From Mobula hypostoma (lineage: Eukaryota): a stretch of 64,000 nucleotides of DNA. This document shows, piece by piece, positions 1 through 64,000 of the stretch; positions within the stretch are counted from its first letter, which is position 1; each line of letters starts with the position of its first letter. The stretch lies in contig NC_086108.1 in NCBI RefSeq assembly GCF_963921235.1, forward strand, positions 82,276,001-82,340,000, given 5' to 3'. The position numbers and the translations under genes are program-made. The notes beneath the pieces were generated by a model. It saw only the letters and a list, made by a program, of their open reading frames with translations. It was not told the origin of the DNA and made no database searches.

Positions 1-180
1 TTTCCCCATATGAGCACTTTCAGTGTTTTCTGCATCAGCAGTTTTTTTTAACATTTTCTTTTTGTCCCTTTTTTTTGTTTAAAGGGGAATACTTTTGCTG
101 ATCAGTAGGACATTAGAGTTATACAGCATGAAAATGGTCCACCAGTTCCACACTGACCAGTGGACATCCTTTGTTATTAA

Positions 181-415
181 TCCATAAGACGTAGGAGGGG
201 AATTAGGCCATTTGGCCCATCGAGTCTGCTCTGCTATTCAATCATGGCTGATCCTTCTCCCCCTCTTCTTCGGCCCCACTCCTCAGTCTTCTCCCTGTAA
301 CCTTTGATGCCCTGTCCAATCAAGAACTGATCAAGTTCTGCGTTAATTACACCCATTGACCTGGCCTCCACAGCTGTCTTTGGTAATAAATTTCACAAAT
401 TCCCCATCTTCTGGC
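181..415 (-). mobile_element. CR1 LINE 3' tail fragment
   Basis: Similar to the CR1 3' ends at 3835-4110 and 54350-54620 (ggccatt-ggcccatcgagtctgc...aatcatggctgatcc). Confidence 0.75.
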
Positions 416-544
416 ATTTTCCATCACTGGGTTCATAGCTTTCTGTAGGCAATTCATCTGCTCACCTGGTGTTGTCAGTGACTCATTCTCATGAAGTGCA
501 TTCAGGGTACACAGTACCTGTGTGGAATGTGTGTGCCTACAAGT

Positions 545-2493
545 CTTACTGTATAGTCCCAAACCAAAGGCCGTGGATGAACCAGGAGGTATATTGTCTG
601 CTGAAGGCTAGATCTGGCGACCCAACCCTGTACCAGAACACCCGGTATGATTTGCGGAGGGCTACTTCAAGGGCGAAGAGACAATTTCGAACGAGGTTGG
701 AGGCGACATCAGATGTACGGCAACTCTGGCAGGGTCTGCAAGACATTACTTGCTACAAAGCGAAACCCAATAGCATGAATGGCAGCGATGCTTCACTACC
801 AGATTAACTCGACACTTTCTGTGCACACTTTGAAAGGGAGAACACAACTACAGCTGTGAAGATCCCTGCTGCACCTGATGACCCTGTGATCTCCGTCTCA
901 GAGACCTATGTTAGGCTGTCTTTAAACAGAGTGAACCCTTGTAAGGCGGAAGGTCCCGGTGGAGTACCTGGTAAGGCTCTGAATACCTGTGCCAACCAAC
1001 TAGCAGGAGTATTCAAGGACATTTTCAACCTCTCACTGCTACGGGCAGAAGTTCCCACTTGCTTCAAAAAGGCAACAATTATACCAGTGCCTAAGAAGAA
1101 TAACGTGAACTGCCTTAATGACTATCGCCCGGTAGCACTCACATCGACAGTGTTGAAATGCTTTGAGAGGTCGATCATGACTAGACTGAACTCCTGCCTC
1201 AGTAAGGATCTGGACCCATTGCAATTTACCTATGGCTACAGTAGGTCAACTGTAGACGCAATCTCAATGGCTCTCCACACGGCTTTAGACCACCTGGATG
1301 ACATAAACACCTACATCAGGATGCTGTTCATCAACTTTAGCTCTGCATTTAATACCATCATTCCCACAATCCTGATTGAGAAGTTACAGAACCTGGACCT
1401 CTGTACTTCCCTCTGCAATTGGATCCTTGACTTCCTAACCAGAAGACCACAATCTGTGCAGATTGGTGATAACATCTCCTCCTCACTGACGATCAACACT
1501 GGTGCATCTCAGGGGTGTGTGCTTAGCCCACTGCTCTACTCTCTACATACCCATGACTGTGGGGCTAGGCATAGCTCAAATACCATCTATAAATTTGCTG
1601 ACAATACAACCATTGTTGGTAGAATCTAAGGTGGTGATGAGAGGGTGTACAGGAGTGAGATATGCCAACTAGTGGAATGTTGCCGCAGCATCTACCTGGC
1701 ACTCAACGTCAGTAAGATGAAAGAGCTGATTGTGGACTTCAGGAAGGGTAAGACAAAGGAACACATACCAATCCTCATAGAGGGATCAGAAGTGGAGAGA
1801 GTGAGCAGTTTCAAGTCCCTGGGTGTCACGATCTCTGAGTATCTAACCTGGTCCCAACATATCAATGTAGTTATAAAGAAGGCAAGACAGTGACTATACT
1901 TTATTAGGAGTTTGAAGAGATTTGGCATGTCAACAAATACATCAAAAACTTCTATAGTTGTACCGTGGAGAGCATTCTGACAGGCTGCATCACTGTCTGG
2001 TATGGAGGGGCTACTGCACAGGATCGAAAGAAGCTGCAGAAGGTTGTAAATCTAATCAGCTCCATCTTGGGCACTAGCCTACAAAGTACCCAGGACATCT
2101 TTAGGGAGTGGTGTCTCGGAAAGTCAGTGTCCATTATTAAAGACCTCCAGCACCCAGTGCATGCCCTTTTCTCACTGTTACCATCAGGTAGGAGGTACAG
2201 AAGCCTGAAGGCACACACTCAGAGATTCAGGAACAGCTTCTTCCCCTCTACCATCTGATTCCTAAATGGACATTGAAGCTTTGGATACTTCCTCACTTTT
2301 TTTAATATACAGTATTTCTGTTTTTGCACTTTTAAAAAATCTATTCAATATATATAATTGATTTACTTGTTTATTATTATGTTTTGTTTTTATTTTTTTT
2401 CTCTCTGCTAGATTTTGTGTTGCATTGAACTGCTGCTGCTAATTTAACAAATTTCACGTCACATGTTGGTGATAATTAACCTGATTCTGATTC
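545..2493 (+). mobile_element. Rex1/Babar LINE, 5'-truncated, decayed
   Basis: RT motifs DYRPVALTS, SSAFNTI, GASQGCVLSPLL, KFADN; C-terminal RFRNSFFP; tail ending cctgattctgattct; stops and frameshifts. Confidence 0.9.
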
Positions 2494-2629
2494 TCTGGAT
2501 GAAAAGGTCCCGTGCCCTTCCAGATCCTCTTTAAATGTCTTCCTTGGAAAACTGCATCTGGACTTGGATTGACTTAATTATTTTGCTATTTTGTAATGTT
2601 GTGTAATTGTTATTTTATTTCCCGCACAG

Positions 2630-2765
2630 GATTATTGGGTCCAAACACTTATTTAATGATGTTGTCTATAGCTCTGCGATCTGCGGACTGCCTTCTGGTG
2701 CAGACTAGCTTTGTTGCTGATGAGTATTGGCAGTCACTCGAAGTTGCTCACAATATGGTCTTCAA
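2630..2765 (+). CDS. PIGB: PIGB coding exon 2 (first exon in window)
   Basis: cacag acceptor. Encodes [44 protein letters not shown], matching the [15 protein letters not shown] region. 136 nt, followed by the U12 donor ATATCCTT. Confidence 0.95.
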
Positions 2766-2849
2766 ATATCCTTTGTATTTACAAACTATAAATACATAAT
2801 GTAAAAAAAGTAACTTTTTATGTTTTGTTCTCACTGTTCTTTCGGATAC

Positions 2850-3370
2850 AAGATATTTGGTATAACGTTTCAGCACAGTACAGGCCCTTCAGCCCATGAT
2901 ATGTTGACCTTTTAACCTACTCTTGACCCCTCCCTCCGACATAGCCCTCCATTTTTCTATTATCCATGTGCGTATCTGAGAATTTCTTAAATGCCGCAAA
3001 TACACTTGCCTCTACGACTACCCCTGGCAGAGTGTTCCATGTACCCACCACTATGTAAAGAACTTATGCCAATCTCCCTGCAGTTTCCTCTAATCATCTA
3101 AAATTATGCCCCCTTGTGTTAGCCATTTCTGCCTGGGACGAACTCTTTGGTTATCCACTCAGTCTACAGTATGCCTCTCATCACTTCTATCAAGTTACTT
3201 CTCATCCTCTTGCTCCAAAGAGAAAAGCCCTAGTTCGCTCAATCTATCTTTGTAAGACATGTCCTGTAGTCTCAGCAGCATCCTGGTAAATCTCCTTTGT
3301 GCCCTTTCTAAAACTTTCTCATCCTTTCTATAATGATGTGACCAGAAATTAATACAATATTCCAATTTTT
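2850..3370 (-). mobile_element. CR1 LINE 3' fragment
   Basis: LEYCINFWSHHYRKD...LERAQRRFTRML on the minus strand. Confidence 0.85.
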
Positions 3371-3834
3371 TGGTCTGGTTAGGCTGTGTTTTGTCCATCC
3401 ATGCTTGTTTTATAAGATTAAAAACTACACCATGCACACTATTTTGTTGGATGTAGTTTCTTTCTGTCAATTTAAACATATAAATTAGAAGTGGGAATTG
3501 GGTATTTGGCTTCTCAAACATGCTTGGCCATTTAAAATATGAATACTGATATGAAAGTAACCTCAAGTCCATGTTTACACCTAGCTACACTAGCTTTTCA
3601 CCCTCTTGTTTGTCAAGTATCTATCTGTCACTGCCGTAAATACAAGTAAAGACTCTGCTTTGAAGGCTCTCCATAGCCCTCTGAGGAAAGTAGTTCCAAA
3701 TTCATGAATCTCAGAGATGAGGTTATTTTTTCTCTCTGTCTTAATCAGCAATCATTTATTTTTATTCAGTAACCACCTAATTCTAGGAGTTTCCCACAAG
3801 AGAAAATATTTTTCTTATTTTCTCTCTACATTTA

Positions 3835-4530
3835 AACCATAAGACCATAAGATATAGGAGCAGAAGTAAGCCATTTGGCCCATCGAGTCTGCCCACCATT
3901 CAATCATGGGCTGATCCAATTCTTCCAGTCATCCCCACTCCCCTGCCTTCTCCCCATGTCAATCAAGAACCTATCTATCTCAGCCTTAAATGCACCCAAT
4001 AACTTGGCCTCCACAGCCACTAGTGGCAACAAATTCCACAGATTTACCACCCTCTGACTAAAGTAATTTCTCCGCATCTCTGTTCTAAATGGACGTCCTT
4101 CAATCCTGAAATGTTACCATCAAAATCCCATAGAATCTTAAAGGTTTTATTCGGGCTCTCTTTTGCTCTTCCATACTCAATGGATAGAAGCTTAGACTAC
4201 CCAATCTTTCCTAAGACGATTATAGGGTGGATGTGGATGGGATGTTTCTATAGTGGGGGAGTCTAGGAGCAGAGGGCACAGTGTCAGAATAGAAATTCAT
4301 CCCGTCAGAACAGAGATGAGGAGGAATTTCTTTAGCCAGAGGCTGGTGAATTTTGAGTTCATTGTCACAGGCAGCTGTGGAGGCCAAGTCATTGTGTATA
4401 ATTAAAGTGGAGGTTGATAGGTTCTCGATTGGTAAGGGCATCAGAGGTTATGGGGAGAAGGCAGGACAGTGAGGTCGAGATGGATAATAAATAAGTCATG
4501 ATGGATTGAATTCTGCTCCTATGTTTTATG
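3835..4530. mobile_element. Two CR1 3' tails in opposite orientation (3835-4110 minus, 4220-4530 plus)
   Basis: Both resemble other CR1 3' ends in the window (RNFFSQR region plus 3' UTR). Confidence 0.75.
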
Positions 4531-5419
4531 GTCATACTTTCTTTCAGTAAATATTCTTTAAATTGCCTCCAAAATATTGACATTCTTCTGTGAATAAAGA
4601 TTTCAAAACTCTGCTAGCTACTTCGGATGTGGTGTTTCCAAAACCCAAATAACCTCCATACTCTTGCGTAATTTCCTCTTGTAATAAATAATGCTTGTTA
4701 GCACTCCCAACTACTCCTTGTACGTGCATTGTAGTCTTTTGTAAATTGTGCACCAGTTCCCTCTCTGCCTTTTTGCCCTGCAGTCATTCACTATTGAAAT
4801 GACGTTCTTTGTTTTTCCTGTCAAAATGGACATTTCACATGTTCTTAGCCAGATCTTTGCTAGTCATCTGTCCTATCTAAATCATTACATCCTCTTTGTC
4901 TTTCATATCTAGCTTTTGTAATGCATGCAGATTTAGTAATCATAATTTCAGTGCCGTCAAAGAAATTTAAACGAATGGTGAAAAGTTGAGGCTGCTGTGG
5001 TGCACTGCTCATTTCTATCTTACCAACCATAAAAAATGTACTGTTTTCTGTTAAGTTGGTCAAACTTGATTTCCCTTCTGCAAAACCAAGCTTCTTGAAA
5101 ATAAGGGGTCACCCATTTAAGAGAGGTGAGACAACATTTTCTGTCTGAGAGTCATGAATTTTAGAAACCATCTTCATAAAAAAGATAAGGGAGAAACAGA
5201 ATATTAGAACATTTTAAATCAAATGTAGATAGCTACCTTCAAAAACAGAGGTGAAAGGTTAACATGGGCTGATGGGAATGTGGATTTGTGTTAACAATCA
5301 AACCTTATTAATGGCAGTCCAGGCTTGAAGGGTTGAGTGGCCTGTGCTGCCCCGAATTAATTTTGTATAACTCACATTTTGGTGATTATTGTTTTGAGAG
5401 ATATTCTTAACTTTCTCAA

Positions 5420-5537
5420 GTATGGTTATTTAACATGGGAATGGAAAGAAAGGCTACGAGGCTACACCTACCCTTTGATTTTTGCAATCTTCTATAAGTT
5501 GTTGCAAATATTCAAGAAGGACACAGTACAACTGCTG
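5420..5537 (+). CDS. PIGB: PIGB coding exon 3
   Basis: [39 protein letters not shown]; gtaaga donor; 118 nt if it starts at 5420. Confidence 0.93.
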
Positions 5538-6349
5538 GTAAGAATAAAAGAAAATCATTAATTATTGATCAAACTTGTCTCAATTGACATTTTTATTATT
5601 GAAATACAAGAAAAGTTATTAATCTTTTGGATTGCTTTTCCATTCAAACCAAGAGTATCAATACTATTGGATGCTTGGAGTGATATAGCATGAGAGAAGG
5701 CCACTTGCCCCATCACTTTTGTAGAACTATGCAATTCAACCCACTCTTACTCATTGCTTCTGATTCTTTCTCTTCTTGAAAGTATTTATCCAGTCATTGT
5801 TGTAAATTGATGTTTAGTTATCTTCCACCATCTATTCAACTTAATAGGATTAGTTTGGAAAAGCAATTCTTTTGTGTGATTTCTAGATTTTGGAGTTTTC
5901 TTTTGTGTTACTTTCTATTTCTATATCAGAACCATATTCTGCTTGTATCTGATAATATTATGAAACTTGCATTCTAACCATCCTTGTTAGGTTATTCACA
6001 TATACAGTTACAAGAAAAAGTTTGTGAACCCTTTGCAATTACCTGGTTTTCTGCGTTAATTACTCAAAGGTGGTTTGATTTTCTTCTAAGTCACAATAAT
6101 ATACAAACCCAACACACAGACAATTGTACTCCTTCTTGTCAAAATTGAGTACAGCATTTAAACAACCACAGTCTAGGTTCAAAAATGTATGTGAACCTCT
6201 GGCATAATGCCTTCAACAAAAGCTATTTGGAGTTGCGTGTTCCAATCAATGAGATGAGATTGGAGGTGTGGGTTGTAGAGGTGCCCTACCCTATAAAAAA
6301 GGCACACAATGTCAGATTACTGACAGAGCCTGCTCTTCTAAAGAAAGCA

Positions 6350-6480
6350 AACAACAGGAATTCTGCAGTTGCTGGAAATTCAAGCAACACACATCAAAGT
6401 TGCTGGTGAACGCAGCAGGCCAGGCAGCATCTCTAGGAAGAGGTACAGTCGACATTTCAGGCCGAGACCCTTCGTCAGTC
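6350..6480 (-). repeat. Penelope-type terminal-repeat fragment with hammerhead-like core
   Basis: Minus strand reads CTGACGA-A-GGGTCTCGGCCT-GAAA-TGTC-GACT; same repeat family as the end of the Penelope-like element at 53690-53780. Confidence 0.7.
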
Positions 6481-6565
6481 CTTTGTATTTACTAAAGACA
6501 TGAAAAGTACAATTGTTTGTACTTAGTTTTGGCAGATTGTGTTTGTCTGTTATTGTGACTTAGAT

Positions 6566-9500
6566 CTTCGACTCATAGGGAGAATGAGGCAGTCATAGAT
6601 GAGAGCTACAGGGAGGTAGTCACACCTAGGCTGTCGGAAGTAGGTCGTTGGGTGACAGTCAGAGGGGGGAAAGCGAAGGTGAGCAGACAGGTAGTGCAGA
6701 GCACCCCTGTAGCCATTCCCCTGAATAATAAGTTTACCATCCTGGATACTGTTGGCGGGGACGACCGACCAGGTGTGAGCCACGGTGGCAGGGCCTCCGG
6801 CACTGAGTCTGACCCATTGGTGCAGAAGGGTGGGACGGAGAAGAGGAGAGCTGTCGTCATTGGAGACTCTATAGTCAGGGGAGCAGACAGGAGATTTTGT
6901 GGACGTGAGAAGGACACCCGCATGGTTTGTTGCCTCCTGGGTGCCAGGGTCCGGGATGTCTCTGACCGGGTGCACGACATCCTGGTACGAGAGGGAAAGC
7001 AACCAGAAGTCGTGATACATGTTGGGACCAACGACATAGGCAGGAAGAGGGATGAAGTCCTGAAGTGTGAGTTTCGGGAATTAGGCAGAAGGCTGAAGAA
7101 CAGGACCTCAAGGGTGACGTTCTCAGGATTGCTGCCAGTGCTACGTGACAGTGATGGTAAGAATTGGAGGAGATGGCAGTTGAATGCGTGGCTGAGGAGT
7201 TGGTGCAGGGAGCAGGGTTTTAGATTTTTAGATCACTGGGATCTCTTCTGGGGAAGGTGAGACCTGTACAGATTGGATGGGTTGCACCTGAACTCGAGGG
7301 GGAGAAATATCCTTGCAGGTAGGTTTGCTAGCATGGTTCGGGAGGGTTTAAACTAATTTGCGAGGGGGATGGGACCCAGAGCGATAGAGCAGTGAAAGAA
7401 GTGCATGGAGTAAAGCCAGATCTAACATACAGAGAGGCTTTGAGGAAAGAGAAGCAGAATAAACGGTGTAAAGACAGTGAGGTAGAAGGGCTAAAATGTG
7501 TGTACCTCAATGCAAGAAGCATCAGGAACAAAGGTGATGAACTGACAGCTTGGATACATACATGGAATTATGATGTAGTGGCCATTACAGGGACTTGGCT
7601 GGCACCAGGGCAGGAATGGATTCTCAATATTCCTGGATTTCAGTGCTTTAAAAGGGATAGAGAGGGCGGAAAAAGGGGAGGGGGTGGCGTTACTGGTCAG
7701 GGATACTATTACAGCTACAGAAAGGGTGGGTAATGTAGCAGGATCCTCTTTTGAGTCAATCTGGGTGGAAGTCAGGAACAGGAAGGGAGCAGTTACTCTA
7801 CTTGGGGGTATTCTATAGGCCCCCTGGTAGCAGCAGAGATACAGAGGAGCAGATTGGGAGGCAGATTTTGGAAAGGTGCAAAAATATCAGGGTTGTTATC
7901 ATGGATGACTTTAACTTCCCTAATATTGATTGGCACCTGATTAGTTCCAAGGGTTTAGATGGGGCAGAATTTGTTAAGTGTGTCCAGGATGGATTCATGT
8001 CACAGTATGTGGACAGGCCGACCAGGGGCTATGCCATACTAGATCTAGTTCTAGGTAATGAACCGGGTCAGGTCACAGATCTCTCAGTGAGTGAGCATCT
8101 GGGGGACAGTGACCACCGCTCCCTGGCCTTTATAATTATCATGGAAAAGGATAGAATCAAAGAGGACAGGAAAATTTTTAATTGGGGAAAGGCAAATTAT
8201 GAGGCTATAAGGCTAGAACTTGCGGGTGTGAATTGGGATGATGTTTTTGCAGGGAAATGTACTATGGACATGTGGTCGATGTTTAGAGATCTCTTGCGGG
8301 ATGTAAGGGATAAATTTGTCCCGGTGAGGAAGATAAAGAATGGTAGGGTGAAGGAACCATGGGTGACAAGTGAGGTGGAAAATCTAGTCAGGTGGAAGAA
8401 GGCAGCATACATGAGGTTTAAGAAGCAAGGATCAGATGGGTCTATTGAGGAATATAGGGAAGAAAGAAAGGAGCTTAAGAAGGGGCTGAGAAGAGCAAGA
8501 AGGGGGCATGAGAAGGCCTTGGCGAGTCGGGTAAAGGAAAACCCCAAGGCATTCTTCAATTATGTGAAGAAAAAAAGGATGACAGGAGTGAAGGTAGGAC
8601 CGATTAGAGATAAAGGTGGGAAGATGTGCCTGGAGGCTGTGGAAGTGAGCGAGGTCCTCAATGAATACTTCTCTTCGGTATTCACCAATGAGAGGGAACT
8701 TGATGATGGTGAGGACAATATGAGTGAGGTTGATGTTCTGGAGCATGTTGATATTAAGGGAGAGGAGGTGTTGGAGTTGTTAAAATACATTAGGACAGAT
8801 AAGTCCCCGGGCCCTGATGGAATATTCCCCAGGATGCTCCATGAGGCGAGAGAAGAGATTGCTGAGCCTCTGGCTAGGATCTTTATGTTCTCGTTGTCCA
8901 TGGGAATGGTACTGGAGGATTGGAGGGAGGCGAATGTTGTTCCTTTGTTCAAAAAAGGTAGTAGAGATAGCCCGGGTAATTATAGACCAGTGAGCCTTAC
9001 GTCTGTGGTGGGAAAGCTGTAGGAAAAGATTCTTAGAGATAGGATCTATAGGCATTTAGAGAATAATGGTCTGATCAGGGACAGTCAGCATGGCTTTGTG
9101 AAGGGCAGATCGTGTCTAACAAGCCTGATAGAGTTCTTTGAGGAGGTGACCAGGCATATAGATGAGGGTAGTGCAGTGGATGTGATCTATATGGATTTTA
9201 GTAAGGCATTTGACAAGGTTCCACACGGTAGGCTTATTCAGAAAGTTAGAAGGCATGGGATCCAGGGAAGTTTGGCCAGGTGGATTCAGAATTGGCTTGC
9301 CTGCAGAAGGCAGAGGGTGGTGGTGGAGGGAGTACATTCAGATTGGAGGATTGTGACTAGTGGTGTCCCACAAGGATCTGTTCTGGGACCTCTACTTTTC
9401 GTGATTTTTATTAACGACCTGGATGTTGGGGTAGAAGGGTGGGTTGGCAAGTTTGTAGATGACACAAAGGTTGGTGGTGTTGTAGATAGTGTAGAGGATT

Positions 9501-10348
9501 GTCAAAGATTGCAGAGAGACATTGATAAGATGCAGAAGTGGGCTGAGAAGTGGCAGATGGAGTTCAACCCGGATAAGTGTGAGGTGGTACACTTTGGAAG
9601 GACAAACGCCAAGGCAGAGTACAAAGTAAATGGCAGGATACTTGGTAGTGTGGAGGAGCAGAGAGATCTCGGAGTACATGTCCACAGATCCTTGAAAGTT
9701 GCCTCACAGATGGATAGGGTAGTTAAGAAAGCTTATGGGGTGTTAGCTTTCATAAGTCAAGGGATAGAGTTTAAGAGTCACGATGTAATGATGCAGCTCT
9801 ATAAAACTCTGGTTAGGCCATACTTGGAGTACTGTGTCCAGTTCTGGTCACCTCACTATAGGAAGGATGTGGAAGCATTGGAAAGGGTACAGAGGAGATT
9901 TACCAGGATGCTGCCTGGCTTAGAAAGTATGCATTATGATCAGAGATTAAGGGAGCTAGGGCTTTACTCTTTGGAGAGAAGGAGGATGAGAGGAGACATG
10001 ATAGAGGTGTACAAAATAATAAGAGGAATAGATAGAGTGGATAGCCAGCGCCTCTTCCCCAGGGCACCACTGCTCAATACAAGAGGACATGGCTTTAAGG
10101 TAAGCGGTGGGAAGTTCAAGGGGGATATTTGAGGAAGGTTTTTTAATCAGAGAATGGTTGGTGCGTGGAATGCACTGCCTGAGTCAGTGGTGGAGGCAGA
10201 TACACTAGTGAAGTTTAAGAAACTACTAGACAGGTATACGGAGGAATCTAAGGTGGGGGCTTATATGGGAGGCAGGGTTTGAGGGTTGGCGCAACATTGT
10301 GGGCCGAGTGGCCTGTACTGTGCTGTACTATTCTATGTTCTATGTTCT
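6566..10348 (+). mobile_element. CR1 LINE, near full length (ORF1 SGNH esterase, ORF2 APE-RT), inactivated
   Basis: VVIGDSIVRG / HVGTND esterase motifs; YLNARS, SDH, NYRPVSLTS, GVPQGSVLGP, FVDD; (ttctatg)n tail; stops at 7258 and 9020 plus frameshifts. Confidence 0.96.
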
Positions 10349-10904
10349 AAGATCAGACCACATTCTATGAATAACAAATGCAGAAAACCAGGCAACTGCA
10401 AAGGACTGGCAAACTTTTTCCTGCAACTGTATGTTTGAATGAATCTTGGAAAGCTGTCATATAAAATGCAGTGATTGACAATTGTTTGTTAAGCTCCTGT
10501 ATATTAAAGCGATTAAGCTTTGTTTTCTTTAATCCCTGTTCTAAGAAAAGAGAATCTGTTTCGGGACTGGTGGTGGGCATGCAAGCAAGGTGACATCCTC
10601 TTTAAATCTAGTCGGCTGATGGAATATAATTAGGGCCTCAGTTTGGGAGAGGTGCTAATATTGAATCGCTAATCCTGGCAGGATTTTGTGGAAATGTTTA
10701 AAAAAAAGTAGAAGCAGGTATTGGAAGCAAGTTTGGGGACTTACCCCTTGTGCCCGCTTTGCCGTTCAGTAATGTTATTGATGATCCTCTACCTTAGTGC
10801 CAGTTTTTCTGCACCAACCCCCATAGCTCATGATCCTTTTTACATCTAAAAATTCTGTCAATCTCGATAGGAGTCTCCACTGCCCTCTTGGATAGTAAAT
10901 TCCA

Positions 10905-11280
10905 AATAGAGACACGAGATTGCAGATGTTGGAATTTGGAGGAACGGACAATCTGCTGGAGGAAGTCAGTGCTTGAGCAGCATCTGTGGGAGGAAAGAAA
11001 TTGTTGATGTTTTGTGTTGCGTCGGGGCTGAGAATGCAGAGCCAGGATGGCCGGCACAGGGGACTGGCGTGAAAGAATTCTGAGGCAATTGGCAGACAGA
11101 GATAACAAGATAAGATAACATAATAAGATAACAAGCAGGTGGCGGGGTGAAGTCCGAAGGGTATAGCAGGTGAGTGATGGAGGCGGGCAAAGAGAGAGAA
11201 GAGAAAAGATTTTAAAAACCAGCAAATGGAGCAAAAAGGTGAGAGTGGAGCGTGAGGATGGGAGGCGACTGCTATCTACA
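10905..11280 (-). repeat. Decayed Penelope-type terminal fragment with (GATAA)n-like tract
   Basis: gattgcagatgttgga...gctggaggaagtcag...gcagcatctgtgg motif shared with other copies. Confidence 0.55.
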
Positions 11281-11692
11281 GCCCCACTTATCTCTACCTT
11301 GCACTACCTTCCTACCATACTGAAGATTTTATGTTCTGCTGTTGACTTCTCTCTTCTTGAGCTTCATAGTTTAAGCATGTGCCATAGTCAGGGTACTCTT
11401 TGATTTCAGACTATTTTTAAGTCTTGAGTCTGACACTGTGGCTTGATACATTAAGAATTAGGAAGTAACATAATGAATGTATTCCTCAAGCCATGAAATG
11501 GACCACATTCTGCAAGATACTGGAGACAGTCAATTCAGAGTTTTACGCAAACTATTCCCGTTGCATCTCTATACAGAAGAACATGGTGTGGTCACACTTC
11601 CTGAGCAATGATTCAGACAGAAGTTTGCCCTCCAGTGTAAACTGTTTTACTGTCTGTTAACCTGCTGCAGTTGTTTTTGTTCTGTTTTACAG

Positions 11693-11797
11693 ATTTGGAT
11701 TCCTCGACTGGTCCAGTCCTTTTTGGCAGCACTGGCAGATGTAAAACTATATTCCATTGTGAAGAAACAGGCCAATGCAGAGATTGCAAAGTGGGTG
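11693..11797 (+). CDS. PIGB: PIGB coding exon 4
   Basis: ttttacag acceptor; IWIPRLVQSFLAALADVKLYSIVKKQANAEIAKWV; gtaagc donor; 105 nt, phase 0. Confidence 0.95.
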
Positions 11798-12237
11798 GTA
11801 AGCTGCTTATCTTTTGTCTTTTCGCATTTATTTTCTTTTGGGTGTATATTGTTGCCCATTAATTGAGCTCTGAAAAATCACATTCATTCCTCAATTCTGA
11901 ACTGAACTGCTCTGAAGTTAGTGCAGAATTGTCTGTTTTTATAGTTAACCTTTATGAAACAATTAATTCCATCATTTGCAAATATAACTACCAATCATAA
12001 TTATTATGTATGATACACTTCGGGTGTTAACAAACAATTAAATCTACGTGTTAGGAGCCAATAATACTTAAGAAATAGTAAAATAATTGACCAATAGTTA
12101 ATAAGCTTTTGTTAGCATCCTTATCTTGTTTGGGTATGTCTAGTGGCCTTGGTTCCCAGTATTTGAACAAAGAATTGTGTGAGGAGCAGCTAGGTTCTCA
12201 GTATTTGAGTTTTGCCTGGCAGTCTTGTCAGCTAGCA

Positions 12238-13472
12238 CAGGGGTCCCCAACCTTTTTTGTACTGCGGACCGGTTTATTATTGACAATATTCTTGTGGACC
12301 GGCCGACCTGGGGGTGGGGGGGTAGGGGTGGCCAGCAGACAAGAGTAGCAGTCAAATATGTCGTGTTTATCCGGAAAGACTACCATGACCATGAAGCTTT
12401 TTGCGGGCACCTGTGTGCGCATGTGTGACTTGTGCATGCGTGTACGTGCCGATTTGTTTTTTTCTACAAATCATTTTTGACGATTCTGTTTTGGGGGGGG
12501 TGCGGGGGAGGTATTAATCACAACCGGAATTTAGGTGATAAGTGGCTAATACACTCAATTTCATTTCTGAAAGGGTTTATCTAACAAATTTAATATTAAA
12601 CACAGCGCATATTTTCCTCACATGAATATAGTGATGTCAATTATCAGGGGAGGACAGAGGAGCTTGAAGTAAGTGTTGAACGAACTTCCAGTAGAAGTGG
12701 GAGAGTCGGGTTCGATATTATCGCTTAAAGAAGAATTGGATAGGTATATGGACAGGAAAGGAATGGAGGGTTATGGGCTGAGTGCAGGTAGGTGGGACTA
12801 GGTGAGAGTAGTGTTTGGCACGGACTAGAAGGGCAGAGATGGCCTGTTTCCATGCTGTAATTGTTATATGGTTATATAAGTCACTTATAAGGCAACAGCA
12901 TCATAACATTTTAAGTAACATTTGGATATTAAACACACAGCACATATCTTCCCCGTATGAACATATAAAATCATTGCAACACACCAATATCACTGAATCA
13001 GTGGGAGCCCTGGGCTTGTTTCCCTGCAACAAGACGGTGCTATCGAAGGGTGATGGGAGACAGCGATACTCGAAGGGGCTTCCTTATGTCCAGTCTATTC
13101 TGCAATTTAGTTTTCGTTGCATTCATTGCAGAGATATGTTGGAAATGGAAGCAACGTTTTCAGTGCTTTCGTGGCTATCTCAGGATATTTAGCCTTGACT
13201 TTGATCCAGAATGCCGGCAGAGATGTTATGTCAAACATGTATTTCAGCCCGCCGTCATTTGCAAGCTCGAGGTGTTGATCTCCTTCCCGCGCTGACATGG
13301 ACGACGCGCAGGTAATGACCTCGCGTGCGTTCAAGCTCAACAGTGGGCGTGACAGGGAATGAGGAAAGGTGCAGCTGACTCATATCGCCAAATCATATCG
13401 TTTCCTTGCAGCCCGGTAGCACATGCTTTGCGGCCCAGTATCGGTCCGTGGCCCGGTGGTTGGGGACTGCTG
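12238..13472 (-). mobile_element. hAT (Charlie/Buster-like) non-autonomous DNA transposon
   Basis: TIRs CAGGGGTCCCCAACC / GGTTGGGGACTGCTG; imperfect 8-bp TSD agctagca/agctaggg; dimerisation-domain remnant FWIKVKAKYPEIATKALKTLLPFPTYLC. Confidence 0.9.
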
Positions 13473-13769
13473 AGCTAGGGTGACAGTACAATGTCTGTAC
13501 ACTGTATCTTGTCAGTACACTATTTTAACCCTTGACTTGCTGCATCTTCCACATGTATGAAACTTGCTGATGTATGACCATTCCAGCTTGAAAATGAAAT
13601 TTAGAAGTGACGCACTAGGCAGACATTTCATGGAACAAGCATTTAAAGGCACAGTATTTGCCTGTGACATATAAAGGGACCTTTCGTATTCTTGCTCTCA
13701 GTGGTGCCATTTATTTCTCTGTGACCTTTTCAAATATACCCTGCCCCACATCCACCTGTCATCCATCTA

Positions 13770-13900
13770 AACTAATTTCGAGTTATCAATTAACCTGCAG
13801 CACTTGGGGGAAACCCACATGGTCAGTGGGAGTACATGCAAACTGCACATGGACAGTATGTAAGTTCAGAATTGAACCAGGGTGGCTGGAAAAATGCACC
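13770..13900 (-). mobile_element. Decayed V-SINE/HE1-like SINE
   Basis: gaaacccacatggtca...gagtacatgcaaactgcaca (V-domain-like) next to a B-box-like gaattgaacc. Confidence 0.6.
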
Positions 13901-14566
13901 AGCATCGCCTGATGGAACAGTATCTGTACATTATAACACATCAATAGATCCATAATGTGAGGGGACTCATTCCTCTGGGCAAAGTGACCAACTTATTGAA
14001 CCACATATAAGAAAAGAGAAGCTAATTTTAATTCTAACTGATTGTATGGTGCCATTATCAAGCCAAAAGTTGGACAGAGAAGCTTGAATTCATGTTAAAT
14101 GAATTATGTAAGAAGAGCGTATTTTTAGATGCACTTGTTAGTGCTGTTCCTATCAACTTTTTCTGTGCTACCTCATAATCTATGCCAGCTGTTAGTCCGC
14201 CTTATGATTAGCCTATAAATAAGGACAAAGTTGCATTTACAAATGAACAATATTTATTCTAGAAGTTGATTGCAATGTAAAAATAAGGAAAAATTCTGCA
14301 TTAAGATAACTACTAATGAATCAACATTTTACAATGGACTATGAAATCAAAGGTGGGAGGGAGGAAGGAACAGATATGATATCAAATTTCCTAGTTTCAG
14401 CTGTCATTAAATAATTCACCCTGTTTAACAACAGTCAGGTGTAAATCCCAGATGAATGGCTGGCAGTTTATAATGTGTGCATTCTTAAGTTCTAAAGCTG
14501 ACACGAGGGGACTTAACCTCAAATGAAACCAAAGTATTTGTGTGTGCCTGTATTGGTTTTGGTTTG

Positions 14567-15150
14567 GAATTAGTTTATTATTATTGTCACATGTACTGAG
14601 GTACAGCAGAAAAAAGTTGCCTTGCATAATGTTCTTACAGATTAGATAAAGCGTAACTGCTACAGCAAAGTGCAGTGCAGGTAAACAGTAAGATGTAAGA
14701 CCAAAATAGAGTAGCATTATGAAGTTAAGAGTCCCATGTATTGTGTCAGGGAACTATTTAATAGCTTTATAACAGTGGGATAGAAGCTGTCCTTGAACCT
14801 GATGGTATGTGCTTTCAGGCTTCTGTATCTTCTGTCCGTTGGAAGAGGGGAGATTAGAGAAAGTCAAGGATGGGGCGGGGGGGGGGGTCTTTGATTTTGC
14901 TGGCTGTTTCACCAATGCAGTGATAAGTATAGACAGAGTACATAGAGGGTAGGCTGGTTTGCTGTAATGTGCTGAGCTGTGTCCACAACTGTCTTCAGTT
15001 TCTTGTGGGCATGTGCAGAGCAGTTCCCATATCAAGTTGCTGACATCCAGATAGGATGCTTTTAGGGTACATCGATGAAAATTGGTAAGGGTCAATGGAG
15101 ACATTTCAAATTTCTTTAACCCCCTGAGGAAATAGAGAAGATCATGGGAT
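14567..15150 (-). mobile_element. Rex1/Babar 3' fragment
   Basis: Reverse-complement similarity to the 3' end of the 545-2493 element. Confidence 0.75.
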
Positions 15151-15230
15151 TTTTAGGCTGTTGAAAGTAATATCAATGAATATTCATACAAATTAAATTT
15201 GAGATATTTGTTTTGTTTTATTTCTTTCAG

Positions 15231-15361
15231 TACTTCTCTCAGTTGTGCTCCTGGTTCACATGGTATTGTAGTACCCGAACTATTACCAACAGCATGGAAG
15301 CTGTTCTAACCAGCTTTATACTTTATTACTACCCTCTTCAGGGAACAAAGACTGGAAGCAG
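15231..15361 (+). CDS. PIGB: PIGB coding exon 5
   Basis: tttcag acceptor; [43 protein letters not shown]; gtcagg donor; 131 nt. Confidence 0.95.
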
Positions 15362-15984
15362 GTCAGGAAAATGTTTGATTATTCTAAACCTTTTAAAAAT
15401 GCCATTGTGTAACTTAGCACATTATGTTGATGTGACAAAATGAAAGATTTGTACTTTGAACTTCCCAGAGAGTATCCTGCTTGTAGCTTTACTCTTGGCC
15501 AAGTTCACTTCCTAACTTCCTTTTTAAATAGAAGGATGTTATTGCTCAAAGCCATTGAAAACATCACATGGAGTTTCAGTCCTCAAAAAAGCATGTTTTG
15601 TGCACAGGAATGTGAGAAATTTATAAAGGTTATGGAAAGAAAGGAATGTAGCCTGGACAATTTAGGCAGTCCCATTCCACCCTGTTTCCATCTTTTTCTC
15701 CCCAGGCAGAAACATGTAGTTACTTTCTGTGCAGTAAGTAAAAGCTGCAGATCTGGTGTTGAATTTGGCTCCGTATAAAAGAGTATCACTAGCAAAGTAG
15801 GTTGTTCTATGTAGAAAAATACTTAATTTATCATTTTTGAATCAGAGATGATGGCATTGAGATATTTTAATGCATTCATTTATGTTCCCAATGCAGCTGC
15901 CACTTACTCATTAAGTCCTTGAACCCAGAAGCCAGTGGTTCTGGAAGTTGCATTTAAGACAGAGTAGGGAAGGATTTATAGACA

Positions 15985-16655
15985 TAAGAGACTACAGATA
16001 GTGGAATCCAGAGCAAAAGGCAACTACTGGACAGGCTCAGTGCATTAAGCAGTAAATGTGGAGGGAAGTGGACTGTTGACATGAATCTGAAAAGCTGGTG
16101 GTCATGTCCAAGCAGACTGTGTAGGATGAACCAGGAACAGGGATGGATGGAGTGAAAGGGTGACTAACCAAGAAATACAAAACAGTAATTGGCTGCTAGA
16201 TGAACCAGGGAAAAGAGGATGTTGGAGGTGGACTGGGCAGTGTGAAGACGTGCAACGCACTGGGTAGGGGGACATGAACAAGCTGAGAAGGCAGAGAGAA
16301 CCATGCGAGGCACAGGGGTAAAGAGAATGGCAGAGGCAGCAGGATGATCTGCAGTCGATCTGGCAAACTGAGCCTGAACCTAGTGGGTTGAATGGAGCCT
16401 AACTGGACCTGACAGGGAGATGTCCTAGTGGACCACGTAGGGTGAGTCAGGAGTAGGTTAGATAATGAAGGGACAAATGATCAAGCAATGCACAGTCGTA
16501 ATCAGCCGCAGGGTGAACCATAGATGATTGGTGGTGGATGGCAGAATATGGGGGGTGGGGGGTGGGAATGAGGAGGGTGATGCAGAAAGGATGTGGGTAA
16601 ATGGTACAGGGATGGTATGACTCTGACATTTTGGGTTGAGACTCTTAGAGCAGGT
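15985..16655 (-). repeat. Old Penelope-type terminal fragment
   Basis: Begins gagactacagatagtggaatccagagcaa like other copies; purine-rich body. Confidence 0.4.
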
Positions 16656-17249
16656 GAAATTAAAGACTTAGATTTGTTTTTACATCTAGATAAGGATTTA
16701 ATTTTCTTTCTTGAAATGTGAAGTGAGCCAGTTGATTTTTTGCACTCTCTGCAGTTTCATGGTTACCATTACTTACACCAGCTCTTTAAATCTAGATTTA
16801 CTGACTACATGAATTTCAGTTCCTCAGCTGCCAATGGTATCCTTTAAATTTATGTACACAAATCAGAGAATATTAGGCAAGTAACTTAATGAACTACCCC
16901 ACCTCTAAACGGAGTTTACTCTGATAATTCTCTCCTGAAAAGAATAACTTTACTGACAATTTTTGTTGTATTTTGATCCATGCATTTCTTTTGAAACTGC
17001 ACAATATGTAGCAAAGCTACATATTATTGTTGTTGTATTCGTGTGAGCAGAACTTCTGACTGTTATGTCTTTGGGATAAGAGATTAACATTATTTGTATT
17101 TTCCTGAAAAGAAGTTTATTATTGACTTGTTATTTGATAATGCCGGTGGGGATTTCCTGACAGTTTTTAGTCTTTTCTATAAAAATCTGTACATGCATAA
17201 CGATTGGAAAATGGAAGAAGTAAAAAGGAGAAACATTAATATAGTCTGT

Positions 17250-17610
17250 AATCAGAATCAGGTTTAATATCACTGGCATATGTCATGAAATTTGTTATTT
17301 TGCGGCCGCATTACATTGCCATAAAAACTGTAAATAACGATAAGTATATATAAAAAAGAAAATAAAATAAGTAGTGCAAAAAGAGAGGGAAAAATACTGA
17401 GGTATTGTCCATTCAGAAATCTGATGGCAGAGGGGTAGAAGCTGTTATTCACAGTTATTTTGTAAACAACACTATTCTTTGCATTTCTGGTCAGATGCTA
17501 AATGCGTTTCATTGGCTTTGTATCTGTACTCGGCACAATGACAATAAAGTTGAATCTGATCTAATCTAAAAACATTGAGTGTGTGTCTTCAGGCTCCTGT
17601 ACCTCCTCAT
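17250..17610 (-). mobile_element. Rex1/Babar 3' tails (nested)
   Basis: aatcagaatcaggttta tail and NSFYPSAIRFLNG on the minus strand. Confidence 0.75.
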
Positions 17611-17811
17611 TTCTGCCCATCTGTAGCGACTAATGTAAATAGGAAGGCAGTGGGAAATTAGGGAAATAAAATGACAAGATTATGTGGAAGTGGAAACCAT
17701 GGAATGAGGACAGGACAGGACCTGTAGAAATTATCACTTTAATATGGAAGTAACATCTGTTGGAAAGGATGGGATAAGGTTAATATAGTACTTTTTATAG
17801 TTATGGGGGCA

Positions 17812-18102
17812 ACTGTGAAGCATAGTGGAAGGAGCATAATGATTTGGGGCTGCTTTGCTGTCTCAGGTTCTGGACAGCTGGCAATCGTTGAGGAAACAAT
17901 GAATTCAAAATTGTATTAAGACATTTTACAGGAGAATGTCAGGGTAGTGGTCCGTCACCTGAAGCTTAGTTGGATGATGCAATAAGACAATGATCTGAAA
18001 CGCAAAAGTAAATCAGCATAAGAATAGTTTAAAAGGAAGAAAATTCGTGTTATGGAATGGCCAAATCAGAGTCCGGATGCAAACCCAGTTGAGTTGCTGT
18101 GG
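17812..18102 (+). mobile_element. Tc1 transposase catalytic-domain remnant
   Basis: TVKHSGRSIMIWGCF...Q*DNDLK...[15 protein letters not shown], the DD34E region, with stops. Confidence 0.88.
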
Positions 18103-18127
18103 CTGATTGCGTATGTTCTATTCACAG

Positions 18128-18268
18128 TTCAAAATATCTCGCTTTGACTGCATTTGCATTTACTGTGCGTCCCACTGCTATTATTCTTTGGCTGCCGCTG
18201 GTATTTACTCATTTCTGGCAAGAAATGAAGAAACTGGATCTTCTCTTACACAAATGTCTACCAGTTGG
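18128..18268 (+). CDS. PIGB: PIGB coding exon 6
   Basis: ttcacag acceptor; [46 protein letters not shown]; gtaagt donor; 141 nt. Confidence 0.95.
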
Positions 18269-19619
18269 GTAAGTAAAGAGTGTGCTTCATATCTGCCTGG
18301 ACAATTTCAGGCACATCCATTTAAAGAGCCAATGCTTTAATTTTTGCTTTTAAATATTATAGAACAACTAAATTATTTGACTGCTGAGACTGTATATGTT
18401 CATTCATAAAAAGATAAATGTTTTTATTCTGGAACAGAAAAATGCAAAAATTAAAACTATGTCATTGATAAACTATTACAGTAAATTCTTAAATCAACAG
18501 AAGCTTGGCACCAATTTAAGGATTATCTGGAAAGTTGTGACTTGTCCCCAGTAAAACCCATTGTGACACACCAATTGTTTGCCTGTCTCATTTCCACACT
18601 AACTTGGTATAACTTGGAAAAACAGAATAACTTTTCATTGTGTTGATAGAAAGTTTCTTTTTTCTTATTTATTGGAAATGGGTGGCACAGGCTATAATTT
18701 GTTGCCCAGTACCAATTATCCTTGAAGGTGGTGAGCCACCTGCTGGACTGCTGAATTCTTTCTGGTGCTCCTGTGGTGTTGCTGGATAAAAAGTGTCAGT
18801 GATAATGGAGGAAGAAAGGACTTTTGACAATAACTTCCCAAGCAACTCTTCACTATTTCAGATTGTGTCTTTTTCACAGTTGTGTGGGAGAATATTACCC
18901 TCAGCTTGAATACTTGGGGACTTGATTCCATATAATCATGACTCGTATGAGGATTTAATTGTTGGTTTCATGGAAATTATTCACTCCACTGACATTTTTT
19001 TGGCTTCATCCCTCACCACCTATGTGGTTTATCCAAATTACACTTGGCTAGAGTTGTGCCCAGCTGTGCATTAGGCTCATCCTAAGAGCTCTTATAATCT
19101 CAGAAATCATTAGAAATAGAGCTTGACCTGGACATGTCTGTTGTTTTACACACACAGAACAGAAAATTCTCAACACAGGTCTAAGGTCTTTCATCCTCCT
19201 GGTCATGAGTCTGGAAGGCTGGTTACCTGGGGTAGAAAATTGCATTTCACCAGCGGTAACAGAAATAGTAATAGCACTTCAGATTGTTCTGTGGAGTTTT
19301 CTCACTTTTAAACATCTTGAGAAAGGAATGGGTCCAATAAAACGAAAACATGTTATTACACATTATATTGGTGGACACCTGTCACCAATCATCCGGAAAT
19401 ATTATTCTGCAAGTATCTCAGCAACTGGTTAGAATGAGCTAACATAACATGTTCTGTTAATGGCATCACATCTGGGTTGTGAATTTGTAGGGTAGAAATG
19501 TATGCCTTGCTTTGGGTTGATGTGTCCATTAGTTTTAAGAATAGTGTAATGAATGTTTCCCTTCCCCTACCCCGGAATGTGATTTTTTTTTTCCCATTGT
19601 AAATGTGTTCATTTTGCAG

Positions 19620-19671
19620 ATGCTTATCACTTGGGATTTCACTGATCATTGACCGAATATTTTATGGTGAG
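19620..19671 (+). CDS. PIGB: PIGB coding exon 7
   Basis: ttttgcag acceptor; CLSLGISLIIDRIFYGE; gtgggc donor; 52 nt, phases fit both neighbours. Confidence 0.92.
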
Positions 19672-20267
19672 GTGGGCATTTTTCATGGTTTTGAAAGATC
19701 AATCAGAGTTCTTGTTTTGTATTTGAATACAGAGTAATCAACCAATCATAAATTTATTTGCCTGGCTTCCTTTGAAAATAAAATTATTGCATTGCAATCT
19801 ATTGGTTTTGCATACCTACATTTAGTGTTTTTGTTATCTTCAGGTGTATGTTATTCTTGCATTTCTTGAAATATTACAGTGTTAAGTCCTAAGATTTAAC
19901 CAACCTAAAGAAATATGTGTTTCTTTAATCCTGCCAGGAGTACTTTTAATCTGTCTGAATACACTGGCTAATTATAGAAAGGATTATTGTCCATTTGTGT
20001 CACTAATTTATAAATTCCAGCTATATTCACTTAAGTCTTTAAAACAGAGCTCTGCACCATTCCATAGATTTTATAAATCTTAAAAGGTGTGAATTCAGCT
20101 TCTTGGATTCAGAAACTACTGAGGCATTCCAATAATTGAATAGAAAATACACTATGGCAGGCTTCATAGGACATTTGCTGATAGCTATCATCCTGTTCCA
20201 TTTATAAGCATGCAATAGCAATTAATTCTTTTCTCTCTTTGATGTTTTTCCCCCACCCTCATTTCAG

Positions 20268-20479
20268 TGGGTAATGGTTCAGTGGAATTTTCTCAGATTC
20301 AATGTGATTGAGAACATGGGGTCATTCTATGGCTCCCATCCCTGGTACTGGTACTTCACTCAAGGATTTCCTGTTATCATGGGAACACATTTGCCATTCT
20401 TCATCCATGGATGTCTTTTGGCACCCAAGAGGAACAGAATTTTACTACTGGCAGTTCTTTGGACAATTATTGTATACAG
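20268..20479 (+). CDS. PIGB: PIGB coding exon 8
   Basis: tttcag acceptor; [70 protein letters not shown]; gtgtgt donor; 212 nt. Confidence 0.96.
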
Positions 20480-20486
20480 GTGTGTA

Positions 20487-23400
20487 CCAATATATAACCA
20501 TATAACAATTACAGCACGGAAAAAGGCCATCTCGGCCCTTCTAGACCGTGCCCAAGGCTTACTCTCACCTAGTCCCATCGACCTGCACTCAGCCCATAAT
20601 CCTCCATTCCTTTCCTGTCCATATACCTATCCAATTTTTCTTTAAATGACAATATCGAACCTGCCTCTACCACTTCTACTGGAAGCTCATTCCACACAGC
20701 CACCACTCTCTGAGTAAAGAAGTTAGTCATACTTTATTGATCCCGGGGGAAATTGGTTAAGTTCCCCCTCATGTTACCCCTAAGCTTTTGCCCCCTAACT
20801 CTCAACTCATGTCCTCTTGTTTGAATCTCCCCTACTCTCAATGGAAAAAGCCTATCCATGTCAACTCTATCTATCCCCCTCATAATTTTAAATTGCTCTA
20901 TCAAGTCCCCCCCTCAACCTTCTGTGCTCCAAAGAATAAAGACCTAACTTGTTCAGCCTTTCTCTGTAACTAAGGTGTTGAAACCCAGGTAACATTCTAG
21001 TAAATCTTCTCTGTATTCTCTCTATTTTGTTGACACCTTTCCTATAATTCGATGACAGAACTGTACACAATATTCCAAATTTGGCCTTACCAATGCCTTG
21101 TACAATTTTAACATTACATCCCAACTCCTATACTCAGTGCTCTGATTTATAAAGGCCAGCATACCAAAAGCATTCTTCATCACCCTATCCACATGAGATT
21201 CCACCTTCAGGGAACTATGCACCCTTATTCCTAGATCACTCTGTTCTACTTGATTCTTCAATGCCCTACCATTTACCATGTATGTCCTATTTTTGATTAG
21301 TCCTACCAAAATGTAGCACCTCACACTTATCAGCATTAAACTCCATCTGCCATCTTTCAGCCCACTCTTCTAACTGGCCCAAATCTCTTTGCAAGCTCCC
21401 TGCTTCATTATCCACAACGCCACCTATCTTAGTATCATCTTCATACTTACTAATCCAATTTACCACCCCGTCATCCAGATCATTAATGTATATGACAAAC
21501 AACATTGGACCTGGTACAGATCCCTGAGGCACACCACTAGTCGCTGGCCTCCAACCTGACAAACAGTTATCCACCACTACTCTCTGGCATCTCCCATCCA
21601 GCCACTGTTGAATCCATTTTACTACTTCAATATTAATACCTAACGAGTGAGCCTTCCTAACTAACCTTCCGTGTGGAACCTTGTCAAAGACCTTACTGAA
21701 GTCCATATAGACAACATCCACTTCTTTACCCTCGTCAACTTTCCTAGTAACCTCTTCAAAAAATTCAATAGGATTTGTCAAACGTGACCTTCCACTCACA
21801 AATCCATGTTGACTGTTCATAATCAGATCATGTCTATCCAGATAATTATATATACCATCTCTAAGAATACTTTCCATTAATTTACCCACGACTGACGTCA
21901 AACTCACAGGGCAGTAATTGCTAGGTTTACTTTTAGAACCCTTTTTAAACAATGGAACAACATGAGCAATTCACAATCCTCTGGCACCATTCCCGTTTCT
22001 AATGATATTTGAAATATTTCTGTCAGAGCCCCTGCTATGTCTACAGTAACTTCCCTCAAGGTGCTAGGGAATATCCTGTCAGGACCCGGAGACTTATCCA
22101 CTTTTGTATTCCTTAAAAGCACCAATACTTCCTCTTCTTTAATCATCATAGTTTCTATAACTTCCCTACTTGTTTCCCTTACCTTACACAATTCAATATC
22201 CTTCTCCTTAGTAAATACTGAAAAAAAAGAAATTGTTTAAAATCTCCCCTATCTCTTTTGGCTCCACACGTAGCTGTCCACTCTGATTCTTTAAGGGACC
22301 AATTTTTGTCCCTCACTATCTTTTTGCTATTAATATAACTGTAGAAACACTTTGGACTTATTTTCACCTCACTTGCCAAAACAACCTCGTATCTTCTTTT
22401 AGCTTTTCTAATTTCTTTCTTAAGATTCTTTTACATTCTTTATATTCCTCAAGCACCTCACTTACTCCATGCTGCCTATATTTATTGTAGATATCTCTGT
22501 TTTTCTGAACCAAGTTTCCAATATCCCTTGAAAACCATAGCTCTCTCAAACTTTTAACCTTTCCTTTCAACCTAACAGGAACATAAAGATTCTGTACCAT
22601 CAAAATTTCATCTTTAAATGACCTCCATTTCTCTATTACACCCTTCCCATAAAACAAACTGTCCCAATCCACTCCTTCTAAATCTTTCGCATCTCCTCAA
22701 AGTTAGCCTTTCTCCAATGAAAAATCTCAACCCCAGGTCCAGGCCTATCCTTCTCCATAATTATATTGAAACTAATGGCATTTTGATCACCGGACCCGAA
22801 GTGCTCCCCACCACATACCTCCGTCACCTGACCTATCTCGTTCCCTAACAGGAGATCCAACACTGCCCCTTCTCTGGTTGGTACCTCTATGTACTGCTGC
22901 AAAAAACTACCCTGCACACATTTTACAAACTCCAAACCAACCAGCCCTTTTACAGTATGGGCTTCCCAGTCTATGTGTGGAAAATTAAAATCTCCCACAA
23001 TCACAACCTTATGCTTACTACAAATATCTGCTATCTCCTTACAAATTTGCTCCTCCAATTCTCGCTCTCCATTAGGTGGGCTATAATACACCCCTTTAAA
23101 TGTTACTACACCTTTCCCATTCTTCAATTCCACCCAAATAGCCTCCCTAGATGAGCCCTGTAATCTATCCTGCCAGAGCACCGCTGTTATATTTTCTCTG
23201 ACAAGCAATGCAACACCTCCCCGTCTTGTCCCTCCGATTCTATCACACCTGAAGCAACAAAATCCAGGAATATTTAGTTGCCAATCACGCCCCTCCTGCA
23301 ACCATGTTTCACTAATAGCTACATCATCATATTTCCAGGTATCAATCCATGCTCTAAGCTCATCCACCTTTCTTACATGCTCCTAGCATTAAAATAAATG

Positions 23401-24693
23401 CATTAAAGAAATTCTCCACCTCTGACTCTCTGTTTATCACTAATGGTGCAAACAACTTTACAAGCTTTTTCTTCTCCCCTACATCTGTTCCTATACTCTT
23501 GTTCCCCTCCCCCCTTGTATCTAGTTTTAATCCACTGGAGCCTCTCTAGCAAACCTACTTGCAAGAATATCTGTCCCCCTCCAGTTCAGATGTAAACCGT
23601 CCCGCTGGAACAGTTCCCACCTTCCTTGGAAAACTCTCTAATTTACTAATAATCTGAAGCCCTCCCTCCTGCACCATGTCTTCAGCCACGTGTTGATCTG
23701 CAGTATCTTACTATTTCTAAACCCGCCTGCATGTGGCACTGGTAGCAATCCTGAGAATGCTATCCTGGAGGTCCTGTCCTTTAACTTGTCGCCTAACTCC
23801 CTAAACCCATCTTTCACTCACTCTTCCTACCCATGCCATTGGTCCCTACATGGACCACGACATCTGGCTGCTCACCCTCCCTCTTGAGAATACTGGGAAC
23901 TCGATCCGAGATATCGCAGACCTTGGCACCAGGGAGGCAACAGACCATCCGGGATTCTCGATCTCTTCCACAGAACCTCTTATCTGTCCCCCTAACTATC
24001 GAATCCCCTATCACTACTGCCCTCCTCTTTTCCCTCCTTCCCTTCTGAGCTGAGGGTCTGGTCTCAGTGCCAAAGACGCAGCCACTGCAACTTGTCCTGG
24101 TAGGTCACCCCATCAACAGTACCCAAAATGGTATACTTATTATTGGTAGGAATGGCCACAGGGGTGCTCTGCTCATTCTGTCTATTCCCCTTCCCTCTCC
24201 CGACATTCACCCAGCTACCTGCCTCCTGACTTTTAGGGGTGACTATCTCCCTGTAACTTCTGTTTATTTCTGCCACTGCCTTACGAATGACCCGAAGTTC
24301 ATCCTGCTCCAGCTGCAGTTCCCTAACTTGGTTTGTCAGGAGCTGCAGCTGGATGCACCTTTTACAGGTGTAGTCATCAGGGACAATTGTACTCGCCCTG
24401 ACTTCCCACATCCTGCAAACGGAGCACTCAACTCCCTAACTGCTGCCTCCATTACCTACTCCTAAGTTAATTAGAGTAATTAAAGGAACTTACCCAGCCT
24501 TACCTCATGGGAGCAGGCTCGTCCTCTGCCTCTGCTTGCCGAAGCCTCTCGAGCCAAAGCCTTCCTACTCTGTCTCCCACTACTCCGTCGCCTGCTCTGT
24601 TAATCTGCTCGCTTTTTTAAACTCTCCCGCTGTCTCAAGGGCCGACTTTCACGCGCTTGCGCAGTCGTGCCCCGTTCAGCTGCCGAAGAAATA
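20487..24693 (-). mobile_element. CR1 LINE, essentially full length, decayed
   Basis: ORF1 with CKRC and leucine-repeat region plus IGDSIVRG esterase; ORF2 APE and RT fragments; tail ttatatggttatat; candidate TSD TGTGTA (20481-20486 / 24694-24699). Confidence 0.95.
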
Positions 24694-25309
24694 TGTGTAA
24701 AGAACAGTGGCTATGTGGGATTGAAGACAGGACCAGAATCCCTTATAGGTTTAAAACTTGGGGTTTTTGTGTGTCTATATATATTGAAGTAATGAATTAA
24801 GATCGCACCTTAAAACACACTCTGATCTCTTCAGTGTAATTCTGTAGCCACTTTCATGGGGGGGGGGAATCTAATAAAAGTTTCTTGAACATTAAGAGCA
24901 AGGCAATGTAGTCTCTTTGAGATGTTATTAGAAAATTCAACAAACTTCATTTTTAAAGAATCTTAAAGCTTTAATAATTAAAAATTACAGAATATTGGTC
25001 AGTGCAATATATATGTTGAAGTCAAACTACTATCTTAGTCATGGCTGTGCCAACTACTTAACCCCAACTGCTCACATCAGGTTTTGCTGGAGCAATCCGT
25101 TAATTATATTTGCTAGCTTTGCTGTATGTTCCCATTATTCTGCTTTGATTTTTTTCTTTAGAATAAGTACTTATGTGGAATAATTTCTTGCTTTGGATTT
25201 TAATATAGAAATTTAAAGTGGGAAATAGACTCACTACCACATCTTATTTTTCACATACAAGTCTCCTTTTTTCCCCCAAGGGAAAATGAAGGCTTCTGTT
25301 AATTACAAA

Positions 25310-25505
25310 AGATTCTGTGAATGCTGGAAATCCAAAGTACTACACAAAGTGCTGGAGGAACTGTAAATCAGGCAGCATCTTTGAAAGGCTCTATATAGTT
25401 GATGTTTCTGGCCAAGTCCCTTTATCAGAAGGTCTCAAAATGTTGACTGTTTACTCCCCTCCATTGATGCTGCCTGACTTGCTGCATTCCACCAGCATTT
25501 TGTAT
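25310..25505. repeat. Inverted pair of Penelope-type terminal repeats
   Basis: tgctggaggaa...tcaggcagcatc is mirrored by gatgctgcctga...ttccaccagca. Confidence 0.7.
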
Positions 25506-25834
25506 TTTTTTTTTAAATTAAAACTTTTATGACCTTAGGTTGCCTGAAAGGGCTTTGGTACCAATAATGAACTGTGATACCAAAAAAAGCACGAGAATAT
25601 AGTCACTGTTATAATATAGGAAATGTGGCAGTGAAATTCCACAAACAGCAGCTAACTGGCCAAATTTCGTTGTTTAAGGTAATTTTTGAGGGATTAATGT
25701 AGGCTGGGATATTAAGAGATGTCTGTCTGGTGCACTGATACACAGCGTAATTAGCTTCATCTACATTTCATGTTCATTTTCTGTCTCCAGAATGCTTGTA
25801 GTTTTGTAACCTTGTAAATTTTTTTTTATTACAG

Positions 25835-25899
25835 CTTCTTAAGCCACAAAGAGTTTAGATTTATTTATCCAATAATGCCCATCTGCATGGTATTTTGTG
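25835..25899 (+). CDS. PIGB: PIGB coding exon 9
   Basis: ttacag acceptor; [21 protein letters not shown] containing the HKEFRF motif of the ALG9/PIGB (GT22) family; gtaggt donor; 65 nt. Confidence 0.96.
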
Positions 25900-26760
25900 G
25901 TAGGTATCCTCTTGATAATTTTAGCTCAAATATTAGCCAACATTTGCTGTTATTTAAAAAAAAAATAAAAGATCTTAAAAGTTTTCTACATGGTGTACTT
26001 GGTTTGGAAAGTAGAGAATGGATGAACAATTTCAATATTAAATGAATAATTAGTTCAGGTATCAATCACTAAAGAAGTGGTTTTGAATGCTGACTTTAAA
26101 AAGCATTCAAAAAGATCACTGTTGTGTGAATATCAACACTGCTGCCTTTGATTCCTATAGGGCATCAGTACTTAGGAACAGTGTTGTGGCTGAGTAAGTT
26201 CTAAGTTCACATTTGAAGAATTCAAGTAGGCACCAAACTAGGTGAAACATTTCAGAGAATGCAAAATTATGATTTGAATACAATTCAGGTTAAGGTAAAA
26301 TCTAAATATTTCTAAACAAGTCTTTATTTTGAAATGTGTTAGATTTTGAAATTAGGGAATCACAGTACACAAATTTAAAATGAACTTTATGGAGTCAGCT
26401 AATTTAAGTGATAGTTACATTTCAATAAACTATTTAAAAACTTTTTTACATCATTCTCACTGTTACTAAATGCAGGAATATTCTGTGAGAACATGAATTC
26501 CTCTGACCACTGATCTCTGGAGGTGACATAGGTGAAATTTAGCCTGCAGAAATGAGTAATGGAGGATGTGTAATAGTGCATGGAAATAATGACAACAATT
26601 ACTAATTTTCTGTGTTTAACTCATGTGTACTCTGATGTTGCTCTCAGATTTACTCCATTAGAATAGTATATTCTAAGTGTCTTTGGGGGTAATAGTCCTA
26701 ATTGTTCTCAATGCAAATCCCCATCCCATGTCTCTGATTCTAGCCTGTTTACTTCTAGAG

Positions 26761-26839
26761 GAGGGGTTCCCAAGCTTTTTTATGCCACGGACCAATACCA
26801 CTCAGCAAGGGGTCATGGACCCCAGGTTGGGCACCCCTG
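26761..26839. mobile_element. 79-bp hAT MITE
   Basis: Perfect 8-bp TSD TTCTAGAG (26753-26760, 26840-26847); TIRs AGGGGTTCCCAA / TTGGGCACCCCT. Confidence 0.88.
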
Positions 26840-27170
26840 TTCTAGAGGATGTTTGATGACACATTTTGTTGTGTTATTAGAAATAAGTTTGTGTTTTACT
26901 TGTTTTATCCTTTAATCTTACATTTTATAAAATATTGAAAAACTCTTAAGCAATTTATTCCTGAAAATTGAGAGTAAATTTGGTAAACTGCATAATTTGT
27001 TTAGATTATTAGTTTAACTGGTTGCTGAGCCATTATACTTTGTCCTCTTGTTTGTGTACAGAATTTTTTTAAGATTCTGTACAGTCATATTAATTCAAAT
27101 AGAACTATGTACTAAGCGTTTTTTCTTGCTCTTCTCCCCCCATAATGAACCTGCCAACTTCTATTTGCAG

Positions 27171-27387
27171 GGTATTCACTGGCTAATTTGAAAGCTTGGA
27201 AGAAACCAGCAGTCATTTTCCTGTTTCTTTCCAATTTGTGTTTAATTCTGTATACTGGATTAATTCACCAGCGTGGAACACTGGATGTAATGCACTATGT
27301 TCAGAAACTCTGTAAGGGCACCATGCTGGAGAAGGAAGAGCCCTCTGTGTTCTTTCTGATGCCTTGTCATTCAACTCCATTCTACAG
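27171..27387 (+). CDS. PIGB: PIGB coding exon 10
   Basis: tttgcag acceptor; [40 protein letters not shown]...[12 protein letters not shown]; gtatgt donor; 217 nt. Confidence 0.96.
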
Positions 27388-29177
27388 GTATGTTGAGTAC
27401 ATAAAACTGCTAATATCGAACTTGAAATGACCACAACTGTGTGGAGTTTGACATCCTTGTGCATGTTTTGTATAATTGTGTGCTGGCAAAAACAGATTTG
27501 GAGGGAATAGTTCATTTACTGGCCAAGTCTATGAGAACTAAACATGGAAAGGTTTCCAGGTAGCAAAGGTTCTAATTTGTGATAAAGGCTCTATATATTC
27601 TTTCCAGATAGATGAAATGAGTTATGGAAAATTGAATTAACTTCTAAATTTATCGTAAGTTCAGAGTGACATGGCTTAAAACAACATTTCTTCAAATAGC
27701 CATCACTTTGTGTGCTGAAAATGCAAATTGGTAATGAGTAGTGGTTTAAAAAGGTATGTTTTAAAGTTAACAGTATCTGATAATTCAACTGATAAATTTA
27801 CTATAATGATACTTGTAATATTGGCAATATGCTCACTGCTAATTATAATCATGTTAGTGCTTGATCATTTCTAAAGAACTATGAGATGAACTTTATTCTT
27901 CCTTTCTTCTCTCCTTCTGACCAAAAAAAATTATAATTCTTACATTTTTTTGTAAGTTGTGTGGTTTGTATAAAAATACATGGACAGGAGAAAAATATAG
28001 TTCATATTTCATGAGAACTGTGTGTAACTTGTATTTGAATCTAAATTTTAAAATGCAAAAATTATTATTAGGGTTATTGCAATTTGCCTATCCCAACAAT
28101 AGGTCAACGGCAGATGCAATCTCAATAGCTCTTCACACAACTTTAGACCACATGGACAACACAAACACCTATGTCAGGATGCTGTTCATCGACTATTGCT
28201 CAGCATTTAATACCATCATTCCCACAATCTTGTTAGAGAAGTTGCAGAACTTGAGCCTCTGTACGTTCCTCTGCAATTGTATCCTCAACTTCCTAACCGG
28301 AAGACCACAATTTCTGTGGATTGGTGATAATATCTCCTCCTCACTGATGATCAACACTGTTGCAACTCAGGGCTGTGCGTTTAGCCCAATGCTCTACTCT
28401 CTTTATACCCATAACTTTGTAGCTAGGCATAGCTCAAATACCATCGATTAAATTTGCTGATGATACAGCCACGGTTAGTAGGATCTCAGGTGGTGACGAG
28501 AGGGTGTACAGGAGTGAGATATGCCAACTAGTGGAGTGGTGCCGCAGCAACAACCTGGCACTCAACGTCAGTAAGACAAAAGAGCTGATTGTGGTCTTCT
28601 GGAAGGGTAAGATGAAGGAGCACATGCCAATCCTCATAGGGATCAGAAGTGGAGAGAGTGGGCAGTTTCAAGTTCCTGGATGTCAAGATCTCTGAGGGTC
28701 TAACCTGGTTCCAACATATCGATGCAGTTATAAAGAAGGCAAGACAGAGACTATACCTCATTAGGAGTTTGAAGAGATTTGGTATGTCAACAAATAAATG
28801 CAAAAACTCCTATAGTTATACCATGGAGAGCATTGTGACAGGTTGCATCACTGTCTGGTATGGAGGGGTGGGGGCTACTGCACAGGACCGAAAAGAAGCT
28901 GCAGAGGGTTGTAAGTTTAGATGGCTCCATCTTGGGTACTAGCCTACAAAGTATCCAAGACATCTTCATAGAGTGGTGTTTCAGAAAGGCAGCATCCATT
29001 ATTAAGGACCCCCAGCACCCAGGATATGCCCTTTATTCACCGTTACCATCAAGTAGGAGGTACAGAAGCCTGAAGGCACAAACTCAGTGACTCAGGAACA
29101 GCTTCTTCACTCTGCCATCCGATTCCTGAATGGACATTGAACCTGTGAACACTACCTCATTTTTTTAACATATATTA

Positions 29178-30749
29178 CAGGTGTCCCCCGCTTTTCGAAC
29201 GTTCGCTTTACGAAACCTCACTGTTACGAAAGACCTACATTAGTACCCTGTTTTCGCTTTCAGAAGGTGTTTTCATTGTTACAAAGAAAGGCAGCGCATG
29301 CCCCGAGCAGCCACTCTTTCACGGATTCGGAACAGCGTTGCTTAAACACGTTGCATTGAACAGCCATTAGCAAGATGAGTTCTAAGGTGTCGGAAAAGCC
29401 TGAAAGAGTAAGGGTGTTACACTTAGTGTTAAACTAGACATAATTAAGCGTTTCAATCGTGGTGAACGAAGCAAGGACGAAGTGAGTTTGGCTTGTGGAA
29501 GTTGACGAAGATGATGTTGAAGAGGTTTTGGCATCCCATGACCAAGAACTGATAGATGAAGAGCTGATGCAATTGGAAGAGGAAAGGATAACAATTGAAA
29601 CCGAATGCAACCGAATGCAGAAAGTGAAGCAACTGCGTGAGATTTTCACTGCAATGATAAAGTACGACTTTAATTTTGAAAGGGTACGTAGGTTTAGGGG
29701 ATATTTGCAGGATGGTTTGAGTGCTTACAAACAAGTGTATGATAGAAAAGTGCGCGAGGCTCAGCAGTCAAGCAAGCCTTCCACATCAGCCACAGCCGAC
29801 GATGAACCTCGACCTTCGACATCGAGGCGGGCAGTCATAGGAGAAGATGAGCTGCCTGCCCTGATCAACGATGAGATGACACCCCCGTGTCCCACCACCC
29901 CAACCCCCGGGCCCCGGACAGATACTGTACCGATTCGTGAAGAACGCAGCGGTAGCCGGGAGGCACACAGCACATCGTTAAGAAAAAAGCTGAAATAAAC
30001 ATGCTAATTAATTAGGTACTGCCTAGCACGTAATTGTCGGCCCAGATCAGAAGCGATGCAATCGGAAATCGCCTCTGATCTGCGCCGACATTTACGTGCC
30101 AGGCAGCACCTAATTAATTAGCATGTTTACTTCAGCTTTTTTCTTAACGATGTGCTGTGTGCCTCCCGGCTACCGCTGCGTTCTTCACGGCAATGTATCG
30201 GGTCGGCTGCCCAGAGGGTAGGGGCCACTGCACCACCCAGCCTGCAACGGCTCAGTCTAACACACCATCATCAGTGTGCTCGGCGCTGTTTTCCCAATTC
30301 CGGTAAGTGATACTACACTGTACATACATTATTTCTACTTTATATAGGCTGTGTATTTTTACGTGTTATTTGGTAGATTCGGCAGCTTCATAGTTTAAAG
30401 GTTACTGGAGAGCACGTTTATGCCAACAGCGCTTGCATGAGATTTTCTGCCAAAAGCGCTTGCGTGAGATTTTCACTACGGAGATCTGTGCAGGCAATCG
30501 TTGTAGAGAAGTATTTCTACTTTATATAGGCTGTGTATTTATCATATCATTCCTGCTTTTGCTAAATGTTACTGTTATTTTAGGTTTTATGTGTTATTTG
30601 GCATGATTTGGTAGGTTATTTTTGGGTCTGCAAGCGCTCACAAAATTTTCCCATATAAATAAATGGTAATTGCTTCTTCGCTTTACAACATTTCGGCTTA
30701 CGAACCGTTTCATAGGAACGTTCTACCTTCAGATGGCAGGGGAAACCTG
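29178..30749 (+). mobile_element. Tigger/pogo-like DNA transposon, internally deleted
   Basis: TA TSDs; ends CAGGTGTCCCCCGC and GGCAGGGGAAACCTG; psq/CENP-B HTH remnant GVTLSVKLDIIKRFNRGE joined to an acidic C-terminal remnant EVDEDDVEEVLASHDQELIDEEL; no DDE domain seen. Confidence 0.85.
29936..30189. repeat. Long inverted repeat (122-bp arms, 10-nt loop)
   Basis: Arms 29936-30057 and 30068-30189; about 6 mismatches by eye. Confidence 0.95.
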
Positions 30750-31926
30750 TATTTCTGTTTTTGCATGATTTTAAATCTATTCAATATACATACACTGTAA
30801 TTGATTTATTTATTGTTTATTTTTTCTTCTATATTATGTATTGCATTGAACTGCTGCTGCTAAGTTAACAAATTTCACGACACGTGCCAGTGATAATAAA
30901 CCTGATTCTGAGAAAACTTGCTTCAAATTTGGTAGGCTCTGAATTGAAATATTTTTCCAGAAGTTTAAGTGCAGCAACAATGTTGCAAGTTTAGGGCAAC
31001 ATTGAGGCATATCTTTAAGAGGAGTCATTAAAGTGAATCCTAGTCTACCCTCTAAAGTAGCTATGTGAAGATGGACATTGTTGTACTCTGGCTAATATTT
31101 GTCCAAGTACCGACATTGACACATGTGTAGGATCTTGTCATATGCAGCTTAACTGTTGAACTGCCCTGTATCACATTTGTGACCTTCAAGCAAAATATTT
31201 CATTAGCCATGAAGTGCTTTGATATATCCTAAGGTACTACATAAGTAAAATGTATTTAATTCTTTATTGCAATATTAGAAATAGAATGAATACCTTGCCA
31301 CTAAACTAATTGGCATGCATGCAGTCATTTTCTTATTTAGTCACATGTTCAATACCAAAGTTAGTGTATAGAAAAGACAGTATTCTGTTTGTTCACAGTG
31401 ACATCTTGAATAAAAAAATAAATCTAGATATAAAATGATGCTTGTGTGACTTGTTCTGTCCTACTTAATTTTAGTATTAGTAGTAGAAAAGGAATGGACT
31501 TTCTACAAGTGCTGCAACGTAAAAAGCAGTAGTCAAGGGATCTGTGAAACGTCTGAAGCTGTCATCCTTCCAATACAACTGCATACAACTAAAGTAATAA
31601 TATCAAAAAAAAAGGACTATTGTGACTCAAAAGCATGAGTTTGGATCTTTTGTGAAGATCTTTTTAAAAAAAAACAAATACTTCTACTACATCACAGAAA
31701 TGGACAAATATTGCAAGGTTGTTCTGCAGAGCTTTAGTAAAGATCTTGGAGTAGAGTCATAGAGTAGGACAATTTGCCCGTGATTGGTTCATATCCCTTT
31801 AATCTATGTACTTGTCCAAGTGAGTAGGTCTTTAAGCAATTCTCACCTCTGGGAAAAGTCATTAAGAGGAATTATGCTTTGGATTTCTGCATGCAGTTTA
31901 AATATTCTTTCTTGTTGTTTCATCAG

Positions 31927-32107
31927 CTATGTTCATTGCCCAATAAAAATGGACTTTCTGGAATGCCCTCCTGACCTGAGTAGAAATATTTCCTATGTTG
32001 ATGAAGCTGACTTGTTTTTCAAGGAGTCCCTTACGTGGTTGAACACAAGATTTTATAATCAAGCCTCCCTTCCCACTCATCTAGTCTTGTACAATGTATT
32101 GGAACAG
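31927..32107 (+). CDS. PIGB: PIGB coding exon 11
   Basis: catcag acceptor; YVHCPIKMDFLECPPDLSRNISYVDEADLFFKESLTWLNTRFYNQASLPTHLVLYNVLEQ; gtatgc donor; 181 nt. Confidence 0.96.
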
Positions 32108-32574
32108 GTATGCATACAATTGTTCTATTTTTGTTCCCTTATATAATTGATTAGTTTTATAGATGGTGGAATTGCCTTGATTTTTACTGCATTTCTTTTT
32201 GTGTATTGTAGGCTTTCATAATAATGAAGTGTCAGTATAGAATCCTGTCAGTTCAGAGAGTTCTTTGCTTTTTTTCAAATATAAGGGTTGGGAATAGATG
32301 AGTCTTGATTCTTTTCATGGGAAATGGGAAATTAATTTGAGAAACTCAGGCCTGACCCCAGAATCCTTCAGAAGTAGTTTTTAAATTTAAGAATTTCCTT
32401 TTTCCTCCCTCACATCTCATTTAAAGTGAAGATATTGTGACTGTTACCAAATGAGGGCAAAGCAATTCTGGCAGTACGATAATGGAGATTAAAGATTTGA
32501 GATGCAGCTAGTCCTGTAGTTTAAACTAAAATGTGGGAGCATGGAAGCAATGCATTCAAAGAGGGTAATCACTT

Positions 32575-32940
32575 CATCGGGGTCTCTCTTCCCGCTATTA
32601 CAGACATTTACAACCACACGCTGCATCCGTAAAACTAACAGCATTGTGAAGGACCCCACACACCCCTTATACAAACTCTTCTCCCTCCTGCCATCTGGCA
32701 AAAGGTACTGAAGCATTGGGGCTCTCACGACCAGACTGAGGAGTCCCGTGTAGGTCTGAAGTCTAATGTAGTTTCGTGTTGTTTCACTTAGTCTAGTGTA
32801 GTTTTGTGTTGTTTCACGTAGTCTAGTGTAGTTTTGTGTTGTTTCATGTAGCATCATGGTCCTGGAGGAACGTTATTTTGTTTTTACTGTGTACTGTACC
32901 AGCAGTTATGGTTGAAATGACAATGAAAGTGACTTGACTT
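32575..32940 (+). mobile_element. Rex1/Babar 3' fragment with a three-unit ~29-bp tandem repeat
   Basis: SIVKDPTHP-LFSLLPSG; gtctagtgtagttttgtgttgtttca-like units; gacttgactt tail. Confidence 0.75.
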
Positions 32941-33634
32941 CGAGATTTCACTAAACCATAAAGCCAAGCAGCTTTGTTATTAGAGTTATGCTATGATAAT
33001 AGAATCATACAGCATTCAGTTTGTCGACACTGACCAGTGAGCACCCTCCTGTATTAACCCCATCACCAATACTTGGTCTCTCGCCCTCCATGTCTACGTG
33101 GTCCAGATGCTCATCTGGACACTTTGGACACTTCTTAAATGCTGTCAGTGACACAATTTCAACCACTCTCTCAGATAGCATGTTCCAGGTATTTGCTACT
33201 CTCTGGGTGAAAAAGTTCTCCTCATATCCCCTCCGAATCTTTTCCCCTCTTACCCTAAACCCTAGTCCTCTAGTTTTATCTATCTCTGATATAGGTAAAA
33301 GGTTTCCTGCAGTCTACTGTCTTTACCCCTCATAACTTTATACATTATCATGTCACCTCTTAACCTCTTCTGCTCCAGACAGAACAGAACGAGCATCTCC
33401 AATCCCTTCTCATAACTGAGCTGCTCCTTTCCAGGCAGCATCCTGGTGAATCTTCTCTGCACCCTTTGCAGCACTGTCACATCATTTTCTTTGCCTTTGT
33501 AACCACAACTGCACACACAATTGTGGTTGAGGTTCACAGTGCCTCTAAAGTTGGATCAAAGCTCTTTACATTATTGATTGTCCTTACTAACGAGGGCCAG
33601 TATCCCATTAGTCTTGATCATTTTGTCTACCCGC

Positions 33635-33865
33635 AAAACACACAAAATGCTGGAGGAAGTCAACAAGTCAGGCAGCATCCATGGAGGGGAATAAACAGTT
33701 GATGTTTCAGACCGAGGTCCTTCATAAGGACCAGTCCCAATGTAGTGTCTCAGCCTGAAACATCCCAGTCTGTTTATTCCCCTCCATAGATGTTGCCTGA
33801 CTTACTGATTTCTGCAGCATTTTGTATGGGTTGCTTGAGATTTTCAGCATCTGTGGAATCTCCTG
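33635..33865. repeat. Inverted pair of Penelope-type terminal repeats
   Basis: atggaggggaataaacag is mirrored by ctgtttattcccctccat; decayed hammerhead cores at the centre. Confidence 0.75.
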
Positions 33866-33935
33866 TATCTACGTTATCTACCTGCTGAGCTATCATCATG
33901 GACTTAAGGATCTCAAAGTTTCTGAATATTCCACA

Positions 33936-34505
33936 GTTGCGTCTAGAGCTTTCGTCGGTCAGAGTTGACCATGGATATTGCGTCCCAGCTGTCTAGATAC
34001 GCAAGCCCAGGCAGTACCCATTTAGCAGGCTCCCCCTCGATGAATGAACCCAAAGGATTGGTAGAGACCGATACAGTTTGGTACCAGAAGCGTCACAGGA
34101 GTTTCCAGTCAGCATTGAAATCAATGTAGGACTGCCTTAGGGACTCAAGATCCAGATTTTTCCCTTGGAGGGGTTTACTCCAGAAGCCTTCCCCATGAGT
34201 GGATATAGCTGCAAGGCAGTGGAGGTTTGAGATCAGAGTTTTTCTCCTCCTAGATGGGTTGCCAACCATGGCTGACAAGCCCCATCTGCCCAAGGCGATT
34301 GGTTTTAAGGTGCCAATAACTTGCCTTTGCTTCTTCTCCTGTTAATAGATCGGTTCTGCCGGGCTTAAAAGCTGAGCCACATGTGGAGGCCAGGAGCTGG
34401 ACTTGGTAATCAAAGGCTATTTGAGGCACATGGCATTGGGAGCATTTAATAGGTAGTGGGAGCTTGTCCCCATTACCACCCCTGCTATAACAACCTTAAG
34501 GAACC
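33936..34505 (-). mobile_element. Short non-autonomous RTE-derived element (5' UTR joined to 3' tail)
   Basis: Minus strand carries GGCAACCCATCTAGGAGGAGAAAAACTCTGATCTCAAACC, resembling the conserved RTE 5' UTR motif (from memory), and an RTE-like 3' end CCATGGTCAACTCTGACCGACG; no RT. Confidence 0.7.
34336..34505 (-). ncRNA. Degenerate HDV/CPEB3-like ribozyme fold
   Basis: P1 GGUUCC/AGAACC, P2 CUCCUG/CAGGAG, P3 GCC/GGC and L3 UCCACAU occur in nested double-pseudoknot order; the putative catalytic position reads U. Confidence 0.6.
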
Positions 34506-34679
34506 ACAAGACCTTGCCATTACTGTATACAGTATGTCCTAACCTCAATAGTGCTCCAAAAATGCACCACCTCTCATTGTTTGAATAAAATCCCATCTCC
34601 TAGTTTTCAGCCCATTTCACTAATGCATTGATACCTCTTTGCAGCCTAAAATTACTTTCCATTCCATCACTCACCTCTG

Positions 34680-36938
34680 AGTGGGTGAGCATCTGGGGCA
34701 CAATGACCACCATTCCCTGGCCTTTAACATTATCATGGAAAAGGATAGAATCAGAGAGAACAGAAAAATTTTTAATTGGGAAAGGGCAAATTATGAGGCT
34801 ACAAGGCTAGAACTTGCAGGTGTGAATTGGGATGATGTTTTTGCAGGGAAATGTACTATGGATATGTGGTCGATGTTTAGAGATCTCTTGCGGGATGTTA
34901 GGGATAAATTTGTCCCGGTGAGGAAGATAAAGAATGGGAGGGTGAAGGAACCATGGGTGACAAGTGAGGTGGAAAATCTAGTCAGGTGGAAGAAGGCAGC
35001 ATACATGAGGTTTAAGAAGCAAGGATGAGGTGGGTCTATTGAGGAACATAGGGAAGCAAGAAAGGAGCTTAAGAAGGGGCTGAGAAGAGCAAGAAGGGGG
35101 GGCATGAGAAGGCCTTGGTGAGTAGGGTAAAGGAAAATCCCAAGGCATTCTTCAATTATGTGAATCAAGAAAGGATGACAGGAGTGAAGGTAGGACCGAT
35201 TAGAGATAAAGGTGGGAAGATGTGCCTGGAGGCTGTGGAAGTGAGCAAGGTCCTCAATGAATACTTCTCTTTGGTATTCACCAATGAGAGGGAACTTGAT
35301 GATGGTGAGGACAATATGAGTGAGGTTGATGTTCTGGAGCATGTTGATATTAAGGGAGAGGAGTTGTTGGAGTTGTTAAAATACATTAGGACAGTTAAGT
35401 TCCCGGGGCCTGACGGAATATTCCCCAGGCTGCTCCACGAGGCAAGGGAAGAGATTGCTGAGCCTCTGGCTAGGATCTTTATGTCCTTGTTGTCCACGGG
35501 AATGGTACCAGAGGATTGGAGGGAGGTGAATGTTGTCCCCTTGTTCAAAAAAGATAGTAGGGATAGTCCAGGTAATTATAGACCAGTGAGCCTTACATCT
35601 GTGGTGGGAAAGCTGTTGGAAAAGATTCTTCGAGATAGGATCTATGGGCATTTTGAGAATCGTGGTCTGATCAGGGACAGTCAGCATAGCTTTGTGAAGG
35701 GCAGATCGTGTCTACCAAGCCTGATAGAGTTCTTTGAGGAGGTGACCAGGCATATAGATGAGGGTAGTGCAGTGGATGTGATCTATATGAATTTTAGTAA
35801 GGCATTTGACAAGGTTCCACACGGTAGGCTTATTCAGAAAGTCAGAAGGCATGGGATCCAGGGAAGTTTGGCCAGGTGGATTCAGAATTGGCTTGCCTGC
35901 AGAAGGCAGAGGGTGGTGGTGGAGGGAGTACATTCAGATTGGAGGATTGTGACTAGTGGTGTCCCACAAGGATCTGTTCTGGGACCTCTACTTTTTGTGA
36001 TTTTTACTAACGACCTGGATGTTGGGGTAGAAGGGTGGGTTGGCAAGTTTGCAGATGACACAAAGGTTGGTGGTGTTGTAGATAGTGTAGAGGATTGTCA
36101 AAGATTGCAGAGAGACATTGATAGCATGCAGAAATGGGCTGAGAAGTGGCAGATGGAGTTCAACCTGGAGAAGTGTGAGGTGGTACACGTTGGAAGGACA
36201 AACTCCAAGGCAGAGTACAAAGTAAATGGCAGGATACTTGGTAGTGTGGAGGAGCAGATGGATCTCTGGGTACACGTCCACAGATCCGTGAAAGTTGCCT
36301 CACAGGTGGATAGGGTAGTTAAGAAAGCTTATGGGGTGTTAGCTTTCACAAGTCGAGGGATAGAGTTTAAGAGTCGCGATGTAATGATGCAGCTCTATAA
36401 AACTCTGGTTAGGCCACACTTGGACTATTGTGTCCATTTCTGGTCACCTCACTACAGGAAGGATGTGGAAGCATTGGAAAGGGTACAGAGGAGATTTACC
36501 AGGATGCTGCCTGGTTTAGAAAGTATGCATTATGATCAGAGATTAAGGGAGCTAGGGCTTTACTCTATGGAGAGGAGGAGGATGAGAGGAGACATGATAG
36601 AGGTGTACAAGATAATAAGAGGAATAGATAGAGTGGATAGCCAGCGCCTCTTCCCCAGGGCACCACTGCTCAATACAAGAGGACATGGCTTTAAGGTAAG
36701 CGGTGGGAAGTTCAAGGGGGATATTAAAGGAAGGTTTTTTAACTCAGAGGGTGGTTGGTGTGTGGAATGCACTGCCTGAGTCAGTGGTGGAGGCAGATAC
36801 ACCAGTGAAATTTAAGAGACTACTAGACAGGTATATGGAGGAATTTAAGGTGGGGGGGGTGATATGGGGGGGGCAGGGTTTAAGGGTCAGCACAACATTG
36901 TGGGCTGAAGGGCCATACTGTTCTACGTTCTATGTTCT
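34680..36938 (+). mobile_element. CR1 LINE, 5'-truncated young copy, same subfamily as 6566-10348
   Basis: Nearly identical by eye to about 8090-10348; 554-aa open RT frame with FADD; ttctacgttctatgttct tail. Confidence 0.96.
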
Positions 36939-37114
36939 GCACTCCTCCAATCTTTGTCATTTTCCAACTTATTGATCTTGCCTTCCATAGCGACATCCAT
37001 GTTATTACAAGCAGCAAGGAGCCCTGCCGTGAGGGGCACCACTAGTCATAGACATTATTTGCAAAAGCAAACCTCTTGTCACCCCTGTCTGTCTTCTATA
37101 GCAAAGTCAATTTA

Positions 37115-38290
37115 GTGAGAATCAGGTGTATTATCACTGTCTTATATGACATGAAAGCTGTTGTTCTGCAGCAGCAGCAAGTGCAAAGACAGAAAACCAT
37201 TATAAATTACAAAACGAATAGTGCAAAAAAAAGGGAAAAAGGGAATAAAAAAAAGGGAATATTCATTGAATATTCAGAAGTCTAATGGCAAAGGAGAAAC
37301 AGATGTTTCTGAATTGTTAAGTGTAGGTCTTCAGGCTCCTGTACCTCCCAGATGGTAGTACTGAGAAGAGGGCATGTCCCAAATGGCGATGGTCCTTAAT
37401 CTTCTGGAGGCACTGCCTCTTTAAGATATACTCGTTGGTGAGGAGGGTTGTGTTTTGATGGTACTGGCTGGGCCTGAGACCCTGTGCAGCTTCTTGCAAT
37501 CCTATGCATTGCACCCTCCATATGAGGCTGTGATGCAACCAGTGAGAATGTTCTCTTGTTCAAGATTATTGTCATCTGAATGTACATATATATAACGAAA
37601 CGAAACTATGTTCTTCTGGACCACAGTGCGTGTACAATACATATCACACAGCACATAAACCAAAATATTACCCAAAATAAGTTAATAAAATATAATTCAA
37701 AATGCATGTAGTGTGCAGCTCAGGGAAACGGTAAGCAGTACAGTAAACAGCTCACTGCCCTAGTGACGAGACCTCAGTGTTGGAGGAGTTTTCATTAGTC
37801 TCAGTGCCTGAGGGAAGAAGCTGTATCCAGACTGGCAGTCGAGGTCCTTATGCTTATGTACTTCCTTCCTGATGGTAGTGGGTTAAAGAGGTTCTTGGAT
37901 GGGTGGCAAGGATCCTCAACAATGCCCTTCGTCTATAACACTCCCGGTAGATGTCAGGAATAGGGGGAAAGGGAGATATCGGTGATCCTCTTAGCGCTTT
38001 TTCCTATCTTCTGTAAGATCTTGCAGTCCCGTGCCTTGCAGCTTCTGTATCACACAATGACGCAGCCAGACAAGACACTCTCGATGGTGCTCCTGTAGAA
38101 AGCTTATACAAGAAGGGAACTACATTTGCTGCCTTCCAGTCATCTGATACCTCATTTGTGTTTAATGACGATTTAAATATCTCAACCAAAGCCCAAATAA
38201 TCTGTTACTTATCCTCCAGAGACATCCTGAAACAAATTGCGTCGGTCCTGGGGATTTATCCAAATTCAAGCCAATTAAGGCATTAAATAA
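37115..38290 (-). mobile_element. Rex1/Babar 3' fragments followed by a CR1 RT fragment
   Basis: HALFSVLPSGRYRSLK; second tail from about 37560; VEIFKSSL...DWKAANVVP at 38110-38190. Confidence 0.7.
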
Positions 38291-38412
38291 CTTCTCTGTA
38301 TTTATAGGAAAATACCAATTAATATCATTGTAAATTTGAAAAAGGTGTTACATTACTGCAATTTTATACATCTTCTAACATTGGATTTTTTTTTATTTCT
38401 TTGTCTTCAAAG

Positions 38413-38541
38413 AACATTGAACCCTTCCTAAGGATTAAAAACTACGTGAAAGTGGCGACATTTTTTCATACTCATGTACCCGAAGGTCGAGTAGGAAGCC
38501 ATATTCATGTATTTGAAAGGAAAAACATGGATAATAGGTGA
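38413..38541 (+). CDS. PIGB: PIGB last coding exon (12)
   Basis: Pyrimidine tract and caaag acceptor; NIEPFLRIKNYVKVATFFHTHVPEGRVGSHIHVFERKNMDNR* matches the PIGB C-terminal FFHTH-PEGR-GSHI motif; TGA followed by TAA. Confidence 0.94.
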   Translation, partial: NIEPFLRIKNYVKVATFFHTHVPEGRVGSHIHVFERKNMDNR

Positions 38542-40219
38542 TAAGACTATTCAGATGTGTATGTGAATGTATTTACTGTTGTTTGTTTTTATAAAACAGT
38601 TTCTCTTCTTCAAACTTGTCTTTATTTTTGGGTATTCTAAGTTGATGTCTAGGGCATGTATTTACTCAAAGACAGATAATACTTAGAAAACACCCTGCTA
38701 ATAGCATATGATGTGTTAACACAACTCATTGGGATCAGTAGTTAGCATGAATCTTGGGAAATGTAGCTTGTTAAACCATCAAGATATTTATTAGAATATT
38801 ACCCTATTGCACTGGTAGGCAAGATGAGGATTGAGCTTATAAATGTTTCACTAAAATACAAAATGAAAATACTTTTTTGACAAGTTAAAATGAGACCTGA
38901 TATGCCAGAATTAATGTCATATTATTGTTGTTCCACAATTTCATGATTGTAGGTAATTATTCTTCTGCTGAATCTGTTCAGCAGATTAGTCAATTGAATG
39001 GAATGAGTTTTTTCTTGGAATTTAGGGTGTGAGAAGACAACCTTAGAGATTCTTTTTGATATTATCAAACTTCAGTAATAATCTTTGTCCAATGATTTCT
39101 TTATTGTACTTTTATGTGCAAGTTACATTTAGAACTGCATAGTTTGTCATTAAAGTCAAATTGTATGGATGGATGGATGTGTCTATTGCAGTGTTAATTG
39201 GTTGTAGATTTGAACTTGAGGAATATGAGAGTTAAAACAGCTTGCTCAGCTAAAGTTGTTATTGTGCAAGGTAATATATTAGAGTACAAGATCTTAGTGG
39301 AATGAATTTTGCCTGCATCAGCTTGATGTTCTGCAGGCTAATAATACGGTGCCAGGGAATGAAAGAACAATCTGACCTTGTAGAGACATTATTATGAAAG
39401 CTCAACAGTTATTGTTTATAACCAATATACAAGCTGTAATCGATTCAGTGGACTGGTTTTGTGATTATACTAAGTCGTCAACTGTAACATAGAAATTTAA
39501 TAACTCAGAAGGAGCCCATTCACCCCAGTGTGAACAGTTGGTTTAATGCCATCTCCAGCATAAGTAGTGTAACTGTCAGGTTACAGATCCTTTAAGAAAA
39601 TCAGCTGTATCAAACATTGATTGTGTAATATCCTAATTATTTGCTTAAATTAATGCAAAAAAAAAAGCTACATAATATTCTGCAAATGCCAGAAATCCAG
39701 AGTAACACACACAATGCTGGAGGAACTCAGCAAGTCAAATAGCATCTATGGAGGGGAATAAATAGTCGAGGTTTTGGTCTGAGAGCCTTGATCTGAAAAA
39801 ATGCAAAGAAAATTCATTTGAAAAAGTAATCTAGGAATTAGAATATGATTAAATAATTTTATTAATACATTATAAATGTGTATTTATGAAATCTTTGTCT
39901 CAGAATGCCCGAAGTGTTTAATTGCCAAATGTTGAAAACCAGACTCAGCATTTATGGGCCTATAAAATTTAAAACTATAATAGAGATCAATTTCCAAGAG
40001 TGGTGAAAATGGGTAAAGTTAATTTTGCATTAATACAACTTGCACTGAAGAGGAGGAGGAGGAGGGGAAGATTTACACAGATGTTCTCAGGGTTGGCTAG
40101 AAAGAAGGGTTACATAACCTATGGCTGATTATTATTTTTTTTATATAAAAGAAGCAGCTGAAGGAGTCAAAAATCAGTCACACAGCAGTGATGGAGGCTA
40201 TTTTTGACAATGCCCATAA

Positions 40220-41300
40220 TCATCAGTAATCTGTTCACCAAAGCCCGGTTTTAACTTTCTTGGACCGGTAGGCTTCTGGTTTCATTCAGCCCTTGGTCCA
40301 AATATGGATCAAAGACATGAATTCTACAGGTAAGTTATGGGTACAATAACTTATGGGTACAATAGCCCTTCAGCTACCTGACTATTGTATCTTGGTGCCC
40401 TGGTAAAACACAAATCAATGGACACCCAAGGAAATACACTCCAATCATGGGGCCTGTACCTTGCTCATAGGAAGATAGTTGCAATAACTAGAGTTCAATC
40501 ATCTGAGCCCTTGGAAAATCACAGTAGTAGTTCCTTAGGGTAATATCCTGGGCCCAACTATCTTCATCTGCTTCATTAAAAACCTTCCTCCCATCCCATT
40601 TGCTGCTACAGTACCTAGAAGAGTTCCTCTTTGTCACCTGATTATTTTCTGTCAGTCACCTTATTTTCAGGTACTCCTGCATCACATTATGTACATACAC
40701 TGTATATAGGCTAATTTGATGTATATATAGATACTCAACAGTAACTTGTAATTGTTTTATAGGATTCCTTTTATGTTGCTATTTATTGTTTTTATGCTAA
40801 TTCAGATCCAGATTAACAATTATTGTTATCCTTTACACGTGTACTGAAGAATAACAATAAGCTAGTAAATCTTGAATCTCAACAAATGATGCAATCCATG
40901 GCTGCATGAAGCAAGAGCTAGACAATGTTCAGATACAGACAGTTAAGTGGCAGGTAACAACTATAATCATAAAACTGACAGGCAATAGCTTGCTTCGCTA
41001 TAAGACAGGCTAAATACCCGTCCTTGACATTCAATATTAGGACCACGGCTAAATCCTCTACTCTTTACATCCAGAAGGTGGCATCCTGTAGATACCAAGG
41101 CTCCAAAGCCTTTATACCATCTGCAAGGAGCAAGTCTGGAATGTGGTAGATTACTCTGCACTTGCCTGGATGTATGGAGTGCCAACAACTATCAAGGTAC
41201 TACCACTGAGGACTAGGCAGTCCACTTGATTGGCTGTCAATCAACCCCCTAAATTTCATTTCTACTACTGATGAATTTGCAATTGCACTCTGTACCATCT
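40220..41300 (+). mobile_element. Highly decayed CR1-group LINE
   Basis: gttccttagggtaatatcctgggcccaactatcttc resembles VPQGSVLGP-IF; downstream IYKAQV-S-EY-like remnant. Confidence 0.55.
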
Positions 41301-41792
41301 TACAAAATATACTGAAAAAATAGCTGGTGTTACTTATTACCTTAGGGCAACGGTGTTTTAGTTGCGTCAAAAATCAATCTTACAAAAAAAGTGAAAAGAA
41401 AAAATTTGAATATTTATAAAACGATTGACAAGCAAGGACAATAATAGCTCCATACTTATTCTTGTCCAATATGAACTCCTCCCTTACTGAGGGGGGAGGA
41501 GCTCCTTTTTCAGGCACCTTTAATCACCAACAAAGTTAACATGAATTAGAATATGATGCACCCCACAATGTAGTTACAATTAATTACAATATAAACCAGA
41601 AGTATCTACCTCAAAAAAAAGGATACAAACACCATATACACATCCCTATTACTAAAGAACTTGAATATTCCTCTGTGTATGGCAGAAAGGTATCATAAAG
41701 CCGACTTAAGCATATTAACTTGATTTAGAATTAAACTGAACTTTGGTGTCTGACTCTGAATGTATGTAGCAATGTGGAGGGAAAACAGTAGG

Positions 41793-43321
41793 TAGTGCCT
41801 ACAAACAGTATTCACCCCCACCCCCAGAAGTTTACATTTATTGTTGTACAACATTGAATAACAGTGGATTTAATTTGGCTTTTGATGCTGAGCAACAAAA
41901 AAAAAATTTCATGTCAAAGTGAAAGCAAATTTCTACAAGTTGGTCTACATTTATTACAATTATTAAACAATAATTGCATAATTATACTCACTCTCTTCAA
42001 GTCAGTATTTAGTAGATGCACCTTTGGTAGCAATTACAGCCTTGAGTCTGTATGGAGAGACATCTGGACACTGCAATTTTTCCCCATTCTTTACAAAACT
42101 ACTCAAGCTCTGTCAAGATTGCATGGGGATTGTGAGTGAACAGCTCCTTTCAAGTCCAGCCACAAGTTCTCAATTGGATTGAGGTCAGGACATTAACTTT
42201 GTTGTTTTATGCTTGCAGTCATTGTCTTGCTGGAAAATAAATGTTCTCCCAAGTCACAGTTCTCTTGCAGACTGCAGCAGGTTTCCTGCAGGATTTGCCT
42301 GTATTTTGCTACATTCCTTTTACAAGTCTTCCACGGTCTGCTGCAGTGAGGGATCCCTACAGCATGAAGCACCCGCCACACAGTAGAGATGGTGTGTTTT
42401 TGATGATGTGCAGTGTTTGCCTTATGCCAAACATAGTGTTTACTCAGATAGCCAAAAAGCTGAATTTTGGTTTCATCAGACCACAGAGCCTTCTTTCAGC
42501 TGACTTCAGAGTCTCCCATATGCCTTCTGGCAAACTCTAGCAGAGATTCCAGTTGTTTTTTTTTCCCCCAACAATGTCCTTCTCTTTGCCACTCTCCCAT
42601 AAAGCTGCGGCTGGCAAAGCACCTGAGCAACAGTTGTTGTATGCGCAGTCTCTCCCATCCCAGCCACAGAAGCTTGTAACTCCCCTAAAAGTTGCCATAG
42701 GTCTCTTGGTGGCCTTGCTCATTAGTTTCCTTCATACCCAGTCACTCAGTTTTTGAGGACAGCCTGCTCTAGGCCAATCTACAACTGTGCCATATAGTTT
42801 CCATTTCCTGATGGAGCTTAACCATACACCAAGGGATATCCAGTGACTTGGAAATGTTATTGTTTCCATCTCCTGACTTGTACATTTCAATAACCTTTTT
42901 GTGGAGTTGCCTGGAGTGTTTTCTTGTCTTCATAGTGTCCAGGATACTGACTCACCAGGAGTTGGACCTTCCAGATGCAGGTGTATTTTTACCACAATCA
43001 ATTGAAACACCTTGATGGTACACGGGTGATCTCCATTCAACTAATTATGTGACTTCCAAAATCAATTGGCTGCACCAGTGATGATTTGGTGTGTCATATT
43101 AAAGGGGGTGAATACTTATGCAATCAATTATTTGTGCTTTATATTTGTAATTTAAATTTAGATAACTTTGTAAAGATCTGTCTTCACTTTGACATGAAAG
43201 AGTCTTTTTCTGTTGATCAGTGTCAAAAAAGCCAAATTAAATCCACTGTGATTCAATGTTGTAAAACAATAAAACATGAAAATTTTTTTGGGGGGGTGGC
43301 AAATACTTTTTATAGGCACTG
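41793..43321 (-). mobile_element. Tc1-like DNA transposon, decayed
   Basis: Long TIRs agtgcctacaaacagtatt / aatactttttataggcactg|TA with matching internal aaagtgaa motifs; minus-strand SDETK and FQQDND transposase remnants. Confidence 0.88.
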
Positions 43322-43789
43322 TATACCGGGGAAGGCATTGGAAGTGCGTAAACTCACCACAATGACAGCAGAATGACAAGGCAGCGTTTGTGAGTGTGTT
43401 TACCAAGTGCTCTCTGTCACAGTGAGGCAAAATGTTTTCCTTGTATAAAGAATATTAGGTGCCAGAGGAAGGAGTAAAAGCAGATATGATAACAACATTT
43501 GAGAAGCATGTGGACAAATAAATGAACAAGAAGAGATATAGACCATGTGCAGACACAGTGGGCCAATGAACCTGTGCCTGTGTTGTAGTGTTCAAGGCCC
43601 GTGATACTCACACAGCACTTCCACATGACTTCTATTAACAAGAATAACAAAGTTCAAACTAAATGGCACATTATATTGACATGGAATGATATCACAGCTA
43701 GATTTAAATTATGGAATGTCCCTTCAAGTAGCATTGTGCAAGTACCTTCACCAGAAAGTCTACAGTGTTCAAGAAGGCAGCTCAACACA

Positions 43790-46700
43790 ACCTAGTCTCC
43801 CTGGGCACTACATCTGTGAGAAGTGCATCCAGCTGCAGCTTCTTGAAGACCGTGTTAGGATATCTGGAGCAGCAACTGGATGACCTTCGGCTTGTACGGG
43901 AGAGTGAGGATATGATTGATCAAAGTTACAGGGAAGTAGTCATCCCGAAGTTGCAGGAGGCGAGTGGCTGAGTGACTGTCAGGAGAAATTGAAATAAGGC
44001 AGTTAGGGCAGAGCACGCCTGTGGCCATTCCCCTCAAAAACAAGTATACCGCTTTGGGTACTTTTGTGGGGATGACCTCCCGGGACAATGCCATGGTGAT
44101 GGGGTTAAAGGCATTGAGCATGGGTCCGTGGTGCAGAAGGGAAAGAGAGGGAAGAAGGGAGTGGTAGTGATAGGGGACTCGATAGTGAGGGGAACGGACA
44201 GGAGATTCTGTGGATGTGAATAGGACACTCGGATGGCATGTTGCCTCCCAGGTGCCAGGGTCAGGGATGTCTCAGATCGTGTCCACAACATTTTGGAGAG
44301 GGAGGGGAAGCAGCCAGATGTCTTGGTATGTCTTGGTACCAATGACATAGGAAGGAAAAGCAATGAGGTCCTGAAAAGAGAATTTAGGGAGCTAGGTAGA
44401 AAGCTGAGAAGCAAGACCTCCTGGGTAGTAATTTCTGGATTGCTGCCAGCGCCAGTGAGGGTAGAAACAGGATGATCTGGCCGATAATGTGTGGCTGAGA
44501 AGCTGGTGCACGGGGCAGGGCTTCAAGTTCTTGGATAACTGGGATCTCTTCTGGGGGAGGTATGACCTGTTCAAAAGTGATGGATTGCACCTGAACCCGA
44601 GGGGGACCAATATTCTTGTGGGCAGGTTTGTTACAGCTGTTGAGGAGGGTTTAAACTAACTTGGCAGGGGGATGGGAACCAGAGTGAAGGAACCCAGGAT
44701 AGGATGGAAAAAAGTAAAGATAGCATGCAATCAAATTGTCAGGAAGGGCAGGCAGGTGATAGGATTTAGTTGCAGCCAATAGGCTGAGTATCAAATCACT
44801 AAGGGTGCAGAATCAGAAAGGATAGCAAATACGGCACTCAAGATGTTGTATCTAAATGCGCGTAGTATAAGAAATAAGGTGAAAGATCTTGTTGCAATAT
44901 TACAGATTGCTAGGTATGATGTGGCCATCACTGAATTGTGGCTGAAGGAAGGTTGTAGTTGGGAGCTGAATATCCAAGGTTACACCTTATATCAGAGGGA
45001 TGAGAAGGTAGGCAGAGGGGGGTGGTGTGGCTCTACTGGTAAAGAATGGCATCAAATCAGTAGAACGATGTGACATGGGATCGGAAGATGTTGAATCCTT
45101 ATGGGTTGAGTTAAGAAACTGCAAGGGTAAAAGGACATTGAGGGCAGTTATATACAGACCTTCCAACAGTGGCTGGGAGGTGGGCCACGGGTTAAAATGG
45201 CAAATGTTTCTGGGGAAAATGAGGAAGATGAGGGCATGTGTATTCCAAAAATGAAGAAATACACAAATGGTAAAATAGTACAACTGTGGCTGACAAGGGA
45301 AGTCAAAGCTATTATAAAAGCAAAAGAAAGGGCATACAACGAAGCAAAAATGACTGGGAAGATAGAGGATTGGGAAGTTTTTTTAAAAAACCTATAGAGA
45401 GCAACTTAAAAAGTCATTAAGAGGGAAAAACTGAAATATGAGAGCAAACTCACAAATAATATCAAAATGGATAATAAAAGTTTTTTCAAGTATGTTAAAA
45501 ATAAAAGAAAAATGAGAGTGGATATAGGTCTGCTGGGAAATGAGGCAGGAGAAATAATAACAGGGGACAAGGAGATGGCTGATAAACCAAATGAGTATTT
45601 CACTTCAGTCTTCATTGTGGAAAACACTAGCAGAATGCCTGATGTTGTAGTATGTGAAGGAAGAGAACTGGGTGCAGTTACTGTTTCAAGAGAGAAGGTG
45701 CTCAAAAAGCTGAAGGACCTAAAGGTACATAAGTCACCTGGACCAAAGGAACTGTACCCTGGGGTTCTGAAAGAGGTAGTGTTAGAGATTGTGGTAGCAT
45801 TAGAAATGACCTTTCAAAAATCTTTGGACTCCGGCATGGTGCCAGAGGATTGGAAAATTGCAAATGTTACTCCTCTCTTTAAGAAAGGAGGAAGGCAGCA
45901 GAAAGGAAATTATAGACCAGTTAGTCTGACCTCAGTGGTTGGGAAGATGTTAGAGTCAATTGTTAAGGATGAGGTGATGGAGTACTTGGTGACACAGGAC
46001 AATATAGTACAAAGTCAGCATGGTTTCCTTTAGGGAAAATCCTGCCTGATGAACCTGTTGGAATTCTTTGAGGAGATTACAAGTAGGATAGATAAAGGGG
46101 ATGCAGTGGATGTTGTATATTTGGACTTTCAGACAGCCTTTGACAAGGTGCCACACATGAGGCTGCTTACCAAGTTAAGATCCCATGGAATTACAGGAAA
46201 GTTACTAACATGGTTAGAGCTTTGGCTGATTGGTAGGAGGCAGCGAGTGGGAATAAAAGGATCCTTTTCTGGTTGGCTGTCAGTGACTAGTGGTGTTCCG
46301 CAGGGGTCGGTGTTGGGACCACTTCTTTTTATGCTGTATATAAATGATTTAGATGATGGAATAGATGGCTTTGTTGCCAAGTTTGCAGACAATATGAAGA
46401 TTGGTGGAGGGGCAGGTAGTGTTGAGGAAGCAGGTAAGATGCAGAAGGGCTTAGACAGATTAGGAGAATGGGCAAGAAAGTGGCAAATGAAATAGATTGT
46501 TGGAAAATGCATGGTCATGCACTTTGGTAGTAGAGTAAGTGTGTGGACTATTTTCTAAATGGGGAGAAAATCCAGGAATCTGAGATGCAGAGGGACTTGG
46601 GAGTCCTTGTGCAGAACACCCTGAAGGTTAACTTGCAGGTTGAGTCAGTGGTGAGGAAGGCAAATGCCATGTTAGCATTCACTTCCAGAGGTCCAGAATA

Positions 46701-47310
46701 CAAGAGCAAGGAGGTGATGCTGAGGCTTTATGAGGCACTGGTGAGGTCTCACCTTGAGTATTGTGAGCAGTTTTGGGCCCCTCATCTTAGGAAAGATGTG
46801 CTGGCATTGGAGATGATCCAGAGGATGTTCACGAGGATGATTCCAGGAATGAAAGGGTTATCATATGAGGAATGTTTGATGGCTCTGGGTCTGTACTTGC
46901 TGGAATTCAGAAGGATGAGGGGGTACCTCATTGAAACCTTTCGAATGTTGAAAGGCCTAGACCAAGTAGATATGGAAAAGATGTTTCCTATGGTGGGAGA
47001 GTCTAAGACAAGAGGGCACAACCTCAGGATAGAGGGGCACCTTTTCAATACAGAAATGCAGAGAAATTTCTTCAGCCAAACGGTGGTGAGTTTGTGGAAT
47101 TTGTTGCCACATGCAGCTGTGGAGGCCAGGTCGCTGGGTGTATTTCAGGCAGATGGGTTCTTGATTGGACATGGCATCAAAGGTTACGGGGAGAAGGCTA
47201 GGAACTGGGGTTGAGGAGGAGGTTTTAAAAAAGGATCAGCAATAATTGAGTGGTGGAGCAGAATCGATGGGCCGGGTGGCCTAATTCTGCTGCTAGGTCT
47301 TATGGTCTTA
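43790..47310 (+). mobile_element. CR1 LINE with ORF1 esterase and internally deleted ORF2
   Basis: ICEKCIQLQLL, IGDSIVRG, YLNARS, NYRPVSLTS, GVPQGSVLGP, FADN; tail ggtcttatggtctt. Confidence 0.94.
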
Positions 47311-47394
47311 TATACAAGTATGAACAAGAAACAGTGGTCTTGCTAAAGACATCCAGATCCTGAAAATGAAAGGTACAATAAACAGGAAGGTCTT

Positions 47395-48185
47395 GCCAGA
47401 GGTGTTCAAAAACTTGGGATAGATTAGGAGAATGGGCAATGAAGTAGAAGACGGAATACAGTGTGGGGAAGTGTATGGTCATGCACTATGGTAGAAAGAA
47501 TAAAAGCGTAGATTATTTTCTAAATGAGTTGTGAATTCAGGCAGTTAGGATTACCTGAAGGTTAATTTATAGGATGAGTTAGTAGTAAGGAAGGCTAATG
47601 CAATGTTAGCATTCATTTCCAGAGGAATAGAATATAAAAGTAAGGATGTAATGCTGAGGATTTATAAGGTATTTCATGTATTGTGAGCAGATTGGGGCCC
47701 AAAATTTAAGAATGTGCAGGCATTGAAGATGATCCACAAGTCCAGAAGAGGTTCATGAGAATGATCCCGGGAATGAATGGGTTAATGTAAGGAGCCTGGC
47801 CCTGTACTCGCTGGAGGAGGGATCCCGTTGAAACGTACGTAATATTGAAAGGTCTAGATACAGTGGACGTGCAGACAATATTTGCATAATAGGATAGCCT
47901 AGGACCAGAGGGCACAGGCTCAAAATAGAAGAATGCCCTTTTAGAACAGAGATGAGGATTTTCTTTTGCCAGAGAGTGGTGAATCTGGAACTTATTGCCA
48001 GGGACGGCTGAGAAAGCCAAGTTATTGGGTATGCAGTATTTAAAGCAGAGGTTGATAGTTTCTTGATATGGCGTTAAAGGTTATAGGGAGAAGGCAAGAC
48101 AGTGGGGTTGAGAGAGAAAATAAATCCGTCATGATCTATAATGGCGGATAGACTCGATGGGCCGCATGGCCTAAATCTGCTCCTT
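47395..48185 (+). mobile_element. Older CR1 3' fragment
   Basis: Decayed repeat of the RT C-terminal region and 3' UTR seen immediately upstream. Confidence 0.8.
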
Positions 48186-48489
48186 AAAAACTAGGAGCAT
48201 AGATTTAAATTAATTAGTAGAAGGATTACGTCTTTTAAGAGGTCTCTGGGACTCAGTGTCTTAAAGAGTGACACAAATCATAAACAGAGATTCTGTAGAT
48301 GCCTCCCCTCCCAACTTTCTAATTGAACTCTGGCATCTTCCGCCCCCCGCCTTCCCACTGTTGATGAAGGGTCTCGACTGTTTATTCATTTCCATAGATG
48401 CTGCCCGACCTGCTGAGTTCCTGTTGGTGTTTTGACGTAGACAGAATTCCCTTTTCTGCTTACATACTTGTTTCATTTACAAAATTTAA

Positions 48490-48950
48490 CTCATTCACTG
48501 CGGATTCTGTTCCGTAAAGCACGTTCACGCAGCATTTCCTCATAGTGACAATCCGCTAGAGGTCGTGCCGCCATCCGGGTGTTTAACGTGGGCGGCTCTG
48601 CTGCGGTCTGGGTGCCGGCTCTCTCCCTCTCTCGCTGCTGCTAGTTGGTACCATGGGTGTAGAGGACGAGGAGGTGTCCCATACCGGAGAGCCTGAGGTG
48701 AGTGTAACTGCTTGAGAATGGGGAGGAAAGTGGAGCAAGGAGGGGGGATACGGAGACAGAGGATATAAAGGTGGCGTCTGCTCTAAAAGTAGTTGTGACC
48801 CTAAATTTGGGCCCGGGCCGGGAGCCAAGGGCAAACCAAGGCCGAGGATTCGGCGCCGTGGCGGGGTGAGCCAGAGGACACACTGGTCACGGGCCGGTTG
48901 AGCTGTGAAGTGTGGGGAGCCCTGGGTAAAAAGAAGATGCGAGTGTGACA
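48490..48950 (+). promoter_or_regulatory. UQCRH: CpG-rich promoter / first-exon region of UQCRH
   Basis: Locally high GC and CpG in a CpG-depleted background; YY1-like GCCGCCAT 48567-48574; ETS-like CATCCGGGT 48572-48580; GC box GGGCGG 48590-48595; strong Kozak accATGG. Confidence 0.7.
48653..48697 (+). CDS. UQCRH: UQCRH-like (cytochrome b-c1 subunit 6, hinge) coding exon 1
   Basis: MGVEDEEVSHTGEPE, resembling the acidic UQCRH N-terminus; gtgagt donor; phase 0. Confidence 0.9.
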
Positions 48951-49189
48951 GGGTTTAATCTGACCTGATGCGTATTTCATTTCTGGATCCCACTACTCAC
49001 TTGCAGTGCAACTGTTCCTCCCCACCCCGCGCCATTATGCTGAATGGTCTCCTGTTTCCAGCACTGAACGCTGGAGTTTCTAGCTCCAAAGGGAGTGTAT
49101 TTTTGTGTGTATTTGGTGAGGATGTGTCTTGATGCCACTTTTGGTGTTGCTTTTCAGCAACATTTTCAAATTATGCCTTAATTTTATTT

Positions 49190-49830
49190 GCTGTAGTCTA
49201 CTACTTTAATGTGAGCAAGTCAATATAAGTTAGTGGGTACCATCGTAAAACAATTTTAAAAGATGGATAAATCTGTAACGTTAAGTGAAAGGGATGTGGC
49301 TGATTAAGAATAGGTTAAAAAACTGACGGAATCTTGGGTCTTATGATAGAGGCATGGAATGTAAGAGCAGAGCAATAAAATAAAACTTTATTAAGCACTA
49401 TCTTGGCCCGACTGCAGTCTCTTTTTCTGAGATGTAGCGCTTTTGAAAGGATGTATGGACTTTAGAAGAGACTAAATGAGTGCAAGGTTAAAGGACTTTA
49501 GTTGTGTGAATAGATTAGAGAAGCTACAGTTTCCTTGGAATAAAGGTTCCAACATTTAAAGCCATAAAGGCAATGAGGATACAGTGAAGCTATTCCCAGT
49601 GGAAATATGAAGAACCAGGTGATTTAGAACAATGGTGATTGTTGAAAGAACTAAGTGACATGAGTGGCATTACTTGTGTACAATTGCCACTCTCAGGGGC
49701 AATAGTGAGAGCAGATTGTTATCTCGTACATGGCTATTTGTAGAGGATAGGGTAGTGTGGAGCTCATTGAATTTCTCTTATGTTGACACACTATGGACTT
49801 AGCAGGTCAACCGGCCTCCAGTACTGTAAT
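49190..49830 (+). mobile_element. Very old CR1 3' fragment
   Basis: Remnants resembling LYK-L-RP-L and RLEKL-FSLE. Confidence 0.45.
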
Positions 49831-49989
49831 CATTTTGTGAAGCTGAAACTAGAATATTGTTACCATTTTTCTTAATTGAACTGCTATGCAGATTTGTCAT
49901 TATTCCATCCTATGTGTGGTTACTGTGAGAAGACCTTTACCCTTCAAGAGATTCTGCAGATGCTGGAAATCCAGACCAACACTGTGGTC

Positions 49990-51312
49990 CACTGTGGATG
50001 GAACCGGAGGAGATAGCAGAGGTACTTAATGAGTACTTCAGTATTAACTACAGAAAAGGATCTTGGCGATTGTAGGGATGACTTACAGCGGACTGAAAAG
50101 CTTGAACATGTAGATATTAAGAAATAGGATGTGCTGGAGCTTTTGGAAAGCATCAAGTTGGATAAGTCAACGGGACTGGACAAGATGTACCCAAGGCTAC
50201 TGTGGGAGCCAAGGGAGGAAATTGCTGAGCCTCTGGAGATGATCCTTGCATCATCAATGGGGACAGGAAAGGTTCTGGAGGATTGAAGGGTTGCGGATGT
50301 TCTTCCACTATTCAAGAAAGAGAGTAGAGATAGCCCAGGAAATTATAGACCAATGAGTCTTACTTCAGTGGTTGGTAAGTTGATGGAGAAGATCCTGAGA
50401 GGCAGGATTTATGAACATTTGGAGAGGCATAATATGATTAGGAATAGTCAGCATGGCTTTGTGAAAGGCAGGCCTTATGAGCCTGGTTGAATTCTTAGAG
50501 GATATGACTAAACACGTTGAAGGTAGAGCAGTAGATGTAGTTTATATGGATTTTAGTGAGGCATTTGACAAGGTACCCCATGCAAGGCTTATTGAGAAAG
50601 TAAGGAGGCATGGGATCCAAGGGGACGTTGTTTTGTAGATCCAGAATTGGCTTGCCCACAGAAAGCAAAGAGTGGTTGTAGACGGGTCGTATTCTGCATG
50701 GAGGTCGGTGACCAGTGGTGTTCTGGGACCCTTACTCTTTGTGATTTTTATAAATGACCTGGATGAGGAAGTGGAGGGATGGGTTAGTAAGTTTGATGAC
50801 ATAAAGGTTGGAGGTGTTGTGGATAGTGTGGAGGGCTGTCAGAGGTTATAGCGGGACATTGATAGGATGCAAAACTGGGCTGAGAAGAGGCAGATGGAGT
50901 TCAACCCAGATAAGTGTGACATGGTTCACTTTGGTAGGTCAAATATGACGACAGAATATAGTATTAATGGTAAGAATCTTGACAGTGTGGAGGATCAGAG
51001 GGATCTTGGGGTCTGAGTCCATAGGACACTCAAAGCTGCTGCGCAGGTTGACTCTGTAATTAAGAAAGCATACAGCGCATTGGCCTTCATCAATCTTGGG
51101 ATTGAGTTTAGGAGCTGAGAGGTAATGTTGCAGCTGTATAGGACCCTGGTCAGACCGCACTTGGAGTACTGTGTTCAGTTCTGGTTGCCTCACTACAGGA
51201 AGGATGTGGAAACCATAGAATGGGTGCAGGAGAGATTTACAAGGATGTTGCCCGGATTGGGGAGCATGCCTTATGAGAATAGGTTGAGTGAACTCGGCCT
51301 TTTCTCCTTGGA
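49990..51312 (+). mobile_element. CR1 RT fragment
   Basis: [36 protein letters not shown]; many stops; truncated at the 3' end. Confidence 0.9.
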
Positions 51313-51444
51313 ATGACAGAATTGAACCAAGGGGTTAAAATGGAGTTGCGGTGTGCAGACACGAGTAAGGCTGGAACAGGCAGAAACATTTGGCCTACCC
51401 AGATAATCAGGTTTGTGGATGTTGGGAAGTATCAAGAGAGGTTC

Positions 51445-53785
51445 TTCTGCATCAATCTCAACTTCACCATCAAACACGTACACAGAGGTGTACTGTTGTT
51501 GTCTGGTGGACTAACCTCTACTCTGCTGAAGCCAGGCTGCAATGGTTGGACACTTCCCTTGAAAAGGACCCCACTCAAGACTGTTAAGACATTGTATCCA
51601 ATACCATCACCAACTCATCAACTCAGATCCACTGCCATTAACTTCATAGTTCCCTTACCTTGCACTGTTCTTTTCCATCCCCTACCAAAGATCCTTGGCC
51701 CTGGCCATCTCATTTTCACCATGGATGTCTAGTCCCAATATACTTCTGTTCCCCATCAAGAAGGCCTTAAAGCTCTCTGCTTCTTTCGTGACAACAAATT
51801 CAACCGGTTTCTCTCCTCCATCTGGTGGACTGGTCCTCACACTTAACAGTTTCTCTGTTGGCACCCCCATTTTCTCCAAACTCAGGTGTAGCCATGGGCA
51901 CCCACATGGACTCCCAGCTATGCCTACTTTTTCATTGACTAGGTGAAACAGCCTATGTACCAAGCCTTCCCTGGTTATCATCCACCAACTCTTTCTGTGC
52001 TACATTGATGACTGCATTAGTGCTGCTTCATGTACCCATGCTGAGTTCGTCAATTTTATCAACTTTGCCACTAACTTCCACCCTGCCATTGTTTAACATT
52101 ACTTCTAATTATCACCTGTTACCCGATGCAGGAACACACAGTACTACGGGAGATAAAGCAACTGCTTCTTTATTAGTAGCTCGCTACTGGAAAGAGAACG
52201 CACTTCGCGGACACACATGGGATCCGTACCAGTGGTCTCTCTCCCTTAAAGTACAGAGACAGAGTTTTTATATCATTTATGTCATGTAACAGGAAACAAG
52301 TTTTAGCTAACCCCATAGTCACATGCCCAGCAACAGTGGTATTTTAAAACAAAGACCCTTTGGTTACCTTAAAAGGCAAAAGCCATCAAACTGAGATTGT
52401 GCACAATGAGGTAGTTCTTCACTTTCCAACCCTAGTTCCACATTTTTCTAGACAGAAATATAATTCCTAGTTTACAGGTGCACAAGCCAGCAGAGCTTAG
52501 CTTGAAGTCTAATTTTTACATGTCAGCAGAACCAATTAACCCTTTACTGTCTTACCATTAAATTTACTTGGTCCATTCCTGACAACTTCCTTTCCTTTTT
52601 CAATCTGTCTCCGTCTCAGGAGACAAACTGTCCATTGATATCTTTTATAAACCCACCAACTCCTATGACCATCTTGATTATACTTCTTCCCACCCTGTTC
52701 TCCTGTAAAAATGCTATTCCCTTTTCTCAGTTCCTTCGTCTCTACCACATCTGATCCCAGTTTGAGGTATTCCTTTCTAGGACATCGGAGATGTCCTCTT
52801 CTAAGAACAGGGTTTCCCTTCCTCTACCATTGATGCTGCCCCTACCCAATCTTCATTTCCCGTGCATCTCAGTCCACCTTCCTGCCACCCTGTGAGCCTC
52901 TGCATCCAGCACATCATTCTCCAAAACATCAGCCACATTCAGTGGGATCCTGTCACTCCCTCCATGATTTACTTCCCCATTTGTACCTTCCCACTAATCT
53001 CGCTTCTGGCATTTATTCCTGCAAGTGGAAGAAGTGCTACACCTGTCCATTCACTTCCTCCTTCCATCACCTTCATTCAGGGCCCCAAACAGTCCTTCCA
53101 GGTGAAGCAACACTTCACATGTGAATCTGCTGGGGTCACCTACTGTATTCTGTGTTCCTGATGCAGCTTCTGCATTGGTGGACCCGGCGTAGAGTGGGGA
53201 GCCGCTTTATTGTGCACCTTCACTCTGTCCACAAAAAGCAGGATTTCCCAGTAGCCAAACATTTTAATTACAATCCCCCATTCCCATTCTGAGATGTTGT
53301 CCATGGCCTCCTCTACTGCTATGATGAGGCCACTCTCAGGTTGGAGGAGCAACACCTCATTCCATCTGGGTAGCCTCTAACCAGATGACAATGAAGATAG
53401 ATTTCTCCAACATCTGTTTTTTTCTCTTCCTCTTTTCCTCTTCAATTCCTCACTCTGGCTCCTCTCTCACCACTTCTCACCAGCCTATAACTCCCTTTGG
53501 TGCCCCTCCTCCTTTGCTTTCTCCCATGGTCCACTCACGTTTCCTATCAGATTCCTTCTCCAGTCCATTACTTTTCCACCGTTCAGTTCCCAGCTCCTTA
53601 CTTCAATCCCCCCTCCCCCACACACCTGGCATCACCTATCACCTTCTACCTTTTACTACTTCCCCTCCTCCCACCTTACTCTGGCTTTCCAGTCCTGATG
53701 AGTGGTCTCAGCCCAAAATGTCAACTGTTTATTCATTTCCATAGATGCTATGTGATCCGCTGGGTTCTTCTAGCATTTTATGTAT
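51445..53785 (+). mobile_element. Penelope-like retroelement (RT plus GIY-YIG), decayed
   Basis: IFTMDV-S-YTSVPHQEGLKAL, GVAMGT, YIDD, YKPT, Cys linker CKWKKCYTC, FTCESAGVTYCILC (GIY-YIG region), pyrimidine-rich 3' region and terminal repeat. Confidence 0.88.
52117..52548 (-). mobile_element. Probable solo LTR inserted in the Penelope RT
   Basis: Minus strand begins (A)GTAAAGGGTTAATTGG and ends GGGTAACA, with TATAAAA (about 52270) upstream of AATAAA (52169-52174); interrupts NFHPA|LNLLG/KFTWSI. No clean TSD. Confidence 0.55.
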
Positions 53786-54349
53786 GTTACCCTTCTGGTT
53801 AGGTGCAGTCCTTTAATATGACAGTAAAGCAAAAAGGGTCAGATCTTAAAATTTCAACAAATCTCAGTAAATTTGGCATTTCCCATCATGATAATGTGAA
53901 ATTAACAGGTACCACTGGAGTATGTATATGCACATTTAAATTTGTTGTTACTGTCAATGTTTTCCCTTTTTCTTGAGGAACTTTATTTTGATGTGGTTTC
54001 TAGTGTTCAGTTGGTGGGAATTTCTGCTATTTCCATGAAATTTTAAAGGTTCCATGTAATGAGTTTTTAAATGGTGTACTAAATTATTAAGTAAACCTTT
54101 TATAAAACAAAATCTTTGGCCAAATACTATTAATAGTAGGTTGGAAGTTCTTTGTTGTCCTGGTGTAGTAAGTGATTGTCCAATGTGCATTCATGAATAA
54201 GCTGTCAAACTTTGCAAAGACTGAAACCATCTTTGATTCCCTCTCATGGACTTCTCATCTTTGACACAGATTTGATGACTACCATGAACTCAAATCTTTG
54301 CCACAGATTCCATCCTGTCTACCAACCACAGACTTGTAGTTTGACTGTT

Positions 54350-56945
54350 CATAGGAACATAGAAAATAGGTGCAGGAGTAGGCCATTCAGCCCTTCGAGC
54401 CTGCACTGCCATTCAGTACGATCATGGCTGATCATCCAACTCAGAACCCTATACCTGCCTTCTCTCCATACCCCCTGATCCCTTTAGCCACAAGGGCCTT
54501 ATCTAACTCCCTCTTAAGTATAGCCAATGAACTGGCCTCAACTGTTTCCTGTGGCAGAGAATTCCACAGATTCACCACTCTCTGTGCGAAGTAGTTTTTC
54601 CTCATCTCGGTCCTAAAAGGCTTCCCCTTTATCCTCAAACTGTGACCCCTCATCTGGACTTCCCCAACATCGGCAACAATCTTCCTGCATCTAGCCTGTC
54701 CAATCCCTTTAGAATTTTATACGTTTCAATCAGATCCCCCCTCAGTCTTCTAAATTCCAGAGAGTATAAGCCTAGTCAATCCAGTCTTTCATCATATGAA
54801 AGTCCTGCCATCCCAGGAATCAATCTGGTGAACCTTCTTTGTACACCCTCTATGGCAAGGATGTCTTTCCTCAGATTAGGGGACCAAAACTGCACACAAT
54901 ACTCCAGGTGTGGTCTCACCAAGGCCTTGTACAACTGCAGTAGTACCTCCCTGCTCCTGTACTCGAATCCTCTCGCTATAAATGCCAGCATACCATTCGC
55001 CTTTTTCACCGCCTGCTGTACCTGCATGCCCACTTTCAATGACTGGTGTATAATGACACCCAGGTCTCGTTGCACCTCCCCTTTTCCTAATCGGCCACCA
55101 TTCAGATAATCTGTATTCCTGTTCTTGCCACCAAAGTGGATAACCTCACATTTATCCACAGTAAATTGCATCTGCCATGAATTTGCCCACTCACCCAACC
55201 TACCCAAGTCACCCTGCATCCTCTTAGCATCCTCCTCACAGCTAATACTGCCACCCAGCTTCATGTCATCCGCACACTTAGAGATGCTGCATTTAATTCC
55301 CTCGTCTAAGTCATTAATATATATTGTAAATAACTGGGGTCCCAGCACTGAGCCTTGTGGTACCCCACTAGTCACCGCCTGCCATTCTGAAAAGGTCCCG
55401 GTTATTCTCACTGTTTGCTTCCTGTCTGCCAACCAGTTCACTATCCACATCAATACCATACCCCCAATACAGTGTGCTTTAAGTTTGCACACCAATCTCC
55501 TGTGTGGGACCTTGTCAAAAGCCTTTTGAAAATCCAAATATACCACATCTACTGGTTCTCTCCTATCCACTCTACTAGTTACATCCTCAAAAAATTCTAT
55601 GAGATTCATCAGACATGATTTTCCTTTCACAAATCCATGCTGACTTTGTCCGATGATTTCACCGCTTTCCAAATGTGCTGTTATCACATCTTTGATAACT
55701 GACTCTAGCATTTTCCCCACCACCGATGTCAGGCTTACCAGTCTATAATTCCCTGGTTTCTCTTTCCCTCTTTTTTTTAAAAAGCGGGGTTACATTAGCC
55801 ACCCTCCAATCCTCAGGAACTAAACCAGAATGTGAGGAGTTTTGAAAAATTATCACTAATGCGTCCACTATTTCTTGGGCTACTTCCTTAAGCACTCTGG
55901 GATGCAGACCATCTGGCCCTGGGGATTTATCTGCCTTCAATCCCTTCAATTTACCTAACACCACTTCCCTACTAACATGTATTTCCCTCAGTTCCTCCAT
56001 CTCACTAGAGACCCTCTGTCCCCTACTATTTCCGGAAGATTATTTATGTCCTCCTTAGTGAAGACAGAATCAAAGTAGTTATTCAATTGGTCTGCCATGT
56101 CTTTGTTCCCCATAATCAATTCACCTGTTTCTGTCTGTAGGGGACCTACATTTGTCTTAACCAATCTTTTTCTTTTCACATATCTATGAAAGCTTTTACA
56201 GTCAGTTTTTATGTTTCCTGCCAGCTTTCTCTCATAATCCTTTTTCCCTTTCCTAATTAAGCTCTTTGTCCTCCTCTGCTGAACTCTGAATTTCTCCCAG
56301 TCCTCAGGTGAGCCACTTTTTCTGGCTAATTTGTATGTTTCTTCTTTGGAATTGATACTATCCCTAATTTCCCTTGTCAGCCATGGGTGCACTACCTTCC
56401 CTGGTTTATTCTTTTGCCAAACTGGGATGAACAATTGTTGTAGTTCATCCATGCGATTTTTAAATGCTTGCCATTGCATATCCATCGTCAACCCTTTAAG
56501 TATCATTTGCCAGTCTATCTTAGCTAATTCACGTCTCATACCTTCAAAGTTACCCTTCTTTAAGTTCAGAACCTTTGTTTCTGAATTAACTATATGACTC
56601 TCCATCTTAATTAAGAATTCCACTGTATTGTGGTCACTCTTACCCAAAGGGCCTCGCATGACAAGATTGCTAACTAACCCTTCCTCATTGCTCAATACCC
56701 CGTCCAGAATGGCCTGCTCTCTAGTTGGTTCCTCGACATGTTGGTTCAGAAAACTATCCCGCATACATTCCAAGAAATCCGCTTCCTCAGCACCCTTACC
56801 AACTTGGTTCACCCAATCTATATGTAGATTGAAGTCACCCATTATAACTGCTGTTCCTTTATTGCACGCATTTCTAATTTCCTGTTGCCATCTCCAACCT
56901 CACTACTACTGTTAGGTGGCATGTATACAACTCCCACCAGCGTTT
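54350..56945 (-). mobile_element. CR1 LINE ORF2 (APE C-terminal part plus RT), 5'-truncated
   Basis: MGDFN, SDH, DFQKAFDKVPH, GVPQGSVLGP, CADD; 315-aa and 284-aa frames. Confidence 0.95.
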
Positions 56946-57188
56946 TCATTGTGGTTCATTGAGTGAAGTGTTGAAGATTTCCAACTGTATTGTAGAGTTG
57001 CTGTTTTTCTCTTTTTCATCTCCTTTGGGCTTAATTGCTTCAATACTTAGCTATTTAGAACCCCAGCTTTCATTTTCACCTTTCCATGTTTCTAGAGCTC
57101 CTTGGTAAAACTTGCTATGTGAATGCAAATAACTGTAGTAGATCAATTTGTTTCATTTCATTTCCTGTTATACTTTTTTTCTCCTTAG

Positions 57189-57215
57189 GATGAAGAGGAA
57201 GAAGAAGAATTAGTG
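57189..57215 (+). CDS. UQCRH: UQCRH-like coding exon 2 (27-nt microexon)
   Basis: Pyrimidine tract and ccttag acceptor; DEEEEEELV; gtaagg donor. Confidence 0.9.
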
Positions 57216-57537
57216 GTAAGGCATTTGCATAAATTCTAGATACATGAACCTCTAATTTGAGGGTTAGTCTGAAATCTCAGACAATCTTTTTTATTGAACA
57301 TTGCTTTTTGCTTCCTGTACACACAGATGTTACTTCTACCAATACTATTCCCAACATAGGTTGGGAATTCCTGTATATTGATATTGTCTATTAAGGGAGA
57401 AACGGATTTTGTCCATGTCAAGATGTTGAGAGATTTGGCAGACATGGTCTTTACAAAAGAGTTTCTTGTCCATTTGACTGGTACATGTTACAGGGCAGGA
57501 AAGAGTATGAGTTAGTCTTAGCGGATTACAGCAATGT

Positions 57538-57900
57538 TCAAAGTACATTTTCAGGGTATGTATACCGTATACAACCTTGTGATTTATCTTCTTGCAGCAG
57601 CCACAAAACAAAGAAATACATTAGAATCCACAAAATGCCCACACAGCCAAGACTGTCAAAGACATTGTGTGCAAAGAAAAGAACAGATTGTGCAAACAAT
57701 AAAAAAGTAAACAAATACAGAAAACATGAACTCCAGATTCCCTGAAAGTGAGTCCACAACCATAGAACCAGTTCAGTACCGAGGCAAAAACAGCTTGTCC
57801 AAGAGCCCAGTGGCTCCAGGGTAGCAATGTACCTTCTGTCTGATGGTAGCAATGAGAAGAGAGGAAGACGGTCAAATGCAGGCAGCAGGGTGGGCTCTGC
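57538..57900 (-). mobile_element. Rex1/Babar 3' tail
   Basis: LFSLLPSDRRY on the minus strand; tail similar to the reverse complement of 60930-61020. Confidence 0.65.
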
Positions 57901-58269
57901 TGGGGACTTGGATGACACGGAGTTTCATTTTATTTCATTTCAATTACATTTGATTCTGATTGCTGCATTATAGGAAGGATACAGAGGCCTTGCAGGTATT
58001 TACCAGGATGCCTGGATTTGTGTGCTGTGCTATAAGGAGAAGTTGGTCAAAATGGGGTTGTTTTCTCTGTTATGTTGGGGTAATTATAGAAGTTTATATT
58101 ATGAATGGCATAGATACAGTAGACAATTGGCATCTTTTTCCCAGGGTCAAATGCCTAAGCAGGTAGTTTAAGGTGCTAGGGGTAAATTTAAAGGAGAATT
58201 TGAAGTAAATTTACAAGGCAGTTTCTTTTGAATGGTGGGTCCTTGAATGTACTGCTGGGATGGTGGAAG

Positions 58270-58520
58270 TGGAGCAGTTAGTGCAACACTATTACAGCTC
58301 AAGGTGTGTTCCAGAGGTTAGAGTTCAATTCTGGTGCAGTTCTCTGAACAGTCTCTATATGTCCTCTCTGTGGAATGTGTGAATTTTCTCTGGGTCCTCC
58401 CTTCCTCCCACAGTATGAAGATGTACTGGGTAGGTTAATTGGTCATTATAAATTGTGGGGTTAATCTGGCGGGCAGTGTGGCTTGAAGGGCCAGAAGGAC
58501 CTACTCCGTACTGTGTCACT
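58270..58520 (+). mobile_element. tRNA-derived V-SINE/HE1-like SINE
   Basis: A-box-like gcagttagtg, B-box-like gagttcaattc, V-domain-like ttcctcccacagt and ggttaattggtcat, CR1-like tail gaagggccagaagg. Confidence 0.65.
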
Positions 58521-58779
58521 GGGGAGTAGTGAGCTGCACATCGTGTTCACATGTCTGGATTATACATATTGCGGGCAGAGCATATCCCAATAATATGCTG
58601 ATTATATTAATTGACCAATAATCCTAATAAGTTCAAATCCCACAACACTCAGAAATTTAAATGTGATTAATTTAGTTAATTGAAATGTATACCATAGCAT
58701 ATGCTAAGGAGAACGTGGTAACCTGCCCCAATGACTATCGTCGAGCTTTGAGAAGTGGATCAACTCCTGCCTGGGAAGT

Positions 58780-61020
58780 GACTTGGATCCACGCCAATTT
58801 GCCTAGTTTCACAAAAGGTTCTCAGCAGATGCATTTCATTGGCTCTTCACTGAACCCTGGAACATCTGGGCAGTAAAGAATCAAACATCAGGACTATGAG
58901 GCAAAGCACAGCTCCAATGCCATATTCAAGTTTGCTGATGACAGCACTGTTGTTGGCCAGATTAAAGGTGGTGATGAATCAGCATTTAGGAGACAGATTG
59001 AAAATCTGACTAGTGCCAAAACAACAGCCTCTCACTGAATGTCATCACGACCAAGGAACTGATTATTGACTTCAGGAAGCGGAAACTGGATGCCCTGGAT
59101 CAGAGGTTGAGAAGATCAGCAACTTTAAATTCCTTAGTGTTATTATTTCAGCGTACCTCACCTGCACCCAGCACCTAACTGTAATTATGAAGAAAGCACA
59201 GTAACACCTCTACTTCCTTAGAAGTTTGTGAAGATTCTGCATGGCGTCTAGTACTTTGACAAACTTCTGTAGATGCGTGACGAAGAGTATATTGACTAAT
59301 TGCATCACAGTCTGGTATAAAAGCACCAATGCCCTTGAATGGAAATTTGTATTAAAAGTAGTGGTTTTGGCCCAGCCCATCACGGGTAAAGTCCTCCCCA
59401 TCATTGAACACATCTACATAGAGCACTGTCGCAGGAAAACAACATCCATCCTAAACAACCTCCACCATTCAGGCCATGATCTTCTCAATGCTGCCATCAG
59501 GAAGAATATTCGGGAGCCTTAAGAACCACACCACTACCTTCATGGACAGTGTTATCCCTCAATCATCAGGCTCTTAAACCAGTGGGTATAACTTCACTTG
59601 CCCCAACACTGAACTGCTCCTTCAACCTATGGACTCACTTTAAAGGTGCAAATACTTGCTCTCTGTAGAATCATCGAGGAAGTCAAGAAGAACAACCTAC
59701 CAGCCGTGCGTACTTACATTGATTTTCGCAAAGCTTTTGACTCCATTCACCGAGGTAAAATGCTGAAGATCCTGAAAGCTTACGGAGTGCCAGACCGTCT
59801 ACTGAGAGCAATAGAGTCCAGCTATACCAAAACCATGGCGAAAGTTGTATCAGTGTTCGAGCTCCTAGCTGGTGTGCTGCAAGGAGATACTCTGGCACCC
59901 TACATCTTTATAATCATCCTTGATTATGCTCTACGTCAAGCTACCAAAGATCATGACAAGCTTGGTTTTACCATAAAACCAGGCGGAACCAAAGGGGTCA
60001 GACCAGTTACACTCTCAGATCTCGATTTTGCAGATGACATAGTCCTGCTGTCTGGCCAGATGGAGGAAGCACAGCAGCTACTGACAAAAGTGGAAATTGA
60101 GTGCAATAAAGTTGGACTTCACCTAAACGCTGAAAAGACAGAGTACATGGCGTTTAACTGCAACGAAGGTACTGTCAAGACAGTAGAGAATGATAACATT
60201 AAGAAAGTCTTTGACTGCAAGTACCTCGGGTCAAGAATGATGAGTTCGGAGAAGGACATAAAGATACGGAAGGCGCTGGCGTGGAGGGCTATGAACGACA
60301 TGAAGGAAATCTGGAAATCAAACCTGACCAAAGGGCTTAAAAAGAGGATCTTCATAGCAGTCATAGAGTCCATTCTCACGTACGGTTGCGAGACGTGGAC
60401 ACTCACCAAGACTATGTGAAAGTCTCTAGATGGTTGCTATACACGAATGCTCCGGATGGCTCTTGACGTGAGTTGGCAACAGCACATGATGAACGTCGAG
60501 CTCTATGACGACCTACCGATGCTCACCACTAAAATCGAGGGGAGAAGACTGCAACTAGCGGGACACTGTCTACGCCACCCTGAGCTACCTGCCAGCCTAG
60601 TCATCATATGGGAGCCCAAGCATGGTAGGATGAACCCTGGGCGGCCTCCCAAGACTATGGTCCACGCGCTCCTAGAAGACAGCGGCGTGGCTAATGTAGA
60701 TGAACTGAACACACTGATGAGGGAGGGGGAGAAGAGGAGAGTCCATCATCGTGCCCGACGCCGGCCCCCTAGGCCTGAGTTGACATAGTCTAGTCTAGTT
60801 AAAGGTCTCTTCATTACATTTTCTTGTTATTTATTGTTCATTATTTTCTTTTGTATTTGCAGTTTATCTTTTACACATTGGTTGTTTGTCCATCCTGATG
60901 GGTATGGTCTTTCATGGATTCTATTGCATTTCTTGGATTTACTGTACGCCCAGAAGAAAATGAATCTCGGGGTTGTATATGGTGACATATATGTACTTTG
61001 CTAATAAATTTACTTTGAAC
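58780..61020 (+). mobile_element. Rex1/Babar fragment with an RTE insertion in its 3' UTR
   Basis: IFKFADD, SILTNCITVWY; the UTR resumes at 60807 and ends aataaatttactttgaac. Confidence 0.82.
59648..60798 (+). mobile_element. RTE-clade LINE, 5'-truncated, young
   Basis: IDFRKAFDSIHRGKM, AGVLQGDTLAP, LDFADD, LAGHCLRH...GRP; (tagtc)n tail; 8-bp TSD TTAAAGGT (59640-59647 / 60799-60806). Confidence 0.9.
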
Positions 61021-61949
61021 CTTGAGGCAATAGTGACCATGAAAATGATAATTGTCATGAAAAACCACTATCATTGAGTAATGTAATTTAACAGAGAAAA
61101 TTAATCTTTTTGGCCAGTCTGGTCTGCACTTGACTGACTGCAAACCAACTGTAGCTAGGATGATTCAACACTGCATTTGATAAAGTAATTTGTGATGGAC
61201 AATAAGTGTTCTTCTCACTAGTATTGGCAATGTGCCACGAATGAAGTACAACAGATGCAAGTACACATATTAACCTTGGTGTTTTGTCTGGAAATTGTCT
61301 GTCCGGATGGCGTTGAACATTAAGACGGCTTAGCCACCCAGGTCAAGGGTGGTGCATACTGAGCCTTCTTGAAATGAGGAATTGGGAGGTTCACTAGATT
61401 TTGCTAAGTTCCCAATCTCTGCCATATTTTTCAAATGTGGAGCTAATATGCCTGACCCAGTTATTCCTCAACACTGGTGGTGATTTTAGATGTGATAGCA
61501 GAGGATTTGACCTGATTGTTTCATCATGTATTATAGGATATGTTAGTATTCCTGCAACAGATGAGGTAAGCGTAAAATGCTGTATCTCTTTTTGCCAGTT
61601 TTTGGTTTTCATTCTTTTGATTGAAATTGTCTGCTATGCTGCAGTAAGGCTAATAATAACTGCTTGCAAAACATTCATTCTTGTATTTCTGTCATCAAGG
61701 TATTTTCATTTTTCTGCTTGATCTCACAAAGGCAAATTTAAGAATATTATTGAGCAATGACAAGCCTATTAGTAATGTAACATAATTATTTAAAATTGCA
61801 ACATGCGTAATTGAGAATTAAGTAATTACCATAGGTATGAGGTACTGTAGACAATTGGAGAATGTAGATTTGACATTGCAATCTGATTCTGGTTTAGTAG
61901 TTTTGTATTAAACCCTGCTGTCTTTTGCTATTCTTGCAAATTTTAGAAA

Positions 61950-62550
61950 TCTCAGAATCAGGTTTATTATCACCAGCATGTGATGTGAAATTTGTTAACT
62001 TAGCAGCAGCAGTTCAATGCAATACATAATAGAGAAGAAGAAAAAATAATGGGTGGCTGTCTCTCGGGGTCCGAGGAAGACTAAACGTCGTGCAGTCATC
62101 TGTGGATACGCATGTGGCTTTGTAGGCTGAAGCACACATGTGGTTGCAGGTTGGACATGGAATGGCGGTTGTAATTATGTATAATTACACTATACATATA
62201 TCGACTAGATTAAAAGTCATGCAAGAACAGAAAATAAAATATATATTAAAAAAAGTGAGGTAGTGTTCACGGGTTCAATGTCCCTATGGGAATTGGATGG
62301 CAGAGGGGAAGACGCTGTTCCTGAATCGCTGAGTGTGTAACAGTGAGAAAAGGACATGCCCTGGGTTCTGGGGGTCCTTAATAATGGACACTGCCTTTCT
62401 GAGATGCCACTCCTTGAAGATGTCCTGGATACATTGTAGGCTAGTACCCAAGATGGTGACGACTATATTTACAACCCTCTGCAGCTTCTTTTGGTCCTGT
62501 GCAGAAGCCACCCCCCCACCCCCCCCCCATACCAGACAGTGATGCAATCT
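61950..62550 (-). mobile_element. Rex1/Babar 3' fragment with a short RTE-like 3' end inserted at about 62050-62170
   Basis: QDQKKLQRVV...RFRNSVFPSAI; the insert gives CPTCNHMC on the minus strand (RTE-type C-terminal zinc-finger remnant). Confidence 0.8.
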
Positions 62551-62706
62551 GCTATCCAGCTATCCATGCATACAAGAAAGATTGTCATGTCTTTTGCAAG
62601 TATCTCACACTCAAATTGAGTGTAAAATCCAATGATTAAATAGGGAAATATGCTTGTATGCTGTTAACATGTATTTGGTTTACTTAAAATATTTGATTTT
62701 TCTTAG

Positions 62707-62868
62707 GATCCCATAATAAACATCAGGGAGCAATGCGAGCAGCTTGAAAAGTGTGTGCAACTGCGGTCACGCCTGGACACATGCACAGATCGAGTGAACT
62801 CTAGATCACAAACAACAGAGACGTGCACAGAGGAGCTTTTTGATTTCCTGCATGCCCGTGACCACTGT
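62707..62868 (+). CDS. UQCRH: UQCRH-like coding exon 3
   Basis: tcttag acceptor; [54 protein letters not shown] (UCR_hinge pattern, five Cys); gtaagt donor; 162 nt. Confidence 0.97.
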
Positions 62869-63574
62869 GTAAGTACTTCTTCATCATTCTGAGAGGGAAA
62901 TAAATACTTGCATTGTCATCTTGTCCTTTAGGGAGGAGTTCTAATTTACTCATTAGGTGTTGCTCATCCTCTTGTGTTTTTGATATAGTGTCCTGGTAAC
63001 ACAGTTCTGATGTTACCACTTGAAGTATTATTTAGTACTGTCTTCATAAATAAATACCTGAATACATTTTGGAATTCATCAAAGAAAAGTTGTTTTATTG
63101 AACCAGTTACTATAAACACCTGACTTTTGATGCTTGTTAACATCCACTGCTTACGTTGGAGGACTAAATAGGACTAAATACTAATTTTAGAGATTAGAAC
63201 TGAACATTTGAGAAATTAAGTGGTCTAAATAAATTTTAAATACTATCATCATTTGTTTTCTAGTTCTGGTATTAAGTTTCCTACAATAGAAAGGGTGATA
63301 ATTTGTCACGTGTCGGTTCTTGAAAGCCTTGTCCAGGTTGTCTAACTAGGTTGCCTTTTTCCCTTAATTGAACAATTATTTCTGTTGAAGTCTATTTTTA
63401 AAGATCAAGATAGGAAATGTACTTTGTTATTTGCTCTCCTTGTCAGTTTGAAAGCCATAAATCCACCTGGCAATAGGATGCCCTTCTTAGAGGCATTTCC
63501 TAAATAGTTCATTGAATTTTCATATGACAGCACAATAAAGAGGCTGGAAATAAAAATTAATTCTTTTCTTCCAG

Positions 63575-63607
63575 GTGGCTGAGCAGATCTTCAGTAGGTT
63601 GAAGTGA
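63575..63607 (+). CDS. UQCRH: UQCRH-like coding exon 4
   Basis: ttccag acceptor; VAEQIFSRLK*; the spliced protein is 88 aa. Confidence 0.92.
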   Translation: MAEQIFSRLK

Positions 63608-63749
63608 AGTCCAATTCTGGAAGAAAAGTACTCGAATTCCATGTCCAATTCTGAAGAAGGTATATGACACATGAATCTTCGTGGTCCACTGCACAATGAT
63701 TCGGGTATTACTGTGTCTGTAACTGAGTTTGGTGCCAGCAATTGTCATT

Positions 63750-63755
63750 AATAAA
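63750..63755 (+). terminator. UQCRH: Polyadenylation signal of UQCRH
   Basis: AATAAA about 140 nt after the stop codon, followed by T-rich sequence. Confidence 0.75.
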
Positions 63756-64000
63756 TTTATTGAACTTAAACACCTGTAATTTGCTTTTTATTTCATACAG
63801 ACTGCTTACAGTTGAATGGATAGTCCCTTTGCAAGTAGATTTTTTATTTCTGTCCTTTTAAGTGTCAATTTAGGCAAATTCAGGATATACATTCGGACTA
63901 TGACTATCTTGTATCTTGACTGTCTTCTCTACATTCTGTTTTTAACATGAAAATTATTTAGATTTACAATTCACAAAACCATTTTATCCACGCAAGTTAA

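What the first reader, a model, noticed from the sequence alone, without database searches (positions are those of the whole stretch)
2761..5435. PIGB minor-spliceosome intron appears to have non-canonical AT-AA ends, with a frameshifting AG one base away
Seen: exon 2 ends TTC AA and is followed by ATATCCTTT, a consensus U12 5' site. The 3' end reads TTCTTAAC tttctcAA G TAT GGT, with no AC between the branch motif and the exon. Conserved [12 protein letters not shown] is retained only if the intron ends at AA (5419), giving AA+G = Lys. Using the AG (5420) gives AAT ATG GTT ATT TAA, an immediate premature stop. Established: U12 introns are defined by the 5' site and branch point and tolerate rare AT-AA/AT-AG ends. 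Inference: this is a lineage-specific derivative of an AT-AC intron, and 1-nt acceptor slippage could send some transcripts to NMD and limit GPI-anchor synthesis. Gene predictors are likely to mis-model it.
Basis: partly seen in the sequence, partly recalled or inferred. Interest (0 to 1): 0.75.

Follow-up and report, generated by a model that had tools for sequence, protein, structure and literature searches.

The report
Ancient AT-AA minor intron in PIGB
In what is likely a devil ray, the PIGB gene (it helps build the lipid anchors of cell-surface proteins) has a rare-class intron that ends in AA and is cut out exactly there in an assembled sequence; the matching human intron is already catalogued with the same ending, so this is likely an old shared feature, not a ray oddity.

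Summary
Intron 2766-5419 of PIGB has a U12 donor, a U12 branch motif and an AA end. An 11-exon model using AT-AA matches the Mobula hypostoma RefSeq protein at 494 of 494 residues. One contig of a probable RNA run joins the exons exactly there (three other runs did not cover the exons). Contigs from two other organisms join in the same register, and DNA of another organism has the same AA, so it is no assembly error.

The 'lineage-specific AT-AC derivative' reading fails. The human intron is already listed as U12 AT-AA with the same 8-nt branch-to-end spacing. Mis-modelled proteins from chimaera, frogs, birds and a bat imply the same end. Only the G that opens exon 3, and so the AG, is typical of sharks and rays. 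No AT-AG junction was seen, but contigs drop rare forms. Human data point to intron retention (about 0.3) as the main leak. The scan had no earlier PIGB note; it noted AT-AA minor introns in another genome.

The parts
2630..2765 (+). PIGB coding exon upstream of the minor intron (exon 2 if a single coding exon lies before the window), 136 nt; ends with two bases of a split Lys codon
   Evidence: covered by contig 17 of run X7
2766..2774 (+). U12-type 5' splice site ATATCCTTT (A-type)
   Evidence: consensus RTATCCTTT in PMC1635337
2766..5419 (+). AT-AA minor intron, 2654 nt, phase 2
   Evidence: X7 contig skips 2654 nt with 4 ambiguous letters, 0 other letters, 0 gaps
3182..4502 (.). interspersed-repeat pieces inside the intron (3182-3365, 3838-4109, 4227-4502), two in inverted orientation; no known role in this splice
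   Evidence: self-BLAST, inverted arms, very high repeat depth
5404..5411 (+). U12 branch motif TTCTTAAC (candidate branch A at 5409 or 5410), 8 nt before the intron end
   Evidence: identical in organism B DNA
5418..5419 (+). AA 3' splice site, the productive acceptor
5419..5420 (+). AG one base downstream; would frameshift to a stop at residue 91; use not observed
   Evidence: absent from the joints and loose ends shown
5422..5423 (+). AT at +4; would frameshift (stop at residue 90); the human counterpart is used at 16 vs 372 reads
5433..5434 (+). AC at +15 inside exon 3; in frame, would delete YGYLT; matches Hypanus sabinus RefSeq isoform X2
5420..5537 (+). PIGB coding exon downstream of the minor intron (exon 3), 118 nt
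11693..38541 (+). remaining nine PIGB coding exons up to the stop codon; the nine introns after exon 3 are all GT-AG

Best explanation
This PIGB intron has the donor and branch signals of a minor (U12-type) intron and is removed at AT-AA, giving the intact protein; the AA end is likely inherited from the common ancestor of jawed vertebrates. Inferred mechanism: U11 and U12 read the donor and branch motif, and the acceptor is set mainly by its short fixed distance from the branch site, a 5' A accepting any last base. So AA, 8 nt after the motif, is used and the AG one base on is mostly passed over. As in human, splicing is probably inefficient, with retention (stop at residue 98) the main leak and small slips to +1, +4 or +15 a minor by-product.
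For: Shown here: exact joint 2765^5420 in X7; same register without gaps in X14 and X20 (organisms C, D), and identical branch-to-exon DNA in X1 and X9; 494 of 494 identity to XP_062920584.1; Lys at the junction in 21 of 22 elasmobranch species. From papers: human PIGB chr15:55320411-55321272 is U12 AT_AA, retention 0.29 rising to 0.76 after CENATAC depletion and 0.20 to 0.60 in ZRSR2 mutants (PMC8280824 supplement rows); 372 reads in 14 tissues, 4 cDNAs, 34 ESTs (PMC4176328 supplement). The human acceptor has an AC three bases upstream yet AA is the listed main site. Human ABHD18 has an AT-AA intron followed by G. AT-AG appears disfavoured (PMC3584512). Ancestry: 19 of 21 models with an insertion at the junction have Asn before YGY and 0 have Thr; 9 proteins of 8 species read L-N-x-x-N.
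Against: Only one contig (depth 9.5) from the window's own organism spans the junction; X5, X6 and X8 did not cover the exons, and the RNA label is the tool's guess. X14 and X20 each carry 2 other letters, 3 of the 4 not located, so their first exon base is not certain. U12 dependence was not tested in the ray. The branch A lies 9-10 nt from the end, short of the 11-13 nt optimum in PMC3584512, and the AG would be one base nearer that optimum. The ancestry claim rests on predicted proteins, not on genomic alignments; one X. laevis model (P0308) ends in Asn but lacks the L-N. One preprint lists human PIGB among AT-AC sites.
Confidence: 0.88

Rival explanations
1. Lineage-specific conversion of an ancestral AT-AC intron to AT-AA in rays.
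For: AT-AC/AT-AA switches between human and mouse are documented, for example MSH3 (PMC1557818 Table 3). A preprint names PIGB among human AT-AC 3' sites.
Against: The main human intron is AT-AA. Read-through models imply AA in chimaera, two frog genera, birds, bat, apes and dog, and none implies AC. [quoted passage not shown]
Confidence: 0.03
2. Regulated 1-nt slippage to AG sends a sizeable share of ray PIGB transcripts to NMD and limits GPI-anchor synthesis.
For: The stop at residue 91 lies 1208 nt before the last junction. The AG would be 9 nt after the branch motif, inside the 9-12 nt range of the 11 human AT-AG rows shown (counted by eye). U12 acceptor choice is error-prone, and human PIGB slips to +4 at about 4%.
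Against: 0 of 3 junction-bearing contigs use it (weak, as contigs drop rare forms and NMD would deplete it). AT-AG appears disfavoured, and only 1 of those 11 rows has a spacing as short as 9. None of the 4 human PIGB rows is a +1 junction. ABHD18 is annotated AA|G.
Confidence: 0.1
3. Assembly error: the genome really has AC at 5418-5419.
For: None found.
Against: X1 matches with 0 differences, and the independent organism B contig has the same letters. Human is AA too.
Confidence: 0.01
4. The cut lies one base further right at both ends (TA..AG, Lys from AAA), or the joint is a template-switch artefact at the 4-nt repeat shared by both ends.
For: Both ends translate as K-Y in tblastn, and 4 letters fit either side of the joint.
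Against: The X7 contig has 0 other letters and only 4 ambiguous ones, so the base after AA is G, which excludes the shifted cut. The same register appears in three organisms from three studies and encodes the conserved protein.
Confidence: 0.01
5. An in-frame AT-AC acceptor 15 nt into exon 3 is a real co-dominant isoform that deletes YGYLT.
For: AC at 5433-5434 gives K-WEW, as in Hypanus sabinus isoform X2 (P0154).
Against: It is 24 nt from the branch A, it is in 0 of 3 contigs, and it removes residues invariant or nearly invariant in the alignment. Other species' models use different ACs (-3 in apes and dog, about +27 in human, chimp and gelada), which suggests noise or pipelines that favour AC.
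Confidence: 0.07

Closest known systems
Human PIGB minor intron chr15:55320411-55321272 (U12, AT-AA; de Wolf et al. 2021 PMC8280824 supplements; Parada et al. 2014 PMC4176328 supplement; Olthof et al. 2019 PMC6717393 supplements)
   Same: Same codon position and phase, ATATCCTTT donor, AA end, 8 nt between branch motif and end, AT at +4.
   Different: Length 2654 vs 862 nt; branch motif TTCTTAAC vs CTCCTTAAT; exon opens with G (Lys, AG at +1) vs T (Asn, AT at +1); the ray lacks the AC at -3.
Non-canonical AT-AA U12-type introns (Sheth et al. 2006 PMC1557818; Larue and Roy 2023 PMC10639083)
   Same: AT-AA is the commonest non-canonical minor terminus in animals and plants; such introns are often mis-mapped.
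   Different: Sheth found that 14 of 24 non-canonical introns switch ends between human and mouse; this one appears to have kept AA from chimaera to human (inferred from predicted proteins).
A-type (AT-AN) CENATAC-dependent minor introns (PMC8280824)
   Same: AT donor; the human ortholog is in this set and responds strongly.
   Different: Dependence not tested in the ray.
Human ABHD18 AT-AA intron followed by G (NM_001319307.1; row in the PMC8280824 supplement)
   Same: AA|G acceptor with an AG one base on.
   Different: Unrelated gene; 11-nt spacing instead of 8.

Membership tests
U12-type (minor) intron, A-type | 5' splice site RTATCCTTT at the true donor | tested here: met
   9 of 9 at 2766-2774, at the joint
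U12-type (minor) intron, A-type | branch sequence close to TTCCTTRAY | tested here: met
   7 of 9 positions match at 5403-5411; identical in organism B
U12-type (minor) intron, A-type | short branch-to-3'ss distance (optimum 11-13 nt) and no long polypyrimidine tract | tested here: met
   9-10 nt from the branch As, just under the optimum and equal to the human ortholog; only 8 nt follow the motif
U12-type (minor) intron, A-type | removal from the transcript at AT-AN ends | tested here: met
   X7 contig, skip 2654, 0 other letters; run type is a guess by the tool
U12-type (minor) intron, A-type | dependence on U11/U12/U4atac/U6atac and CENATAC | not testable with these tools
   shown in print only for the human ortholog; no genome is held for this window, so ray snRNA genes were not sought
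Ortholog of the human PIGB AT-AA intron | same codon position and phase in an orthologous gene | tested here: met
   F-x|YGY split codon in both
Ortholog of the human PIGB AT-AA intron | AA end shared by descent | tested here: inconclusive
   implied by read-through models in chimaera, frogs, birds and bat; no genomic alignment beyond organisms A and B
Canonical AT-AC minor intron | AC at the used 3' end | tested here: not met
   AA at 5418-5419 in DNA of two organisms
Regulated unproductive splicing (AS-NMD) switch | a stop-bearing isoform made at measurable, regulated levels | tested here: inconclusive
   stops predicted; no such junction in 3 contigs, and no raw reads were offered

The most novel reading that the evidence does not exclude
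The weak AA end and tight 8-nt branch spacing of this intron have been kept by selection since the origin of jawed vertebrates, because slow minor splicing (retention plus slips to +1/+4) acts as a throttle on PIGB and GPI-anchor synthesis; sharks and rays added an AG decoy at +1 through the Lys codon, a natural test of AA versus AG choice by the minor spliceosome.
Probability: 0.15. Interest if true: 0.5.

Novelty: new member of a known kind. Interest (0 to 1): 0.17.

Why it matters
Mostly ordinary: it is the ray ortholog of a human intron already catalogued as U12 AT-AA. Two modest points remain. First, the AA end and its spacing appear to be as old as jawed vertebrates, whereas many non-canonical ends switch even between human and mouse; six paper searches showed no paper on this in sharks or rays. 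Second, the intron trips annotation pipelines (27 of 325 retrieved proteins are abnormal at this junction), which matters for anyone using PIGB models. If AA were shown to be selected as a throttle, PIGB would be a clean case for the long-debated idea that minor introns limit expression.

Tried and rejected
No whole genome is held for the window, so no genome-wide survey of minor introns or snRNAs. No run listed was on record as RNA and none was kept as raw reads, so junctions could not be counted. X5, X6 and X8 had no cover on either exon: no evidence either way; 16 joints and 269 loose ends of that call were not shown. Dietrich et al. 2005 (PMC1370826) is not held; its results are cited only second-hand. 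PIGB was absent from the main texts of PMC1557818, PMC10639083, PMC2831892 and PMC7367187 and from the one supplement of PMC11347168. My first reading of the m6A preprint, that human PIGB is AT-AC, was dropped. The acceptor region has no unusual fold (z -0.85), so no support for structure or A-to-I editing there. No Rfam match in the window. One search used wrong coordinates for three exons and was replaced. No look-alike stretch among earlier scan findings.

Full report
Verdict. The intron is a real AT-AA minor-class intron in PIGB, but it is the ortholog of a human intron already catalogued with the same ends. It is not a ray-specific oddity, and the proposed slippage to AG was not seen.

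The sequence. The motifs are not enriched in the window: donor 3 found vs 1.64 expected, branch pattern 29 vs 30.06. Their position is what counts: the chance of a donor at one given site is about 1e-5 and of a branch motif within 12 nt of the acceptor about 3e-3.

The gene. tblastn placed eleven PIGB exons between 2630 and 38541. With the AT-AA intron the model is identical to Mobula hypostoma XP_062920584.1 at 494 of 494 residues, against 7, 13 and 15 differences to three other rays tested; the other nine introns are GT-AG. The first 42 residues of that protein lie outside the window. PIGB is named GPI mannosyltransferase 3 by the sources.

Candidate acceptors. Offset 0 (AA) keeps the frame with Lys. 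Offset +1 (AG) stops at residue 91 and +4 (AT) at residue 90, both 1208 nt before the last junction; +15 (AC) is in frame and deletes YGYLT; retention stops at residue 98. Stops this far upstream are predicted NMD targets by the 50-nt rule used in PMC6717393.

Transcript and DNA evidence. One search listed 23 runs, all contigs, none on record as RNA. Of four probable RNA runs of organism A, one (X7) covered the exons. Its 751-nt contig, depth 9.5, skips 2654 nt with four ambiguous letters, no other letter and no gap, which is the AT..AA cut and excludes a cut shifted to TA..AG. The other three gave no exon cover. On 5345-5640, X14 (organism C) and X20 (organism D) run from exon 2 sequence into 5416-5537 without a gap, the same register; each has two other letters, three of the four unlocated. 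DNA contigs of organism A (X1, possibly the source) and organism B (X9) span the stretch; X9 differs only at 5379, 5384 and 5498. So AA is no assembly error. In all, 3 of 3 junction-bearing contigs use offset 0. Contigs drop rare forms, so low-level slippage is not excluded.

What is in print. PMC8280824 (passages; supplement rows) lists human PIGB chr15:55320411-55321272 as U12 AT_AA. Its branch motif is also followed by eight bases. Retention is 0.29 in controls, against a median of 0.115 for affected A-type introns, and rises to 0.76 after 48 h of CENATAC depletion and from 0.20 to 0.60 in ZRSR2 mutants. PMC4176328 (passages; supplement rows) gives 372 reads in 14 tissues for AT-AA and 16 reads in 2 tissues for an unannotated +4 AT-AT junction; none of its 4 PIGB rows is +1. 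PMC6717393 (passages; supplement rows) lists the intron as minor in human and mouse, without the mouse end, and scores human reads as 100% cryptic at both ends, which I infer is aligner misplacement. PMC1557818 (passages and tables) counts 3 human and 4 mouse AT-AA introns. PMC10639083 (passages and section 30) calls AT-AA the commonest non-canonical minor terminus. PMC3584512 and PMC1635337 (passages) give the consensus, the 11-13 nt optimum and the statement that AT-AG appears disfavoured. Against this, bioRxiv 10.64898/2026.10.16.759739 (passages and section 8; supplements closed) lists PIGB among GENCODE AT-AC sites. It also says most of these lie in an exon of another transcript, and a human model with a downstream acceptor exists (P0273), so I infer it means an alternative site.

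How old the AA is. Of 325 proteins held, 293 carry the exon 3 motif and 266 of these have standard spacing. Of the 27 others I dropped the window's own exon and five N-terminally short models, leaving 21 with an insertion. Where a model reads through the intron's end, the residue before YGY reports the last two intron bases: Asn means AA, Thr would mean AC. 19 of 21 have Asn, 0 have Thr, and 2 (rat, guppy) look like donor-side read-throughs. Nine proteins of eight species (Callorhinchus, Ascaphus, two Xenopus, three birds, Myotis) read L-N-x-x-N, that is the branch motif, two codons, then AA; the window reads L-N-F-L-K. One X. laevis model ends in Asn without the L-N. This is indirect, from predicted proteins, but it places AA and the 8-nt spacing in the ancestor of jawed vertebrates. 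These few lineages cannot separate selection from the rarity of an A-to-C change. What is typical of elasmobranchs is Lys at the junction (21 of 22 species), which in this ray comes from a G and creates the AG; Lys also occurs in bichir, gar and some teleosts.

Mechanism. Shown: signals, ends and product. From the literature: a 5' A can splice to any last base, and distance from the branch site matters. Inferred: distance sets the acceptor here. Human uses AA although an AC lies three bases upstream, and human ABHD18 is annotated with AA followed by G. The ray's AG would lie nine bases after the motif; the 11 human AT-AG rows shown have 9 to 12, only one as short as 9 (counted by eye). Some +1 use is therefore possible but probably small. 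By analogy with human, retention is the likelier leak.

Annotation. 27 of the 325 proteins are abnormal at this junction: the 21 insertions plus six others (donor read-throughs in Lerista and Scyliorhinus torazame, the +15 form in Hypanus, a downstream form in human, chimp and gelada).

Scores. Best explanation 0.88. Novelty: new member of a known kind, its human ortholog already known. Interest 0.17. Six paper searches listed no paper on this intron in cartilaginous fishes; subscription journals and unseen supplements, such as the full tables of PMC10639083, may hold it.

Noticed in passing
window 5433-5434: In-frame AC 15 nt into exon 3 matches Hypanus sabinus RefSeq isoform X2, which lacks YGYLT; real minor isoform or pipeline bias toward AT-AC.
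   Followed up: partly
window 5422-5423: The +4 AT acceptor used at about 4% in human PIGB is also present in the ray.
   Followed up: partly
proteins P0027, P0104, P0184, P0218, P0224, P0226, P0302, P0305, P0311: Mis-modelled database proteins preserve the translated intron end and can be used to read the terminal dinucleotide without genomes.
   Followed up: yes
window 694-972: A LINE-like stretch of the upstream intron matches the N-terminus of Hemitrygon akajei PIGB isoform X1 (77 of 93 residues), which suggests that model starts in a retroelement.
   Followed up: no
window 2880-2901 and 5260-5281: A 22-nt inverted pair (82%) near the two ends of the minor intron, and longer inverted repeat arms at 3840-4536; probably repeat-derived.
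   Followed up: no
window 41070-41213: Matches the extended C-terminus of Hemitrygon isoform X2 (42 of 48 residues): a possible alternative last exon or part of a neighbouring gene.
   Followed up: no
window 16837 (+) and 41618-41626 (-): Two more U12-like donor matches; their number is at chance level and neither lies at a PIGB exon edge.
   Followed up: no
window 44000-61000: Long ORFs there look like LINE reverse-transcriptase fragments by eye; about a third of the window is self-repeated.
   Followed up: no

Follow-up and report, generated by a model that had tools for sequence, protein, structure and literature searches.

With a probability of about three in four, the 64,000-nt stretch of Mobula hypostoma DNA that was analysed here (the window) holds in its middle a dead copy of a non-autonomous RTE retrotransposon (~590 nt) that joins the 5′ UTR of a BovB/AviRTE-group LINE to its final ~45 nt and starts with a predicted HDV-like ribozyme, through which active copies likely freed themselves from read-through transcripts by a cut at their first base, G1. 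The family to which the copy belongs (family 1) has a bipartite anatomy, a head that matches the head of the LINE, 5′ ends at G1, target-site duplications (TSDs) and a paired fold with the catalytic C. The element belongs to a known kind, the concept having been described for R2 SIDEs, NARTc and bipartite RTEs, and its sole part that may be new is a hairpin inserted behind L3 of the ribozyme.

The copy in the window

All the ribozyme segments that had been named from the letters alone, in what is called here the sequence-only reading, were found on the minus strand (Table 1). In the core of this copy, 10 of 68 positions are unlike a CpG-aware family majority: among them are the catalytic position 34345, where there is a U, CpGs of L3 and of P1′ that have changed from G to A, three bases of the L3 hairpin, and J1/4, which has lost 1 nt. 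The catalytic C expected of an HDV ribozyme is thus present in family 1 and missing from the window copy, and this copy is judged to be dead, as the sequence-only reading had also judged it, because of that U and the CpG decay; the rule behind the judgement is that a C-to-U change at the catalytic position abolishes cleavage by the R2 ribozyme (PMC3774820; also PMC10879173). No clear TSD was found at the window copy.

Table 1. Features of the element copy and of its predicted ribozyme head, in window coordinates.
Feature	Position	Strand	Remark
Family-1 element copy	33945..34505	minus	~590-nt bipartite non-autonomous RTE family; tail decayed
P1, 5′ strand	34505-34500	minus	G1 is the element 5′ end and the predicted cleavage site
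J1/2 domain	34405..34495	minus	~90 nt, multibranch; 8-bp closing stem with arms 34495-34488 and 34412-34405
P2, 5′ strand	34396-34391	minus	
P3, 5′ strand	34390-34388	minus	
L3, 7 nt	34387-34381	minus	family majority UUCACGU; two changes in the window copy
20-nt insert between L3 and P3′	34380-34361	minus	predicted 7-bp hairpin
P3′	34360-34358	minus	
P1′	34357-34352	minus	top pair lost to CpG decay in the window copy
J1/4 with the P1.1 G, and short loop replacing P4	34351-34346	minus	
J4/2	34345-34342	minus	U at 34345 in the window copy where the family has the catalytic C
P2′ strand	34341-34336	minus	
Remaining RTE 5′ UTR	33993..34335	minus	
Conserved RTE 5′ UTR domain	34292-34224	minus	common to AviRTE and ORF-bearing RTEs
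Predicted stem of 5′ UTR end and start of 3′ part	33978..34004	minus	deletion junction likely in loop 33992-33989
Tail, ~45 nt	33945..33988	minus	homologous to the RTE LINE 3′ terminus

Other repeats were seen in the same window. [quoted passage not shown] An inverted repeat of 122 bp, 95% complementary with a spacer of 10 nt, occupies 29936-30189, and a hairpin-like repeat at 33666-33802, with a weak, chance-level match to a miRNA model, is also present at other places in the window and at many loci.

Family 1 and its 5′ ends

A first look at the 3.5-Gb genome gave 9797 family-1 candidates, the best of which are 78–85% identical to the window copy. A 20-mer from the family head has 2282 exact genome matches (its reversed control has 0), and copies diverge from the majority by 7% (non-CpG) to about 14%, from which we infer that there are on the order of 10^4 genomic copies. 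The family majority is 590 nt long, somewhat longer than the ~570 bp of the sequence-only reading, whose description of a bipartite, RTE-derived element otherwise stands; it ends in a short TCAC/TCAG-type terminal repeat and contains no long ORF.

The 5′ ends of the copies pile up at G1, as had been anticipated. In order to avoid picking copies by their heads, 26 were selected by their 3′ half alone; 9 of these begin at base 1, 14 within 3 nt and 21 within 15 nt, and the remaining 5 are truncated at 87–270. Sixty copies taken in contig order with an internal word start at base 1 in 17 cases, within 3 nt in 30 and within 11 nt in 40. A simulation without truncation predicts starts at base 1 for 69–81%, against 9 of 21 observed, so that the real ends are often a few bases short. 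The sequence upstream of G1 is unrelated among the copies (the base at −1 was counted and reflects target DNA), and in another organism (run X19) the point where contigs pass into unlike flanks is 34505 for 223 of them and 34506 for 276. The end of the family is exactly the first base of P1, and the same is true of the LINE family and of the LINE copy L417 described below; the element 5′ end and the predicted cleavage site therefore coincide.

TSD-like matches with a score of at least 9 flank 17 of 71 near-full copies, compared with 1 of 355 mismatched control pairs, and 11 of these 17 copies end within 2 nt of G1. Together with the microsatellite tail and the 5′ truncations, the TSDs mark family 1 as a product of retrotransposition without an ORF of its own. 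It does not have the small-RNA head with A and B boxes of a Pol III SINE: no Pol III A box was found in family 1, in agreement with the sequence-only reading, and one loose B-like word lies at position 385, under a search that detected both boxes in the control SINE L129.

Two further kinds of relative were noted. A SINE with A and B boxes (L129:1510-1810 and L130:3824-4129) is ~70% identical to family positions 407–590 and has the same junction stem; it has no ribozyme, in keeping with its Pol III head. A rearranged copy, with positions 81–516 followed by an inverted ribozyme core, is found in L080, L083, L086 and L090, where it sits inside a larger multi-copy segment; in three of these four the distance to a contig start is at most 300 kb.

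The partner LINE

Through a sister family, seven genomic copies of a ~4-kb LINE were reached. Six of them are 5′-truncated; the seventh, L417, has the same G as its first base, shares 79% identity with family-1 positions 1–534 and carries the same L3 insert and, at J4/2, a deletion. Endonuclease and reverse transcriptase (RT) domains were found with Pfam in the sister copies of L417, the RT is 48% identical to that of an AviRTE-like LINE and 29% to that of a CR1-like one, and the 5′ UTR domain at family positions 216–284 resembles that of AviRTE by eye (PMC4844689, supplement 5).

At the other end, the alignment of the family-1 tail to the terminal 60 nt of the LINE has a score that is reached by 0–8 of 2000 shuffles, and this holds for all seven LINE copies; the match of the tail against the whole LINE body is not significant. 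As in bipartite RTEs, then, the 5′ part corresponds to the 5′ end of an autonomous RTE and the 3′ part to an RTE 3′ terminus. The join of ribozyme and 5′ UTR to an RTE 3′ tail that the sequence-only reading had proposed is borne out, with the qualification that the 3′ part amounts to merely ~45 nt and nearly all of the element is 5′ UTR.

The exact autonomous parent of family 1 was not found by a pattern search of the genome; two matches to the parent pattern, judged on the matched stretches themselves, look like chance. As partner RTEs, the L111 type, the L113/L115 type and the AviRTE-like L189 type were discarded, their heads or tails being different. L111:1757-4813 (minus strand) belongs to a different RTE family; it has a GAA tail and encodes endonuclease, RT and DUF6451 in one unbroken frame of 1018 aa. 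Its sisters L118, L126 and L130 have a different structured head without a descriptor match.

Bipartite RTEs without an ORF that keep the 5′ end, and a ribozyme as the reason for keeping it, are described in PMC5786205. Like RTE-N2_Lch, RTESINE2, WALLSI3 and Bov-A, family 1 joins the 5′ end and 5′ UTR to a short 3′ end, has no small-RNA head, and has a microsatellite tail and TSDs (PMC5786205). Compared by published descriptions, it differs from them in keeping a longer 5′ UTR (~545 nt) and in having a sister family with variable junction loops in which the 3′ stem arm is always kept. Short, internally deleted elements headed by an HDV-like ribozyme are also known in the R2 SIDEs of Drosophila (PMC3414825) and the NARTc/SIDER elements of trypanosomatids (PMC4035085), and for both of these cleavage has been demonstrated. 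In contrast to them, family 1 belongs to the RTE clade, is dispersed in about 10^4 copies, and its ribozyme is predicted.

The predicted ribozyme fold

In the family majority P1 (6 bp), P2 (6 bp) and P3 (3 bp) all pair, L3 is UUCACGU, J1/4 begins with GU, J4/2 is CUGA and P4 is absent. The nested double-pseudoknot order with minimal P4, the three pairings, and the resemblance of L3 to that of CPEB3, all of which the sequence-only reading had seen in a decayed copy, are therefore found in the majority, where L3 is identical to that of CPEB3. The U, C and G that are conserved in HDV L3 are present, as is the P1.1 pair to J1/4. The family consensus also carries the expected catalytic C, as the first base of J4/2, in 46 of 51 copies and in 45 of 54 position-ordered copies, and C is the majority of the depth in all four outside runs. 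A fully intact core was found in 1 of 50 and 1 of 60 sampled copies. Natural heads that are intact include those of L022 and L368 in family 1 and that of L411 in the LINE family.

The order of the nested pseudoknot, G1 as the first base of the element, the long structured J1/2 and the 6-bp P1 are all shared with HDV-like ribozymes. P4 is also missing from the silkmoth R2 ribozyme, and R2 ribozymes vary in J1/2, P4 and L3 spacing (PMC3774820). The mammalian CPEB3 ribozyme has the same 7-nt L3 (U20-U26) and the same weak P1.1 (C-G plus U-U) as family 1, from which it differs in having P4 and in having no L3 insert (bioRxiv 2022.09.22.508989, PMC9901934). As L3 is UUCUCGU in the LINE family, the identity of the two L3 sequences may be convergent, and no descent is claimed.

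The copies of family 1 lend the ribozyme no support of their own, since decay proceeds at the same pace in the core (7.3%) as elsewhere in the element (6.5%), which is expected of dead copies. RNAalifold gave no useful covariation on 30 of them, and the one compensated P1 pair, in copy L058, is too few to count. The evidence comes instead from comparison with other families. Contigs from metagenomes were scanned with a word from the RTE 5′ UTR domain, yielding 120 loci, and one of these, L258, is 73% identical over family positions 172–284 and has the same 8-nt linker ahead of P2. In the same place it contains a textbook HDV fold without the L3 insert, in which 10 of the 12 P1 and P2 pairs are altered on both sides relative to family 1 and yet remain paired, one is altered on one side and one is the same; P3 is identical, and a J1/2 domain resembling that of family 1 can be recognized by eye. 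The nested pairing of P1, P2 and P3 is thus kept across homologs, as judged from one clean homolog. L258 was the single match when 80 of the 120 loci were run through an HDV descriptor, and among the other 40, which were read by eye, there was one decayed relative (L285). This pair of one clean sequence and one decayed relative is the strongest structural evidence for the putative fold.

Ten other metagenome RTE heads (L227, L228, L230, L232, L235, L247, L262, L264, L270 and L278), 100–230 nt upstream of the searched word, have a G-rich 5′ strand that can pair ~45–60 nt downstream around a GCC/GGC-closed loop, and the GGGG of this loop could pair with a later UCCCC. Their topology is HDV-like, with a different L3 and no descriptor match; they are possibly another self-cleaving head.

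It is extremely unlikely that chance alone produced this fold at the terminus of an ordinary SINE. Its helices are short (3–6 bp), the descriptor was written after the motif was seen and permits an L3 insert of 0–30 nt, and Rfam gave no HDV-family match on the window or on L258, L411, L022 and L417; this blank is uninformative, however, because the canonical homolog L258 was missed as well. Against chance, the descriptor matched once in each of the two family majorities, both times with P1 at base 1, and had no hit in 3000 dinucleotide shuffles and found no core in 1.31 Mb of background; the compensated pairs of L258 and the missing A box of family 1 point the same way.

The hairpin behind L3

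In HDV ribozymes an L3 of 7–8 nt is closed directly by P3. In family 1 a further 20 nt lie between L3 and P3′, a hairpin that sets it apart from the HDV-like ribozymes with which it was compared and that is carried by the LINE and by 52 of the 54 position-ordered copies. It is absent from L258, and no such insert was found in any of the 120 metagenome loci. It is the odd feature of this head, and the sequence-only reading had also called it unusual. The hairpin is predicted to have 7 bp with pair probabilities of 0.95–1.0, and no compensatory change was found in it, 0 of 7 pairs being different between the two families. U27 of genomic HDV is looped out and dispensable. The insert stands at the position of this eighth L3 base (PMC1874588). 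No description of the insert, or of this family, was found in the literature that was searched by word, an incomplete set without Ruminski 2011, Webb 2009, and Webb and Luptak 2011. If the ribozyme cleaves, the HDV fold would tolerate a 20-nt helix inside L3, which would be a new grafting site, and a class of ribozymes would have been overlooked by current searches, as it was by Rfam.

Because a second GGC stands right behind L3, an active ribozyme could also be drawn in another register, with the first GGC that follows a 9-nt L3 as the closing strand of P3 and with the extra bases placed between P3 and P1. This arrangement is very improbable: it costs 5.6–7.3 kcal/mol relative to the hairpin-keeping register, breaks the confidently predicted hairpin, and loses the crossover that leads directly from P3 to P1 in the HDV core (bioRxiv 2022.09.22.508989).

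Diverged sister ribozymes were looked for in the genome by DNA and by pattern, and a search for an insert-free one gave four pattern matches, which from the matched text alone look like family copies with 2-nt deletions. In the family-1 copy L374 the entire L3 insert and one further base are gone, most likely through a deletion after insertion.

A more serious competitor is that the head is a relic, inactivated by the L3 insert before the LINE and its derivatives spread. In that case an internal Pol II promoter would determine where the 5′ end lies, and promoter function or protein binding would be the reason for keeping the sequence. The insert could slow or block folding of the ribozyme, the homolog L258 is canonical without it, and ViennaRNA favours rival pairings, with a P3 probability of ~0 in both families and a P1 probability of ~0 in the LINE family, L3 being able to pair with P1′; this is a nested model, and the pseudoknot is outside it. 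There are also precedents, as Pr77 of L1Tc is promoter and ribozyme at once and some well-folded SIDER ribozymes are inactive (PMC4035085). The comparison of family 1 with 12 heads of the LINE family speaks against a relic: the core is changed at 4 of 68 positions and the other UTR at 61 of 359 (Fisher p = 0.017), all four core changes are unpaired or pair-keeping, one of them turning G1-C into the canonical wobble G1-U, and C163, G125 and the P1.1 pair are retained while the UTR drifted by 17%. The exact coincidence of the 5′ end with the first P1 base in both families and in the LINE also counts against it, and the relic is, on balance, unlikely. The predicted ribozyme of family 1 most likely works as other HDV-like heads do and departs from their fixed L3.

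The junction stem

When about 780–880 windows of the LINE were compared, the best pairing partner of its 3′ UTR was the end of the 5′ UTR, 3.5 kb away, in five of seven copies, by a margin of merely 0.7–4 kcal/mol; it was second in one copy and outside the top two in one. All 21 short copies of the sister family retain the 3′ arm of this stem (47–125 nt are kept, and the arm starts at 44), and at least 13 distinct junction-loop lengths occur among 20 of them, the 5′ side of these junctions being biased by the choice of query. In family 1, the stem survives with two of nine pairs changed on both sides and a loop of 4 nt, and this would place the deletion junction at ~33992-33989.

The literature searched by word, with incomplete coverage, held no description of a junction stem of this sort. 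For the question, left open in PMC5786205, of why bipartite elements arise in only a few LINE clades, the 5′UTR-3′UTR stem suggests an answer that can be tested. The boldest form of the proposal, which we regard as tentative and somewhat doubtful, is that the ribozyme of this RTE lineage is an active HDV-like one with a helix in L3 and no P4, missed by descriptors with a fixed-length L3, and that the RNA of the lineage also loops through a 5′UTR-3′UTR helix with arms 3.5 kb apart, which the RTE protein needs or jumps across. If true, such looping would explain the repeated two-part offspring of RTEs.

Proposed course of events

Under the preferred reading, that of a ribozyme-headed bipartite RTE, host Pol II transcription would enter a master copy, and the double pseudoknot would fold with the 20-nt insert stacked as a side helix at the site of the extra HDV L3 base. 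C163 would then catalyse cleavage 5′ of G1. The RTE protein would bind the 3′ end of the RNA, probably including the 5′UTR-3′UTR stem, and the RNA would be inserted by target-primed reverse transcription, after which the inserted copies would decay neutrally. Self-release would need no promoter in this scheme, to which an internal Pol II promoter is the alternative. With an intact core in about 1 of 50–60 copies, the genome might still hold a few hundred that are able to cut host transcripts.
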